The notes under the pieces are model-generated. The model made no database searches. It was given only the letters and a program-made list of their open reading frames with translations, and had not been told where the DNA came from. From Clostridia bacterium (GTDB lineage: Bacteria > Bacillota > Clostridia > Christensenellales > UBA1242), in assembly GCA_045638465.1 (NCBI GenBank), contig JAZUBK010000028.1, positions 40,335 to 104,334 on the forward strand: a stretch of 64,000 nt of DNA, written 5' to 3'. Below, piece by piece: positions 1 through 64,000 of the stretch. Position 1 is the first letter of the stretch, and every line of letters starts with the position of its first letter. Both the position numbers and the translations under genes were made by a program.

Positions 1-150
1 ATATTAAACAAGAAAAAGCCAAAGTTTGTATACACAAAAAACGCAAGTATCAAGCTCAAACTTCTAAATTTGGTACCAGCACGTATGCAGCTTGGTATAT
101 TTAGAGTTTTGCTAAAAGAAAAACCAAACAAAAACAATAAGGAGAAATAA
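1..150 (+). CDS. 3' end of a gene running off the left edge (last 49 codons; product not identifiable)
   Basis: Frame 1 is open from the window edge to TAA at 148-150 (..ASIKLKLLNLVPARMQLGIFRVLLKEKPNKNNKEK*). It ends 2 nt before the next ATG and contains that gene's AAGGAG. Confidence 0.45.
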   Translation: MLNKKKPKFVYTKNASIKLKLLNLVPARMQLGIFRVLLKEKPNKNNKEK

Positions 151-152
151 AT

Positions 153-710
153 ATGGGAGCAGTACCAATATCACATGGTTTTGTTGAAGAAGTAACAACT
201 TATATTGCCTTTATAATTGCGGGACTTATATTTTTACTAATTTTATTTACTGTGTTTTTTAATATGGTATCAAAAAAGAAATGGAAAAAGTATAACCAAA
301 TCGACCAACGTATTTTGCACAGGCACGGAAAAAGATATGTTGGTAAATTTCATAGTGCAACTATTGTACCAGGAACAGATGAAAATACAAAAGACCGAAA
401 ACCAAAAGAATATGATGTTTTGATTGAGTATCAAGCAGAAGATGGCAAGATATACAGCGCACGACCAGCGACCTTTTGCGAAAAGATATATGCTCATAGA
501 TTAAAAAGGCTAAAAGCAAAAAAGAAAATACCTATTCTTGCATACAAAACACTTTGTTATTTTGACCTAGACCTTGACGGAAGTGATGGCGAGGGACCTA
601 TATATATGATAACCCCTAAAGATTACCTTAGAGAATACAAAAAAGCCTTTCTTATTATGCCCCCACCAAAACACCACCCAAGCGAGTTTGATGAAAATTT
701 GAAAGTATAA
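153..710 (+). CDS. hypothetical N-terminally membrane-anchored protein (185 aa)
   Basis: ATG preceded by AAGGAG. One hydrophobic helix (YIAFIIAGLIFLLILFTVFF) followed by a basic soluble domain. No family recognised. Confidence 0.6.
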   Translation: MGAVPISHGFVEEVTTYIAFIIAGLIFLLILFTVFFNMVSKKKWKKYNQIDQRILHRHGKRYVGKFHSATIVPGTDENTKDRKPKEYDVLIEYQAEDGKIYSARPATFCEKIYAHRLKRLKAKKKIPILAYKTLCYFDLDLDGSDGEGPIYMITPKDYLREYKKAFLIMPPPKHHPSEFDENLKV

Positions 711-715
711 AAAAA

Positions 716-745
716 GATAAGCATTTAGTTGCTTATCTTTTTTTG
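716..745 (+). terminator. intrinsic terminator
   Basis: GATAAGC(716-722)/GCTTATC(731-737) hairpin followed by a T-run. Confidence 0.7.
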
Positions 746-885
746 TTTTTTATAACTTTCTTCTTTTGCGGCTAAATACATATCTCTGTAATGTAGTATT
801 AAAAATTTTATAAACAACCACACAACAGATGTTGCGATAATAAGATTTTTTTGATATAATGTCGTCAGAAATTAGGAGATGTTTT

Positions 886-1440
886 ATGAATACAAAAAAC
901 AATAGAAAAGCAAAGCTTAGCAAAGAAAAAATACAAAAAGCCCTGCTTGATATAATAAAAAACAAAGAATACCAAATAAGTATAAAGTATCTTTGCGAAA
1001 TGGCTAATATTAACAGGACAACTTTTTATTCACACTATGATAGCGTAGAAGATGTTTTATATGAAATGTGTGGCGGTTACATAACCAAAGCTTGTGCAAT
1101 ATTCCTTGACAAAACAATATCTTACCAAGAAAGAATAAAACAAAGTTTGTGGTTTCTTTATCAAAACGGAGATTTCTTTTATTATACTTTTAACAAACTA
1201 CACAATATTGAGTATTGCATTATGCAGATGCTAGATGGTGTGCTAAAAATAGAAGACCCTGAAGAAGAGAGAAAAGCCAAACTTAGCCTTTCGTTTGTTG
1301 TTTCGGGGTTTGTTGGTATTGGCAAATTATATTTTACTAACTTTTGGGAAAGCCAAAAGAATAAGTTTAGTTTAGATGAAGTTGCAGACATACTATCTAA
1401 TACAATCAACCAAGAAAACAAATATTTTCCTATAAAATAA
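886..1440 (+). CDS. TetR/AcrR-family transcriptional regulator
   Basis: N-terminal HTH pattern KEKIQKALLDIIKNKEYQISIKYLCEMANINRTTFYSHYDSVEDVL. I place the start at ATG 886 (AGGAG at 874-878, 7-nt spacer) rather than the ORF-track start at 859. Confidence 0.8.
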   Translation: MNTKNNRKAKLSKEKIQKALLDIIKNKEYQISIKYLCEMANINRTTFYSHYDSVEDVLYEMCGGYITKACAIFLDKTISYQERIKQSLWFLYQNGDFFYYTFNKLHNIEYCIMQMLDGVLKIEDPEEERKAKLSLSFVVSGFVGIGKLYFTNFWESQKNKFSLDEVADILSNTINQENKYFPIK

Positions 1441-1529
1441 AAAAAGAGATTCAGAGTTATCCCTTTTGAAACTAGCGTAATAATTATAAAAACACTTTAC
1501 CATAATAGATAAGGTGTTTTTTTATTCGG

Positions 1530-1558
1530 TTGACAAATACTTATTACAAAAGTATAAT
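1530..1558 (+). promoter_or_regulatory. consensus sigma-A type promoter for the AbrB/ABC operon
   Basis: TTGACA (1530-1535), 17-nt spacer, TATAAT (1553-1558). Both hexamers are perfect. Confidence 0.7.
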
Positions 1559-1600
1559 AAGTGTGAAAAGTATAACCTGTCATACAGAAAGGAGTTTGAT

Positions 1601-1810
1601 ATGAAAAACAATAAAACTGATAAAAACAAATTTGCTGGTATTTGCAAAGTAGGTGAAAAAGGACAAATTGTTATACCAAAAGAAATAAGAACTATGTTTG
1701 ACATAAATCCAGGAGATTCTGTTATTGTTCTTTGCGATAAAGAAAAAGGTATTGCTCTATTAAAGGCTGACGTTATTGATAGTTTAACAGATCAAGTATT
1801 AAAACGATAA
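1601..1810 (+). CDS. AbrB/MazE/SpoVT-family DNA-binding protein
   Basis: Looped-hinge-helix motif GQIVIPKEIRTMFDINPGDSVIV. ATG 1601 has AAAGGAG upstream, and the track's longer 5' extension overlaps the promoter. Confidence 0.8.
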   Translation: MKNNKTDKNKFAGICKVGEKGQIVIPKEIRTMFDINPGDSVIVLCDKEKGIALLKADVIDSLTDQVLKR

Positions 1811-1825
1811 GGAGTACTATAATAT

Positions 1826-2545
1826 ATGAATATTATAACAATCGATAATGTTTGTAAAAATTATAAATTAAAGAAAGCATTAGACAATGTCTCTTTATCA
1901 ATAAAACAAGGTGAATTGTTTGGACTTTTGGGCGTAAATGGTGCTGGAAAAACTACCCTTATTAAAATTCTTTGTGGTTTGACAAGAAAAACAAGTGGAA
2001 CAATAACAATAAATAATTTTAATTTAGATAAAGAGATTGATAAAATCAAAGAAATAATTGATATATCACCGCAAGAAACATCAGTAGCGAACAACCTAAC
2101 CGTAAAGGAAAATTTAGAATTTTTTGCAAATATATACAACAATAATGATGCTAATACAATAAATGAAATTGTAGATATTTTTAATCTAAATGAAGTGTTA
2201 AATCAAAGAGCCAAAACTTTGTCTGGTGGTTATAAAAGAAGATTATCTATTGCAATTGCTCTAATTTCAAAACCAAGAATTTTATTTCTTGATGAACCAA
2301 CACTTGGTTTAGATGTTTTTGCTAGGCGTGAACTTTGGAATATTATAAAGAAGCTACAAAAAAACATTACCATTATATTAACTTCACACTATTTAGAAGA
2401 AATAGAAAATCTGTGTGATAGAGTTGCAATATTATCAAATGGCAAGTTGCTTAAAACAGGAACTATTAAAGAAATAAAGCAAATAACTAAAACACAAAAC
2501 TTTGAAGATGCTTTTATAAGGTTAGTGGAGGCAAAGAATGAATAA
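1826..2545 (+). CDS. ABC transporter ATP-binding protein
   Basis: Walker A GVNGAGKTT, signature LSGGYKRRL, Walker B ILFLDEPTLGLD. Confidence 0.9.
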   Translation: MNIITIDNVCKNYKLKKALDNVSLSIKQGELFGLLGVNGAGKTTLIKILCGLTRKTSGTITINNFNLDKEIDKIKEIIDISPQETSVANNLTVKENLEFFANIYNNNDANTINEIVDIFNLNEVLNQRAKTLSGGYKRRLSIAIALISKPRILFLDEPTLGLDVFARRELWNIIKKLQKNITIILTSHYLEEIENLCDRVAILSNGKLLKTGTIKEIKQITKTQNFEDAFIRLVEAKNE

Positions 2546-3320
2546 GGTTATCAATTTTTATAAAAGAAACTTAAAAGAAATTTTGAGAGACCCAATCATA
2601 TATATTTTTTGTTTAGGGTTTCCTATTGCAATGTTTTTGTTGTTTTATATAATCAATAAGTTTTCAAATGGGCATACACCTATTTTTGAAGTGTTATCTT
2701 TACTTCCTGGAATTATTGTATTTTCTTATTCTTTTGTTATGTTAACTCTTGCTATTGTTGTATCAAAAGATAAACAAACATCTTTCTTAAAAAGATTGTA
2801 TGCTTCGCCAATGAAATCTTATCATTTTATATTGGGATATTTTCTTGTTGGCTTATTTATCGGGCTATTACAAACATTGGTTTGTGTTGTTACCGGATTT
2901 ATAATTTCGCTGATAGCAAATGTTGGTTTTGTATCTATTGGAAATATTTTGCTTTTAATTATTGCTCAATTACCAATACTTATCACAAATATCTTTTTAG
3001 GAATATTGTTTGGAACTATATTTAATGATAAATCAGCGCCAGGTGTTTGTTCTGTGTTTATAAGTTTAGCCGGAATACTTGGTGGTTGTTGGATGCCGCT
3101 TGAAACAATGGGTGCTTTTGAAACTTTTTGCAGATTTTTGCCATTTTACCCATCAGTTTATATCGGTAGAATAATTACAAATTCAACAAACGCTTTAGGA
3201 ATTGCTTATTCTTTTAATAATATTGCTGGTTTTTGTTTGATTACTATAAGTCTGTTCATGATTTCTAGCATAATATTAACCATTATTGCATTTAAGAAAA
3301 ATATGGTAAGCGATAAATAG
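2538..3320 (+). CDS. ABC-2 type transporter permease
   Basis: Overlaps the ATPase stop by 8 nt, with GGAGG upstream. About 6 hydrophobic helices, typical of an ABC-2 exporter partner. Confidence 0.8.
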   Translation: MNKVINFYKRNLKEILRDPIIYIFCLGFPIAMFLLFYIINKFSNGHTPIFEVLSLLPGIIVFSYSFVMLTLAIVVSKDKQTSFLKRLYASPMKSYHFILGYFLVGLFIGLLQTLVCVVTGFIISLIANVGFVSIGNILLLIIAQLPILITNIFLGILFGTIFNDKSAPGVCSVFISLAGILGGCWMPLETMGAFETFCRFLPFYPSVYIGRIITNSTNALGIAYSFNNIAGFCLITISLFMISSIILTIIAFKKNMVSDK

Positions 3321-3456
3321 AAAATATTATAATGGCAACTAGGCATATGCTTGTCACATACCAGCCTTCTTATTTTTACTCAAACACGACAAGCATACGA
3401 ATAAAACTAAATTTAAACAAACAAAAAAAGTCTGAGCTAATAACTCAGACTTTTTT

Positions 3457-3565
3457 TGGCGTAGTGGGCAGGATTTACTCCGCAAAGAATACTTTGCTAT
3501 CATGCCTGGTGGCAAAAACTTGCCACTGGCAACTTTTTTGATGCCACCGTTCAAATCCCACCTTC
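3457..3565 (-). pseudogene. degenerate tRNA-like remnant: partial duplicate of the tRNA-Ser 3' end with its own terminator hairpin
   Basis: 3457-3476 (TGGCGTAGTGGGCAGGATTT) matches 3627-3646 at 19/20. The preceding hairpin GTCTGAG..CTCAGAC (3430-3450) parallels GTCCGAG..CTCAGAC (3600-3620). The rest does not fold as a tRNA by eye but contains a GGTGGCA..TGCCACC long hairpin (3508-3548). Confidence 0.35.
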
Positions 3566-3593
3566 ATATCTTAAACAAAATACAATTAAAAAC

Positions 3594-3626
3594 AAAAAAG
3601 TCCGAGTATCATACTCAGACTTATTT
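3594..3626 (-). terminator. intrinsic terminator downstream of tRNA-Ser (A-run/T-run flanked, bidirectional)
   Basis: GTCCGAG/CTCAGAC hairpin flanked by an A-run and a T-run, immediately 3' of the tRNA on the minus strand. Confidence 0.7.
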
Positions 3627-3717
3627 TGGCGTAGTGGGCGGGATTTGAACCCGCGCAGGCCTTGCGACCTCTAACGCCTTAGCAGGGCGTCCTCTTGAGC
3701 CTCTTGAGTACCACTAC
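3627..3717 (-). tRNA. tRNA-Ser (anticodon GCU), class II with long variable arm, CCA encoded
   Basis: The reverse complement reads GTAGTGG-TA-CTC..GAG-G-ACGCC-CTGCTAA-GGCGT-(long variable arm)-GCGGG-TTCAAAT-CCCGC-CCACTAC-G-CCA. The acceptor, anticodon and T stems all pair. Confidence 0.93.
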
Positions 3718-3894
3718 AAAATTATTTGTTTGTTAAACTTTTAGTCTAACGGTGTAAGTTTATCAAAATATGCCGTGGTTGTCAATGTTTTTTTGGGGCT
3801 TTTTGCAATATATTTTGAGAGGGGGTTGTTTTTGACAAATATTTTGCTGGATATGTGAGGTATTAAAATTACCTGTTTTTCATATACTATTTAT

Positions 3895-4515
3895 ATGATA
3901 GAAAGTTTAGAAAATGTATTTAGTAATATTGGCGGGAGTTTTCTAGCGGTGATGCTTATATCTATGATTCCTATTTGTGAGGCTCGTATTGGGCTTCCGT
4001 TTGGTATGGCAAGTGAGATTTGGGGAGAGGGGGCGCTTTCTCCTTTTGTATCTTTTATTGCTAGTTTTCTTGGCAGCAGTATTATATCGTTGGTTATTCT
4101 CATTTGTCTAAAACCTATTTTTTCTAAACTAAAAAAGACCAAAATTTTCGAAAAGCTTGTTACAAAACTTGAAGGGTCTTTTCGTAAACAAAGTGAGGAA
4201 CTGGACGATAAAGAAGTAAAAAAGCACAAAACTTTTAGTAAGTGGCTAGGGGTTATGCTGTTTGTGGCGGTTCCTGCCCCAATGACTGGTATATGGACAG
4301 GGTCTGCAGTTGCTAGTTTTACAAACCTAAACCTTTTGCAAAGCTTTTCGGCGATAGTGGTGGGAAATCTCATAGGCTGCATACTTATATTACTTGTTTG
4401 CACAATCTTCAAAGATTCTATAATGTTTTTGTTACTAGCTAGTATAATTATGGTGGCTATAAGCGTGATTATTTATTTTTTATCAAAGCGAAAAAAAGAA
4501 GTGGCTAAAAGTTAG
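3895..4515 (+). CDS. small multidrug export-like membrane protein (COG2426-type family)
   Basis: Family-typical strings IPICEARIGLPFG and FVAVPAPMTGIWTGSAVAS. 5-6 TM helices. Confidence 0.65.
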   Translation: MIESLENVFSNIGGSFLAVMLISMIPICEARIGLPFGMASEIWGEGALSPFVSFIASFLGSSIISLVILICLKPIFSKLKKTKIFEKLVTKLEGSFRKQSEELDDKEVKKHKTFSKWLGVMLFVAVPAPMTGIWTGSAVASFTNLNLLQSFSAIVVGNLIGCILILLVCTIFKDSIMFLLLASIIMVAISVIIYFLSKRKKEVAKS

Positions 4516-4531
4516 TCACTTCTTATATTTT

Positions 4532-5746
4532 TTATTCGTTATGGTTTAGGTAGTTAACTAAGTCTTTTGTGGTGCTTGATTCTGCCTTTCGGGCGATAAT
4601 TATTGAAGCTATTGCAAAAACCCCTGCAACTGCTGCTACTGGCCAAACAAATCCGCCAAAGCAACCTGAAAAATATACTACGGAATAAGATAAAGCCTCT
4701 GCACTACCCTGATTGATGAGGGCGGTATTTCCCACGCCCAATATTCTTGCCTTATCCAAAAAGCCTTGGTATAGGTGCATAGTATGGAAAGGTTGAATAA
4801 TTGCGCATAGAAGATATGCTATAGATATTATCCATACGTTTTGAACAAACATTACAACACACATAGAGCCAACCATAAACACGCCAACAGCCGTTGCCCA
4901 GCCACCGCCGTCGATCTTGGTCAAAATCTTGCCAATTACAAGACAGGCTATTCCGTATATTCCGTCGTATAGGGCGTTTACTAGACCTTCGATGAAGAAA
5001 CTACCTGTACGAAGATAGATGACTGTGCTAGAGATATAATAGAACAAATATGCAAATGGTGCTGATAAAAAGTAAGTGATAAAGTGCTTGAACAAAAATG
5101 ACTTTTTAATCTTCTTTACTTTTTTGTTGTTTTCGTCTTGAGCAATTAGATATGAGATAAAATCTGCGTTAAAGTTTTCTGTATTTTTGAACTTAAAATA
5201 GAATACAAAAAGAGGTGCTGCACTAGCAATAAACATTGCAAGGCTGAAGATAATAACTATTGTTTGGCTGATATTGTCAAGGAAAAATCCACCGACTATA
5301 CCTGCAATAAGCCAACCCATTTGATCCAAAAACTTAGTAAAACCAAGTGTTTTTTCGTCTGCGCCTTCTGATACATAGTTGTAGATGATATCAATTGGCG
5401 AATAGTTAAATGAATTTTCTAAGCCGCTAAACATTGCAGTCAGAATAATAAGCCAAATTGCATTAGAACTTAAAAATAGTATACATATCTCACACGCAAC
5501 GATAGGTATTATTCTAAGCAGTAAGAATATTTGTGGGCTTTTGAAATAGTATTTTTTTAATAGATAGTTGAATAGTACAATAAATAAGTTTTGCACTGCC
5601 CAATAACAAAACATTAGCATTAGGGCTTTTTCTAGGCCATAAACAGGTTTTGCATAGTCTAAGATAATAAATGGTATAAACTCCATTATTAAAGATATTG
5701 CAAAGTTGGATATTGTACGATAAGTTTGAAGTAACTTAAACTGCAT
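4532..5746 (-). CDS. polytopic membrane protein, MFS-like transporter (404 aa)
   Basis: About 11-12 hydrophobic helices with a central basic loop (KKVKKIKKS). AAAGGAAG RBS. No diagnostic motif identified. Confidence 0.55.
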   Translation of the reverse strand: MQFKLLQTYRTISNFAISLIMEFIPFIILDYAKPVYGLEKALMLMFCYWAVQNLFIVLFNYLLKKYYFKSPQIFLLLRIIPIVACEICILFLSSNAIWLIILTAMFSGLENSFNYSPIDIIYNYVSEGADEKTLGFTKFLDQMGWLIAGIVGGFFLDNISQTIVIIFSLAMFIASAAPLFVFYFKFKNTENFNADFISYLIAQDENNKKVKKIKKSFLFKHFITYFLSAPFAYLFYYISSTVIYLRTGSFFIEGLVNALYDGIYGIACLVIGKILTKIDGGGWATAVGVFMVGSMCVVMFVQNVWIISIAYLLCAIIQPFHTMHLYQGFLDKARILGVGNTALINQGSAEALSYSVVYFSGCFGGFVWPVAAVAGVFAIASIIIARKAESSTTKDLVNYLNHNE

Positions 5747-5903
5747 TTTTTATCTTCCTTTTTACTCTTTTATAATACCACACAAAATAAAAATGGCAAA
5801 ACAAAAAGGCCTGTAGCTATCAAAAAATTCATGTGTAAACAAAAGTTATTTGGTCTTTTTTATCTGGGATAAAATTTTTTTTATTATTTTTTTAATTTGG
5901 GGG

Positions 5904-5931
5904 TTGACAAGCGGTTTTTGTTTGTTATACT
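5904..5931 (+). promoter_or_regulatory. promoter for the 5969 gene
   Basis: TTGACA (5904-5909), 16-nt spacer, TGtTATACT (extended -10, TATACT 5926-5931). Confidence 0.55.
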
Positions 5932-5968
5932 GAAAAAGTAAAAACTAAATAAAAAGGGGGTCTTAATT

Positions 5969-6475
5969 ATGGCAACAAGAGCAAGAGATTATGTTTATGA
6001 GCTAAAAAAATACGATGGAGAAAGAACTGCTGTCTATAAAAAAATATTCAATCAGTTTGGCCATACAGGGTCCCTTATGGAAATGAAAATTTTTGACAAA
6101 CTAAGCGAAGAGGATAAAGTTGAACTTTGCAACCTTGTATTTATGGTAAACAAAGATCAATCACACCTACTATTTCCTATGGTAAGAAACGAAGAAGTTT
6201 CTAGCAAAGAAGCAAGTGTTCTTTCTATCTATGCTATGAAACACGTTACTGAGCATTGCTCAAAATTCGAAGTTCCTGCAACTACATTTATCAGCCTATC
6301 AGAAAATTCTGGCACAGCTAAAGTTTTTGGCTTTGAAAAAACAGACGTAGAAGAGAACATCACAGGAACTACTTTCTACGAATTTGCAAAAACTCAAAAG
6401 CAAGTACAAACTCCATCAGAAAAAACAACTAGCTCAAAATCAACTCAAAAAGTAGAAGCACCAAAAGTGCAATAA
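5969..6475 (+). CDS. hypothetical protein (168 aa), Ser/Thr/Lys-rich tail
   Basis: GGGGG RBS and a strong upstream promoter. No family recognised. Confidence 0.6.
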   Translation: MATRARDYVYELKKYDGERTAVYKKIFNQFGHTGSLMEMKIFDKLSEEDKVELCNLVFMVNKDQSHLLFPMVRNEEVSSKEASVLSIYAMKHVTEHCSKFEVPATTFISLSENSGTAKVFGFEKTDVEENITGTTFYEFAKTQKQVQTPSEKTTSSKSTQKVEAPKVQ

Positions 6476-6566
6476 AAAAAACAAACGTCACAAATTGTGG
6501 CGTTTTTTTATCATATTGATTTGCAAAAAAATGGGATAAAATGTAAAATAGAATTAGGTAAAAAAT

Positions 6567-7421
6567 ATGAACTGGATATACAACAAAAATGTAATAATAA
6601 CCGGGGCATCATCTGGAATAGGAAAAGAGTTATCTACAATACTTATCAATAAGTATAATTGCAAAGTCTTGGGCGTTGCACGTACCGAAAGTAAACTTGA
6701 GGCAACAAAGCAAGAACTTGGCGAAAACTTTTCTTACTACCCTCTTGATGTTAGCCAAAAAGAAAACTGGGATAACCTGGCAAAACATCTTCAGGATATC
6801 AACTTTGCACCAGATATTCTTATCAACAATGCAGGAACAATGGCGCCTTTTGAGAGTTTTGTTTCAGCAAGTGATGATACTGACGAGCGAATATTCAAAA
6901 CTAACTTTTTGTCGGTAACTTATGCTGTAAGATCCCTACTTCCTGTTTTGGAAAAGTCAAAAACTCCTGCGATTATAAACATATCTTCAGCATCGGCTTT
7001 GGGTTGTTTGCCTGGGGTGGCTAGTTATTCGGCAAGTAAATCTGCACTAAAGACTTTTAGCGAGATTCTCCACTGCGAACTTCGAGGCAAAGTATTTGTT
7101 TCGACTATTATGCCAGGGTTTATAAAAACCAACCTATTCCACTCAAAAGACAACAAAAAAGATGTCTTTGATACAAAAGACGAAAAGTTGTTTAACGCAA
7201 TAAGTATGAGGGTGGATAAGGCTGCTAAAAAAATAGTGCGAATAATCAAACGAAAAAAGGCCCGTGCTATTATCGGTATGGACGCTAAAATTATAAACTG
7301 TATCTACAAACTAACCCCTCAAACAAGTGGAAGACTAGTTGGTTGGGTTATGAGAGCAACTAAACTTAAAACTTTTGAAAATGTATATATAAAGGAGAAT
7401 AAAAATGGCGACAATAATTGA
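6567..7421 (+). CDS. SDR-family oxidoreductase (short-chain dehydrogenase)
   Basis: TGASSGIGKE cofactor motif, NNAG, catalytic YSASK. Terminates with TGA. Confidence 0.9.
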   Translation: MNWIYNKNVIITGASSGIGKELSTILINKYNCKVLGVARTESKLEATKQELGENFSYYPLDVSQKENWDNLAKHLQDINFAPDILINNAGTMAPFESFVSASDDTDERIFKTNFLSVTYAVRSLLPVLEKSKTPAIINISSASALGCLPGVASYSASKSALKTFSEILHCELRGKVFVSTIMPGFIKTNLFHSKDNKKDVFDTKDEKLFNAISMRVDKAAKKIVRIIKRKKARAIIGMDAKIINCIYKLTPQTSGRLVGWVMRATKLKTFENVYIKENKNGDNN

Positions 7422-8268
7422 CGGAAAAGAATTATCTAAGGAAATTAAACAAAAGTTAAAATTCACTATCGAGAGCGAACTACTAAACAAAGGAAAGTCT
7501 GCACCTAGACTTGCGGTTGTGCTTGTTGGCAACAATATGGCATCTAAAGTTTATGTTTCAGGCAAAATTAAAGCTTGTAAAGAAGTTGGTATCATATCTG
7601 ACTCTATTACACTTGATGAAAATATTACTCAACAAGAGCTTAACGACAAAATCTTAGAGCTTAACGCAGATAAAAAGGTAAACGGAATACTTCTTCAATT
7701 ACCACTTCCTTCTCACCTAAACCCAAATGAAGCAATCAACCTTATCTCTCCAGAAAAAGACGTAGACGGCCTAACAAATATAAACCTTGGAAAACTTATT
7801 TCTAATGACCCTTCTGTTATCAGAAGCTGCACACCACTTGGCGTTGTAACCATGCTACAATCATATGGCATAGATATCGAAGGAAAAAATATCGCCATTA
7901 TCAATAGAAGCATCTTGGTAGGAAAACCTCTATACCTAATGCTAACTCAACTACATGGTACTGTTACTATGTGCCACACAAGAACTAAAGATATCAAAGC
8001 AGTAACACTAAACAGTGACATTATCGTATCTGCTGTTGGCGTAAAGAACTTCATAACCAAAGATATGGTAAAACCTGGCGCAGTTGTAATTGACGTAGGT
8101 ATTGTAAGAGACGAAAAAACAAACAAAATTTGCGGCGACGTTGATTTTGAAAATGTAAAAGAAGTTGCAGACTATATCTCACCAGTTCCTGGCGGTAGTG
8201 GACCTATGACAATAACTATGTTACTTAAAAACACAGTTAACACAACCCTATCTCAAAATAAAAAATAA
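7405..8268 (+). CDS. folD: bifunctional methylenetetrahydrofolate dehydrogenase/methenyl-THF cyclohydrolase
   Basis: Full-length FolD pattern (IIDGK.., LAVVLVGNN.AS.VYV, GILLQLPLP, DVDG, TP.G, PVPGGSGPMTI). AAGGAG RBS. Overlaps the SDR gene by 17 nt. Confidence 0.95.
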   Translation: MATIIDGKELSKEIKQKLKFTIESELLNKGKSAPRLAVVLVGNNMASKVYVSGKIKACKEVGIISDSITLDENITQQELNDKILELNADKKVNGILLQLPLPSHLNPNEAINLISPEKDVDGLTNINLGKLISNDPSVIRSCTPLGVVTMLQSYGIDIEGKNIAIINRSILVGKPLYLMLTQLHGTVTMCHTRTKDIKAVTLNSDIIVSAVGVKNFITKDMVKPGAVVIDVGIVRDEKTNKICGDVDFENVKEVADYISPVPGGSGPMTITMLLKNTVNTTLSQNKK

Positions 8269-8275
8269 TCAAAGA

Positions 8276-8306
8276 AAGCCACCTGTTAAACGGGTGGCTT
8301 TATTGT
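8276..8306 (+). terminator. intrinsic terminator after folD
   Basis: GCCACC/GGTGGC hairpin followed by a T-rich tract. Confidence 0.55.
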
Positions 8307-8434
8307 TTGAGACAAAAGATTTTTATAGATTTTGTGATTTATAATTTTGCCTTTTGGCGGAGCGGTTTTACTACGATACACGTTAAATCATCAATTTTCT
8401 AAACTTTAGGGAAAGATTGAAAAATATTAAAAAT

Positions 8435-8466
8435 AAAAAAGCACTCAAAAAAGAGTGCTTTTTAAT
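8435..8466 (-). terminator. intrinsic terminator after the small membrane protein gene
   Basis: GCACTC/GAGTGC hairpin with flanking A- and T-runs. Confidence 0.65.
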
Positions 8467-8474
8467 TCGGTCTA

Positions 8475-8699
8475 TTAGATGTTTAGTAGACGCCAGATTC
8501 TTCCGTTAAGAAGCATGCAAATAAAGTCTACGATGAAGATAATTGCACCAACACCAACAAGTCTGATGATAGCAGCAACAATTTTACCTTCTTTGAATCT
8601 TGTAACAACACCCAAAATCCAAGCTGTTACAGGGATAATAGCTAGGATAAGGCTAAGAAGTCTTCCAAGACCAAAATAATCTTTAGATGTTTTTGCCAT
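8475..8699 (-). CDS. small two-helix membrane protein (74 aa)
   Basis: AAGGAGAAAG RBS and two hydrophobic helices. The antisense ORF at 8479-8679 is discarded. Confidence 0.6.
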   Translation of the reverse strand: MAKTSKDYFGLGRLLSLILAIIPVTAWILGVVTRFKEGKIVAAIIRLVGVGAIIFIVDFICMLLNGRIWRLLNI

Positions 8700-8849
8700 A
8701 GTAATCTTTCTCCTTTTTTATACTATATTCAGTATAACACCTTTATATGACTTTTTCAAACAATTTTATTTTATTTTTTTATGTTTTTTGCAAAAAAACA
8801 TCTTATTTTTTAAAAATATAATTTTGGCAGATGTATTTTTTATAAATAT

Positions 8850-8883
8850 CAAAAAAAATAAAACTCACCAAAAATGGTGAGTT
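8850..8883 (-). terminator. intrinsic terminator after metG
   Basis: CTCACC/GGTGAG hairpin followed by a T-run on the minus strand. Confidence 0.7.
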
Positions 8884-8897
8884 TACAAATTTAAATT

Positions 8898-10604
8898 TTA
8901 GAAATCATAAGGAACTGAGAAAACCGCTTTGATTTTTTCTAGTTTTTCTTCGTCTAGTCTTTCAAATAATGGTGCTGGTTTTAGGCACTCATGGTCTTTT
9001 GTGATAAGAAGCTCTGAGGCTTTGCTCCACATATCGTTAGCTGTAGGATCACCACTAAGACCAATTTGGTTTTGCCAAATGTCTTTCATTTTGTTTGGCA
9101 TAATAGGACTAGCTACGATTGCAAGAGATGCGCAAAGGTTTAGGCATAGATATAATACTTTTGCTACTTCGTCCATTTTTTCTTGTTTTACTAGTTGCCA
9201 TGGAGCGGTTTGCTCAAGGTATAGGTTACCTGCACTAGCATAAGCCATAATCTTTTTGTATGCTTCTCTAAGCTCTGCGTTTTCAAAACTATCTGCGATA
9301 TCTTGAGGAGCAGTTTTGATTTTTTCAAGTAACGCTTTATCAAAATCATTTAGTTCTACACTGTCATTTAGTTCAAAGTTTAGTTTTCCACCAAAGTTCT
9401 TTTGAATCATATTGATGGTTCTATTAAATAGGTTGCCTAGTTTACCAACTAGTTCTGCGTTTGTATTGTCTTTGAAACTTTCCCACTTAAAGTCGCTATC
9501 TCTTGTTTCTGGAATAACAGTTGTAAGGTAAGCTCTCATTGTGTCAATATCAATATCATTATCATCATTTACTAGAGCCCCAAAGAACACACCAACGCCC
9601 TTGCTCTTACTTACTTTTTGACCTTCAAAGTTTAGGAAGTTCAAGCCACATACATTGTGTGCGATATTATAGTCGCCATTTTCTATCTCCATAGTTGGGA
9701 AGAAAATAGTATGGAATTGGATATTGTCTTTGCCTACGAAGTTATAGATTTTTGCGTCTTTATTTACCCATAGGTCTTGGTATTTTTGTTCGCTTAGTTC
9801 TTTTGTGATAGAGATATAACCAATAGGTGCGTCAAACCAAACGTAGAATACTTTATCTTCGTATCCTTTTAGAGGAATTGGGAATCCCCAAGGTATATCC
9901 CTTGAGATACATCTATCTTTTAGGCCTTCGGCAACCCATTTTTTTGCTTCGCTATAAACGTGTGGTCTCCAAATATCTTTTTTAGTATCGATCCATTTGT
10001 CTAGCTTATCAATATCTTTTGATAGGTTTAGGAAAATGTGTTTTGATTTTCTAAGCACTGCAGGTTCACCGCAAACTTTACATCTAGCGTCTTTTAGTTC
10101 GTTTAGAGAAAATAGGCTATCACATTTTTCGCATTGGTCACCATTTGCACCTTCATAGCCACATTTTGGGCAAGTACCTACAACGAATCTATCAGGAAGG
10201 AACATTTTATCTTTTTCGCAATAGAACATTTCTATTTCGTCTTCTTTGATATATCCGCCGTTGTACAACTTCATAAAGAAGTCTTGTGTAACTTGTTTGT
10301 GAATGTCTGTGTTTGTATGAGAATAAATATCATAGCTTATGCAAAGTTTTTTGTAGATTTTGTCGTGAACTGCGTGAAGTTTTGCAGTCAAATCTTCTAC
10401 CTTCATACCTTTTTCTTGAGCGGTAATCATGGCTGGTGTTCCGTGCATATCAGAACCACCTACAAATGTTGTATCATAACCTGCGCTACGGCAGTATCTA
10501 GCAAATATGTCTGCTGGTAAATGGCAACCTACTATGTGACCTACGTGAGGAATATTATTAACATAAGTAAGAGCCGCTGTAATTAATCTCTTTTCTTTTT
10601 TCAT
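8898..10604 (-). CDS. metG: methionine--tRNA ligase
   Basis: HIGH-type motif (NNIPHVGHIVG), KMSKS-type motif (KVSKSKG), zinc knuckles CPKCGYEGANGDQCEKC..CKVCGEP. Confidence 0.95.
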   Translation of the reverse strand: MKKEKRLITAALTYVNNIPHVGHIVGCHLPADIFARYCRSAGYDTTFVGGSDMHGTPAMITAQEKGMKVEDLTAKLHAVHDKIYKKLCISYDIYSHTNTDIHKQVTQDFFMKLYNGGYIKEDEIEMFYCEKDKMFLPDRFVVGTCPKCGYEGANGDQCEKCDSLFSLNELKDARCKVCGEPAVLRKSKHIFLNLSKDIDKLDKWIDTKKDIWRPHVYSEAKKWVAEGLKDRCISRDIPWGFPIPLKGYEDKVFYVWFDAPIGYISITKELSEQKYQDLWVNKDAKIYNFVGKDNIQFHTIFFPTMEIENGDYNIAHNVCGLNFLNFEGQKVSKSKGVGVFFGALVNDDNDIDIDTMRAYLTTVIPETRDSDFKWESFKDNTNAELVGKLGNLFNRTINMIQKNFGGKLNFELNDSVELNDFDKALLEKIKTAPQDIADSFENAELREAYKKIMAYASAGNLYLEQTAPWQLVKQEKMDEVAKVLYLCLNLCASLAIVASPIMPNKMKDIWQNQIGLSGDPTANDMWSKASELLITKDHECLKPAPLFERLDEEKLEKIKAVFSVPYDF

Positions 10605-11059
10605 TTCTTTCTACCTTTTTCACTTTCTATAATTATTGTAACCGGACCATCATTGTGAATATCTATTTGCATATCTCCGCCAAAAACACCTGTTTGGATA
10701 TTTTTGTAAGGATATTTTTTACATTCTTCAATGAATTTATTATACATTTCTTCTGCCTTTACAGGCATCATTGCATCAGAAAAACTAGGTCTAAAGCCAT
10801 CGTATGCATTTCCGTATAAAGTAAAGTTGCTTATAATTAAAATTTCGCCACCTACTTTTTCAATATTATAGTTCATCTTTTCATTTTCGTCCTCGAATAT
10901 CCTAAGACCTGCTATTTTACGAGCTAAATATTGAATATCCCAGTCTGTATCATCTTGACCTATACCAAGAAGCACCATAAACCCTTTGGCTATCTTGCCA
11001 ACAAGTTTTCCATCTACTTTTACTCTAGCATTTGTACATCTTTGAATTACTGCTTTCAT
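10601..11059 (-). CDS. dtd: D-aminoacyl-tRNA deacylase
   Basis: MKAVIQR.., SNFTLYG, NDGPVTI. ATGA overlap with the metG start. Confidence 0.93.
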   Translation of the reverse strand: MKAVIQRCTNARVKVDGKLVGKIAKGFMVLLGIGQDDTDWDIQYLARKIAGLRIFEDENEKMNYNIEKVGGEILIISNFTLYGNAYDGFRPSFSDAMMPVKAEEMYNKFIEECKKYPYKNIQTGVFGGDMQIDIHNDGPVTIIIESEKGRKK

Positions 11060-11706
11060 TATTCTTTTGTGCCTCCCTTAATAATCTTTGTAATAAGGGC
11101 TTTTGCAAATCCAAACCATAACAAAACCATAATTTGTAAACAAAGAGCAACAATCATAAGTAACCATATACGGCTATTTCCACCAAAAGTGTGGACTGTC
11201 AAACATATAGTTACAAAGATAGACCACACAAGACCCGATATGCTAAAGAATCTATATATTCTCTTTGCCCATATACAACTAAACACCACTAGCAAAATGA
11301 AATTGATTGTCAAAGCGTAGATAAATATTATCCATGACTTTGTGATTTGAGGTGCGATGATTTCTGGCAAAATAAAAATAAGCATCGCAATACACCAAAC
11401 AAGGCCACAAGAAAGTAATGTAACAAATAGTTTAACAACATTAGATTTGTGTTCGTTGTTTTTAACAATCTTTTCACGCTTTTTTGTATCTCCTGACAAA
11501 AGATCGTCTAGTGTAATACCATAAAAGTCTGCAATTTGCTTTAAGGTATATACGTCAGGTATAGCCTCTGCTCTTTCCCACTTTGACACTGCCTTGTCAG
11601 AATAATTCAGTTTCTCAGCTATGTCTAGTTGAGTTAGACCTTTTTGCTTACGATAAAATATTAAGTTGTCTGCGATATTACGCTTTAAAATATTTTGTTC
11701 GTCCAT
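11059..11706 (-). CDS. XRE-family HTH regulator fused to a 4-helix membrane domain
   Basis: HTH_3 pattern RKQKGLTQLDIAEKLNYSDKAVSKWERAEAIPDVYTLKQIADFYGITLDDLL, then about 4 TM helices. 1-nt overlap (TAATG) with dtd. Confidence 0.8.
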   Translation of the reverse strand: MDEQNILKRNIADNLIFYRKQKGLTQLDIAEKLNYSDKAVSKWERAEAIPDVYTLKQIADFYGITLDDLLSGDTKKREKIVKNNEHKSNVVKLFVTLLSCGLVWCIAMLIFILPEIIAPQITKSWIIFIYALTINFILLVVFSCIWAKRIYRFFSISGLVWSIFVTICLTVHTFGGNSRIWLLMIVALCLQIMVLLWFGFAKALITKIIKGGTKE

Positions 11707-11918
11707 GCCACTATTATATTATTATATATGCAATTTATCAAGTGTTTTTCACAACTTTTTTTACATCATTTTTGTCACTCTACTCTGAGTAGAGAAGAAT
11801 TTTTTGACTCTACTTTGAAGAATTTAAAAGTAGGTTGTTATTTTTTATAAGAATAAATAAAATAACGTTGTAAGCAAAGCTTACAAAAAACTAGTTAAAA
11901 TGAGCGTAGGAGATAATT

Positions 11919-12764
11919 ATGAAAATAGCTATTTCGGCAGAAACTACTATAGATATGCCAAAAGAATTATTAGAAAAATACAACATTCACACAACTGCAT
12001 TTACAATACTTTTGGGTGAAGATACAAAACTAGACGGAGAACTAAAGACAGACGAAATCTTTGAGTATGTGCAAAAAACAAAAATACTACCAAAGACAAG
12101 CGCTATAAACGAATTTCAATACACAGAACACTTCGAAAAACTACTTGCAGATTATGATGCCGTAGTACATATCAGTTTGTCATCAGAAATTAGCAGTGCT
12201 TGTAACAATGCAAAAGCTGCAGCAAGTAAGATGCAAAACATCTATATCATAGACTCTCGTAGTTTGTCTACAGGTATTGCTCTACTTGCAATATACGCAT
12301 CTAAACTTGCAGCGGGTGGCAAAATATCTGCTGCAGAGATTACAAATCTTGTAACAGCAAGAGTACCTCATGTTCAAGCAAGTTTTATCGTTGAAAGACT
12401 AGACTACTTGCACAAAGGTGGCAGATGCTCATCTATTGCACTACTTGGTGCTAACCTTTTGAAAATTAGACCTCAAATTGTGGTAAAAGATGGCAAGATG
12501 CAATCTGCAAAAAAATATCGTGGCAATATCGATAAAGTTATCGAAGATTATTCAAAAGATGTTATAGAACAATTTAACACACCAGACCTTACAACTGCTT
12601 TTGTAACCTATACAACAGCAACAGAAGGTATGATTGCTGCAGCTAAAAAAGCACTTCAAGATAGGGGCTTTAAAGAAATATATGAAACTAGAGCTGGAGC
12701 TACTATCTCTTCTCACTGTGGCGAACATACTTTGGGAATTCTTTATATTAACGATGGCAAATAG
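11919..12764 (+). CDS. DegV-family fatty-acid-binding protein
   Basis: DegV pattern including LDYLHKGGR and LKIRP. AGGAG RBS. Confidence 0.9.
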   Translation: MKIAISAETTIDMPKELLEKYNIHTTAFTILLGEDTKLDGELKTDEIFEYVQKTKILPKTSAINEFQYTEHFEKLLADYDAVVHISLSSEISSACNNAKAAASKMQNIYIIDSRSLSTGIALLAIYASKLAAGGKISAAEITNLVTARVPHVQASFIVERLDYLHKGGRCSSIALLGANLLKIRPQIVVKDGKMQSAKKYRGNIDKVIEDYSKDVIEQFNTPDLTTAFVTYTTATEGMIAAAKKALQDRGFKEIYETRAGATISSHCGEHTLGILYINDGK

Positions 12765-12845
12765 GACACCCTCCTACTTCCATATCTAACATTTTGGCGG
12801 AGTAACCCTTTTTAAATTATCTAGCCCTCAAAATGTTAGAAAAAA

Positions 12846-12871
12846 GACGGCAATTTATTGCCGTTTTTTTA
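12846..12871 (+). terminator. intrinsic terminator after the DegV gene
   Basis: ACGGCAA-TTTA-TTGCCGT hairpin plus T7. Confidence 0.8.
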
Positions 12872-13078
12872 TGCAAAATATAAAGTTTTAATCGGTATAA
12901 AAAACAAAATAAATTTAATGTAAATATAGAGGTAAAATAACTCAATTTTGATGTCAAAAAAAATTTGATTTTTTGCTAGTTTTTGAGATTGTAAAGAACA
13001 TTGATTTTATAAAAAAATAGCCTATTTTTAATCAAAAATGGGCTATTTTTGTTATTTTTCTGAAAATTTTGTTTTTTG

Positions 13079-15229
13079 TTATTCGATACCTTTTAAAGTC
13101 AAAGCGATACGGTTTTTATCAAGGTCTACAGATAGGATTTTTACCTTCAAAACTTCGCCAACTTTTAGGGCTTCTGATGGGTGTTTGATGTACTTGTCGC
13201 TGATTTGCGAAATGTGGATAAGGCCGTCTTGGTGAACACCGATATCTACAAAAGCACCAAAGTCTATAACGTTACGAACAGTGCCACGAAGAACCATACC
13301 TTCTTTTAGGTCTTTGATATCAAGAATATCACTTCTTAATTCTACAGGCTCTAGTTGGTCACGAATATCTCTGCCTGGCTTTACAATTTCGGTAATGATA
13401 TCTTGAAGTGTTGGAACACCAATTCCGCACTCTTTAGCTACTTTTTCTTCGCCTTTTGCATTTACCATTTCTGGCAAATGTACTAATTCGCCGTTTTTTA
13501 CGCTTTCGTCTGTGAAGTTAAACATTTTCAAAAGTTTTTCGGCAGCATCATAACTTTCTGGGTGAACAGCGGTGTTATCTAAGATGTTTTTGCCATCTAC
13601 AATGCGAAGGAAACCTGCACATTGTTCAAAGGCTTTTCCACCTAGTTTTTTAACTTTCAAAAGTTCTTGCCTATCTACAAATTGGCCATTTTCTTGTCTA
13701 TAGTCTACGATGTTTTTTGCGATACCGCTATTTAGACCAGAAACGTAAGATAAAAGGCTTGGAGATGCAGTGTTTAGATCTACACCAACACTATTAACGC
13801 AGTCTTCTACAACGCCTGTTAGCACTTCGGTTAGTCTTTTTTGTGGCATATCGTGTTGATATTGACCAACGCCAATTGATTTTACGTCGATTTTGATAAG
13901 CTCTGCTAGTGGGTCTTGCAATCTACGTGCGATAGAAACTGCACTTCTGTGTGCTGGTTCAAAGTCTGGGAATTCTTCGGCACCTAGTTTTGATGCACTA
14001 TAAACAGAAGCTCCTGCTTCGTTTACTACAGCATATGCTACTGGACGAGTTTGTTTTTTAATTAAATTCGCAACAAACATTTCTGATTCTTTTGATGCGG
14101 TGCCGTTACCGATAGAGATAACGTCTACTTTATGTTTGTTGATAAGTTTGGTCAAAACTTCTTCTGCCTCTTCAATTTTGTTTTGAGGAGGAGTTGGGAA
14201 GATAACTGTACGATCAAGCACGTTGCCATTGCTATCGATAACTGCGATTTTGCAACCAGTACGATAAGCTGGGTCAAGGCCTAAGATTGTTTTGCCTTTT
14301 AGAGGGGCTTGAAGCAATAGAGGTCTTAGGTTAACATCAAACATTTTGATTGCTTGTTCGTTTGCTTTGTCTGTAAGGGCGGTACGAAGTTCTCTTTCAA
14401 GAGATGGGAACAAAAGTCTATCATATCCATCTTCGATTGCTTCGTTTACTAAACTTTCAGTAACAATTCCTTCTTTTAGGAACATTGTTTTGATTATTGT
14501 GATGGCTTTTTCTCTGTTTACTTCGATTTTTACCTTCAAACATTCTTCATTTTCGCCACGGTTGATTGCTAGAATTCTGTGGCTTGGGATTTTGGCGATA
14601 GTTTCGCCAAAGTCTTTGTACATTTCGTAGGTTTTGCTATTTTCGTTCTCTACCAAAGTTGTTTTGATTTCGGCTATTTTTTCCATCATTTCTCTTAGGT
14701 CTTTACGAACTTCAGCAGAATCCGAAATCATCTCGGCGATGATATCTTTTGCTCCTTGGATTGCCTCTTCTGGTGATTTTAGGCCATTTTCTTCGGTAAT
14801 ATATGTTAAGGCAAGGGCATTAATATCTCCGTCGATTTCGCCAGATAAGATACTTTCGGCTAGTGGTTTTAGACCTTTTGCGATAGCCTCACTAGCTCTT
14901 GTCTTTCTCTTTGGTTTAAATGGTCTATAGATATCTTCTACCTCAGTAAGTGTTGTAGCGTCTTCTATAGATTTTGCTAATTCTTCGGTCATATTACCTT
15001 GCTCGGTAATTGTTTTTGTGATTTCCTCTTTTCTTTTGTTTAAAGATCTAAGGTAAGTTAGTCTGTCAAAAAATTCTCTAAGCACTTGGTCGTCACAACT
15101 TCCTGTCATTTCCTTTCTATATCTTGCAATAAAAGGAATAGTGCAACCTTCGTCTATTAGGTTTATGATGTTAGTTGTGTGGATAGGTTTAAGTGAAAAT
15201 TCTTGAGTAAGTGTTTGTTCAATATTCAT
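13079..15229 (-). CDS. Tex-like transcription accessory protein (YqgF/HhH/S1 domains)
   Basis: Tex N-terminus (IPFIARYRKE), central YqgF-like region, C-terminal S1 domain (GTVRNVIDFGAFVDIG..GLIHISQ). I place the start at ATG 15229 (MNIEQT..); the ORF-track start at 15289 adds 20 unlikely residues. Confidence 0.9.
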   Translation of the reverse strand: MNIEQTLTQEFSLKPIHTTNIINLIDEGCTIPFIARYRKEMTGSCDDQVLREFFDRLTYLRSLNKRKEEITKTITEQGNMTEELAKSIEDATTLTEVEDIYRPFKPKRKTRASEAIAKGLKPLAESILSGEIDGDINALALTYITEENGLKSPEEAIQGAKDIIAEMISDSAEVRKDLREMMEKIAEIKTTLVENENSKTYEMYKDFGETIAKIPSHRILAINRGENEECLKVKIEVNREKAITIIKTMFLKEGIVTESLVNEAIEDGYDRLLFPSLERELRTALTDKANEQAIKMFDVNLRPLLLQAPLKGKTILGLDPAYRTGCKIAVIDSNGNVLDRTVIFPTPPQNKIEEAEEVLTKLINKHKVDVISIGNGTASKESEMFVANLIKKQTRPVAYAVVNEAGASVYSASKLGAEEFPDFEPAHRSAVSIARRLQDPLAELIKIDVKSIGVGQYQHDMPQKRLTEVLTGVVEDCVNSVGVDLNTASPSLLSYVSGLNSGIAKNIVDYRQENGQFVDRQELLKVKKLGGKAFEQCAGFLRIVDGKNILDNTAVHPESYDAAEKLLKMFNFTDESVKNGELVHLPEMVNAKGEEKVAKECGIGVPTLQDIITEIVKPGRDIRDQLEPVELRSDILDIKDLKEGMVLRGTVRNVIDFGAFVDIGVHQDGLIHISQISDKYIKHPSEALKVGEVLKVKILSVDLDKNRIALTLKGIE

Positions 15230-15461
15230 TTTTGTATCCTTTTGTGTGTTTTTTTGGACGCAAAGTCCCAAACACCTAAAGGTTAACATAATTTTTGGAG
15301 TTAGAGCAACTATTTTTTATAAAAAAACACAAACTAAAATTTAGAATATTTGCCACAAAATTGGCGACAAAAAGTTGCTTTGTTTTTTATAATAATATAT
15401 TATATACTATGTATTAATATATTTATCATTATAGTTAGGGCTTTGCCCTCAGAGGTGTTTT

Positions 15462-18400
15462 ATGAAAAACGTTAAAAAATTTTTACATTCGATAATCTTA
15501 GTATTTACCTTGCTACTATGCACGGCATCTTTTAGTGCGTGTGGCGGAGTAAATGTCACCAAAATATCTATCGACGGAGGACCACAGTTTTTGGAAGTGG
15601 GTGAAGAGTACACATTTTCTGCTACTCTAACCCCTAAGAAAGCTAGTAGCAAAGATATAACTTGGTCTAGCAATAATACGGCGGTAGCATCTATCAACGA
15701 AAAAGGTAAAGTCAAAGCAAAATCTGCAGGTACAGCAATAATCACTGCGATGAGCAAGAAAAACAGTAATGTAAAAGACACCTTTGAACTTGTAGTAGCG
15801 GGAGGCGATAGCGGAATCATAATGCTAAAGTCCGAACATACCTACGATGGACAACCTAAGCCTTATGAAGCATCATATGTTCCTGAGGGCCTAACAGTAA
15901 GATATACTTACTACATAAAAGACGTTTACCCAGAAAGTGGATATGCCCCTACTGATGCTGGTAACTATCAAGTATTTGCATACGACACTGTTACTGGAAG
16001 AAAGTTTGAAAAAACTGGTAACCTTATCATAAAACAAAAACAAGTTTCTGTAAGTGTAGGAGATTACACCAAAAAGTTCAGTGAGCCAGACCCAACATTT
16101 ACAGCCACTGTATCAGGACTTGTAGAAGGCGACACCCTTAACTATACAATCAAGCGTACAGCAGGTGAAAACGTAGAGCAATACTCAATATATCCAGAAG
16201 TAGAAGCTCACAAAAACTACTACCCTATCATCTCTGAAGGTAGACTAACTATTGAACAACTACCTGTAAAACTTATTGTAGACAATAAAACTTCAACTTA
16301 TGGCGACACTCTACAAACCCCAACTTACACTTTGCAAACATTAGATAACTATTTGCTTGATGATTCTATAAAGGCACAAATTCAAGGCGCTCCTGTAATA
16401 GAAATGCCAACAGGCACAACAAGACTAAATCAAGGTAGTTACTCTATTACTGCAGACAACCTATCTTCTACAAACCTAAATATCACTTCTAGACAAAATG
16501 GTACTTATACTGTAAGCAAAAAGATAGTTACTATTGCAATAGGTCCAGAGCAATTCAAATATGCAGGTCAAAGCGACCCAGCACTTGTATATGCAATTGA
16601 CGGAACTTTGGAAGGTGACGACTTGTCTGGTTGTCTATCTAGAGTTCATGGTGAGACAGTAGGCTTCTATGAATATGTAATCAACCAAGGAATAAATACT
16701 AACTATACAATTATGACAGAAGCTGGTGCTACTGCTTATAAATTTGAAGTTAGAAGCAATGACGTTATTATTACATTTAACACCTTTGCTATTGATTACT
16801 CACAAACAAATAAAGAGGGATTTATTCCTACAGATTGCTACAACTATACAATCACAATAAATGCTATCCAAAAAGATTATGAAGTTGACGCTTTGGGCAA
16901 TATTTATCTTGATGGGGCAGATTCTGTAACACTTTCTCATGAAATCACAAAAGAAGCTCATATGACAGATGAGGAAAAAGCTTCTTATTATCAAAAATGG
17001 AAAGTTGTTCCTAGCAAACTAGCAACAAGCGGATATACCGATCCTGCAAAATACACCTTTACTTTTGTAGAGGGTTATAAATATCTAAATCTTCTAGACC
17101 TAAACATCTATGCAACAGAGACTTACAAAGTTTATGGTGATGTAGACCCTGCCCTAACTTATAACGCAGTAGGATTTTTGGAAGGTGATGACGCAGAAAG
17201 CGTTTTGAAAACCGTAGAACTAAAAAGAGAAATGGGCGAGAACGTTAATGACAACGGATATGCCATTACTCTAAAAGATGATATTGAATTATTTGACACA
17301 AAGACTTATTACAAACCTATCTTTAACCCTGGTGTGTTTGTAATAGAGAAAAGAGAACTTAGAGTAACACCTATAAGTTACACCGAAGACAACCCTATCT
17401 ATTATGGCGAAGCACCAAGGGTATTAGAGATCGATACAACAGACTTAAATATTGCTTCTCGTGATAACATCACATCAGTTTTAACCGGTGAGCTTAGCAG
17501 AGCAAATAACGAAGACGTTGGACAATATCCAATTCTTGGAACAGATTTGCAACTTTTGTCAGACAACTACTATATCACATACACTCCTGGTGTATACACT
17601 ATTATTCCTAGACCTCTACATATCACAGCTATTGATATGTCTATTCAATATGGCGAAAGCGTTTCTAGATATCAATATTCTTATAGTATCATTGATGAAT
17701 TTACCTATATTGATGAAGAAGGCGAAGAGGCTGTAGATCTTAGATTCTACACTATTGACGACCCTTCATTTAGTGGTTCTCTTGCGCTAACAAGTTACGG
17801 ACTACTACTTGCAAACCACACCTACACTATAGGTCAAGGTAATCTTACTGCTGGTGGAAACTTTGATATTACCTTTGCTCAAGGAACTTTGACTGTTGTT
17901 CCTAGAGAAGTAACACTTGCTTTTACTGCTCAATCATATGGCTTTACAGAATATGACGCTATGGAGGCAGAAGGCAACGCAGCAGTTATTGATGCACTTG
18001 TTTACAATTTCAAACCAGACCTTGCATACAATGACACTTGCAACATTACTTATTGCGGTAGAGCAATAGATAGAGATACAAATATTGTAACTTTGGCAAA
18101 AGACTCTGAAGAAAACTATGTTTTGGAATTGGAGTTCTTGGCGGCGGACGGAACTATCTTGGACGACTGCTATAACGTAACTATTAACGACAACTTTGTT
18201 GAATTGTTCTATCTAGGACAATCTTTGCTTGATGTTTCTATCAACAGCAAAGCTGGTGGACAAATACTAGAAAAAACTTATGGTGATAGCTATAACATAA
18301 TTGATGTATTTACAATTGTTACAACCAATCCAGAATACACACTAGAATTTACTTCTGCATCATTTAACATCAAAGGTATCACTGACCAAGCACACAAAAC

Positions 18401-21400
18401 AACCCCTGCGTCATACCTATTCCCTGCAGGATCATATACTGTAACTGTATTTAACGAAGACGTTGTAATCAGAAACAAGGCTGGTGAAGACGTTTCTAAG
18501 AGTTTTGCGCTAAACATCAAAAACTATGGTAGCTTAGTTGTAAATAAAGCTACTCTTACAATGGTAGAATCTCCTGTTGTTGGCAGATATGTTGAAGATC
18601 CTGCCGATCCTGGCAACCCTACTTTTGTTCAGAACATCGTTTATGGAACTGCAAGACCTACATTTGTTGGTGGTAAATACACCTTCGTTAATGGAAATGG
18701 TGCAACAACCACAATAAACGGTACTGATGAAGAATATTCTACATCATCTACAGCTACTTATGCCGTACAAAGCACAGCGCATTTGATTATGGCGACATTT
18801 ACTCCAAATAACAAAAACTTCAATCCTGTAACAGTTAACGGAATTCCTCTAGTTGTTACAAAGAAAATGATTGATACAACAACTCTTGTTTGGAGTTATG
18901 GTGCATCTGTAGAAAATTATGGTGTTGCTTCTGGTTCTATCTATACAACAAATACCGATGTCGAAGGTGTTGAAAATATTGTTTATAATGGAGCATACAC
19001 AGAAGAAAATACCTATAATATTCCAACTACACTATCAAATTATAGATTCCTAAGACAAACACTTGGCTCTCAATACAAATACTTTGGCGTAGCTTTCCAT
19101 GATGAGGACGATGGTGACACAGGATTTATGTACTATATCGAAGGTGGCACTGTTAAAAAAGTGTTCCCTGCTGATTCTACTAAATTCTATGCTGTTTTGG
19201 ATAAATCAAAAACTGATATTGATGTTAAATTCTACTATTCAGACGGCTCAAAAGAATATCTTTTGACAAACTCTAGCGAATACGGTACAGGTCAACCTGT
19301 TTACTGGAATAGCGTTTACTCTCCAAATACCAGTGGTGTTTATCTTGCAAGAGTTATTATCTCTTCTCTAAACTCTAACTATGCGGTATTTGAAGATGGA
19401 GACCCAGCAACTACTGAAGAAACTATTACTTACTACAACACATTCTTGGTAGAAAAAATCAAGGTTAAAGTTTACAACTTTACAAATGCTATCACATATA
19501 GCGACGAACTTGCTTTCTACTATGTAACAGACCCTGAAGAAATTTATGGTCTAACATCTACTTACTGGGATAGAAATGCTGCAAGTACAAACTACACAGC
19601 AAGAGCAACAGATCCTGTAGACGTTGGTTACTATGCAGTAACATTCTTAATTGACCAAGCAAACTACTACTATTATCAAGAGCACTGCGACTTTGAAATA
19701 GTACCTATTGAAATATTGGTTGTTTGGGACGAAGTATCAACATTTGACTACATCAGTTCTGACACACCACTTACTCGTAACTATAAAGTATACGAAGGCG
19801 AAGAAGATGAAGACAACCTAGCTTACGATTCTTCTGATAACACAAGCGTAGCACCAGAGTGGCTAAACATTATCTATTCTGGTCAAATGAAAAATGGCAC
19901 AGATTATTATTCTGAAGGAAAAATCAACGAGGTTGATATTCCTTGCAATGCCGGTACTTATACTATAGCTATTTCTATAGCAACAGGCAGCGAAAACTAT
20001 ACTGGTTCTTCTAGCAATACCTACGAAATTGCACCTATATTCTATAGAGGCTCTATCGGTATTACTCGTGGAACAATCACTTATGATATCGCTTACAACA
20101 ATGGAACTGAAGGCGCTGTAGCGTTCTTTGAAGAAATTGCTGAAAAGATGATTACAAATGCTCCACTTGGCTCTCAAGCATGGGAAGATTATTACCTAAG
20201 TATTTCTTACCTTGGTCATGTTATCGACCCAACAGGTGCTGACAATACTGCAGTACTTGCTCTAAACAAAGCAGGTGGCCCATACAAAATCACTCTATCT
20301 ATTAAATCAAAAGATGGTAATATCAAAGAGACTTTGAAGACAGCAAACCTTACTGTAAACAAAACAAACGTTCCTACAATGGCTAACTATCCTTCAAGCC
20401 ACACTGAAATTCCATTTACTGGTACTTATGTATTTAATGCTTTAACAACTATCGACAAATCTGAAATCTTTGAACCATCACCAGATAGTTATGATGCAGC
20501 AAATATGACCTATACTTATGAACATAATGGTGATATGACTATCTACTTTGGTATTATTTACAAATACTACCTAGTATGGACAACAGAAGAGACAACAGGT
20601 TCTCCAACTACAGCTCCTATCACTCCAAGAACAGACCGTTATTTGTATATGGTTCAAGCACAAATCGTAGTAGGCGCAAACTATAGCGAACCTAGTCAAT
20701 ATTTCTACACAGGCTACTATCTAGTAACAAAGACAAATGCTTATTTGTCTGCAGACAATATAGAGGTAACTTATACAGGTAGCAATATTGAAATTCCTGG
20801 CGTTTCTGCTAAAAACACTGCAGAGCAACCACTTGCTATCAAGTACGAAAACAATGCAGACGTTCTTGGCCTATATGTTTCTAGAGTAATCAAAAACCTA
20901 GATACAAATGCTACAGTTACATTTATTAAAAGTGCTGGTAGATATCAAGTTACCTTCACTCTAGAAGATACAGAAAACTTCTACACCGAAGAAAGTAGGT
21001 TTACGGCAACCTGTACGATAATTGTTAACAAAAAGCCAATCGATGGCCTATTATCGTATGTTGTAGCCCCTGAAACTTTTGTCTCAACGGAAATTTACTC
21101 TACCTTCTATATCGATTCGGCAAAGGCAAAAGCTCACAACGCCGACTATATTAGCGGCAGCACGTTGTTGATACAACTTTGCGTAACCGATGCAAACGAT
21201 GGCTCTGGCCAAATATATAGACTAACTAGTAAGTCAGACTCTTCTATAAGAGATCTTGCTGCTGGAACTTACTACTATTATGTTGATGTTTCTACCGCTG
21301 CAAACTCTAGACAAAATATCATCAACTATACACGTAGTGGTTATGTACAATTCGAAATAATTAGAAAAAATGTTATTGTGACAATTAATTCTCCACACGA

Positions 21401-24400
21401 AAATGGTGTTACAATAAACTACAATGCTGGAAGTCAAGGCTATGATGTAACATATCTAACAGTTAAGACAGAAGGCTCAAACAAGACTGTTACAGGTCTT
21501 GACAAAGATGACTTTATCATCGAGTACAAAAAAAGCTCTGAAGATGATACTGCTTATACAACAACTCAACCAATGGTTAATGGCAACTATGATGTAAGAA
21601 TCACTTGCTTTAACGAAAACTATGCTTCAGAACCAATCTATACTACCCTAACAATTGATGCTCCATTACTTGATATTTCTGGTAGTATTTCATACACTTA
21701 TGGCTTCGTAGGTGAAGTTGCACTTAGCCTAACTGCTACTGGTGGTGAAAGAATACACACAGTTTCATTTGATGGCGTAACAACAAAGTATAATGATGCG
21801 GCTTTGAAAAATACACTTGGAAGATGGTTTATTGTAAGAGATAACTTTGGCGTTTATGACCCAGACGGAGCTATTCCTTCTTCATTTGCATTAGATGACG
21901 GAAGAGTTATCGGCGATGATATTAACGCAGGTCTTGCTGCTTTGTCTGGCAAACTTTATACTGCAGAAGAACTAAATGCTCTTCCTGTTGGTATTCATAC
22001 AATGGTTGTTATTTATATCAGTAATGATATGAACTTTGCAACAACCTTTAAAGAAATTTCATTTACTGTAAACTCTTATGAAATAACTAGTGAAGCTATC
22101 GTAGAATCAAAAACCGCAGGTATAAACTACGACGCTACAAACAAAAAGTTTACTCATACAGAAAATTATAACGCTGTTAGCCAATATCAATCTGGCGTAT
22201 GGAGTTATACAAACCACACACTAAACGAAGCATTTACATTTGATGTAGCATTTTTAATTAAATCTCCTAGTGCAGATAATTATGATGCAGCAACAACATT
22301 GATTCTTCAACTTTCTGCAAATGTAACAGGATCTATTACTGGCGCAGAAATCAAGACCGCTTTTGCAGACCAAAATGCAACTGCAACTTCTGCAATTGAA
22401 AAGACTGGCACATTAACATTTGCCTCTTCTAACTATACTCTATCTGGAGACGATATTTCATTTATTCTAGGTGCGATATTTAATAAACAAACTACTACTG
22501 CATTTTCAGAAAAACGTTCTCAAGGAAATGAACTAACACCTGTAGAATACACTTATGGCGCTGTATTCTTGGATACTTATTGGGCAAACCTAAATGATGA
22601 GGGCGATGCAATGCTTGATGGTTACCCATCTGAGATTGTATCTAACAGCAACCATATTTATCTATACAATGTTCTTAACCTTCCTGGCGGACAAGATATT
22701 GATTCATTTACTTCAGCTTGGACATTTGATAACAAAAAATGGCACTCATTCTACACTATCAAAGCATACACTTATACAGGTAATGTAAAAGGAAGCCAAG
22801 TAACTTCAGACAAGCTATTTAATGAAGACGATGATGAAAGAAATGCTGCTGGTGCTGCCGTTTATAATTACTACAAATATGACCTAAACAAATACACTGA
22901 TGCTGGATTATATTTGCTAGAAATTACAATAAACAGTAGCGATTACTTCCTTGCAACTACATTTAATGCTCTTGTTAGAATTAAACCTACTACTTACTAC
23001 GCAAAGACCTCTTTGGGTTCTGGCGATGGTTTGATTGATGCTAATACTGTAACTGAAGAAACAATCAAGGTTTATACTAGAGAGTTCCACTCTACAGATA
23101 ATCCTTCTGAAGAGGTACATGCAGAATACACTATTTCTTACTATAGAGTAAATGGTGCAACTCAAACTCTTGATTATAAATCAAAATACACCTGGAAATC
23201 TAGCGGCGGAACTTACGCAGCTCAAGCAGGTGGAACTTACAACTCATTTACTGCACTTCTAAATTCAATCAGCGGTGCAACTCAATTTAAGATTACTGTT
23301 ACACCAAGCTCTGCTTATGTTAACAGTATGTATGTAGAAGATATCTACATATTGATTGTTAGAGGTTCTGTTGATATTGGTATCTTTAACATTTATGACG
23401 AACTAAACCTTATCGACCTTGCAGCAACTCATGAAGTACTTGGTTCTTTATACGAAATGAGCGATGGCTCAGACGAAGGTTTGACTTGGTCTTCTGACCT
23501 TGTTAGAGTTTTGGAGAAATCTGGAAACTCTATCACAGAAGAAAGCATCTCATTTATGCATCTATACGATCAAGAAAGAGGTGTTAATATCACACCTAAC
23601 GCAGACTCTAGCCTAGATATTACTATTATGCCAAATAGTAATAATCAAATTACTATTAACGCTTTACCTTTGATTATTAAAATGGCTGATGGCTCACAAC
23701 TTTCTATTATGACATCTTTTGTAATTAACCTAAAGATTGTAACAGAGATTGATACTTTCAACTTTGAATACAACACTACTGCTCAAGCACCTAATGTTAC
23801 TGCTTATTTCCAAGGTTGGAGCATTCACATACCTGTTGTGGATAATACACCTGATGTCAACAACTTAGTTCTTACTGAAATGTTACCAGCTACTCCATTT
23901 ACAGGCGTTACTCCTTCTATTAAATACATTAACCAAGTAACAGGCACTGAAAGTACTACTGCGCCTATCAACGCAGGAAACTATGCAGTTCAAACAACTT
24001 ATACTGTTACATTTAACGGCGATACAACCCCTGTAATATTTGTTTGCAAAAACAACTTTACTATAAGCAAGATTGAGGCTGTAATTACTATGGAATCTGC
24101 AGAATATTTATATGATGGTTACAACCACTCACTTACTGCAACTACTGCAATCCCAGGACTTACTGCAGCTATCACTTATAGGACAAGTTCAGCAACTTCT
24201 ATTACAAATCCTAATGCAGCAGATGTTTACTATGCGGTTGCAACAATTACAGATGCCAACTACTTCGGTACTGCAGTTGCTACACTTTCAATTAAAGCTA
24301 CTTCTACTAGAATTGAAATTACTATGCCAACAGATCTTGTATTTACTGGCAACCCTATCTATCCAACATTTAGAATCTTTAATGAAAACAATGTGGATAT

Positions 24401-27400
24401 TACTTCTGCCGTAGGCGGCAATGCAAGGGTAACTTACAACGACATAACATCAGTTCCTATAAATGCTGGTGCTTATGAATATAAAGTTTCAATTACAAAA
24501 ACTACTAACTTCCTTGCAAATGAGCTAAAAGCTAACTATGTAATTGACAAAGCTGTTCCTACAATCACAATAACAGCCCCTGCAAATACAACTTACACAG
24601 GCTCTCCTATTGTGCCAACATTTAATATCCCTGCAACATTGAGAGATGTAACAACTATCACATACAACGGTTCTACTACAGAACCAAGAAATGCTGGTAT
24701 TTATGAAGTTTATGTAAATTGTGCTCCTGGTGCAGATTCAAACTTCTTGCCAACAACTCAAAGCTATACTTATAGAATCTATCCAAGAGAATTGACTGTT
24801 ACTTATGACACAACAGGCACTTTACTTATGACTTATGCTGAATCTATGGCTATAACAAGTCTAAGACCTTCTCCAAATGATTCTAGTGCAACTTATAAAT
24901 ATCAAGGCTTTGAATACAACGCTGACGGAACTATCAGTAATACATTGATAGAAAGTAACACCTTCCCTCAAAATGCTGGTGTTTATACAATTATCGCTTC
25001 TCCTGGTAGCGCAAACTATACAGGTAGAGTTTCTACAACGCTTGTAATAGCAAGAGCAATTCCTTCTATTACCTTTAATACTAGCGGTGTAATGACCTAT
25101 AATGGTTCTCCAAAGACACCAACAGTAACAAAGAGTGTTGCAGATTTAACCTATATAACAGGATACACAGGAACAAATAATAATGGAACTGCTTATAATT
25201 CTGCAGATGCTCCAACTGATGCTGGTAGCTATGTAATCACAGTTTCATTTGCAGGAAACAAAAACTACTGCGCAGTAGAAAGTTTCCAAAGCTTTGAAAT
25301 TACAAAGCTTTCAACTATTACATTGAGTTTTGATAACCTATCTCTATCTCAAATGTACACAGGCTCAGGCCTTACTCCTACCGCAAAAGCTTATCTAAAC
25401 GCAACTGAAAAGAGCGATCTAAATAGCAGTATCGTTATGACATTTGGTGAAGATAAGACACTTCCTATAGATGCAGGAACTTACACAGTAAAAGCTATGC
25501 TTGTTCATTGCAACTATAGTGCAGAAACAATTTCTAATACATTTACTATTACAAAGAGTAACGACTATACCGTAACTTTAACAAATGGTGGTCAATTAGA
25601 AATTGGTGCAACTAGTATCGGAACTGTAGCAATTGGTAGCAGTTATATGTTCCATTATGTAGGTAAATCTTACCTTGCAAATGGAGAACTTCCTACTGTT
25701 AACAACTACGACAGCTTTGTAATTCCATCAAATGCTGGTGTTTACGTTGCAACTCTTATTTCTGACAACTATTTACCAACAGAATACTCATTTACAATCA
25801 ATAAGAAAGATTTGACTTCTGATTTGGTACTTGTAAACTATGACACTGTTGTTGGCGTTGTTCCTGATCTTACAAACACTGTTGAGTGTGACGGAGATAT
25901 TTATAAAGTAAAATATTTATTCCTTCACGAAAACGCAACTGAGTATACAGAAACAAGACCTACAATGATTGGTGCTCATAAGATCAAAATGGTAATTTGC
26001 GACGCTAACGCTCAAGGCGAGGTTGAAGCAAATTACAACATCACTTCTGTAGAAACAGGAGATGTAAAGGTTGTAACAGATAGCTTGTATTATATGTATA
26101 CAGGCAACGCAATCGTTGTTAACGCTTCACTTTATGTTGGCGGAATACTACAAACTGGTACTATTAACAAAGCATTTACTTTAAATGGAAGTAGCGTATC
26201 ACATGTTACTGAAATTGGTGTATATACAGTTTCTCTAACAACAAGTACGGGCTCTCAAACAGGATCAACTACATTTACTGTTATCCCTTCTATATCACTA
26301 TCAACCCCTGCAAACGGCGAAGTTTATAACGGCTCTGCAAAATCTGTTTCTTGGCAATATGTGTCATCAACAGACCAATCTGTTTACGGCGGAGATACTG
26401 ATTTAGTTATTGTAAGAGATGGCTATACAGTAAGCGAAATAAAAGATGCTGGAACTTATCAAGTAAGCGTTAGATACAAAGGCTATGCTGTTTTGACCAG
26501 AGACTTTGTTATCGGCAAAAAGGTTGTAACCGACCTTGGAACTTATGCTACTGATGTAATCATGGCATATGGCGAAATGAATAAGATTCCAACACACATT
26601 GGTTCTTACAAAGTAAAATATATGATTAGTCTAAACGGCACTAATGCATATCAAGAAATAACCCCAACTGTTGGTACTCACTTAATTAAATTTATTATTG
26701 TTGAAGACAACTACCAAGGCGAAATTATACGTAACCTTTCAGTTTCTAAGAGAGCTTTGATTATAGATGTTGATGACTTTGAGGTTGAGTATACTGGCAA
26801 CACAATTGTTATGCCTTCTACTCTAGCAAGTTTTGAATATGTAACTTATTCTCACAGCCCAACACCTAGCAATTATGTAAACGGCTTACCTAGAAATGTT
26901 GGAACATATTATGTTCAAGCTATGTCTTCTTCTCCAAACTATGCTGTAACTTATAAAGATCCTTCAAGACCTTATATTATAGTAACTATTACAAAGGCTA
27001 CTCCAACATATATAGTAACAAACACAACTCAAATATATGACGGAAATGTTAAAGTTCCTAACGCTACTGCAATATTTAATGGAGTTTCTTACACAACAAG
27101 TATATCTAACTCAAATATGATTGATGCAGATACTTATACTGTTTACTTTACTATTGCAACTGACCCAGACAACTTTAATAGAAGTGCTGATTTTGAGTTT
27201 ACTATCGAAAAAGCCCAAGTCGATATTACTTATAATATTCCTGAAGTTATGGTTTATGATGGAACACAAAAACCTATTACTGCATCACCATCTGTTGCAG
27301 ATGTGGGTTCTGTTCAAATTACAATCACAAAAGACGGCGCAACTAAAGTACCTACTGAGGCAGGAACTTATGTAGCAACATTTACAACAGCTGCTACAAC

Positions 27401-29138
27401 AAACTATGCTGCTTGTACAAAAGTTGTTGTATTTGAAATTCTACCTGCAAAAACTCAAGTAGAATGTACCGTTGCTAGTTATAGTTATACTGGAACTGCA
27501 AAAGCAGTAACCGTTACAACTTCTCCTACAAATTCTACTAAGACTATTACTTATACTGGCGAAGACACAACAGGTGTTGCTTACAATTCAGCTACTGCTC
27601 CTACAAATGCAGGAACATATACCGCTCATATAATTGTTGTACCAGCTGATCCTAACTACTCTAGAGAAGAATTCGACTTTACTTACACTATTGTAAAAGT
27701 AATCGATACAATAACTTACACTGGAGCAGCTGACGGATACTTCTACTATGACGGAACTGCTAAAAACCTAACTAGTGTTTCTTCTGGTTCTGGTACTCAT
27801 ACAGTAACTTACAAAAAATTGGTTAATAGCTCTCCTACTACAGTAAATGCGTCAGAAGTAAAAGACGAAGGTAGCTATAGAGCAATAATCACTACAACTG
27901 GAGATAAGAACCATTATGGTACAACTAAAGTTGTATACTTTACTATCTACAAACAAAGACTAACTGCCAATATCACAGGCAAATCTGTTGACTATACTGG
28001 CTCACCTCAAAGTATTGTTCCTGACAATACACACAGTGGACTTGTAAAAGTTTGGTATTCTGGCAAGATGTACAAGTCTGATGGTAAATGTACAGAAACT
28101 TATGCAGAAACAGACGTTGCCCCTACAAGAGCAGGTATCTATACTGCAGTACTAAAACCTACAAATGATAATTATGCAATAGACGGAACATCTGCCGCAG
28201 CACTTATCATCAAGAGAACTCAACTTGATATTTCTATTGAGATTGATGGTGTTTCTAACACTACTACTATTATTGATTATACAGGTTCAGAATATAATGT
28301 TGCTGCATACTCAATGATAGGTGGAACAAAAACCGATGTTTCAACTATAAATGCAAATGCTCTAACAATAAGAATTTCAGGAACAACTACTCCTGTTCCA
28401 TTGAAAGAGGGTGGATTGTATGAACTTATTGTTGACCTAAATGATAAAAACTTCATTGGACACAACGAAAGACTTATTACAATTAGGCCTCAATCAGCAT
28501 CTATCTTTGCTACTCAAACAGTTGCAAGTTATACCGGTCAAAAGGTATCTATTGGTTACTCTATAATAAGCAAGAGCGGTGTTGATATCACTACTGAAAT
28601 TCAAGATAAGGTACAAATAATATATACTAAAAATGGATCTGTTGTTGAACCTATCAACACAGGAACATACACAGCAAATATTATCTTGGCTAATACTTCA
28701 TATGTAGCAAATGCAACTTATGCATTTACTATAGTAGAGACATTGCCAGACCTTATTTATAGAGGCGGTGCATCACCAGCTTACTTTAACACAATCGATA
28801 GCACAGGCGTAACATCATTTAATACTGCTCAGTTCGAAGTTTCTTTGGCGGGAGTAAAATTAAATGCAGCAGAATACTCTGTTTCTTATAAAATATTAAC
28901 AAATAATATTGACGAAGAAACAGGCGAAGTTACTACCTCTTGGGAAAATACTACTGTAACTGCAGGTTCTGTACTAAGTGAATCTGGTAAGTCATATCAA
29001 ATTATAATAACTATATCTAACACTGCAAAATATCAAAGCAACTTAATTGGTTCTGATGTTGTAGATGCAGAAGGTAATGTTACTCAAACTGATGTGCTTA
29101 CTTGGACATATCTATTCTATATTGCTTCTGAAGAATAG
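15462..29138 (+). CDS. giant (4558 aa) surface lipoprotein/adhesin of tandem Ig-like modules (Big_2-like domain followed by many MBG/YDG-type repeats)
   Basis: Single uninterrupted ORF with an AGAGG RBS. Signal peptide with a lipobox-like FSAC (Cys27). A Big_2-like segment (ITWSSNNTAVASINEKGKVKAKSAGTAIITA). Recurring motifs YGD.DP.LTY..G.LEGDD and Y(T/D)G..P...AP(T/I)(N/D)AG.Y. Confidence 0.9.
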   Translation: MKNVKKFLHSIILVFTLLLCTASFSACGGVNVTKISIDGGPQFLEVGEEYTFSATLTPKKASSKDITWSSNNTAVASINEKGKVKAKSAGTAIITAMSKKNSNVKDTFELVVAGGDSGIIMLKSEHTYDGQPKPYEASYVPEGLTVRYTYYIKDVYPESGYAPTDAGNYQVFAYDTVTGRKFEKTGNLIIKQKQVSVSVGDYTKKFSEPDPTFTATVSGLVEGDTLNYTIKRTAGENVEQYSIYPEVEAHKNYYPIISEGRLTIEQLPVKLIVDNKTSTYGDTLQTPTYTLQTLDNYLLDDSIKAQIQGAPVIEMPTGTTRLNQGSYSITADNLSSTNLNITSRQNGTYTVSKKIVTIAIGPEQFKYAGQSDPALVYAIDGTLEGDDLSGCLSRVHGETVGFYEYVINQGINTNYTIMTEAGATAYKFEVRSNDVIITFNTFAIDYSQTNKEGFIPTDCYNYTITINAIQKDYEVDALGNIYLDGADSVTLSHEITKEAHMTDEEKASYYQKWKVVPSKLATSGYTDPAKYTFTFVEGYKYLNLLDLNIYATETYKVYGDVDPALTYNAVGFLEGDDAESVLKTVELKREMGENVNDNGYAITLKDDIELFDTKTYYKPIFNPGVFVIEKRELRVTPISYTEDNPIYYGEAPRVLEIDTTDLNIASRDNITSVLTGELSRANNEDVGQYPILGTDLQLLSDNYYITYTPGVYTIIPRPLHITAIDMSIQYGESVSRYQYSYSIIDEFTYIDEEGEEAVDLRFYTIDDPSFSGSLALTSYGLLLANHTYTIGQGNLTAGGNFDITFAQGTLTVVPREVTLAFTAQSYGFTEYDAMEAEGNAAVIDALVYNFKPDLAYNDTCNITYCGRAIDRDTNIVTLAKDSEENYVLELEFLAADGTILDDCYNVTINDNFVELFYLGQSLLDVSINSKAGGQILEKTYGDSYNIIDVFTIVTTNPEYTLEFTSASFNIKGITDQAHKTTPASYLFPAGSYTVTVFNEDVVIRNKAGEDVSKSFALNIKNYGSLVVNKATLTMVESPVVGRYVEDPADPGNPTFVQNIVYGTARPTFVGGKYTFVNGNGATTTINGTDEEYSTSSTATYAVQSTAHLIMATFTPNNKNFNPVTVNGIPLVVTKKMIDTTTLVWSYGASVENYGVASGSIYTTNTDVEGVENIVYNGAYTEENTYNIPTTLSNYRFLRQTLGSQYKYFGVAFHDEDDGDTGFMYYIEGGTVKKVFPADSTKFYAVLDKSKTDIDVKFYYSDGSKEYLLTNSSEYGTGQPVYWNSVYSPNTSGVYLARVIISSLNSNYAVFEDGDPATTEETITYYNTFLVEKIKVKVYNFTNAITYSDELAFYYVTDPEEIYGLTSTYWDRNAASTNYTARATDPVDVGYYAVTFLIDQANYYYYQEHCDFEIVPIEILVVWDEVSTFDYISSDTPLTRNYKVYEGEEDEDNLAYDSSDNTSVAPEWLNIIYSGQMKNGTDYYSEGKINEVDIPCNAGTYTIAISIATGSENYTGSSSNTYEIAPIFYRGSIGITRGTITYDIAYNNGTEGAVAFFEEIAEKMITNAPLGSQAWEDYYLSISYLGHVIDPTGADNTAVLALNKAGGPYKITLSIKSKDGNIKETLKTANLTVNKTNVPTMANYPSSHTEIPFTGTYVFNALTTIDKSEIFEPSPDSYDAANMTYTYEHNGDMTIYFGIIYKYYLVWTTEETTGSPTTAPITPRTDRYLYMVQAQIVVGANYSEPSQYFYTGYYLVTKTNAYLSADNIEVTYTGSNIEIPGVSAKNTAEQPLAIKYENNADVLGLYVSRVIKNLDTNATVTFIKSAGRYQVTFTLEDTENFYTEESRFTATCTIIVNKKPIDGLLSYVVAPETFVSTEIYSTFYIDSAKAKAHNADYISGSTLLIQLCVTDANDGSGQIYRLTSKSDSSIRDLAAGTYYYYVDVSTAANSRQNIINYTRSGYVQFEIIRKNVIVTINSPHENGVTINYNAGSQGYDVTYLTVKTEGSNKTVTGLDKDDFIIEYKKSSEDDTAYTTTQPMVNGNYDVRITCFNENYASEPIYTTLTIDAPLLDISGSISYTYGFVGEVALSLTATGGERIHTVSFDGVTTKYNDAALKNTLGRWFIVRDNFGVYDPDGAIPSSFALDDGRVIGDDINAGLAALSGKLYTAEELNALPVGIHTMVVIYISNDMNFATTFKEISFTVNSYEITSEAIVESKTAGINYDATNKKFTHTENYNAVSQYQSGVWSYTNHTLNEAFTFDVAFLIKSPSADNYDAATTLILQLSANVTGSITGAEIKTAFADQNATATSAIEKTGTLTFASSNYTLSGDDISFILGAIFNKQTTTAFSEKRSQGNELTPVEYTYGAVFLDTYWANLNDEGDAMLDGYPSEIVSNSNHIYLYNVLNLPGGQDIDSFTSAWTFDNKKWHSFYTIKAYTYTGNVKGSQVTSDKLFNEDDDERNAAGAAVYNYYKYDLNKYTDAGLYLLEITINSSDYFLATTFNALVRIKPTTYYAKTSLGSGDGLIDANTVTEETIKVYTREFHSTDNPSEEVHAEYTISYYRVNGATQTLDYKSKYTWKSSGGTYAAQAGGTYNSFTALLNSISGATQFKITVTPSSAYVNSMYVEDIYILIVRGSVDIGIFNIYDELNLIDLAATHEVLGSLYEMSDGSDEGLTWSSDLVRVLEKSGNSITEESISFMHLYDQERGVNITPNADSSLDITIMPNSNNQITINALPLIIKMADGSQLSIMTSFVINLKIVTEIDTFNFEYNTTAQAPNVTAYFQGWSIHIPVVDNTPDVNNLVLTEMLPATPFTGVTPSIKYINQVTGTESTTAPINAGNYAVQTTYTVTFNGDTTPVIFVCKNNFTISKIEAVITMESAEYLYDGYNHSLTATTAIPGLTAAITYRTSSATSITNPNAADVYYAVATITDANYFGTAVATLSIKATSTRIEITMPTDLVFTGNPIYPTFRIFNENNVDITSAVGGNARVTYNDITSVPINAGAYEYKVSITKTTNFLANELKANYVIDKAVPTITITAPANTTYTGSPIVPTFNIPATLRDVTTITYNGSTTEPRNAGIYEVYVNCAPGADSNFLPTTQSYTYRIYPRELTVTYDTTGTLLMTYAESMAITSLRPSPNDSSATYKYQGFEYNADGTISNTLIESNTFPQNAGVYTIIASPGSANYTGRVSTTLVIARAIPSITFNTSGVMTYNGSPKTPTVTKSVADLTYITGYTGTNNNGTAYNSADAPTDAGSYVITVSFAGNKNYCAVESFQSFEITKLSTITLSFDNLSLSQMYTGSGLTPTAKAYLNATEKSDLNSSIVMTFGEDKTLPIDAGTYTVKAMLVHCNYSAETISNTFTITKSNDYTVTLTNGGQLEIGATSIGTVAIGSSYMFHYVGKSYLANGELPTVNNYDSFVIPSNAGVYVATLISDNYLPTEYSFTINKKDLTSDLVLVNYDTVVGVVPDLTNTVECDGDIYKVKYLFLHENATEYTETRPTMIGAHKIKMVICDANAQGEVEANYNITSVETGDVKVVTDSLYYMYTGNAIVVNASLYVGGILQTGTINKAFTLNGSSVSHVTEIGVYTVSLTTSTGSQTGSTTFTVIPSISLSTPANGEVYNGSAKSVSWQYVSSTDQSVYGGDTDLVIVRDGYTVSEIKDAGTYQVSVRYKGYAVLTRDFVIGKKVVTDLGTYATDVIMAYGEMNKIPTHIGSYKVKYMISLNGTNAYQEITPTVGTHLIKFIIVEDNYQGEIIRNLSVSKRALIIDVDDFEVEYTGNTIVMPSTLASFEYVTYSHSPTPSNYVNGLPRNVGTYYVQAMSSSPNYAVTYKDPSRPYIIVTITKATPTYIVTNTTQIYDGNVKVPNATAIFNGVSYTTSISNSNMIDADTYTVYFTIATDPDNFNRSADFEFTIEKAQVDITYNIPEVMVYDGTQKPITASPSVADVGSVQITITKDGATKVPTEAGTYVATFTTAATTNYAACTKVVVFEILPAKTQVECTVASYSYTGTAKAVTVTTSPTNSTKTITYTGEDTTGVAYNSATAPTNAGTYTAHIIVVPADPNYSREEFDFTYTIVKVIDTITYTGAADGYFYYDGTAKNLTSVSSGSGTHTVTYKKLVNSSPTTVNASEVKDEGSYRAIITTTGDKNHYGTTKVVYFTIYKQRLTANITGKSVDYTGSPQSIVPDNTHSGLVKVWYSGKMYKSDGKCTETYAETDVAPTRAGIYTAVLKPTNDNYAIDGTSAAALIIKRTQLDISIEIDGVSNTTTIIDYTGSEYNVAAYSMIGGTKTDVSTINANALTIRISGTTTPVPLKEGGLYELIVDLNDKNFIGHNERLITIRPQSASIFATQTVASYTGQKVSIGYSIISKSGVDITTEIQDKVQIIYTKNGSVVEPINTGTYTANIILANTSYVANATYAFTIVETLPDLIYRGGASPAYFNTIDSTGVTSFNTAQFEVSLAGVKLNAAEYSVSYKILTNNIDEETGEVTTSWENTTVTAGSVLSESGKSYQIIITISNTAKYQSNLIGSDVVDAEGNVTQTDVLTWTYLFYIASEE

Positions 29139-29162
29139 TTTGTATGTAAGCTAAAATAAAAC

Positions 29163-29200
29163 AAAAAAAACACAACCAAATTAATGGTTGTGTTTTTTTT
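29163..29200. terminator. bidirectional intrinsic terminator shared by the giant ORF and hup
   Basis: A8 - CACAACCA (29171-78) / TGGTTGTG (29185-92) - T8. Confidence 0.85.
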
Positions 29201-29259
29201 GAGCAAGTAATATAAAAAGTTACTTGCTCTAAAGGTTATTGCCTTATTAAAGTAAAGGA

Positions 29260-29529
29260 TTAAAGAGAATCTTTAAAACTCTTACCAAACTTCAAAGCTG
29301 GAGCTTTGCAAGCTGCGATTTGGATTTTTTCTTTAGTGATAGGGTTGATACCTTCTCTAGCGGCTCTTTCTTTGATTGTGAAAGTTCCGAATCCTGCAAG
29401 TGCTACAGAATCTCCTGCTCTTAGAGCTTCAGCTACTGTGTCTACAAATGCATTGTAAGCAGCTTCTGCTTCTTTGTTTGTAAAGTCTGCTTTTGCAGCG
29501 ATACTTTTGATAAATTCACCTTTGTTCAT
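29260..29529 (-). CDS. hup: HU-family nucleoid-associated DNA-binding protein
   Basis: MNKGEFI..,GFGTF..RAAREGINP.T...I pattern, 89 aa. AAAGGAG RBS. Confidence 0.93.
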   Translation of the reverse strand: MNKGEFIKSIAAKADFTNKEAEAAYNAFVDTVAEALRAGDSVALAGFGTFTIKERAAREGINPITKEKIQIAACKAPALKFGKSFKDSL

Positions 29530-29634
29530 AAATTTTACTCCTTTTTAGGTAATTCCTTTTATCCTTATGGATACTTAATTATAACATATTTTTTAGACTG
29601 CTCCTACTAATTTTGGTCGACTTTTTACATATAT

Positions 29635-29663
29635 TTGACTTTTTGGCCCAAATAAAGCATAAT
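29635..29663 (+). promoter_or_regulatory. promoter for the Smr-like/radC pair
   Basis: TTGACT (29635-40), 17-nt spacer, CATAAT (29658-63). Confidence 0.55.
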
Positions 29664-29679
29664 TTTAGTGGAGATTAAT

Positions 29680-30018
29680 ATGATTTTTACTATAAATATC
29701 AAACAAGAGTTCCCACCTGCAGATGTTGCGGTGGCTAATGCTATAAGAGAAATAGAGGTTCAGCAGCTTTCTGGCAATAAAATAATGAAGATTGTTCACG
29801 GGCACGGCTCTCATGCAAAGGGTGGTCTTATCAAACAAGAATTGCACAAAGCCCTTGCCATACTTAAAAGAAATCATAAGATTAAAGATTTTGTTAAAGG
29901 CGAGAACTTTACCCCAAAAAATCCTTTGTATAATACTATTATACACATTGCTCCAGACCTTATTGTTGATAATGACCTTAGAACAATTAATATGGGCATA
30001 ACTATCGTACTACTTTAG
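29680..30018 (+). CDS. small Smr-domain-like protein
   Basis: KIVHGHGSHAKGGLIKQELHKAL resembles the Smr core (hGkG..vL+..v). Start placed at ATG 29680 (GGAG 6 nt upstream). Confidence 0.55.
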   Translation: MIFTINIKQEFPPADVAVANAIREIEVQQLSGNKIMKIVHGHGSHAKGGLIKQELHKALAILKRNHKIKDFVKGENFTPKNPLYNTIIHIAPDLIVDNDLRTINMGITIVLL

Positions 30019-30027
30019 GAGAGAAAT

Positions 30028-30777
30028 ATGGAAAATAATATTCATAAGGGTCATAGAGAAAGGTTGCGTGAACTTGCACTAAAGGGCGTTCAAAACCTTC
30101 CTGAACATCAAATTTTAGAACTATTACTATCGTATGTCATACCTCAAAAAGATACCAACCCTCTTGCTCATAGTTTGATAAATAAGTTTGGTTCTTTGGC
30201 GGGAGTTTTTGAGGCTACCCCTGCTAAACTAAAACAAGTAAAGGGCATCGGGGACATTGCGGCATCTTTTATTTCTATTTGTTCACAAATTCCACAAATA
30301 TACAAAAATAGTAAAATCAAAGATAAAGTTATTTTAACATCACCAAAACAGGCTATAGAATATTTTAACAATATAATAAGTATTGGCGCTGTGGAAAAAT
30401 TTTATATATCATATCTTAACTCAAAATGCGAAGTTGTCAAATCAGAAAACTTTTCTAACGGCAGTATCTCACAGATTGCTATTGACATTAAAGAGCTTAC
30501 ATACAATATCTTAGAACAAAAAGCAAGTGGTGTTATTATTTGCCACACTCACCCTACAGGCAAAGCTAAGCCTTCTAAAGAAGATATAAATTTTACTAAA
30601 AAACTGACACTTACTTTACAAACAATGGGTATAAGATTGCTTGATCATATTATACTATCAAATGAAGAGCATTTTAGCTTTTTAAACGAGGGGTTTTTGG
30701 ACGAATATAAGTCTGAACTAAAAGAAATACTTGCGGTATCTCTTGCAACATTTGAAACAGAATATAAAAAAGACTAG
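30028..30777 (+). CDS. radC: RadC-family JAB/MPN domain protein
   Basis: HhH-like KGIGDIAA, JAMM motif HTHPTG..PS.ED. AGGAGAG RBS. Confidence 0.9.
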   Translation: MENNIHKGHRERLRELALKGVQNLPEHQILELLLSYVIPQKDTNPLAHSLINKFGSLAGVFEATPAKLKQVKGIGDIAASFISICSQIPQIYKNSKIKDKVILTSPKQAIEYFNNIISIGAVEKFYISYLNSKCEVVKSENFSNGSISQIAIDIKELTYNILEQKASGVIICHTHPTGKAKPSKEDINFTKKLTLTLQTMGIRLLDHIILSNEEHFSFLNEGFLDEYKSELKEILAVSLATFETEYKKD

Positions 30778-30802
30778 CATAATATAACTAGTCTTTTTTT
30801 TG
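30770..30802. terminator. intrinsic terminator between radC and lepB (convergent)
   Basis: AGACTAG/CTAGTCT hairpin plus T-run. Overlaps the radC stop. Confidence 0.7.
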
Positions 30803-30835
30803 TTTTGTATATATCAAAATGTTTAATTTTTTGTT

Positions 30836-31492
30836 TTAAAATATCTTTTTCCAAAAATGTGTTATAAGATTATCTTTATACCCCACAACAAAGGCTACAA
30901 CGCCTTTAATTGACGTTTTTTTGACAGGACCGAACGAAGAGCTGTCGTTACTCATTCCTCGGTTATCACCCAAAACAAAGACCTCGTTTGACTTTAGAGT
31001 TAGCGGTTGATCTTCTGCAATTCCGTTTAGTGTTTTGTACGCCTTCAAACTCTCAAAACAAATACTCATACGTTCTCTCAGTTTAATATAATCTTCTTTT
31101 TGCTTTTTGCCATTGACGTATAGATAATAAAAACCATCTTCGGTATCTTGCTTTATATCTACGGTATCACCACCTGTTGCAACTAACCTTTTTATCAAAA
31201 GTTTTTTCTTGCCGTCCTCGGTTATTTCTACCATTATGACATCGCCACGCTTACCTTTGCCAAATCTATAAACATAAGCTTTGTCTTTAATTTTTGAGTT
31301 TTCGTAAGCGGCCGTTGTAAGCCCCTCTTGAAGGTCATTATTAAAAGTTGGTTGCATAGAAATTCCGACTATTGGAGATTTGTAAAAAAATATATTAAAG
31401 GCAGTTAAAATAACCAGCAAAAAAATAGCAATGCAAAGCATCACTGTAGAAAGTATTTGCCATATTGTTTTTTTGCTCTTTGTTTTTTCCAT
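30836..31492 (-). CDS. lepB: signal peptidase I
   Basis: N-terminal TM, catalytic GISMQPTF (SM.PT), KRLVATGGD, GDNRGMSNDS. Confidence 0.9.
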   Translation of the reverse strand: MEKTKSKKTIWQILSTVMLCIAIFLLVILTAFNIFFYKSPIVGISMQPTFNNDLQEGLTTAAYENSKIKDKAYVYRFGKGKRGDVIMVEITEDGKKKLLIKRLVATGGDTVDIKQDTEDGFYYLYVNGKKQKEDYIKLRERMSICFESLKAYKTLNGIAEDQPLTLKSNEVFVLGDNRGMSNDSSSFGPVKKTSIKGVVAFVVGYKDNLITHFWKKIF

Positions 31493-31493
31493 T

Positions 31494-31652
31494 TTACTTT
31501 CTCATTTTTTTGAATTTTTCGCTATCTACCATTATAATATGCCCACATTTTGTGCATTTAAGCTTAAAATCTGCTCCTATACGCAAAATTTCCCACTCGT
31601 CATTGCCGCAAGGGTGGACTTTTTTGGTTTTTATTTTATTTCCTACTTCCAT
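31494..31652 (-). CDS. DUF951-family small protein (52 aa)
   Basis: HPCGNDEWEILRIGADFKLKCTKCGHIIMV matches the DUF951 pattern. Start at ATG 31652. The stop abuts the lepB start. Confidence 0.7.
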   Translation of the reverse strand: MEVGNKIKTKKVHPCGNDEWEILRIGADFKLKCTKCGHIIMVDSEKFKKMRK

Positions 31653-31770
31653 ATATATGCCTTTTATATTTTTGATTATAACAAAAACGGCTTTTATTTG
31701 CAATATATTTTGCCTTTATATAATATAGGTCAAATAAAAAAGAGCCAAGTTTGTTTGGCTCTTATATATA

Positions 31771-33072
31771 TTATTGTTGAGGTGCTGGGCCATCTTTATC
31801 TAGACGAGTTGTTTTTTCGTCGTCATCTGTATAGCCATCTTCAACACTGATTGTAAATCCGCCGTCTGAAATCATATGACCTTTTGAGTCATATTTTACG
31901 CCGTTGATAACTCTTATTTCATTATCTTCCTTTTCGTTTAATAAGCCGTCAAGATAGCTATCTTCTTCCTCTTCCATCATTTGTCTTTCTCTAGCACCAT
32001 ATACAAGACCTTCTTTTAGATCTTCGTATATGCCACCATATTCATCATAGATTGTATCCCCTCTAAATGGGCTACCATCAGGATAGCAATATAGACCTTT
32101 TTGATTTTTACACAAAGGCATACCGCTGCCATCGTAGGCGTCTGTAGAAGATATAATTACACTTTCGCTTTCGTCTAGTTCTCTCATAAGTTCTAGTTCT
32201 TCTTCTAGTGTTAGTCCAGTCGCTTCGTTAACTGGTGATTTTTTTACTTCTGTTGTTGCAGTGTTTTTGGGAGTTTCTACTTTTTGGGCTGGGGTTTCTA
32301 CTGTAACCGGAGGAATTGGTGCGTTATCCATAATGGTTGCCGCAGGGATTCCAACCAAGAAACCTTCTAACTTTTTGCTTGGCTTTTTAACCGGAGCGCC
32401 TGTTTTGTTTTTGTTTATATATGGAGTAGTTCTCATTTTGTCTATTTGTTCTAGCATAGGTTCAATATCGTGTGTTGAATATCCTTCTGCTTTCATTTGT
32501 GCAAAAACAGTTCTCTTTAAGTGGTGTTTTACTAGTTTAATTTGCTCTTTTGAAAAGTCATCTAAAGTAATTGTGCTGGTAGAAACTTCTTCATCTAGGA
32601 TATGGCCTACTTGTGTTGTTTTGCCGTATGTTGTTGCTTTGTCCACAATAGAAGATGGAGCAACAGGCAAATATGCAGATTTCATATAAGCATAGAAAGG
32701 CTCATAGCCATAGTTTCTAACATAACCATACGCTCTAGCTACACCTCTATCTACGTTATAATTTGTTCTTAGCTCGTCTATTAGTTTACTTCTGTACAAG
32801 TAGTTATAAAAAGCACCTGTAATAGAAAATCTATTTGTTTCGTATTTTGAATTATTTACCGCATATGCATAGTCGTCAGCTTGAATACTGCCACTCAAAA
32901 ACATATTTTTGGCTTTACCCATATTTAGTTGGGTATTGTAAGGGCCTCCTGCGGTTCTTATCGCACTAGAAAGCCATTGATTGATAGGTTTTGTAACCTC
33001 TCTAATGTAAACTCTTGATAAAATGTCAAGTTGTTCCTCTGGACTCAAAGCATCAAGTTTAACTTTACTCAT
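31771..33072 (-). CDS. hypothetical protein (433 aa), Tyr-rich N-terminal half, Pro/Thr linker, acidic C-terminal half
   Basis: Start at ATG 33072 with GGAGGG 4 nt upstream. No signal peptide, TM helix or recognisable family. Confidence 0.7.
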   Translation of the reverse strand: MSKVKLDALSPEEQLDILSRVYIREVTKPINQWLSSAIRTAGGPYNTQLNMGKAKNMFLSGSIQADDYAYAVNNSKYETNRFSITGAFYNYLYRSKLIDELRTNYNVDRGVARAYGYVRNYGYEPFYAYMKSAYLPVAPSSIVDKATTYGKTTQVGHILDEEVSTSTITLDDFSKEQIKLVKHHLKRTVFAQMKAEGYSTHDIEPMLEQIDKMRTTPYINKNKTGAPVKKPSKKLEGFLVGIPAATIMDNAPIPPVTVETPAQKVETPKNTATTEVKKSPVNEATGLTLEEELELMRELDESESVIISSTDAYDGSGMPLCKNQKGLYCYPDGSPFRGDTIYDEYGGIYEDLKEGLVYGARERQMMEEEEDSYLDGLLNEKEDNEIRVINGVKYDSKGHMISDGGFTISVEDGYTDDDEKTTRLDKDGPAPQQ

Positions 33073-33330
33073 ACTTCCCTCCAATTTTTATTGTTAATAT
33101 ATTTTAGCATATATTAATTCTTTTTGCAATATCTAACTCAAAAATCCATATTTTTACACAAAAACTAATAATTTTAGGGTATTTTTGGCTGTTTTTTTTG
33201 TAATATTTTACATACACATACAGGCAAAACATGATATACTATAACATATAGATATAAGAAAAGATGTGGCAAAATAAGGTTGATATATTGAACATATAAA
33301 AAAATATAATATAATAAACTCACATAATAT

Positions 33331-33405
33331 GTTCCCATAGTGTAGTGGATAACACAATGGTCTTCGGAACCATTGAGGAGGGTTCGAGTCCTTCTGGGAA
33401 CACCA
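33331..33405 (+). tRNA. tRNA-Arg (anticodon UCG), CCA encoded
   Basis: GTTCCCA..ATGGT-CTTCGGA-ACCAT..GAGGG-TTCGAGT-CCTTC-TGGGAAC-A-CCA. The cloverleaf pairs, with one G.U in the T stem. Confidence 0.9.
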
Positions 33406-33409
33406 ATAA

Positions 33410-33444
33410 AAAAACGTCTCAAGATATTTTTGAGGCGTTTTTAT
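33410..33444 (+). terminator. intrinsic terminator after tRNA-Arg(UCG)
   Basis: ACGTCTCA/TGAGGCGT hairpin plus T-run. Confidence 0.7.
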
Positions 33445-33453
33445 TTGCAAATA

Positions 33454-34110
33454 TTATTTTACTTCTTTAAATACTGATTTTTTCATACCACAGATTGGGC
33501 ACTTATAATCGTCTGGAAGATCAGCAAAAGAAACTCCTTCAGCTGATTCGTCATATACATATCCGCAGAAAGAACACTCATACTTTTTGCCTTCTTTTAC
33601 TTTTGACTCTTCGGCCACGTAGTGTGGGGCTTTTTCTGGAGCTTTGCCCTTTATTACTTTGTGATAATAACTATAGGTCATTGGAGGGTTGCTATTAAAT
33701 CTTTCACCCTCAACCACTTTGGCAAGGAAAATATCATGAGTGCCACAGTCAATCACGTCAAACACTTCACAAGTCAAATAACCACTGCAATTTTCTTGAA
33801 TTACAGGAAGACCATATTTTTCCTCATATTTAAAAGTGGCAAATTTGTCAGTATCTTTTGAACTAAAGAATCCAAACTTACCAATAACCTTTGGGTTTGT
33901 TTTTTCTGAAATAACAGAAATCGCATATTTTTTTGTTTCTTTTATAGCTTTATTAGTGTAATTGTCTTTGTTCAGGCTTATAGACACCACCATATCATTT
34001 GAAGTGATTTGGCAAAAAGAATTTGCTATACAACCTACATTTTTATTATCGTATTTTGTTGTAACAACATACATTCCGTATGAAATATCATAAAAAACAG
34101 TTTTGTCCAT
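33454..34110 (-). CDS. flavin reductase-like domain fused to C-terminal rubredoxin (high-molecular-weight rubredoxin type)
   Basis: N-terminal flavin-reductase-like fold pattern. C-terminal rubredoxin with CSFCGY...CPICG knuckles. Confidence 0.85.
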   Translation of the reverse strand: MDKTVFYDISYGMYVVTTKYDNKNVGCIANSFCQITSNDMVVSISLNKDNYTNKAIKETKKYAISVISEKTNPKVIGKFGFFSSKDTDKFATFKYEEKYGLPVIQENCSGYLTCEVFDVIDCGTHDIFLAKVVEGERFNSNPPMTYSYYHKVIKGKAPEKAPHYVAEESKVKEGKKYECSFCGYVYDESAEGVSFADLPDDYKCPICGMKKSVFKEVK

Positions 34111-34211
34111 ATATTTCTCCTATACGTTTATTATATTACACAAACGCCCACTGTGTAAAATATTTTTTTATCCCAACCCTTCAAAAAAATATTTTTTGCT
34201 AGTTAATCAGT

Positions 34212-34241
34212 TTTACATACTTTTTCGCTATATGGTATAAT
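34212..34241 (+). promoter_or_regulatory. promoter for the flavoprotein gene
   Basis: TTTACA (34212-17), 18-nt spacer, TGgTATAAT (TATAAT 34236-41). Confidence 0.55.
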
Positions 34242-34281
34242 AAACTTATAATAAAAAACTTATTTTTTAGGGAGGCAAAAT

Positions 34282-34794
34282 ATGAAAATAACAGTTTTAA
34301 ACGGAAGTCCTAGACCAAGCGGAAATACAGCAGCTATGGTAGAAAGTTTCAAAAATGGTGCTGAGTCAAAAGGTCATATAGTCAATATTATAAATATCGG
34401 CAAAATGAAAATTAATGGTTGTATTGCGTGTGAATATTGCCACAATAACGGCAACGGCAAGTGTATACAACAAGATGAGATGCAAAGCCTATATCCATAT
34501 ATAAACGATAGTGATATGTTAGTTATCGCAAGTCCTGTTTATTATTGGTCTTTTAGTGGCCAAACCCAATCTGTTATTACTAGATTTTATTGCCTTGGCA
34601 GACCAAACCCAAGAAAGTACGCTATGATACTTAGCTCTGGATCTCCTGGCGTATATGATGCTCCTATTTCTCAATACAAAGATATTTTAAGTTTCTTTGG
34701 AGCTCAAGATATGGGCATCATCACTGCCTACGGAAGCCAAAATAAATCTGAAGCAAAATTAAAAGAGTGTTTTGACTTTGGCGCAAGTTTATAA
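34282..34794 (+). CDS. NAD(P)H-dependent FMN reductase / flavodoxin-like fold protein
   Basis: MKITVLNGSPRPSGNT start, CIACEYC, SPVYYWS. Confidence 0.8.
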   Translation: MKITVLNGSPRPSGNTAAMVESFKNGAESKGHIVNIINIGKMKINGCIACEYCHNNGNGKCIQQDEMQSLYPYINDSDMLVIASPVYYWSFSGQTQSVITRFYCLGRPNPRKYAMILSSGSPGVYDAPISQYKDILSFFGAQDMGIITAYGSQNKSEAKLKECFDFGASL

Positions 34795-34826
34795 AAAAAA
34801 GGCTAAGCTTTTTTGCTTAGTCTTTT

Positions 34827-35423
34827 TTATTTGTTTTGATTTTTTTGATATAGCATATATATCTTTTTGCAAGAGTAATCATTTCCGATTGAAAAACCAA
34901 GAGAATCTACAAACTCGCTTAGTTTATTAAACTTTTCGGTTTCGCTCAAATCTTTGATGCTATCATACTCTTCTATTTCTACAAAAGATCCATCTAGGCC
35001 TTCTACCGTTCCTGCGATTACTGTTTTTTCGCCGCTTACGTAGAAGTTGTTTTGTTGAGAAAGGGTCATCCAGTTAATTAGCCCTGCATTACTTAGCATC
35101 TTTGCTGCAACGTCAGAGTTGTCTACGATAAGGCTTGTTTTTTCCTCGCCTATTACTTTTCCTTCACTATCTAGTGTTTTCTTTTTGTGGACAAGCATTA
35201 TTTGGTGGGTGTTGGTTGAGGCTTTGTCAAACTCTCTGATTATAATACTACTATCAAGCAGTTGTTTGTAGGTGGCAGTTTTTACTTCTTCTTGGCTTAG
35301 GGTTGTAAAATATTGGTCTTTGCCTGTGAAAGTATCTTTCCAGCTAAATCCCATGCTTTCTAGTTTTGCTAAAATATTTTTGATGTTTTCAAATACTTGA
35401 ACTGTGATTTCGGTTTGTGCCAT
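34827..35423 (-). CDS. CYTH-like (CyaB/ThTPase-fold-like) protein; canonical EXEXK not evident
   Basis: The C-terminal strand GSFVEIEEY and overall size resemble CYTH, but the N-terminus reads TEITVQV rather than ExExK. GGAGG RBS. The CDS is solid and the function call is weak. Confidence 0.4.
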   Translation of the reverse strand: MAQTEITVQVFENIKNILAKLESMGFSWKDTFTGKDQYFTTLSQEEVKTATYKQLLDSSIIIREFDKASTNTHQIMLVHKKKTLDSEGKVIGEEKTSLIVDNSDVAAKMLSNAGLINWMTLSQQNNFYVSGEKTVIAGTVEGLDGSFVEIEEYDSIKDLSETEKFNKLSEFVDSLGFSIGNDYSCKKIYMLYQKNQNK

Positions 35424-35533
35424 AATTTATTCCTCCGATATTTGTTTGCCTAAAAAACTTTTTGTAATCTGTTTTTAACAAACTTAATATTTATGCTATA
35501 ATCATAACATAATCTTGATAAAAGGTAAACTCA

Positions 35534-36097
35534 ATGAAATATAAAAAATATTATGACTTAATAAAAGCCCAAGCCGAAGTTTTTGACAAAACCCAAAACT
35601 GTAATATCGGACAGACTTGGAATTATCATTTATATCCCGTAATTAAAAACGCACTAATCTTGGCCGAAAAGTATGGCGCAGATAAAGAAGTGGTAGAGGT
35701 TGCTGCAATCTTTCACGACTATGCAGACTTGCTTGATTTTGCAAACCGTGATAATCACCACATTATGGGAGCTGAACTTGCCGAAGCTGTTTTGTCCCAA
35801 GATAACTTTTCGCAAGAGTTTATAGACAAAGTAAAACGCTGCATCATAAACCACAGAGCTAGTGTGGTAAAAGAAAAGTTCACTATAGAAGAAGTTTGCG
35901 TTGCAGATGCTGATGCTATGAGCCATTTGGATAGCGTGGTGGAACTTATTTGTTGGAGGGCTTATCTTGGAGAAGATATTATGACCGCAAATAACTTTGT
36001 AAAAAACAAAATCAAAAAAAGTTATGCAAAAATGAGTAAAGAAACTCAACTTTTTGTCAAAGACAAATATGATAGCATAATGAAAATTTTATTTTAA
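35534..36097 (+). CDS. HD-domain phosphohydrolase
   Basis: H...HD (AAIFHDYAD) and downstream His/Asp (INHR, DADAMSH). Confidence 0.7.
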   Translation: MKYKKYYDLIKAQAEVFDKTQNCNIGQTWNYHLYPVIKNALILAEKYGADKEVVEVAAIFHDYADLLDFANRDNHHIMGAELAEAVLSQDNFSQEFIDKVKRCIINHRASVVKEKFTIEEVCVADADAMSHLDSVVELICWRAYLGEDIMTANNFVKNKIKKSYAKMSKETQLFVKDKYDSIMKILF

Positions 36098-36111
36098 CTT
36101 ATGGTGACAAT

Positions 36112-36819
36112 ATGAATCAATTAAAATACACAACCGAAATAACTTTATATAATAGTTATTTTGATAAAAATAACAACCTAACCCCAAAATCTATTTTGAG
36201 TATTTTTCAGGACGTTGCTTCTATACATGCCGAAGAAATAGGAATTGGATATGAGGCTATGTTAAATAAAAATATTTACTGGATACTTAGCCGAATTAAA
36301 TTTGACATAATCTCTATGCCTACTCTAAATCAAAAAGTTATCGTAGAAACTTGGCCTCATGAAAAAGGCAGGATAGACTTTGATAGAGATATGACTATTA
36401 AAAGTTTAGACGGAAAAGTTCTTATAATAGCAACCTCTAAGTGGTGCGTTATTGATACCCTATCTCGAATGCTAAAAAGAACTGACGATATAAACTACAA
36501 TGGGGAGTGTATCTTGGATAAAAACTACGAAGACAAATTCGTTAAAATAACTTTGCCAGATACAACCTTTGAAAATAAGTTTGACCATATAGTTAGATTT
36601 TGTGACTTAGACCATAACGGACATATGAATAACACAAATTACGCAAACCTTGTAACGTCCTGCATAGAAAATCAATTTTTTACACACTTTGAAATAAACT
36701 TTACGCATGAATGTATGCAAGATGACACCATAAGCCTAAACTATACAAAAACCGAAAGTGGCGAATATGTTATAGGCAAAGTAAATGACAATGTTGCATT
36801 TGTGACTTATACAAAATAA
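36112..36819 (+). CDS. acyl-ACP thioesterase
   Basis: Double hot-dog pattern typical of acyl-ACP thioesterases (FQDVASIHAEE.G.., YWILSRIKF.., DLDHNGHMNNTNY). Confidence 0.8.
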   Translation: MNQLKYTTEITLYNSYFDKNNNLTPKSILSIFQDVASIHAEEIGIGYEAMLNKNIYWILSRIKFDIISMPTLNQKVIVETWPHEKGRIDFDRDMTIKSLDGKVLIIATSKWCVIDTLSRMLKRTDDINYNGECILDKNYEDKFVKITLPDTTFENKFDHIVRFCDLDHNGHMNNTNYANLVTSCIENQFFTHFEINFTHECMQDDTISLNYTKTESGEYVIGKVNDNVAFVTYTK

Positions 36820-36832
36820 AAGAGGAACTAAT

Positions 36833-37597
36833 ATGGATAAAAATATACAAACAAAACTGGATAAATTTTTGGAGAGTTTTGAACACAAAAAAGACGTGGT
36901 TGCTGTTTTGGTCTGCGGAAGTTATATAACTGGCCACCCAAACAGCCATAGCGACCTTGATGTTCATTTGATATTAGATGAGCATTGCGATTATAGAGAA
37001 AGAGGCAATCGTATAGTTGATGGGCTTTTGATAGAATATTTTTCTAATACAAAAAGACAACTATTAAAATATTTTGAAGACGATTTTAAAACAATAAGAC
37101 CTATGAGCCAAACGCAATTTGCCACAGGCGAAATTATTTTTGATAAAACTGGTGAAGCAAGAGAGCTAAAAGATATTGCAATCAAACAACTAGATGAAGG
37201 TTTCGAAAAGGTAGATAATACACCTTTCCCACTAGCGCTATATGGAGTATGGGATAGCCTTGATGATTTGCAAGGGCTTATCGAAGATAATAGAGAGGAC
37301 TACGACTTTATTTATTACAACAAACTAAACAATCTACTTGGTTTTATCTTTTGGGATAGAAAGATTCCTTACAATACAAAAACTGTTTTGGGTCATATCT
37401 CAAACCCAATAACTAGACAAAAATATCTATTAAAAGAAATAAAAGACAAATCGCTTTGTGACCTTGTAACAAAAACAATCACAGCCCCAACTAGGGAAGA
37501 AAAACTTGAGGCTTATACCTCTCTTGCAAACGGGCTTTTGAAAAAACATAACTTCGATATTTCTACATTTGCCTTCAAAAGCAAAGAAGATATCTAA
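36833..37597 (+). CDS. nucleotidyltransferase-domain protein (KNTase/ANT-like two-domain architecture)
   Basis: Pol-beta NTase motif CGSYITGHPNSHSDLDVHLIL followed by a helical C-terminal domain. Confidence 0.7.
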   Translation: MDKNIQTKLDKFLESFEHKKDVVAVLVCGSYITGHPNSHSDLDVHLILDEHCDYRERGNRIVDGLLIEYFSNTKRQLLKYFEDDFKTIRPMSQTQFATGEIIFDKTGEARELKDIAIKQLDEGFEKVDNTPFPLALYGVWDSLDDLQGLIEDNREDYDFIYYNKLNNLLGFIFWDRKIPYNTKTVLGHISNPITRQKYLLKEIKDKSLCDLVTKTITAPTREEKLEAYTSLANGLLKKHNFDISTFAFKSKEDI

Positions 37598-37700
37598 ACA
37601 TCTCTATCAAAAGATGGAAAGTTCTATTCCATCTTTTTTTTATAAAATATTAACACAACATATTTATTTGTGATATAATGTGCGTGTAGGAGATTATTAT

Positions 37701-38399
37701 ATGTTAAAAGTTTTAGATGAAGTATTATTAAGTGACGAAGTCTGCAAAGACTTTTATGAAAAATATTCTGATCCAGAGTTTAGATTTTGGCTTATGTCTG
37801 TTTTGCCAGAAGTAGATGAGTGCCGCAAACAAGAACAAGATAATCCTTGGCATATATATGATTGCCTTGAGCATATCTTACACTCTGTAGAAGAAATAAA
37901 TAAACAAACAAAAAATATGCCCGAGCCAAATAGAAGAAAACTTGCTTACACTATGTTTTTGCATGACATAGGAAAACCCGAAAAACATTTGCGTAGATAT
38001 TCTAAACTTTATCGCAGAGAGGTAGATAGCTTTTATAATCACAATATGGCAAGTAAAGATGTTGCTGATAGGGTTTTGGAAAAAGACTTTAGTTTTGATC
38101 ATGCAGATGCAGAGCAAATAAAAATGCTGGTTGAAAAACACGATATCTTTATGTTTGTTACATTGCAAAATGACCACAACCCATATCACAAAGTTTTGAC
38201 ACCTGGATATATCGCAGAGCAAGAAAGCGACCTTGCAAAAGTAGGCAACGGCCAAACATTAATGAGTGAACTTATTATGATAGGTAGAGCTGACAATCTT
38301 GCGCAAAATCCGAAGATGACAAAAGACTCTTTGCATATGTTAGACGTGATGGAAAAGATGCAAACAAAAATGCACTCTCAAACTCCACCTGCACAATAA
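37701..38399 (+). CDS. HD-domain protein (resembles the HD region of CCA-adding/poly(A) polymerase-type enzymes)
   Basis: NPWHIYDCLEHILHSV and FLHDIGKPE. Start at ATG 37701 (AGGAGA 7 nt upstream). Confidence 0.7.
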   Translation: MLKVLDEVLLSDEVCKDFYEKYSDPEFRFWLMSVLPEVDECRKQEQDNPWHIYDCLEHILHSVEEINKQTKNMPEPNRRKLAYTMFLHDIGKPEKHLRRYSKLYRREVDSFYNHNMASKDVADRVLEKDFSFDHADAEQIKMLVEKHDIFMFVTLQNDHNPYHKVLTPGYIAEQESDLAKVGNGQTLMSELIMIGRADNLAQNPKMTKDSLHMLDVMEKMQTKMHSQTPPAQ

Positions 38400-38436
38400 T
38401 AAATTGCAATAAACAATCACAAAACAATCCATAATC

Positions 38437-38465
38437 AAAAGGCTGTTTTTATAGCCTTTTTTTAT
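38437..38465 (+). terminator. intrinsic terminator after the HD gene
   Basis: AAAGGCT/AGCCTTT hairpin plus T-run. Confidence 0.7.
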
Positions 38466-38618
38466 TTGTCTTGAATTAACAATACCTATTGCTACAAGCA
38501 AAAAAATCAAAATATATCACTATTAAAATTTGACGCCTCTGCCCCTAACCGCAGTAAAAATACCCCCTGCCTTTTTGCACCTAAAAAACATCTTTCAACC
38601 CCGCCACCCCACGTTTTT

Positions 38619-38813
38619 CGACCAATTGGTCGTATAATCAATATTTACCCTAAAACGGGCTTTAGTTTTTTTTAAAAAAATTCTAACAACTAGCAACTTT
38701 AATTTTCTTATTTTTTGCACCTTTACATTAAAAATATACCCGTCGACCATTTGTTCGGGTTTTGTTAAAAAACGCCTATATTATGCGGGTTGTAGCGTCC
38801 GACCACTTGGGCG
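38619..38813. repeat. three copies of a GC-rich 14-bp palindrome in an ORF-free region
   Basis: CGACCAATTGGTCG (38619-32, perfect palindrome, abutting TATAAT 38633-38). CGACCATTTGTTCG (38744-57, 12/14). CGACCACTTGGGCG (38800-13, 12/14). Confidence 0.6.
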
Positions 38814-39161
38814 GTAATTGAATTTTAGATTTTTTTTGAAGGGCTAGTTTTTGCAACCAAAATAAAGAAATTTATACAAGTTTTTTGAAGAGAAAAATTG
38901 CTCAATTTTTGCTTGGTTTTTAGTTTGGTTTTTGGTTGTTTTTAGAAGGTTATTTGGCTAGTTTTTATGTCATTATTTTAGAGAGTTTTTAGGGTAAAAA
39001 TCGCATAGCAAATAAACTAAAAACAATATCCTCTCATTCAAATAATACTTAAAGTATATTCGTCGGTATTTTAAAAAATATATTGCTCGGGGCTTTTTTA
39101 TATTCTATATGTTTTGCAAATTTTTTATTGCATGTTACAATCAAAGTGTAAGGAGTATGTT

Positions 39162-40175
39162 ATGAAAAAAGCACTTAAAATTATCGCTATAGTTTTTGGC
39201 TGTATCGTACTTGCGTCGGGTATATTTTTATCAGTGTGGTTCTTTTGGCCATGGAACTCAGCCTTCTTTAAAAACGCAAAAAAGGAATTTGAAATACCAG
39301 GGTTAGACTCAGCTTTTGTGCCTCAAGCTTTTACAAAAATAGACGGCATAAGCAAATACATAATTGGCGGCTATATGTCTGACGGCACACCATCTAGATA
39401 TTATGTTGTAGATAAGACCAGTGGCAAAGCCGTAAAATATTTTACTTTGTCTATAGACGCAAAAGACTATACAGGACATGCTTGTGGCATAGCATCATCT
39501 CAAGATAATATTTGGATCTGTTCAAAAAATAAAGATGGAGAGGGTCAAGTTTATAGATTCAATTTGCTTGATGTTTTGGACGTAGAAAACAAAGGTGTTG
39601 TAAATGTTATTGATTACTTCCCTTCTTTTAATGGAGCAGATAATATAACAGTAAGCAACGGATTTTTGTGGGTAGGCGAATTTTACCGTAAGGGTAATTA
39701 TGAAACAGAACGATCACACAGAATTAAAACCAGAAGCGGAGAACAAAACCCGGCTGTTGCAATCGGGTATGAAATTTCTGACTTTGCAAATTACGGACTT
39801 GTAGATACTATACCTGATCTTGCACTATCAACGATAGGGCTTGTTCAAGGTATGACTTTTGCAGATGATGGCAAAATTATTTTGTCTACTTCATACGGAC
39901 TTGGCGACTCTAATATTTATAGTTACAAAAATGTTTTGAGCGAATCTCAACATTCTACTATAGATATAGAAGGCGTAGAAATACCGCTGTGGTTTTTGGA
40001 CAATGAATCATTAATCAAAAAGACCAATGCTCCCGCTATGACAGAAGAGATAATAATTGACGATGACAAATTGTTTATCTTATCAGAAGCCGCTTGTAAA
40101 AAATATAAGTTGTTTACTAGAAAAAAAGTAAAGCATGTTTATAGCCTTCCTTTAGATTATGTACTAATTAAATAA
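39162..40175 (+). CDS. hypothetical N-terminally anchored extracytoplasmic protein (337 aa)
   Basis: Start at ATG 39162 (AAGGAG upstream). Signal-anchor KIIAIVFGCIVLASGIFLSVWFFW. Strand-rich body, possibly propeller-like. No family named. Confidence 0.6.
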   Translation: MKKALKIIAIVFGCIVLASGIFLSVWFFWPWNSAFFKNAKKEFEIPGLDSAFVPQAFTKIDGISKYIIGGYMSDGTPSRYYVVDKTSGKAVKYFTLSIDAKDYTGHACGIASSQDNIWICSKNKDGEGQVYRFNLLDVLDVENKGVVNVIDYFPSFNGADNITVSNGFLWVGEFYRKGNYETERSHRIKTRSGEQNPAVAIGYEISDFANYGLVDTIPDLALSTIGLVQGMTFADDGKIILSTSYGLGDSNIYSYKNVLSESQHSTIDIEGVEIPLWFLDNESLIKKTNAPAMTEEIIIDDDKLFILSEAACKKYKLFTRKKVKHVYSLPLDYVLIK

Positions 40176-40292
40176 TGGCAAAAAAAGAGCAGTCGCAACC
40201 TGCTCTTTATTTTTTTACATTTTACCCTTCTTTGTTTGTTTGATAAAAAACAGTTATGATATAATATAGACAGAAAAAGGAGTTATTTGTTT

Positions 40293-40928
40293 ATGGAAAA
40301 TATTGATATTAAAATAAACTGCCATAGTTCTATTTGTATAAACGGTGATGTATACATTGACCCATACAACATAAACGAAGTAAAGAAAAACGCAAAATGT
40401 ATTTTTATCACTCACCCACACTATGACCATCTTGATATGCCTAGCATAAAAAATATTGCTACTGCAGATACTATAATTGTTGGAACAAAAGACAGTATCG
40501 ATATGCTAAAGGAAGAAGGTTATGATGACGACAACCTAAAAGTAATCAAAGCGGGGTTTGAGGGTTGTGCTTACGATATTAATTATTCTACATTTTTGTC
40601 TTATAACCTAAATAAAAAGTTTCACCCAAAAGAAAATGGCTGGGTTGGATATACTCTAGATATTAACGGCACTAAAGTTACCATCTGCGGAGATAGTGAC
40701 AACACCCCAGAACTAAGAAATATCAAAACAGACATATTGCTTGTACCAGTTGGCGGGACATATACTATGACAGCAAAGGAAGCGGCTGACCTTTGCAACA
40801 CCATAAAACCAAAACTTGCCATACCTACACACTATGGCTTTATCGTAGGAAACAAAAACGACGGAAAAGACTTTTGCGATAACGTAAAAGGAATAGAAAC
40901 TCAAGACATAATTGCTAAAGAGAAGTAA
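40293..40928 (+). CDS. MBL-fold metallo-hydrolase
   Basis: ITHPHYDHLD (HxHxDH) motif and a downstream CGDSD/His pattern. Confidence 0.85.
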   Translation: MENIDIKINCHSSICINGDVYIDPYNINEVKKNAKCIFITHPHYDHLDMPSIKNIATADTIIVGTKDSIDMLKEEGYDDDNLKVIKAGFEGCAYDINYSTFLSYNLNKKFHPKENGWVGYTLDINGTKVTICGDSDNTPELRNIKTDILLVPVGGTYTMTAKEAADLCNTIKPKLAIPTHYGFIVGNKNDGKDFCDNVKGIETQDIIAKEK

Positions 40929-40943
40929 CCCTTCTCTTTTTTA
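40919..40943 (+). terminator. intrinsic terminator after the MBL gene
   Basis: AGAGAAG/CTTCTCT hairpin spanning the stop codon, then a T-run. Confidence 0.65.
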
Positions 40944-41054
40944 TTTATTATATAAACGGCAACAAAATAAATATCTATTAATAAAGAAAAGTTTGTTAAA
41001 GCTTTGGTAAAAATATAAAAATGTGCTACATTATTTGTAGGAGCGATTTTAGAA

Positions 41055-42155
41055 ATGGAAATTACAAAAATTGCAATTACTGGCGGTCCATGTGGAGGCA
41101 AAACAACTGGCCTTAGTTATATCGAAAGATATTTTACTAAACTAGGCTATAAGGTTGTATTTATTGGTGAAACTGCGACCGAACTTATTTTGAGCGGACT
41201 TAATGGAAATACTTTTGAAAATAATGCAGAGTTTGAAAAAAGTATTATTAAACTGCAACTATTAAAAGAACAATATTATTATGATATCTGCAAAACACTT
41301 CCGTATGATAAAGTGTTGCTTGTTTGCGACAGGGGTGGTATGGATTGCAAAACATACACCAGCGCCGAAGACTTTGCAAAGATTCTTGAGGAACTAAATT
41401 TATCTGAAGTAGACCTAAGAGATAACTATGACGGAGTTTTTCATCTAGTAACAGCGGCAAAAGGTGCAGAAGAGTTTTACACCACCGCAAACAATAATGC
41501 TAGACAGGAAACTTTGGAAGAAGCGGCAGCTCTTGATGACAAAACAATTAATAGTTGGACAGGTCACCCACATCTTAGAGTTATTGACAACTCAACAAAT
41601 TTTGAAAACAAACTAAAAAGACTCGTTCAAGAAATTTGCGGTTGCATCGGTAAGCCCGTACCTTTTGAGATAGAAAGAAAATTTTTGATTGAAAAACCAG
41701 ATCTTGAAATTCTAGATAGTTTGCCAAACTGCAATAAGGTTGATATTATACAAACTTATCTTCAAACAGACGGAGATGAAACACGTATAAGACAAAGAGG
41801 AAGTAATGGCAATTATATTTATACCATTACCACAAAAAAGACTATAAGCAAGTCAAAGCGTATCGAAAATGAAAGACGCATAACCGAAAGAGAATATCTA
41901 ACCTATCTTACCACTGCAGACACCTCTATGCACCAAATCAAAAAGACACGCTATTGTTTGATGCATGATAACAAATATTTCGAAATAGATATTTACCCAT
42001 TTGCAAAAAATAGAGCTATTTGCGAAATAGAACTTTTGAGTGAGGACGAAAGCTTTGATTTCCCACCTTTTATCAAGGTTGTGAAAGAGGTAACCGAAGA
42101 TAAGAGTTTTTCTAACTACTCTTTTGCAAAGACAATACCAGATGAAATGAACTAG
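41055..42155 (+). CDS. P-loop ATPase/kinase (AAA_28/NadR-like) fused to a CYTH domain
   Basis: Walker A ITGGPCGGKTT and GETATELI in the N-terminal half. The C-terminal half starts with the CYTH signature FEIERKFLI (ExExK) and contains CEIELL. Confidence 0.75.
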   Translation: MEITKIAITGGPCGGKTTGLSYIERYFTKLGYKVVFIGETATELILSGLNGNTFENNAEFEKSIIKLQLLKEQYYYDICKTLPYDKVLLVCDRGGMDCKTYTSAEDFAKILEELNLSEVDLRDNYDGVFHLVTAAKGAEEFYTTANNNARQETLEEAAALDDKTINSWTGHPHLRVIDNSTNFENKLKRLVQEICGCIGKPVPFEIERKFLIEKPDLEILDSLPNCNKVDIIQTYLQTDGDETRIRQRGSNGNYIYTITTKKTISKSKRIENERRITEREYLTYLTTADTSMHQIKKTRYCLMHDNKYFEIDIYPFAKNRAICEIELLSEDESFDFPPFIKVVKEVTEDKSFSNYSFAKTIPDEMN

Positions 42156-42169
42156 GAGAGCAAAAAATT

Positions 42170-42433
42170 ATGCTTTGGAAAGAAATAATCGGAATAATTG
42201 CTACGCTTTTAATTCTTGTATCTATGCTTTTCCATACGCTTACATACAAAGGCAGCCTATATATGCGTATTCTTAATATTATAGGTTCAGTTGTTTTTGT
42301 TATATATGGAGCGTTACTTCCTGCTATCAGCACTGCCGTTTTGAACGGAGCGTTGATTGTGGTTAATGGGTATCATTTATACAAACTAATAAAAGAACAT
42401 AAAAATCAAAACACTGATGAGGAGAAAAAATAA
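42170..42433 (+). CDS. YgjV-like 3-TM small membrane protein (87 aa)
   Basis: Three helices. MRILNIIGSVVFVIYG...LNGALIVVNGYHLYKL resembles one repeat of YgjV-family proteins. AGGAGAG RBS. Confidence 0.5.
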   Translation: MLWKEIIGIIATLLILVSMLFHTLTYKGSLYMRILNIIGSVVFVIYGALLPAISTAVLNGALIVVNGYHLYKLIKEHKNQNTDEEKK

Positions 42434-43089
42434 TGAAAAAGTTTTTTGAAGAATTTAAAAAATTTATTACTAGAGGCAACGTCCTTGACCTAGCTGTCGG
42501 CGTTATCGTCGGCGGTGCTTTTACTGCTATAGTAAATGGCTTATCAAACAATGTAATCAGACCATTAATCAACTGGCTTATCGCACTAGTTGGAGGAAAA
42601 GAAGGTCTTGCATCTGCAGTTACATATTTGTCTAAGGCTTACACAAAAAATGCTGAAGGCGAAACAATAATTGACCTAGCTAACAGCATCTATATCGACT
42701 GGGGTGCTTTTATCGCCGCTATTATTGATTTCTTTATTATTGCTTTTACTGTATTTATGATTGTAAAACTTATTAACCTATCTAGAGAAAAATTCAAAGA
42801 ATTTGGTGACCTAATTGAAAAAGAAAGCAAAAAAGAAGTAATCAAAGAAAAGAGAAAATATAGAAAACTAGCTAAAGAACAAGGCAAAAAGTTCAAAGAT
42901 GTATGGGCAGAAAGACTAGCAGAAAAAGAGGCTGCACTTCAAGAGGCTAAAAAGTTAGAAGAAGAAAAAGCAAAACTTGAGGCAGAAGAAAAAGCAAAAC
43001 TAAATCCTTCTCAAGAAACATTGCTAAAAGAAATACGAGATCTTCTAAAAGCCCAAGTAGAAACAAAGAAAACAAAATCAACAAAATAA
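42433..43089 (+). CDS. mscL: large-conductance mechanosensitive channel with extended loop and Lys/Glu-rich tail
   Basis: FKKFITRGNVLDLAVGVIVGGAFTAIVNGL..IRPLI is the MscL signature. TAATG overlap with the upstream gene. Confidence 0.92.
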   Translation: MKKFFEEFKKFITRGNVLDLAVGVIVGGAFTAIVNGLSNNVIRPLINWLIALVGGKEGLASAVTYLSKAYTKNAEGETIIDLANSIYIDWGAFIAAIIDFFIIAFTVFMIVKLINLSREKFKEFGDLIEKESKKEVIKEKRKYRKLAKEQGKKFKDVWAERLAEKEAALQEAKKLEEEKAKLEAEEKAKLNPSQETLLKEIRDLLKAQVETKKTKSTK

Positions 43090-43153
43090 TAATTAAAAGG
43101 GAGGCATTTTTTAGAAATTAAAAAGTGCCTTTTTATAAATAAAGGAATTGTTT

Positions 43154-43666
43154 ATGGAAAAACAAAAAATCTTGCCAACCACTCTACTTCTTGTTATTAA
43201 AGACAACAAAATTTTACTTGCGTGTAAAAAGCGTGGTTTTGGAATCGGAAAATATAATGGCGTTGGCGGAAAACTAGAAAGTGGCGAAAGTGTTGAGCAA
43301 GGCATGATAAGAGAAACTTTTGAAGAAATAGGTATCGTTCCAAAAGATTATGAGTTAAGAGGCGTTATTGCCTTTGACGAATATTACAAGGGAGAGCCTG
43401 TGCTTGAGGTTACACATATTTATGTAGCAAGTAACTTTGACGGAGAGCCTCAAGAAACAGACGAAATGAAACCTTTTTGGTTTGACCTTGACAAAGTGCC
43501 TTATGATAAGATGTTTCCTGATGATAAGTATTGGCTACCGCTAATAATAGAAGGCGAATATGTTGTGGGAAACTTCAAGTTTGACAAAGACTTTAATAAG
43601 TTGGAGCACAATATCGAAAAAGCAACAAAACAACAACTAATGCAAATGTTTTTCAAAGGAGAATAA
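43154..43666 (+). CDS. NUDIX hydrolase (MutT-like)
   Basis: NUDIX box GVGGKLESGESVEQGMIRETFEEIGI. Confidence 0.85.
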   Translation: MEKQKILPTTLLLVIKDNKILLACKKRGFGIGKYNGVGGKLESGESVEQGMIRETFEEIGIVPKDYELRGVIAFDEYYKGEPVLEVTHIYVASNFDGEPQETDEMKPFWFDLDKVPYDKMFPDDKYWLPLIIEGEYVVGNFKFDKDFNKLEHNIEKATKQQLMQMFFKGE

Positions 43667-43667
43667 T

Positions 43668-44141
43668 ATGCCTACAGATATTAATTTTAGCGAAGAAAAC
43701 AACAGATTTAATTTTAGAGTGGCAGCATACATCACATACAAAGACAAAATGTTAATTCAAAAAGATGATGTGGTTGACTTTTTTAACTTGCCTGGCGGTA
43801 GGGTAAAAATAAATGAAAACACCAACTCTGCTATAAGAAGAGAACTAAAAGAAGAACTAGAGCTAAAAGATATCTCGCCCAAGCTTATGTACGTTGCAGA
43901 AAACTCTTTTACCTGGCAAGGCAAACACGTGCAAGAACTTTTGTTTGTGTATCACCTAGAGCTTACAGAAGAAGAATATAATTTTTTGCCAAATGGTAAA
44001 AAGATTGCAGATACAGATTCTGAGAAAATTTATTGGGTCTCAAAATCAGAAGTTAAAAAGAAAAAGTGTCTACCTACTTTAATTTATGATTTGCCAAAAT
44101 TAGATGTGGGAGCAATCACTCACAATATAAGTATCAGCTAA
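43668..44141 (+). CDS. NUDIX hydrolase
   Basis: NUDIX box PGGRVKINENTNSAIRRELKEELEL. AAAGGAG RBS. Confidence 0.85.
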   Translation: MPTDINFSEENNRFNFRVAAYITYKDKMLIQKDDVVDFFNLPGGRVKINENTNSAIRRELKEELELKDISPKLMYVAENSFTWQGKHVQELLFVYHLELTEEEYNFLPNGKKIADTDSEKIYWVSKSEVKKKKCLPTLIYDLPKLDVGAITHNISIS

Positions 44142-44151
44142 AGGAGTTTTT

Positions 44152-44679
44152 ATGAAAAAAGTTAATTTATACATACCAAAGGTAGAAGATTTGTGGTTTA
44201 GACAACTTTGTATGAAAGACCCAGAAACTATGAGTTACAACGCAGGTTATGATGTATCTTATGAAGGATACCATTATGATACTGGCTGCATAGATTTTCC
44301 AGAAGAAAAATGGGAATTTTGGCTAGACTCAAAGTTAAACGACAAAAATTCTTTTTATGCATATATTCAAGATAGCGAAAGTGAAAATTTTGTAGGTTAT
44401 CTAAACTATCACAAAATAGATGACGGCCGCTATATGATGGGTATAGTTATCCACTCAAAATTCCAAGGTCAAGGGTATATGAGACCTGCGATGAAAGTTT
44501 TTATCGAAAGAGCAAAAGCAAACGGCGTTGACGCCCTTTATGATTCGGTGCCACTTTCTAGAGAAAAAGCACTAAAAGTATTTTATGACCTAGGCTTTGT
44601 TATAACTCAAGAGTTTGAGTCTAAGAAATTCGGCAAACCCGACCCTTGCGTAGAGATAATGCTAGATTTAAATAAATAG
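44152..44679 (+). CDS. GNAT-family N-acetyltransferase
   Basis: Acetyl-CoA motif FQGQGYMRPAMKVFIERAK. Confidence 0.75.
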   Translation: MKKVNLYIPKVEDLWFRQLCMKDPETMSYNAGYDVSYEGYHYDTGCIDFPEEKWEFWLDSKLNDKNSFYAYIQDSESENFVGYLNYHKIDDGRYMMGIVIHSKFQGQGYMRPAMKVFIERAKANGVDALYDSVPLSREKALKVFYDLGFVITQEFESKKFGKPDPCVEIMLDLNK

Positions 44680-44784
44680 TGTCTATTTACAAAAATACAT
44701 TATGCCAAACCTAAACGCTTTACAAAAAAGCGAATAAAAACTATAATATGATAGTAATATCTAAATTTAAAGGAGATTTTTTTG

Positions 44785-45189
44785 ATGAATCACGCAAAAC
44801 TAAAAACAATCACTCATGACATTGCCTTTTTTGTACTTGTATTTTCACTTGCTACAATTATCATAACATACTCTACTAGCCTTCCTCTTGCGACAGACTA
44901 TCTAGAAAAAACAATATTTATTTTCTTTGTTTGCTGCGCTGGTATAGCTACTACAGCTTTGATTGCAAGACAATTTATTGTAAATAGATTAATCAGCAAT
45001 ATTATCAAATATATGCTTATTGTATTCGTTTTACTTTCTTCAGTTTTTGCATTTATCTTTGCTGGTTTGTTCTCTGGTTATATTTATGTTTTTGCTTCAC
45101 TTCTTGCAGGACTATTTATCTACCTATCTGTTATCGAACTTATCCTAGCAAAAAAATTCACAGCAGAAAACAGAGATAAAGAAATTTAA
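44785..45189 (+). CDS. hypothetical 4-TM membrane protein
   Basis: AAAGGAG 8 nt upstream of ATG 44785. Four hydrophobic helices. Confidence 0.55.
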   Translation: MNHAKLKTITHDIAFFVLVFSLATIIITYSTSLPLATDYLEKTIFIFFVCCAGIATTALIARQFIVNRLISNIIKYMLIVFVLLSSVFAFIFAGLFSGYIYVFASLLAGLFIYLSVIELILAKKFTAENRDKEI

Positions 45190-45290
45190 TAAGCAAACTT
45201 ATATAAAATTAACAAGAGTATATTTTACTCTTGTTTTTTTATTATGATTTTTTTTGTTTTGTGCTATAATCTTGGTATAGGAGAATAATT

Positions 45291-46193
45291 ATGGAAAAAG
45301 TAGTATTAATCGGTTGTGGAAACGTAGGTATGAGTTATGCATATAGCTTACTTAATAGTTATGTACATTTGGACGAACTTGTTTTGATAGATATAAACAA
45401 AGATAAAGTTGAAGGTGAGGCTTTGGATTTGCAACACGCAGCCTCTGCCCTAAATAAAAAGATAACTATTAAAGCAGGTAACTACAAAGATTGCAAAGAT
45501 GCAAATATTGTTTGTATTTGTGCCGGTAGAAACCAAAATGTTGGCGAAACTAGACTTGACCTTATACACAAAAACTATGAAGTTTTTAAAAGTATTATTG
45601 GCGAGATAAATAAAACAAAGTTTAGTGGAATATATCTTATTGCGACAAATCCACTAGATGTTATGACCCATATAACTCAGAAGTTGTCTGGTTTTCCTAA
45701 AGAGCGTGTAATTGGTAGCGGAACTACTCTTGATACTGCAAGATTGAGAGATCTTATCAGTAGAGAGCTTGACCTGAACCCAAAAAACATTCACGCATAT
45801 GTTGTGGGAGAGCATGGCGATAGCGAGTTTATACCTTGGAGCAATGCAATTATTGGTCTAAACAGAGCAAGTCTATATCTAAACCAAGAAGTTCGTGATA
45901 ACATACTAAACGATGTAAGAAACAGCGCATATGATATCATAAACAAAAAAGGCAATACTTGTTATGGGATAGGTGTTTGTCTTAGAAATATCACAAAAGC
46001 AATCTTAGAAAATAGTAAATCCATCTTTACTGTTTCATGCTATGATGAGGCTAACGATATTTATATTGGACTTCCTGCTATTATTGGTAAAAACGGCGTT
46101 GATCAAGTATGCAACTTAGAGATGACCAAGGAAGAAGAAAGACAATATAATAAGTCTGTAAAAAGCATAAAGTCTGCTATTGATAGTTTGTAA
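45291..46193 (+). CDS. ldh: L-lactate dehydrogenase
   Basis: GCGNVG Rossmann motif, AGRNQNVGETRLDL (Gln at the LDH specificity position), GEHGDSEFIPWS. TGcTATAAT upstream. Confidence 0.9.
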   Translation: MEKVVLIGCGNVGMSYAYSLLNSYVHLDELVLIDINKDKVEGEALDLQHAASALNKKITIKAGNYKDCKDANIVCICAGRNQNVGETRLDLIHKNYEVFKSIIGEINKTKFSGIYLIATNPLDVMTHITQKLSGFPKERVIGSGTTLDTARLRDLISRELDLNPKNIHAYVVGEHGDSEFIPWSNAIIGLNRASLYLNQEVRDNILNDVRNSAYDIINKKGNTCYGIGVCLRNITKAILENSKSIFTVSCYDEANDIYIGLPAIIGKNGVDQVCNLEMTKEEERQYNKSVKSIKSAIDSL

Positions 46194-46265
46194 ACAATCC
46201 GCTGCTCTCTTATTGCCAAAAACATTTCTTTTGCAATAAGTTTAGGACAAAATATTGAGGTGCTT

Positions 46266-47009
46266 ATGTATAAACTTTATAAAAAAAGTGAAATATGGTT
46301 TTCTGTTGTTTTAATAATCGTGTACATCGTGGGGACAATAATTTTTTATAACATTGCAGCGGCGTTTAAAATTACCAACTTTTTGACACCTTTGTTTTAT
46401 GCTTCTATATCTGTTTTATTGCTTATCTTTATTTTGAAAAACAAACTAAAAACAAAGTACGGTATATGTAAATCGCCATTTGAGATGAAATACTTTTTGT
46501 TTTTTATTCCGCTGGTTGTTCTTGTTTCTATAAACTTTTGGTTTGGGGCACAATCAAGCCTTGGCTTTCTAGATTCTATGATGTTTATTGTCACTATGCT
46601 TTGTGTTGGCTTTTTAGAAGAAATTATTTTTAGAGGCTTTTTATTTAAGGCAATGGAAAAAGATAGCCTAAAGTGGGCAGTTATTGTTAGTAGTTTGACT
46701 TTTGGGTTCGGACATATAATCAATTTGTTTGTTGCGGGAGCGGATATTTTGACAACTATACTTCAAATATTCTATGCCACAACAACAGGCTTTTTGTTTG
46801 TAATAATTTTTTATAAAGGGAAAACGCTACTTCCTTGTATCATAACCCATAGTTTGTTCAACTCTCTATCACTATTTGCAGCAACCATTTCCACCACCCT
46901 TAACATAATTACTGCGGTGGTTATAATGGCTTTGACCTTGGCTTATGCGATAGTTTTGATTAAAATATTACCAAAGCAAGAAAGTACAATAAATACTAAC
47001 AAAAAATAA
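46266..47009 (+). CDS. CPBP-family intramembrane glutamic endopeptidase
   Basis: EEIIFRGFLF, FGFGH, HSLFN motifs. Confidence 0.85.
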   Translation: MYKLYKKSEIWFSVVLIIVYIVGTIIFYNIAAAFKITNFLTPLFYASISVLLLIFILKNKLKTKYGICKSPFEMKYFLFFIPLVVLVSINFWFGAQSSLGFLDSMMFIVTMLCVGFLEEIIFRGFLFKAMEKDSLKWAVIVSSLTFGFGHIINLFVAGADILTTILQIFYATTTGFLFVIIFYKGKTLLPCIITHSLFNSLSLFAATISTTLNIITAVVIMALTLAYAIVLIKILPKQESTINTNKK

Positions 47010-47182
47010 CAAATCAAGAGCTAAAAGATTATTTAGCTCTTTTTTTATAATCAAAAAATTGTTTAGGTGGCAAACTTCGGCATATATTTTCAAATCGGAA
47101 AATACGTAGAGTTTATTTTGCCTTTTTGAGTTATTGTTTTGGGTTTTATATGATATACTTTAGACAGAGAAGGAGATAAATA

Positions 47183-47788
47183 ATGGAATATAGCAAAATT
47201 GGTCAGTTTATCGCAAATCAACGCAAAGCAAAAAAACTCACTCAAGCAAAACTTGCTGAACAATTATTTGTTAGCGAAAAGACAGTGTCAAAGTGGGAAA
47301 ATGGAAAAGGTATTCCCGACACAAACTCTTTGCCAAAACTATGTGAGATTTTGGGTGTAGGTTTAAATGAACTTTTGAGTGGAGAAAAAATGGATACAAA
47401 AAATGACAAACAAGCAAGTGAACAACTTTTGCTTAGCATGTCAAAAGAACTAGAGTACAAAAACAAAACAATTTGGACATCTATGTGGGTGATAATGATT
47501 GTAAGTATGATATCTTTACTTGCGGGACTTTTTATTGCTGCTTTTTTAATACCAGAAGGAATTTTTCAACTATTAACAATATTGGGTGTATGTATTTTAT
47601 TTTTAGTGCCTTGCTTTTACGCTTTGAAACTTGAAGTTTCGGTCGGAGCTTATAAATGTAAAAAGTGCGGTTGCGAAATTGTACCTTCTTATAAACAGGT
47701 GCTTGGGGCAATGCACAGCGGAACTACACGTTATCTAAAATGCCCTAACTGCAATCAAAGATCTTGGTGTAAAAAAGTAATAAAATAA
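47183..47788 (+). CDS. XRE-family HTH regulator with 2 TM helices and a C-terminal zinc ribbon
   Basis: HTH_3 pattern (KKLTQAKLAEQLFVSEKTVSKWENGKGIPD), two TM helices, CKKCGC...CPNCNQ. Confidence 0.8.
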   Translation: MEYSKIGQFIANQRKAKKLTQAKLAEQLFVSEKTVSKWENGKGIPDTNSLPKLCEILGVGLNELLSGEKMDTKNDKQASEQLLLSMSKELEYKNKTIWTSMWVIMIVSMISLLAGLFIAAFLIPEGIFQLLTILGVCILFLVPCFYALKLEVSVGAYKCKKCGCEIVPSYKQVLGAMHSGTTRYLKCPNCNQRSWCKKVIK

Positions 47789-47826
47789 GTATTTAATTAA
47801 TATATCTTTTGTGGTATAATAAAAGT

Positions 47827-64000: not shown

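Follow-up and report, generated by a model that had tools for sequence, protein, structure and literature searches.

Three conserved palindromes in a lineage-specific intergenic segment of a Clostridia chromosome, a candidate operator cluster

What fills the largest gene-free stretch in an ordinary piece of Clostridia chromosome, and why does it hold three copies of a short GC-rich palindrome? The original prediction, made from the letters alone, offered three explanations: a cluster of operator sites, a structured non-coding RNA or the decayed remains of an acquired element. The window, by which we mean the whole 64-kb stretch of DNA that was analysed, is ordinary chromosome from a host with 33% G+C. 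Its genes include those for MetRS, Tex, Dtd, FolD, LDH, MscL, NUDIX and GNAT proteins and for a 4,558-aa Big_2/MBG surface protein. In the genome collection, its closest relatives are MAGs labelled Clostridia or Christensenella-like, with identities of 66% and 48%.

The gap and its slot in related genomes

The stretch had been described as the largest gap in the window, free of ORFs of at least 60 aa, and this description holds with amended borders. The ribosome-binding site AAGGAG and the N-termini of homologues identify ATG 39162 as the true start of the downstream gene, so the gap really extends over 38400–39161; at 762 bp it exceeds the runners-up of 630 and 575 bp. Its upstream neighbour is an HD-domain gene of 232–239 aa and its downstream neighbour encodes a 337-aa membrane-anchored protein without a Pfam family. 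No ORF of at least 60 aa lies within 38400–39161, and no long ORF appears in the gap under alternative codes in which each single stop codon is taken as sense. Stop-to-stop segments in all six frames of the gap gave zero Pfam matches, and a search of the gap for tRNA and tmRNA genes returned none.

We aligned seven distinct haplotypes, the window and six others from close relatives at about 92% identity, all of one species group, and took 4-fold degenerate sites in the neighbouring 337-aa gene, 58% of them invariant, as the neutral reference. No small ORF in the gap is conserved among these haplotypes; the sole micro-ORF that they have in common, a 12-aa MRVVASDHLGGN frame, has accumulated nonsynonymous changes exclusively. 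The edges of the gap and its longest spacer are as follows:

38437–38460, intrinsic terminator hairpin AAAAGGCTGT-TTTT-ATAGCCTTTT, found by a terminator scan, with A and T runs flanking both sides
38817–39099, unconstrained G+T-rich spacer with T-tracts, as seen in the alignment and in the composition skew
39113–39141, plus strand, promoter of the 337-aa gene, made up of TTGCAA, a 16-nt spacer and a TG-extended TACAAT, and followed by the ribosome-binding site AAGGAG and ATG 39162

The hairpin terminates the upstream HD-domain gene and, with A/T runs on each side, could work in both directions. Of its columns, 22 of 25 are invariant, and its stem stays 100% paired in all seven haplotypes, where a single pair changes from G-U to A-U. 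The promoter scores 11/12 plus the TG in 7/7 haplotypes and is retained in L001, the relative at 66% identity. Between these elements, the spacer holds a 12-bp tandem repeat at 38906–38943; in close relatives it comes in two allele classes that have diverged deeply.

Close relatives, recovered from several gut metagenomes at about 92% protein identity, all keep the gap, at 746–764 bp. In three of them (L019, L026 and L025) a further ORF, of 213 aa, separates the HD gene from the terminator, and there the hairpin terminates this ORF instead of the HD-domain gene. At about 65% protein identity, more distant relatives (L001 and L004 to L006) carry an intact gene of the EEP family (endonuclease/exonuclease/phosphatase), 368 aa long, exactly in the slot of the gap. 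Because slot content differs among relatives, we conclude that the slot turns over and that the present segment is specific to the species group. The gap is a truly non-coding intergenic segment of one species group.

An intact ORF at this place in relatives had been named as the mark of a plain pseudogene. Formally, L001 has such an ORF, but it bears no similarity to the gap. The best tblastn match of the EEP gene within the gap proper has E = 0.81 over 11 residues; a slightly better one (E = 0.76) falls in the 5′ coding sequence of the downstream gene. When the relatives' locus was compared with the gap by blastn, the flanks matched and nothing did inside the gap, and the 213-aa ORF resembles neither the EEP gene nor the gap. 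As no sequence similarity joins the relatives' ORF to the gap, these comparisons do not demonstrate that the gap is a plain pseudogene of the EEP gene.

The gap could nonetheless be a non-functional leftover, the relic of a lost EEP-family gene or of an acquired element, with the palindromes as old terminators or ends that have not yet decayed. The intact EEP-family gene in exactly the same slot at about 65% identity fits this explanation, as does the slot turnover that the 213-aa ORF reveals, and a decayed gene could lie beyond detectable similarity at such divergence. Local G+C of 40–47% with an odd strand skew, atypical for a 33% G+C genome, points the same way. The failed tblastn, blastn and Pfam searches speak against it, as does the lack of terminal inverted repeats, of extra copies and of any phage, plasmid or viral match. 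Conservation within the gap, described below, does so too, and in our judgement a relic is unlikely.

Further identities for the segment were tried and rejected. A phage or plasmid origin found no match by BLAST, and pattern scans of viral contigs for a viral origin yielded nothing or chance matches in GC-rich DNA. A MITE, IS remnant, REP element or large palindrome is not indicated: the score of the gap against its own reverse complement lies below the shuffle mean, and no copies occur in the window or the relatives' loci examined. A degenerate CRISPR array was dismissed on a common core of just 14–16 nt, the irregular spacing of 125 and 56 bp and neighbours without cas-like genes. An origin of replication was likewise set aside, with zero TTATCCACA-like DnaA boxes (at most one mismatch) between 36841 and 39406. 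The cumulative GC skew of the window has a local minimum at about 34–38 kb, despite this lack of DnaA boxes.

Three palindromes and the blocks around them

The palindromes and the two hexamers beside them are the following:

38619–38632, palindrome A, CGACCAATTGGTCG, a perfect 5-4-5 dyad; its 16-mer form is TCGACCAATTGGTCGT
38633–38638, plus strand, −10-like hexamer TATAAT abutting palindrome A; NATAAT in relatives
38744–38757, palindrome B, CGACCATTTGTTCG
38777–38782, plus strand, −10-like hexamer TATATT between B and C; TATACT in four relatives
38800–38813, palindrome C, CGACCACTTGGGCG; its longer form CCGACCACTTGGGCGG occupies 38799–38814

All three copies stand in the sequence where they had been placed, together with the TATAAT at 38633–38638 and the start-to-start spacings of 125 bp (A–B) and 56 bp (B–C). 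The whole 64 kb contains three CGACCAnnTGGTCG-like sites with at most two mismatches, against 0.39 expected, and all three are in the gap. The 10-mer CGACCANTTG, which the sites have in common, has 4 matches against 0.17 expected, a count reached in 0 of 100 shuffles. Shuffling with dinucleotide content preserved, done 5,000 times, never gave more than one site per shuffle, whether the whole gap or only its G+C-richer core was shuffled. We found no further palindrome copies in the window or in the flanks of any relative examined.

Across the seven haplotypes, 29 of the 30 positions in the palindrome arms are invariant (P = 2 × 10⁻⁶ versus the 4-fold sites). The 4-nt centres are invariant at 8 of 12 positions, and the centre of A varies between A and G. 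This contrast of arm with centre is independent of where block boundaries are drawn. The palindromes therefore exist and cluster far beyond chance, and their arms are conserved selectively while their centres are free. Spacings of 124–125 bp and 56 bp are constant in every haplotype, a further point against a decaying relic.

Besides the terminator, four segments of the gap are conserved above the 4-fold rate. Block boundaries were set once the alignment had been viewed, and recombination has made mosaics of the haplotypes, so the block P values are indicative only:

38461–38535, block 1, 63 of 77 columns invariant (82%, P = 7.5 × 10⁻⁶), containing a minus-strand extended −10 element TGaTATATT (plus coordinates 38512–38520) and a plus-strand TTGACR hexamer at 38530–38535
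38583–38650, block 2, 50 of 69 columns invariant (72%, P = 0.009), containing the A-tract AAAAAACATCT, a pyrimidine-rich stretch, palindrome A and its −10-like hexamer
38725–38816, block 3, 71 of 92 columns invariant (77%, P = 9 × 10⁻⁵), containing in order AAAAATATA, palindrome B, GGGTTTT, AAAAAACGCCTATAYTATGCGGGTTGTAGCG and palindrome C
39100–39161, downstream promoter region, 56 of 62 columns invariant (90%, P = 2.1 × 10⁻⁸)

The intervening segments 38536–38582, 38651–38724 and 38817–39099 are together 54% invariant, which is the neutral level and not significant; in the long spacer, 158 of 290 columns are invariant, equal to neutral. About 70% of the gap evolves at the neutral rate, as a relic would, and the interval between A and B drifts neutrally, with a private allele in the window. 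Purifying selection acts on blocks 1–3, two of which have palindromes at their core. The palindrome blocks are therefore not simply decaying; of the suggestion that the region is a decayed acquired element, what stands is that the segment is lineage-specific and sits in a slot of turnover. That blocks 1–3 and the arms are significantly more conserved than the 4-fold sites of the adjacent gene likewise argues against a non-functional leftover. Conservation reaches 30–40 bp past each palindrome, and the palindromes are therefore not the whole functional unit.

Several smaller features noted at first proved to be present and unconserved. The TTTTTGCACCT repeats occur at 38572–38582 and 38712–38722, with a variant at 38848–38858, but they are not kept in close relatives, where the copies change independently (for example CTTCTTACCCC, TTTTTGAGTCT and TTTTTTACTGT). 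The C-rich run CCCCGCCACCCC sits at 38599–38610, one base away from its predicted position, and the exact C-runs are not conserved. The ACCCG...CGGGT hairpin predicted around palindrome B is there in the window, at 38738–38742 and 38756–38760, followed by TTTTGTT, but its 5′ arm is not conserved. Because these three features are unconserved in close relatives, the TTTTTGCACCT repeats, the C-runs and the ACCCG arm are probably without function. Folding also predicts that the C-rich run pairs at long range with GCGGGTTG, but this pairing is not kept, as the C-rich partner varies. A 17-nt inverted repeat that pairs 38729–38745 with codons 18–23 of the downstream gene shows one compensated change in L019; it is broken in the other allele class and for that reason we treat it as coincidence.

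Recognition of sequence or of RNA structure

The original proposal of an operator cluster is the one that the data fit best: the arms are invariant, the centres vary, imperfect positions are kept, the core is of RutR/TetR type and −10-like hexamers adjoin. We hold tentatively, at somewhat less than an even chance, that the palindromes are an operator cluster for a dimeric helix-turn-helix regulator of RutR-like specificity at weak local −10-like hexamers. Each site would then be a pair of CGACC arms that enclose four free base pairs, which can equally be written as a GACCA-nn-TGGTC dyad. The binder would be a dimeric HTH transcription factor, probably of the TetR family, encoded elsewhere in the genome. 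As the sites abut or surround weak −10 hexamers, its binding might control local unannotated transcription by occlusion or activation; a possible alternative target is the downstream 337-aa gene, through longer-range control. That a protein binds here, to which family it belongs and what it regulates are points that we infer.

The imperfections of the sites bear directly on what is recognized. One arm position of palindrome B is a fixed C/T mismatch, 5 of the 6 other haplotypes reading CGACTACTTGTTCG, and palindrome C has a fixed A/G mismatch; both are invariant and never repaired. Next to B, the ACCCG arm changes with no compensating substitution, yet TTCGGGTTTT is the same in every haplotype; two pairs of the ACCCG...CGGGT outer stem are broken, one in 5/7 haplotypes and the other in 3/7. 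The fixed mismatches, the broken outer stem and the invariant TTCGGGTTTT lead us to favour recognition of sequence over recognition of structure.

The hexamers are conserved as −10-like elements, TATAAT and TATAYT, with variation confined to weakly constrained hexamer positions. A promoter scan found no recognizable −35 or full sigma-70 promoter at either of them. Were the hexamer at 38777–38782 used, the centre of B would fall at about −38 to −40 and that of C at about +17. Against operators stand this lack of a −35 element and the distance of 350–540 bp from the palindromes to the nearest annotated start codon, as well as the conservation that runs 30–40 bp beyond the palindromes. In addition, the few substitutions in or next to the stems of B and C turn C-G into U-G on the plus strand in every case, a pattern that an RNA hairpin would show as well.

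As an alternative, plus-strand RNA, or the top DNA strand when single-stranded, might fold into short hairpins at the palindromes. One or two small non-coding transcripts would then start from the NATAAT and TATAYT hexamers, and the hairpins would serve as protein-binding, stabilizing or weak termination elements. Palindrome C is more stable on the plus strand (−10.0 versus −5.5 kcal/mol on the minus strand), where it can form an alternative-register 7-bp stem, 38796–38802 with 38807–38813, that is 98% paired. All stem-side substitutions keep plus-strand wobble pairing (position 5 of B goes from C-G to U-G, and substitutions at C are exclusively one-sided C-G to U-G), the loops are variable on constant stems, and UUUUGUU directly follows B. 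The C-G to U-G changes are weak support for RNA, because transitions opposite G always look so.

Other properties of the hairpins weigh against an RNA. Zero pairs are changed on both sides. The energies are just −7, −7 and −10 kcal/mol; their z lies between about −2 and −0.8 for the single hairpins and near 0 for a whole block (block 3 folds like its shuffles, z = −0.07 and +0.55). RNAalifold on five haplotypes gave z of only about −2 (−1 to −2.4) over the palindrome regions. B is permanently mismatched, and most haplotypes have breaks in its outer stem; a convincing promoter is lacking, A and C have no terminator, and the A–B stretch that such an RNA would include is neutral, with a private allele in the window. 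Rfam 15 holds no match to the gap at the gathering threshold, and the best E-values, 0.5–10, are far below threshold. No covariation was seen in the palindrome pairs among the seven close haplotypes, a sample of low power. We regard plus-strand hairpins, with the small transcripts that would carry them, as rather unlikely, yet as the leading rival of the operator cluster. The broader suggestion of a structured non-coding RNA fared no better: the Rfam covariance-model check that had been proposed for it gave zero matches in the gap even at E up to 10, no covariation appeared and the folds are unremarkable. The syntenic alignment proposed alongside, to weigh covariation against decay, did reveal selective conservation of arms and blocks.

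Block 1 raises the question of RNA on its own account. Its minus-strand extended −10 element is retained in 7/7 haplotypes, and the minus-strand fold from 38506 to 38430 reaches −17.7 kcal/mol (z = −2.7). Block 1 may therefore be the promoter and body of a minus-strand small RNA of about 70 nt that ends in the terminator. This independent resemblance to a small RNA gene makes small transcripts plausible at the locus and so favours the hairpin explanation. Taken further, the gap would house a new RNA or regulatory family without a counterpart in Rfam, in which the minus-strand RNA of about 70 nt accompanies plus-strand transcripts with three hairpins bound by an RNA- or DNA-binding protein, at a lineage-specific locus newly gained; diversifying or balancing selection would then lie behind the two deep allele classes of the spacer. 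We rate this extended scenario, allele classes included, as improbable.

Transcription terminators and recombination sites were also considered for the palindromes themselves. Intrinsic terminators at these positions were rejected: the scan finds the hairpin at 38437–38460 alone, A and C have no T-run and the outer stem of B is broken. As for site-specific recombination, three dyads, each with a centre of 2 or 4 bp and all within about 200 bp, could be crossover or accessory sites of a serine invertase or resolvase, arranged like res, or could belong to an invertible promoter, and the flanking segments are indeed sharply different alleles among close relatives. Yet the divergent segments align forward only, the reverse-complement score being equal to the shuffle score, no significant inverted repeat of any length occurs in the gap, and a recombinase gene is absent from the neighbourhood. 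Subsites of Tn3/gamma-delta res differ in spacer length, whereas all three sites here have one spacer length. We consider a recombinase target very improbable.

Comparison with known operators

The sequence of the palindromes likens them to operators of TetR-family regulators, and of RutR in particular, the only lead that a literature search for the motif core returned. Escherichia coli RutR is a TetR-family regulator with the operator consensus TTGACCAnnTGGTCAA, in which positions 4 (A) and 13 (T) are critical (PMC2475637). The 12-position core GACCAnnTGGTC (GACCA-nn-TGGTC) is identical in palindrome A, and B and C are each one position off this core. Against the full consensus, A matches 11 of 14 specified positions and B 10 of 14, and both have the right base at the critical positions 4 and 13. 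Palindrome C agrees at 9 of 14 and has G at position 13 in place of the consensus T, a departure that counts against the operator reading. Both the RutR operator and the palindromes are dyads with a free 2-bp centre, and both may sit hundreds of base pairs from a start codon: RutR also binds far from start codons, with the carA site at −284.5 (PMC2475637). The outer positions differ, being C/G here (CGACCA) and T/A in the RutR operator (TTGACCA), as do the hosts, a low-G+C Clostridia lineage here and E. coli for the consensus, and the palindromes have no rut, car or TetR genes nearby. On this likeness, the palindromes are a candidate TetR/RutR-type operator cluster.

Candidate regulators close to the operator cluster are few. 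There is no adjacent regulator gene, and the TetR family (TetR_N) is absent among the window ORFs scanned; two XRE-type HTH genes lie in the neighbourhood, 8 and 27 kb off. Neither the window nor the relatives' flanks contain additional sites that would define a regulon.

Other known sites resemble the palindromes less closely. The Gram-positive LexA box (SOS/Cheo box) is CGAAC-N4-GTTCG. It has the same 5-4-5 architecture, its half-site is one base apart from the conserved CGACC found here, and the right half of palindrome B is exactly GTTCG. However, palindrome A has two mismatches to this box and C three, SOS genes do not flank the locus, and the canonical box is absent elsewhere in the window. 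Rho-independent terminators and small-RNA hairpins are likewise short G+C-rich stem-loops in AT-rich DNA, and B has a T-run after it; A and C, in contrast, have no adjacent T-run, the stem of B is not conserved, and the real terminator of the locus is the separate hairpin at 38437–38460. The dif site, the Spo0A 0A box and ECF-sigma and sigma-54 promoters probably each match the palindromes partially at best.

Two metagenome contigs, L036 and L099, carry paired 24-bp palindromes AAAACCGACCAnnTGGTCGGTTTT upstream of etfB-etfA-ETF-QO. They represent orthologous loci and are the only AT-rich ones among the metagenome matches listed, the others listed being mostly chance matches in GC-rich DNA and CRISPR arrays; as the listing does not extend to contigs of this species itself, it is uninformative about other copies. 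Their copies have the CCGACCA/TGGTCGG dyad in common with the palindromes described here (C matches at 15 of 16 positions), stand 58 bp apart as against 56 bp between B and C, and are also intergenic in 33% G+C DNA, although the search pattern required both motif and spacing and the likeness is thus not independent evidence. The ETF palindromes differ in being perfect, in having A/T runs on their flanks and in lying between divergent genes, and their organism is unrelated to the host (DUF5916/CBM9 context). These ETF loci show that such dyads can occupy promoter regions.

The gap is real, non-random, non-coding and under selection. Its palindrome cluster is an ordinary finding in that a familiar kind of feature is met in an unstudied gut Clostridia lineage; it holds nothing surprising to a specialist and opens no long-standing question. 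The motif CGACCAnnTGGTCG is a concrete query with which complete genomes can be scanned. If the palindromes are operators, they would point to a regulator–target pair in an uncultured gut lineage, probably Christensenellales-like, that has no known regulation. At this locus, too, a gene slot was taken over by non-coding DNA on which selection then acted, which illustrates on a small scale the origin of regulatory DNA.

Allelic divergence and gene turnover

Within the parts of the gap that show no constraint (38650-38705 and 38817-39099), sequences from close relatives sort into two allele classes with deep divergence between them, and individual haplotypes are mosaics of both. Between-class identity, judged by eye from the haplotype alignment, is roughly 70%, which by the same estimate appears to be below that of synonymous sites in the flanking genes. 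At 38650-38705 the window carries a private third allele; a CTTGC-GAAAG-GCAAG hairpin followed by a T-run occupies this segment in six of the seven haplotypes and is missing from the window.

Gene content also turns over in the slot that has the HD-domain gene on one side and the 337-aa gene on the other; among relatives it takes one of three states:

L001 (a relative of about 66% identity), 4707-5813: EEP-family gene
L019 (one of the close relatives), 1613-2254: 213-aa ORF of unknown function, with the non-coding segment in addition
Window, 38400-38436 ahead of the terminator hairpin: the non-coding segment only

Whichever gene comes last, it has the same terminator hairpin behind it.

Strand composition and setting of the gap

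Across 38360-39000 strand composition changes sharply, the switch lying inside the gap. Up to about 38750 the plus strand is C-rich and G-poor, with a GC skew of -0.2 to -0.6; from there to about 39000 it is rich in G+T, with T-tracts, a GC skew of up to +0.73 and an AT skew down to -0.66. The G+T-rich part includes one repeat:

38906-38943: 12-bp tandem repeat

Over the whole window (1-64000), cumulative GC skew declines from about 5 kb, bottoms out near 34-38 kb and then climbs again until about 47 kb; every gene at 35.5-48.3 kb lies on the plus strand. This combination looks like an origin-type skew switch, but a search of 36841-39406 gave no DnaA-box cluster, nor was a dnaA gene found in the window. 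Also within the window is a single very long ORF, presumably encoding a giant surface or adhesin protein:

15462-29138, plus strand: 4558-aa ORF carrying a Big_2 domain at its N-terminus along with several MBG domains

Palindromes in other metagenome contigs

Among the matches listed from the metagenome pattern scan, two AT-rich contigs each contain a pair of perfect 24-bp palindromes, AAAACCGACCAnnTGGTCGGTTTT. These sit in the region from which a DUF5916/CBM9 gene and an etfB-etfA-ETF-QO operon diverge, and they likely serve the operon as operators or attenuators:

L036, 5213-5296: paired palindromes, spacing 58 bp
L099, 3240-3323: paired palindromes, spacing 58 bp

Six other contigs among these matches (L043, L051, L061, L073, L088 and L097) contain CRISPR arrays of 57-60% G+C with the palindrome GCGACCAnTTGGTCGC inside their repeats; these arrays are unrelated to the window.

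Inverted repeat and candidate small RNA

The start of conserved block 3 is complementary to codons 18-23 of the downstream 337-aa gene:

38729-38745 with 39214-39230: 17-nt inverted repeat, 16/17 complementary

One compensated change (C-G to U-A) occurs in L019, but in the other allele class most of the pairing is broken.

Further upstream, the minus strand of 38430-38535 bears a conserved promoter-like element:

38512-38520 (plus coordinates), minus strand: extended -10, TGaTATATT

The conserved stretch that follows leads into a bidirectional terminator (38437-38460). Folding of the minus strand from 38506 to 38430 gave an MFE of -17.7 kcal/mol (z = -2.7), and among haplotypes the stem is kept while the loop, ACCT, varies. 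Judged from these sequence features, this strand is a candidate to encode a small RNA of about 70 nt.
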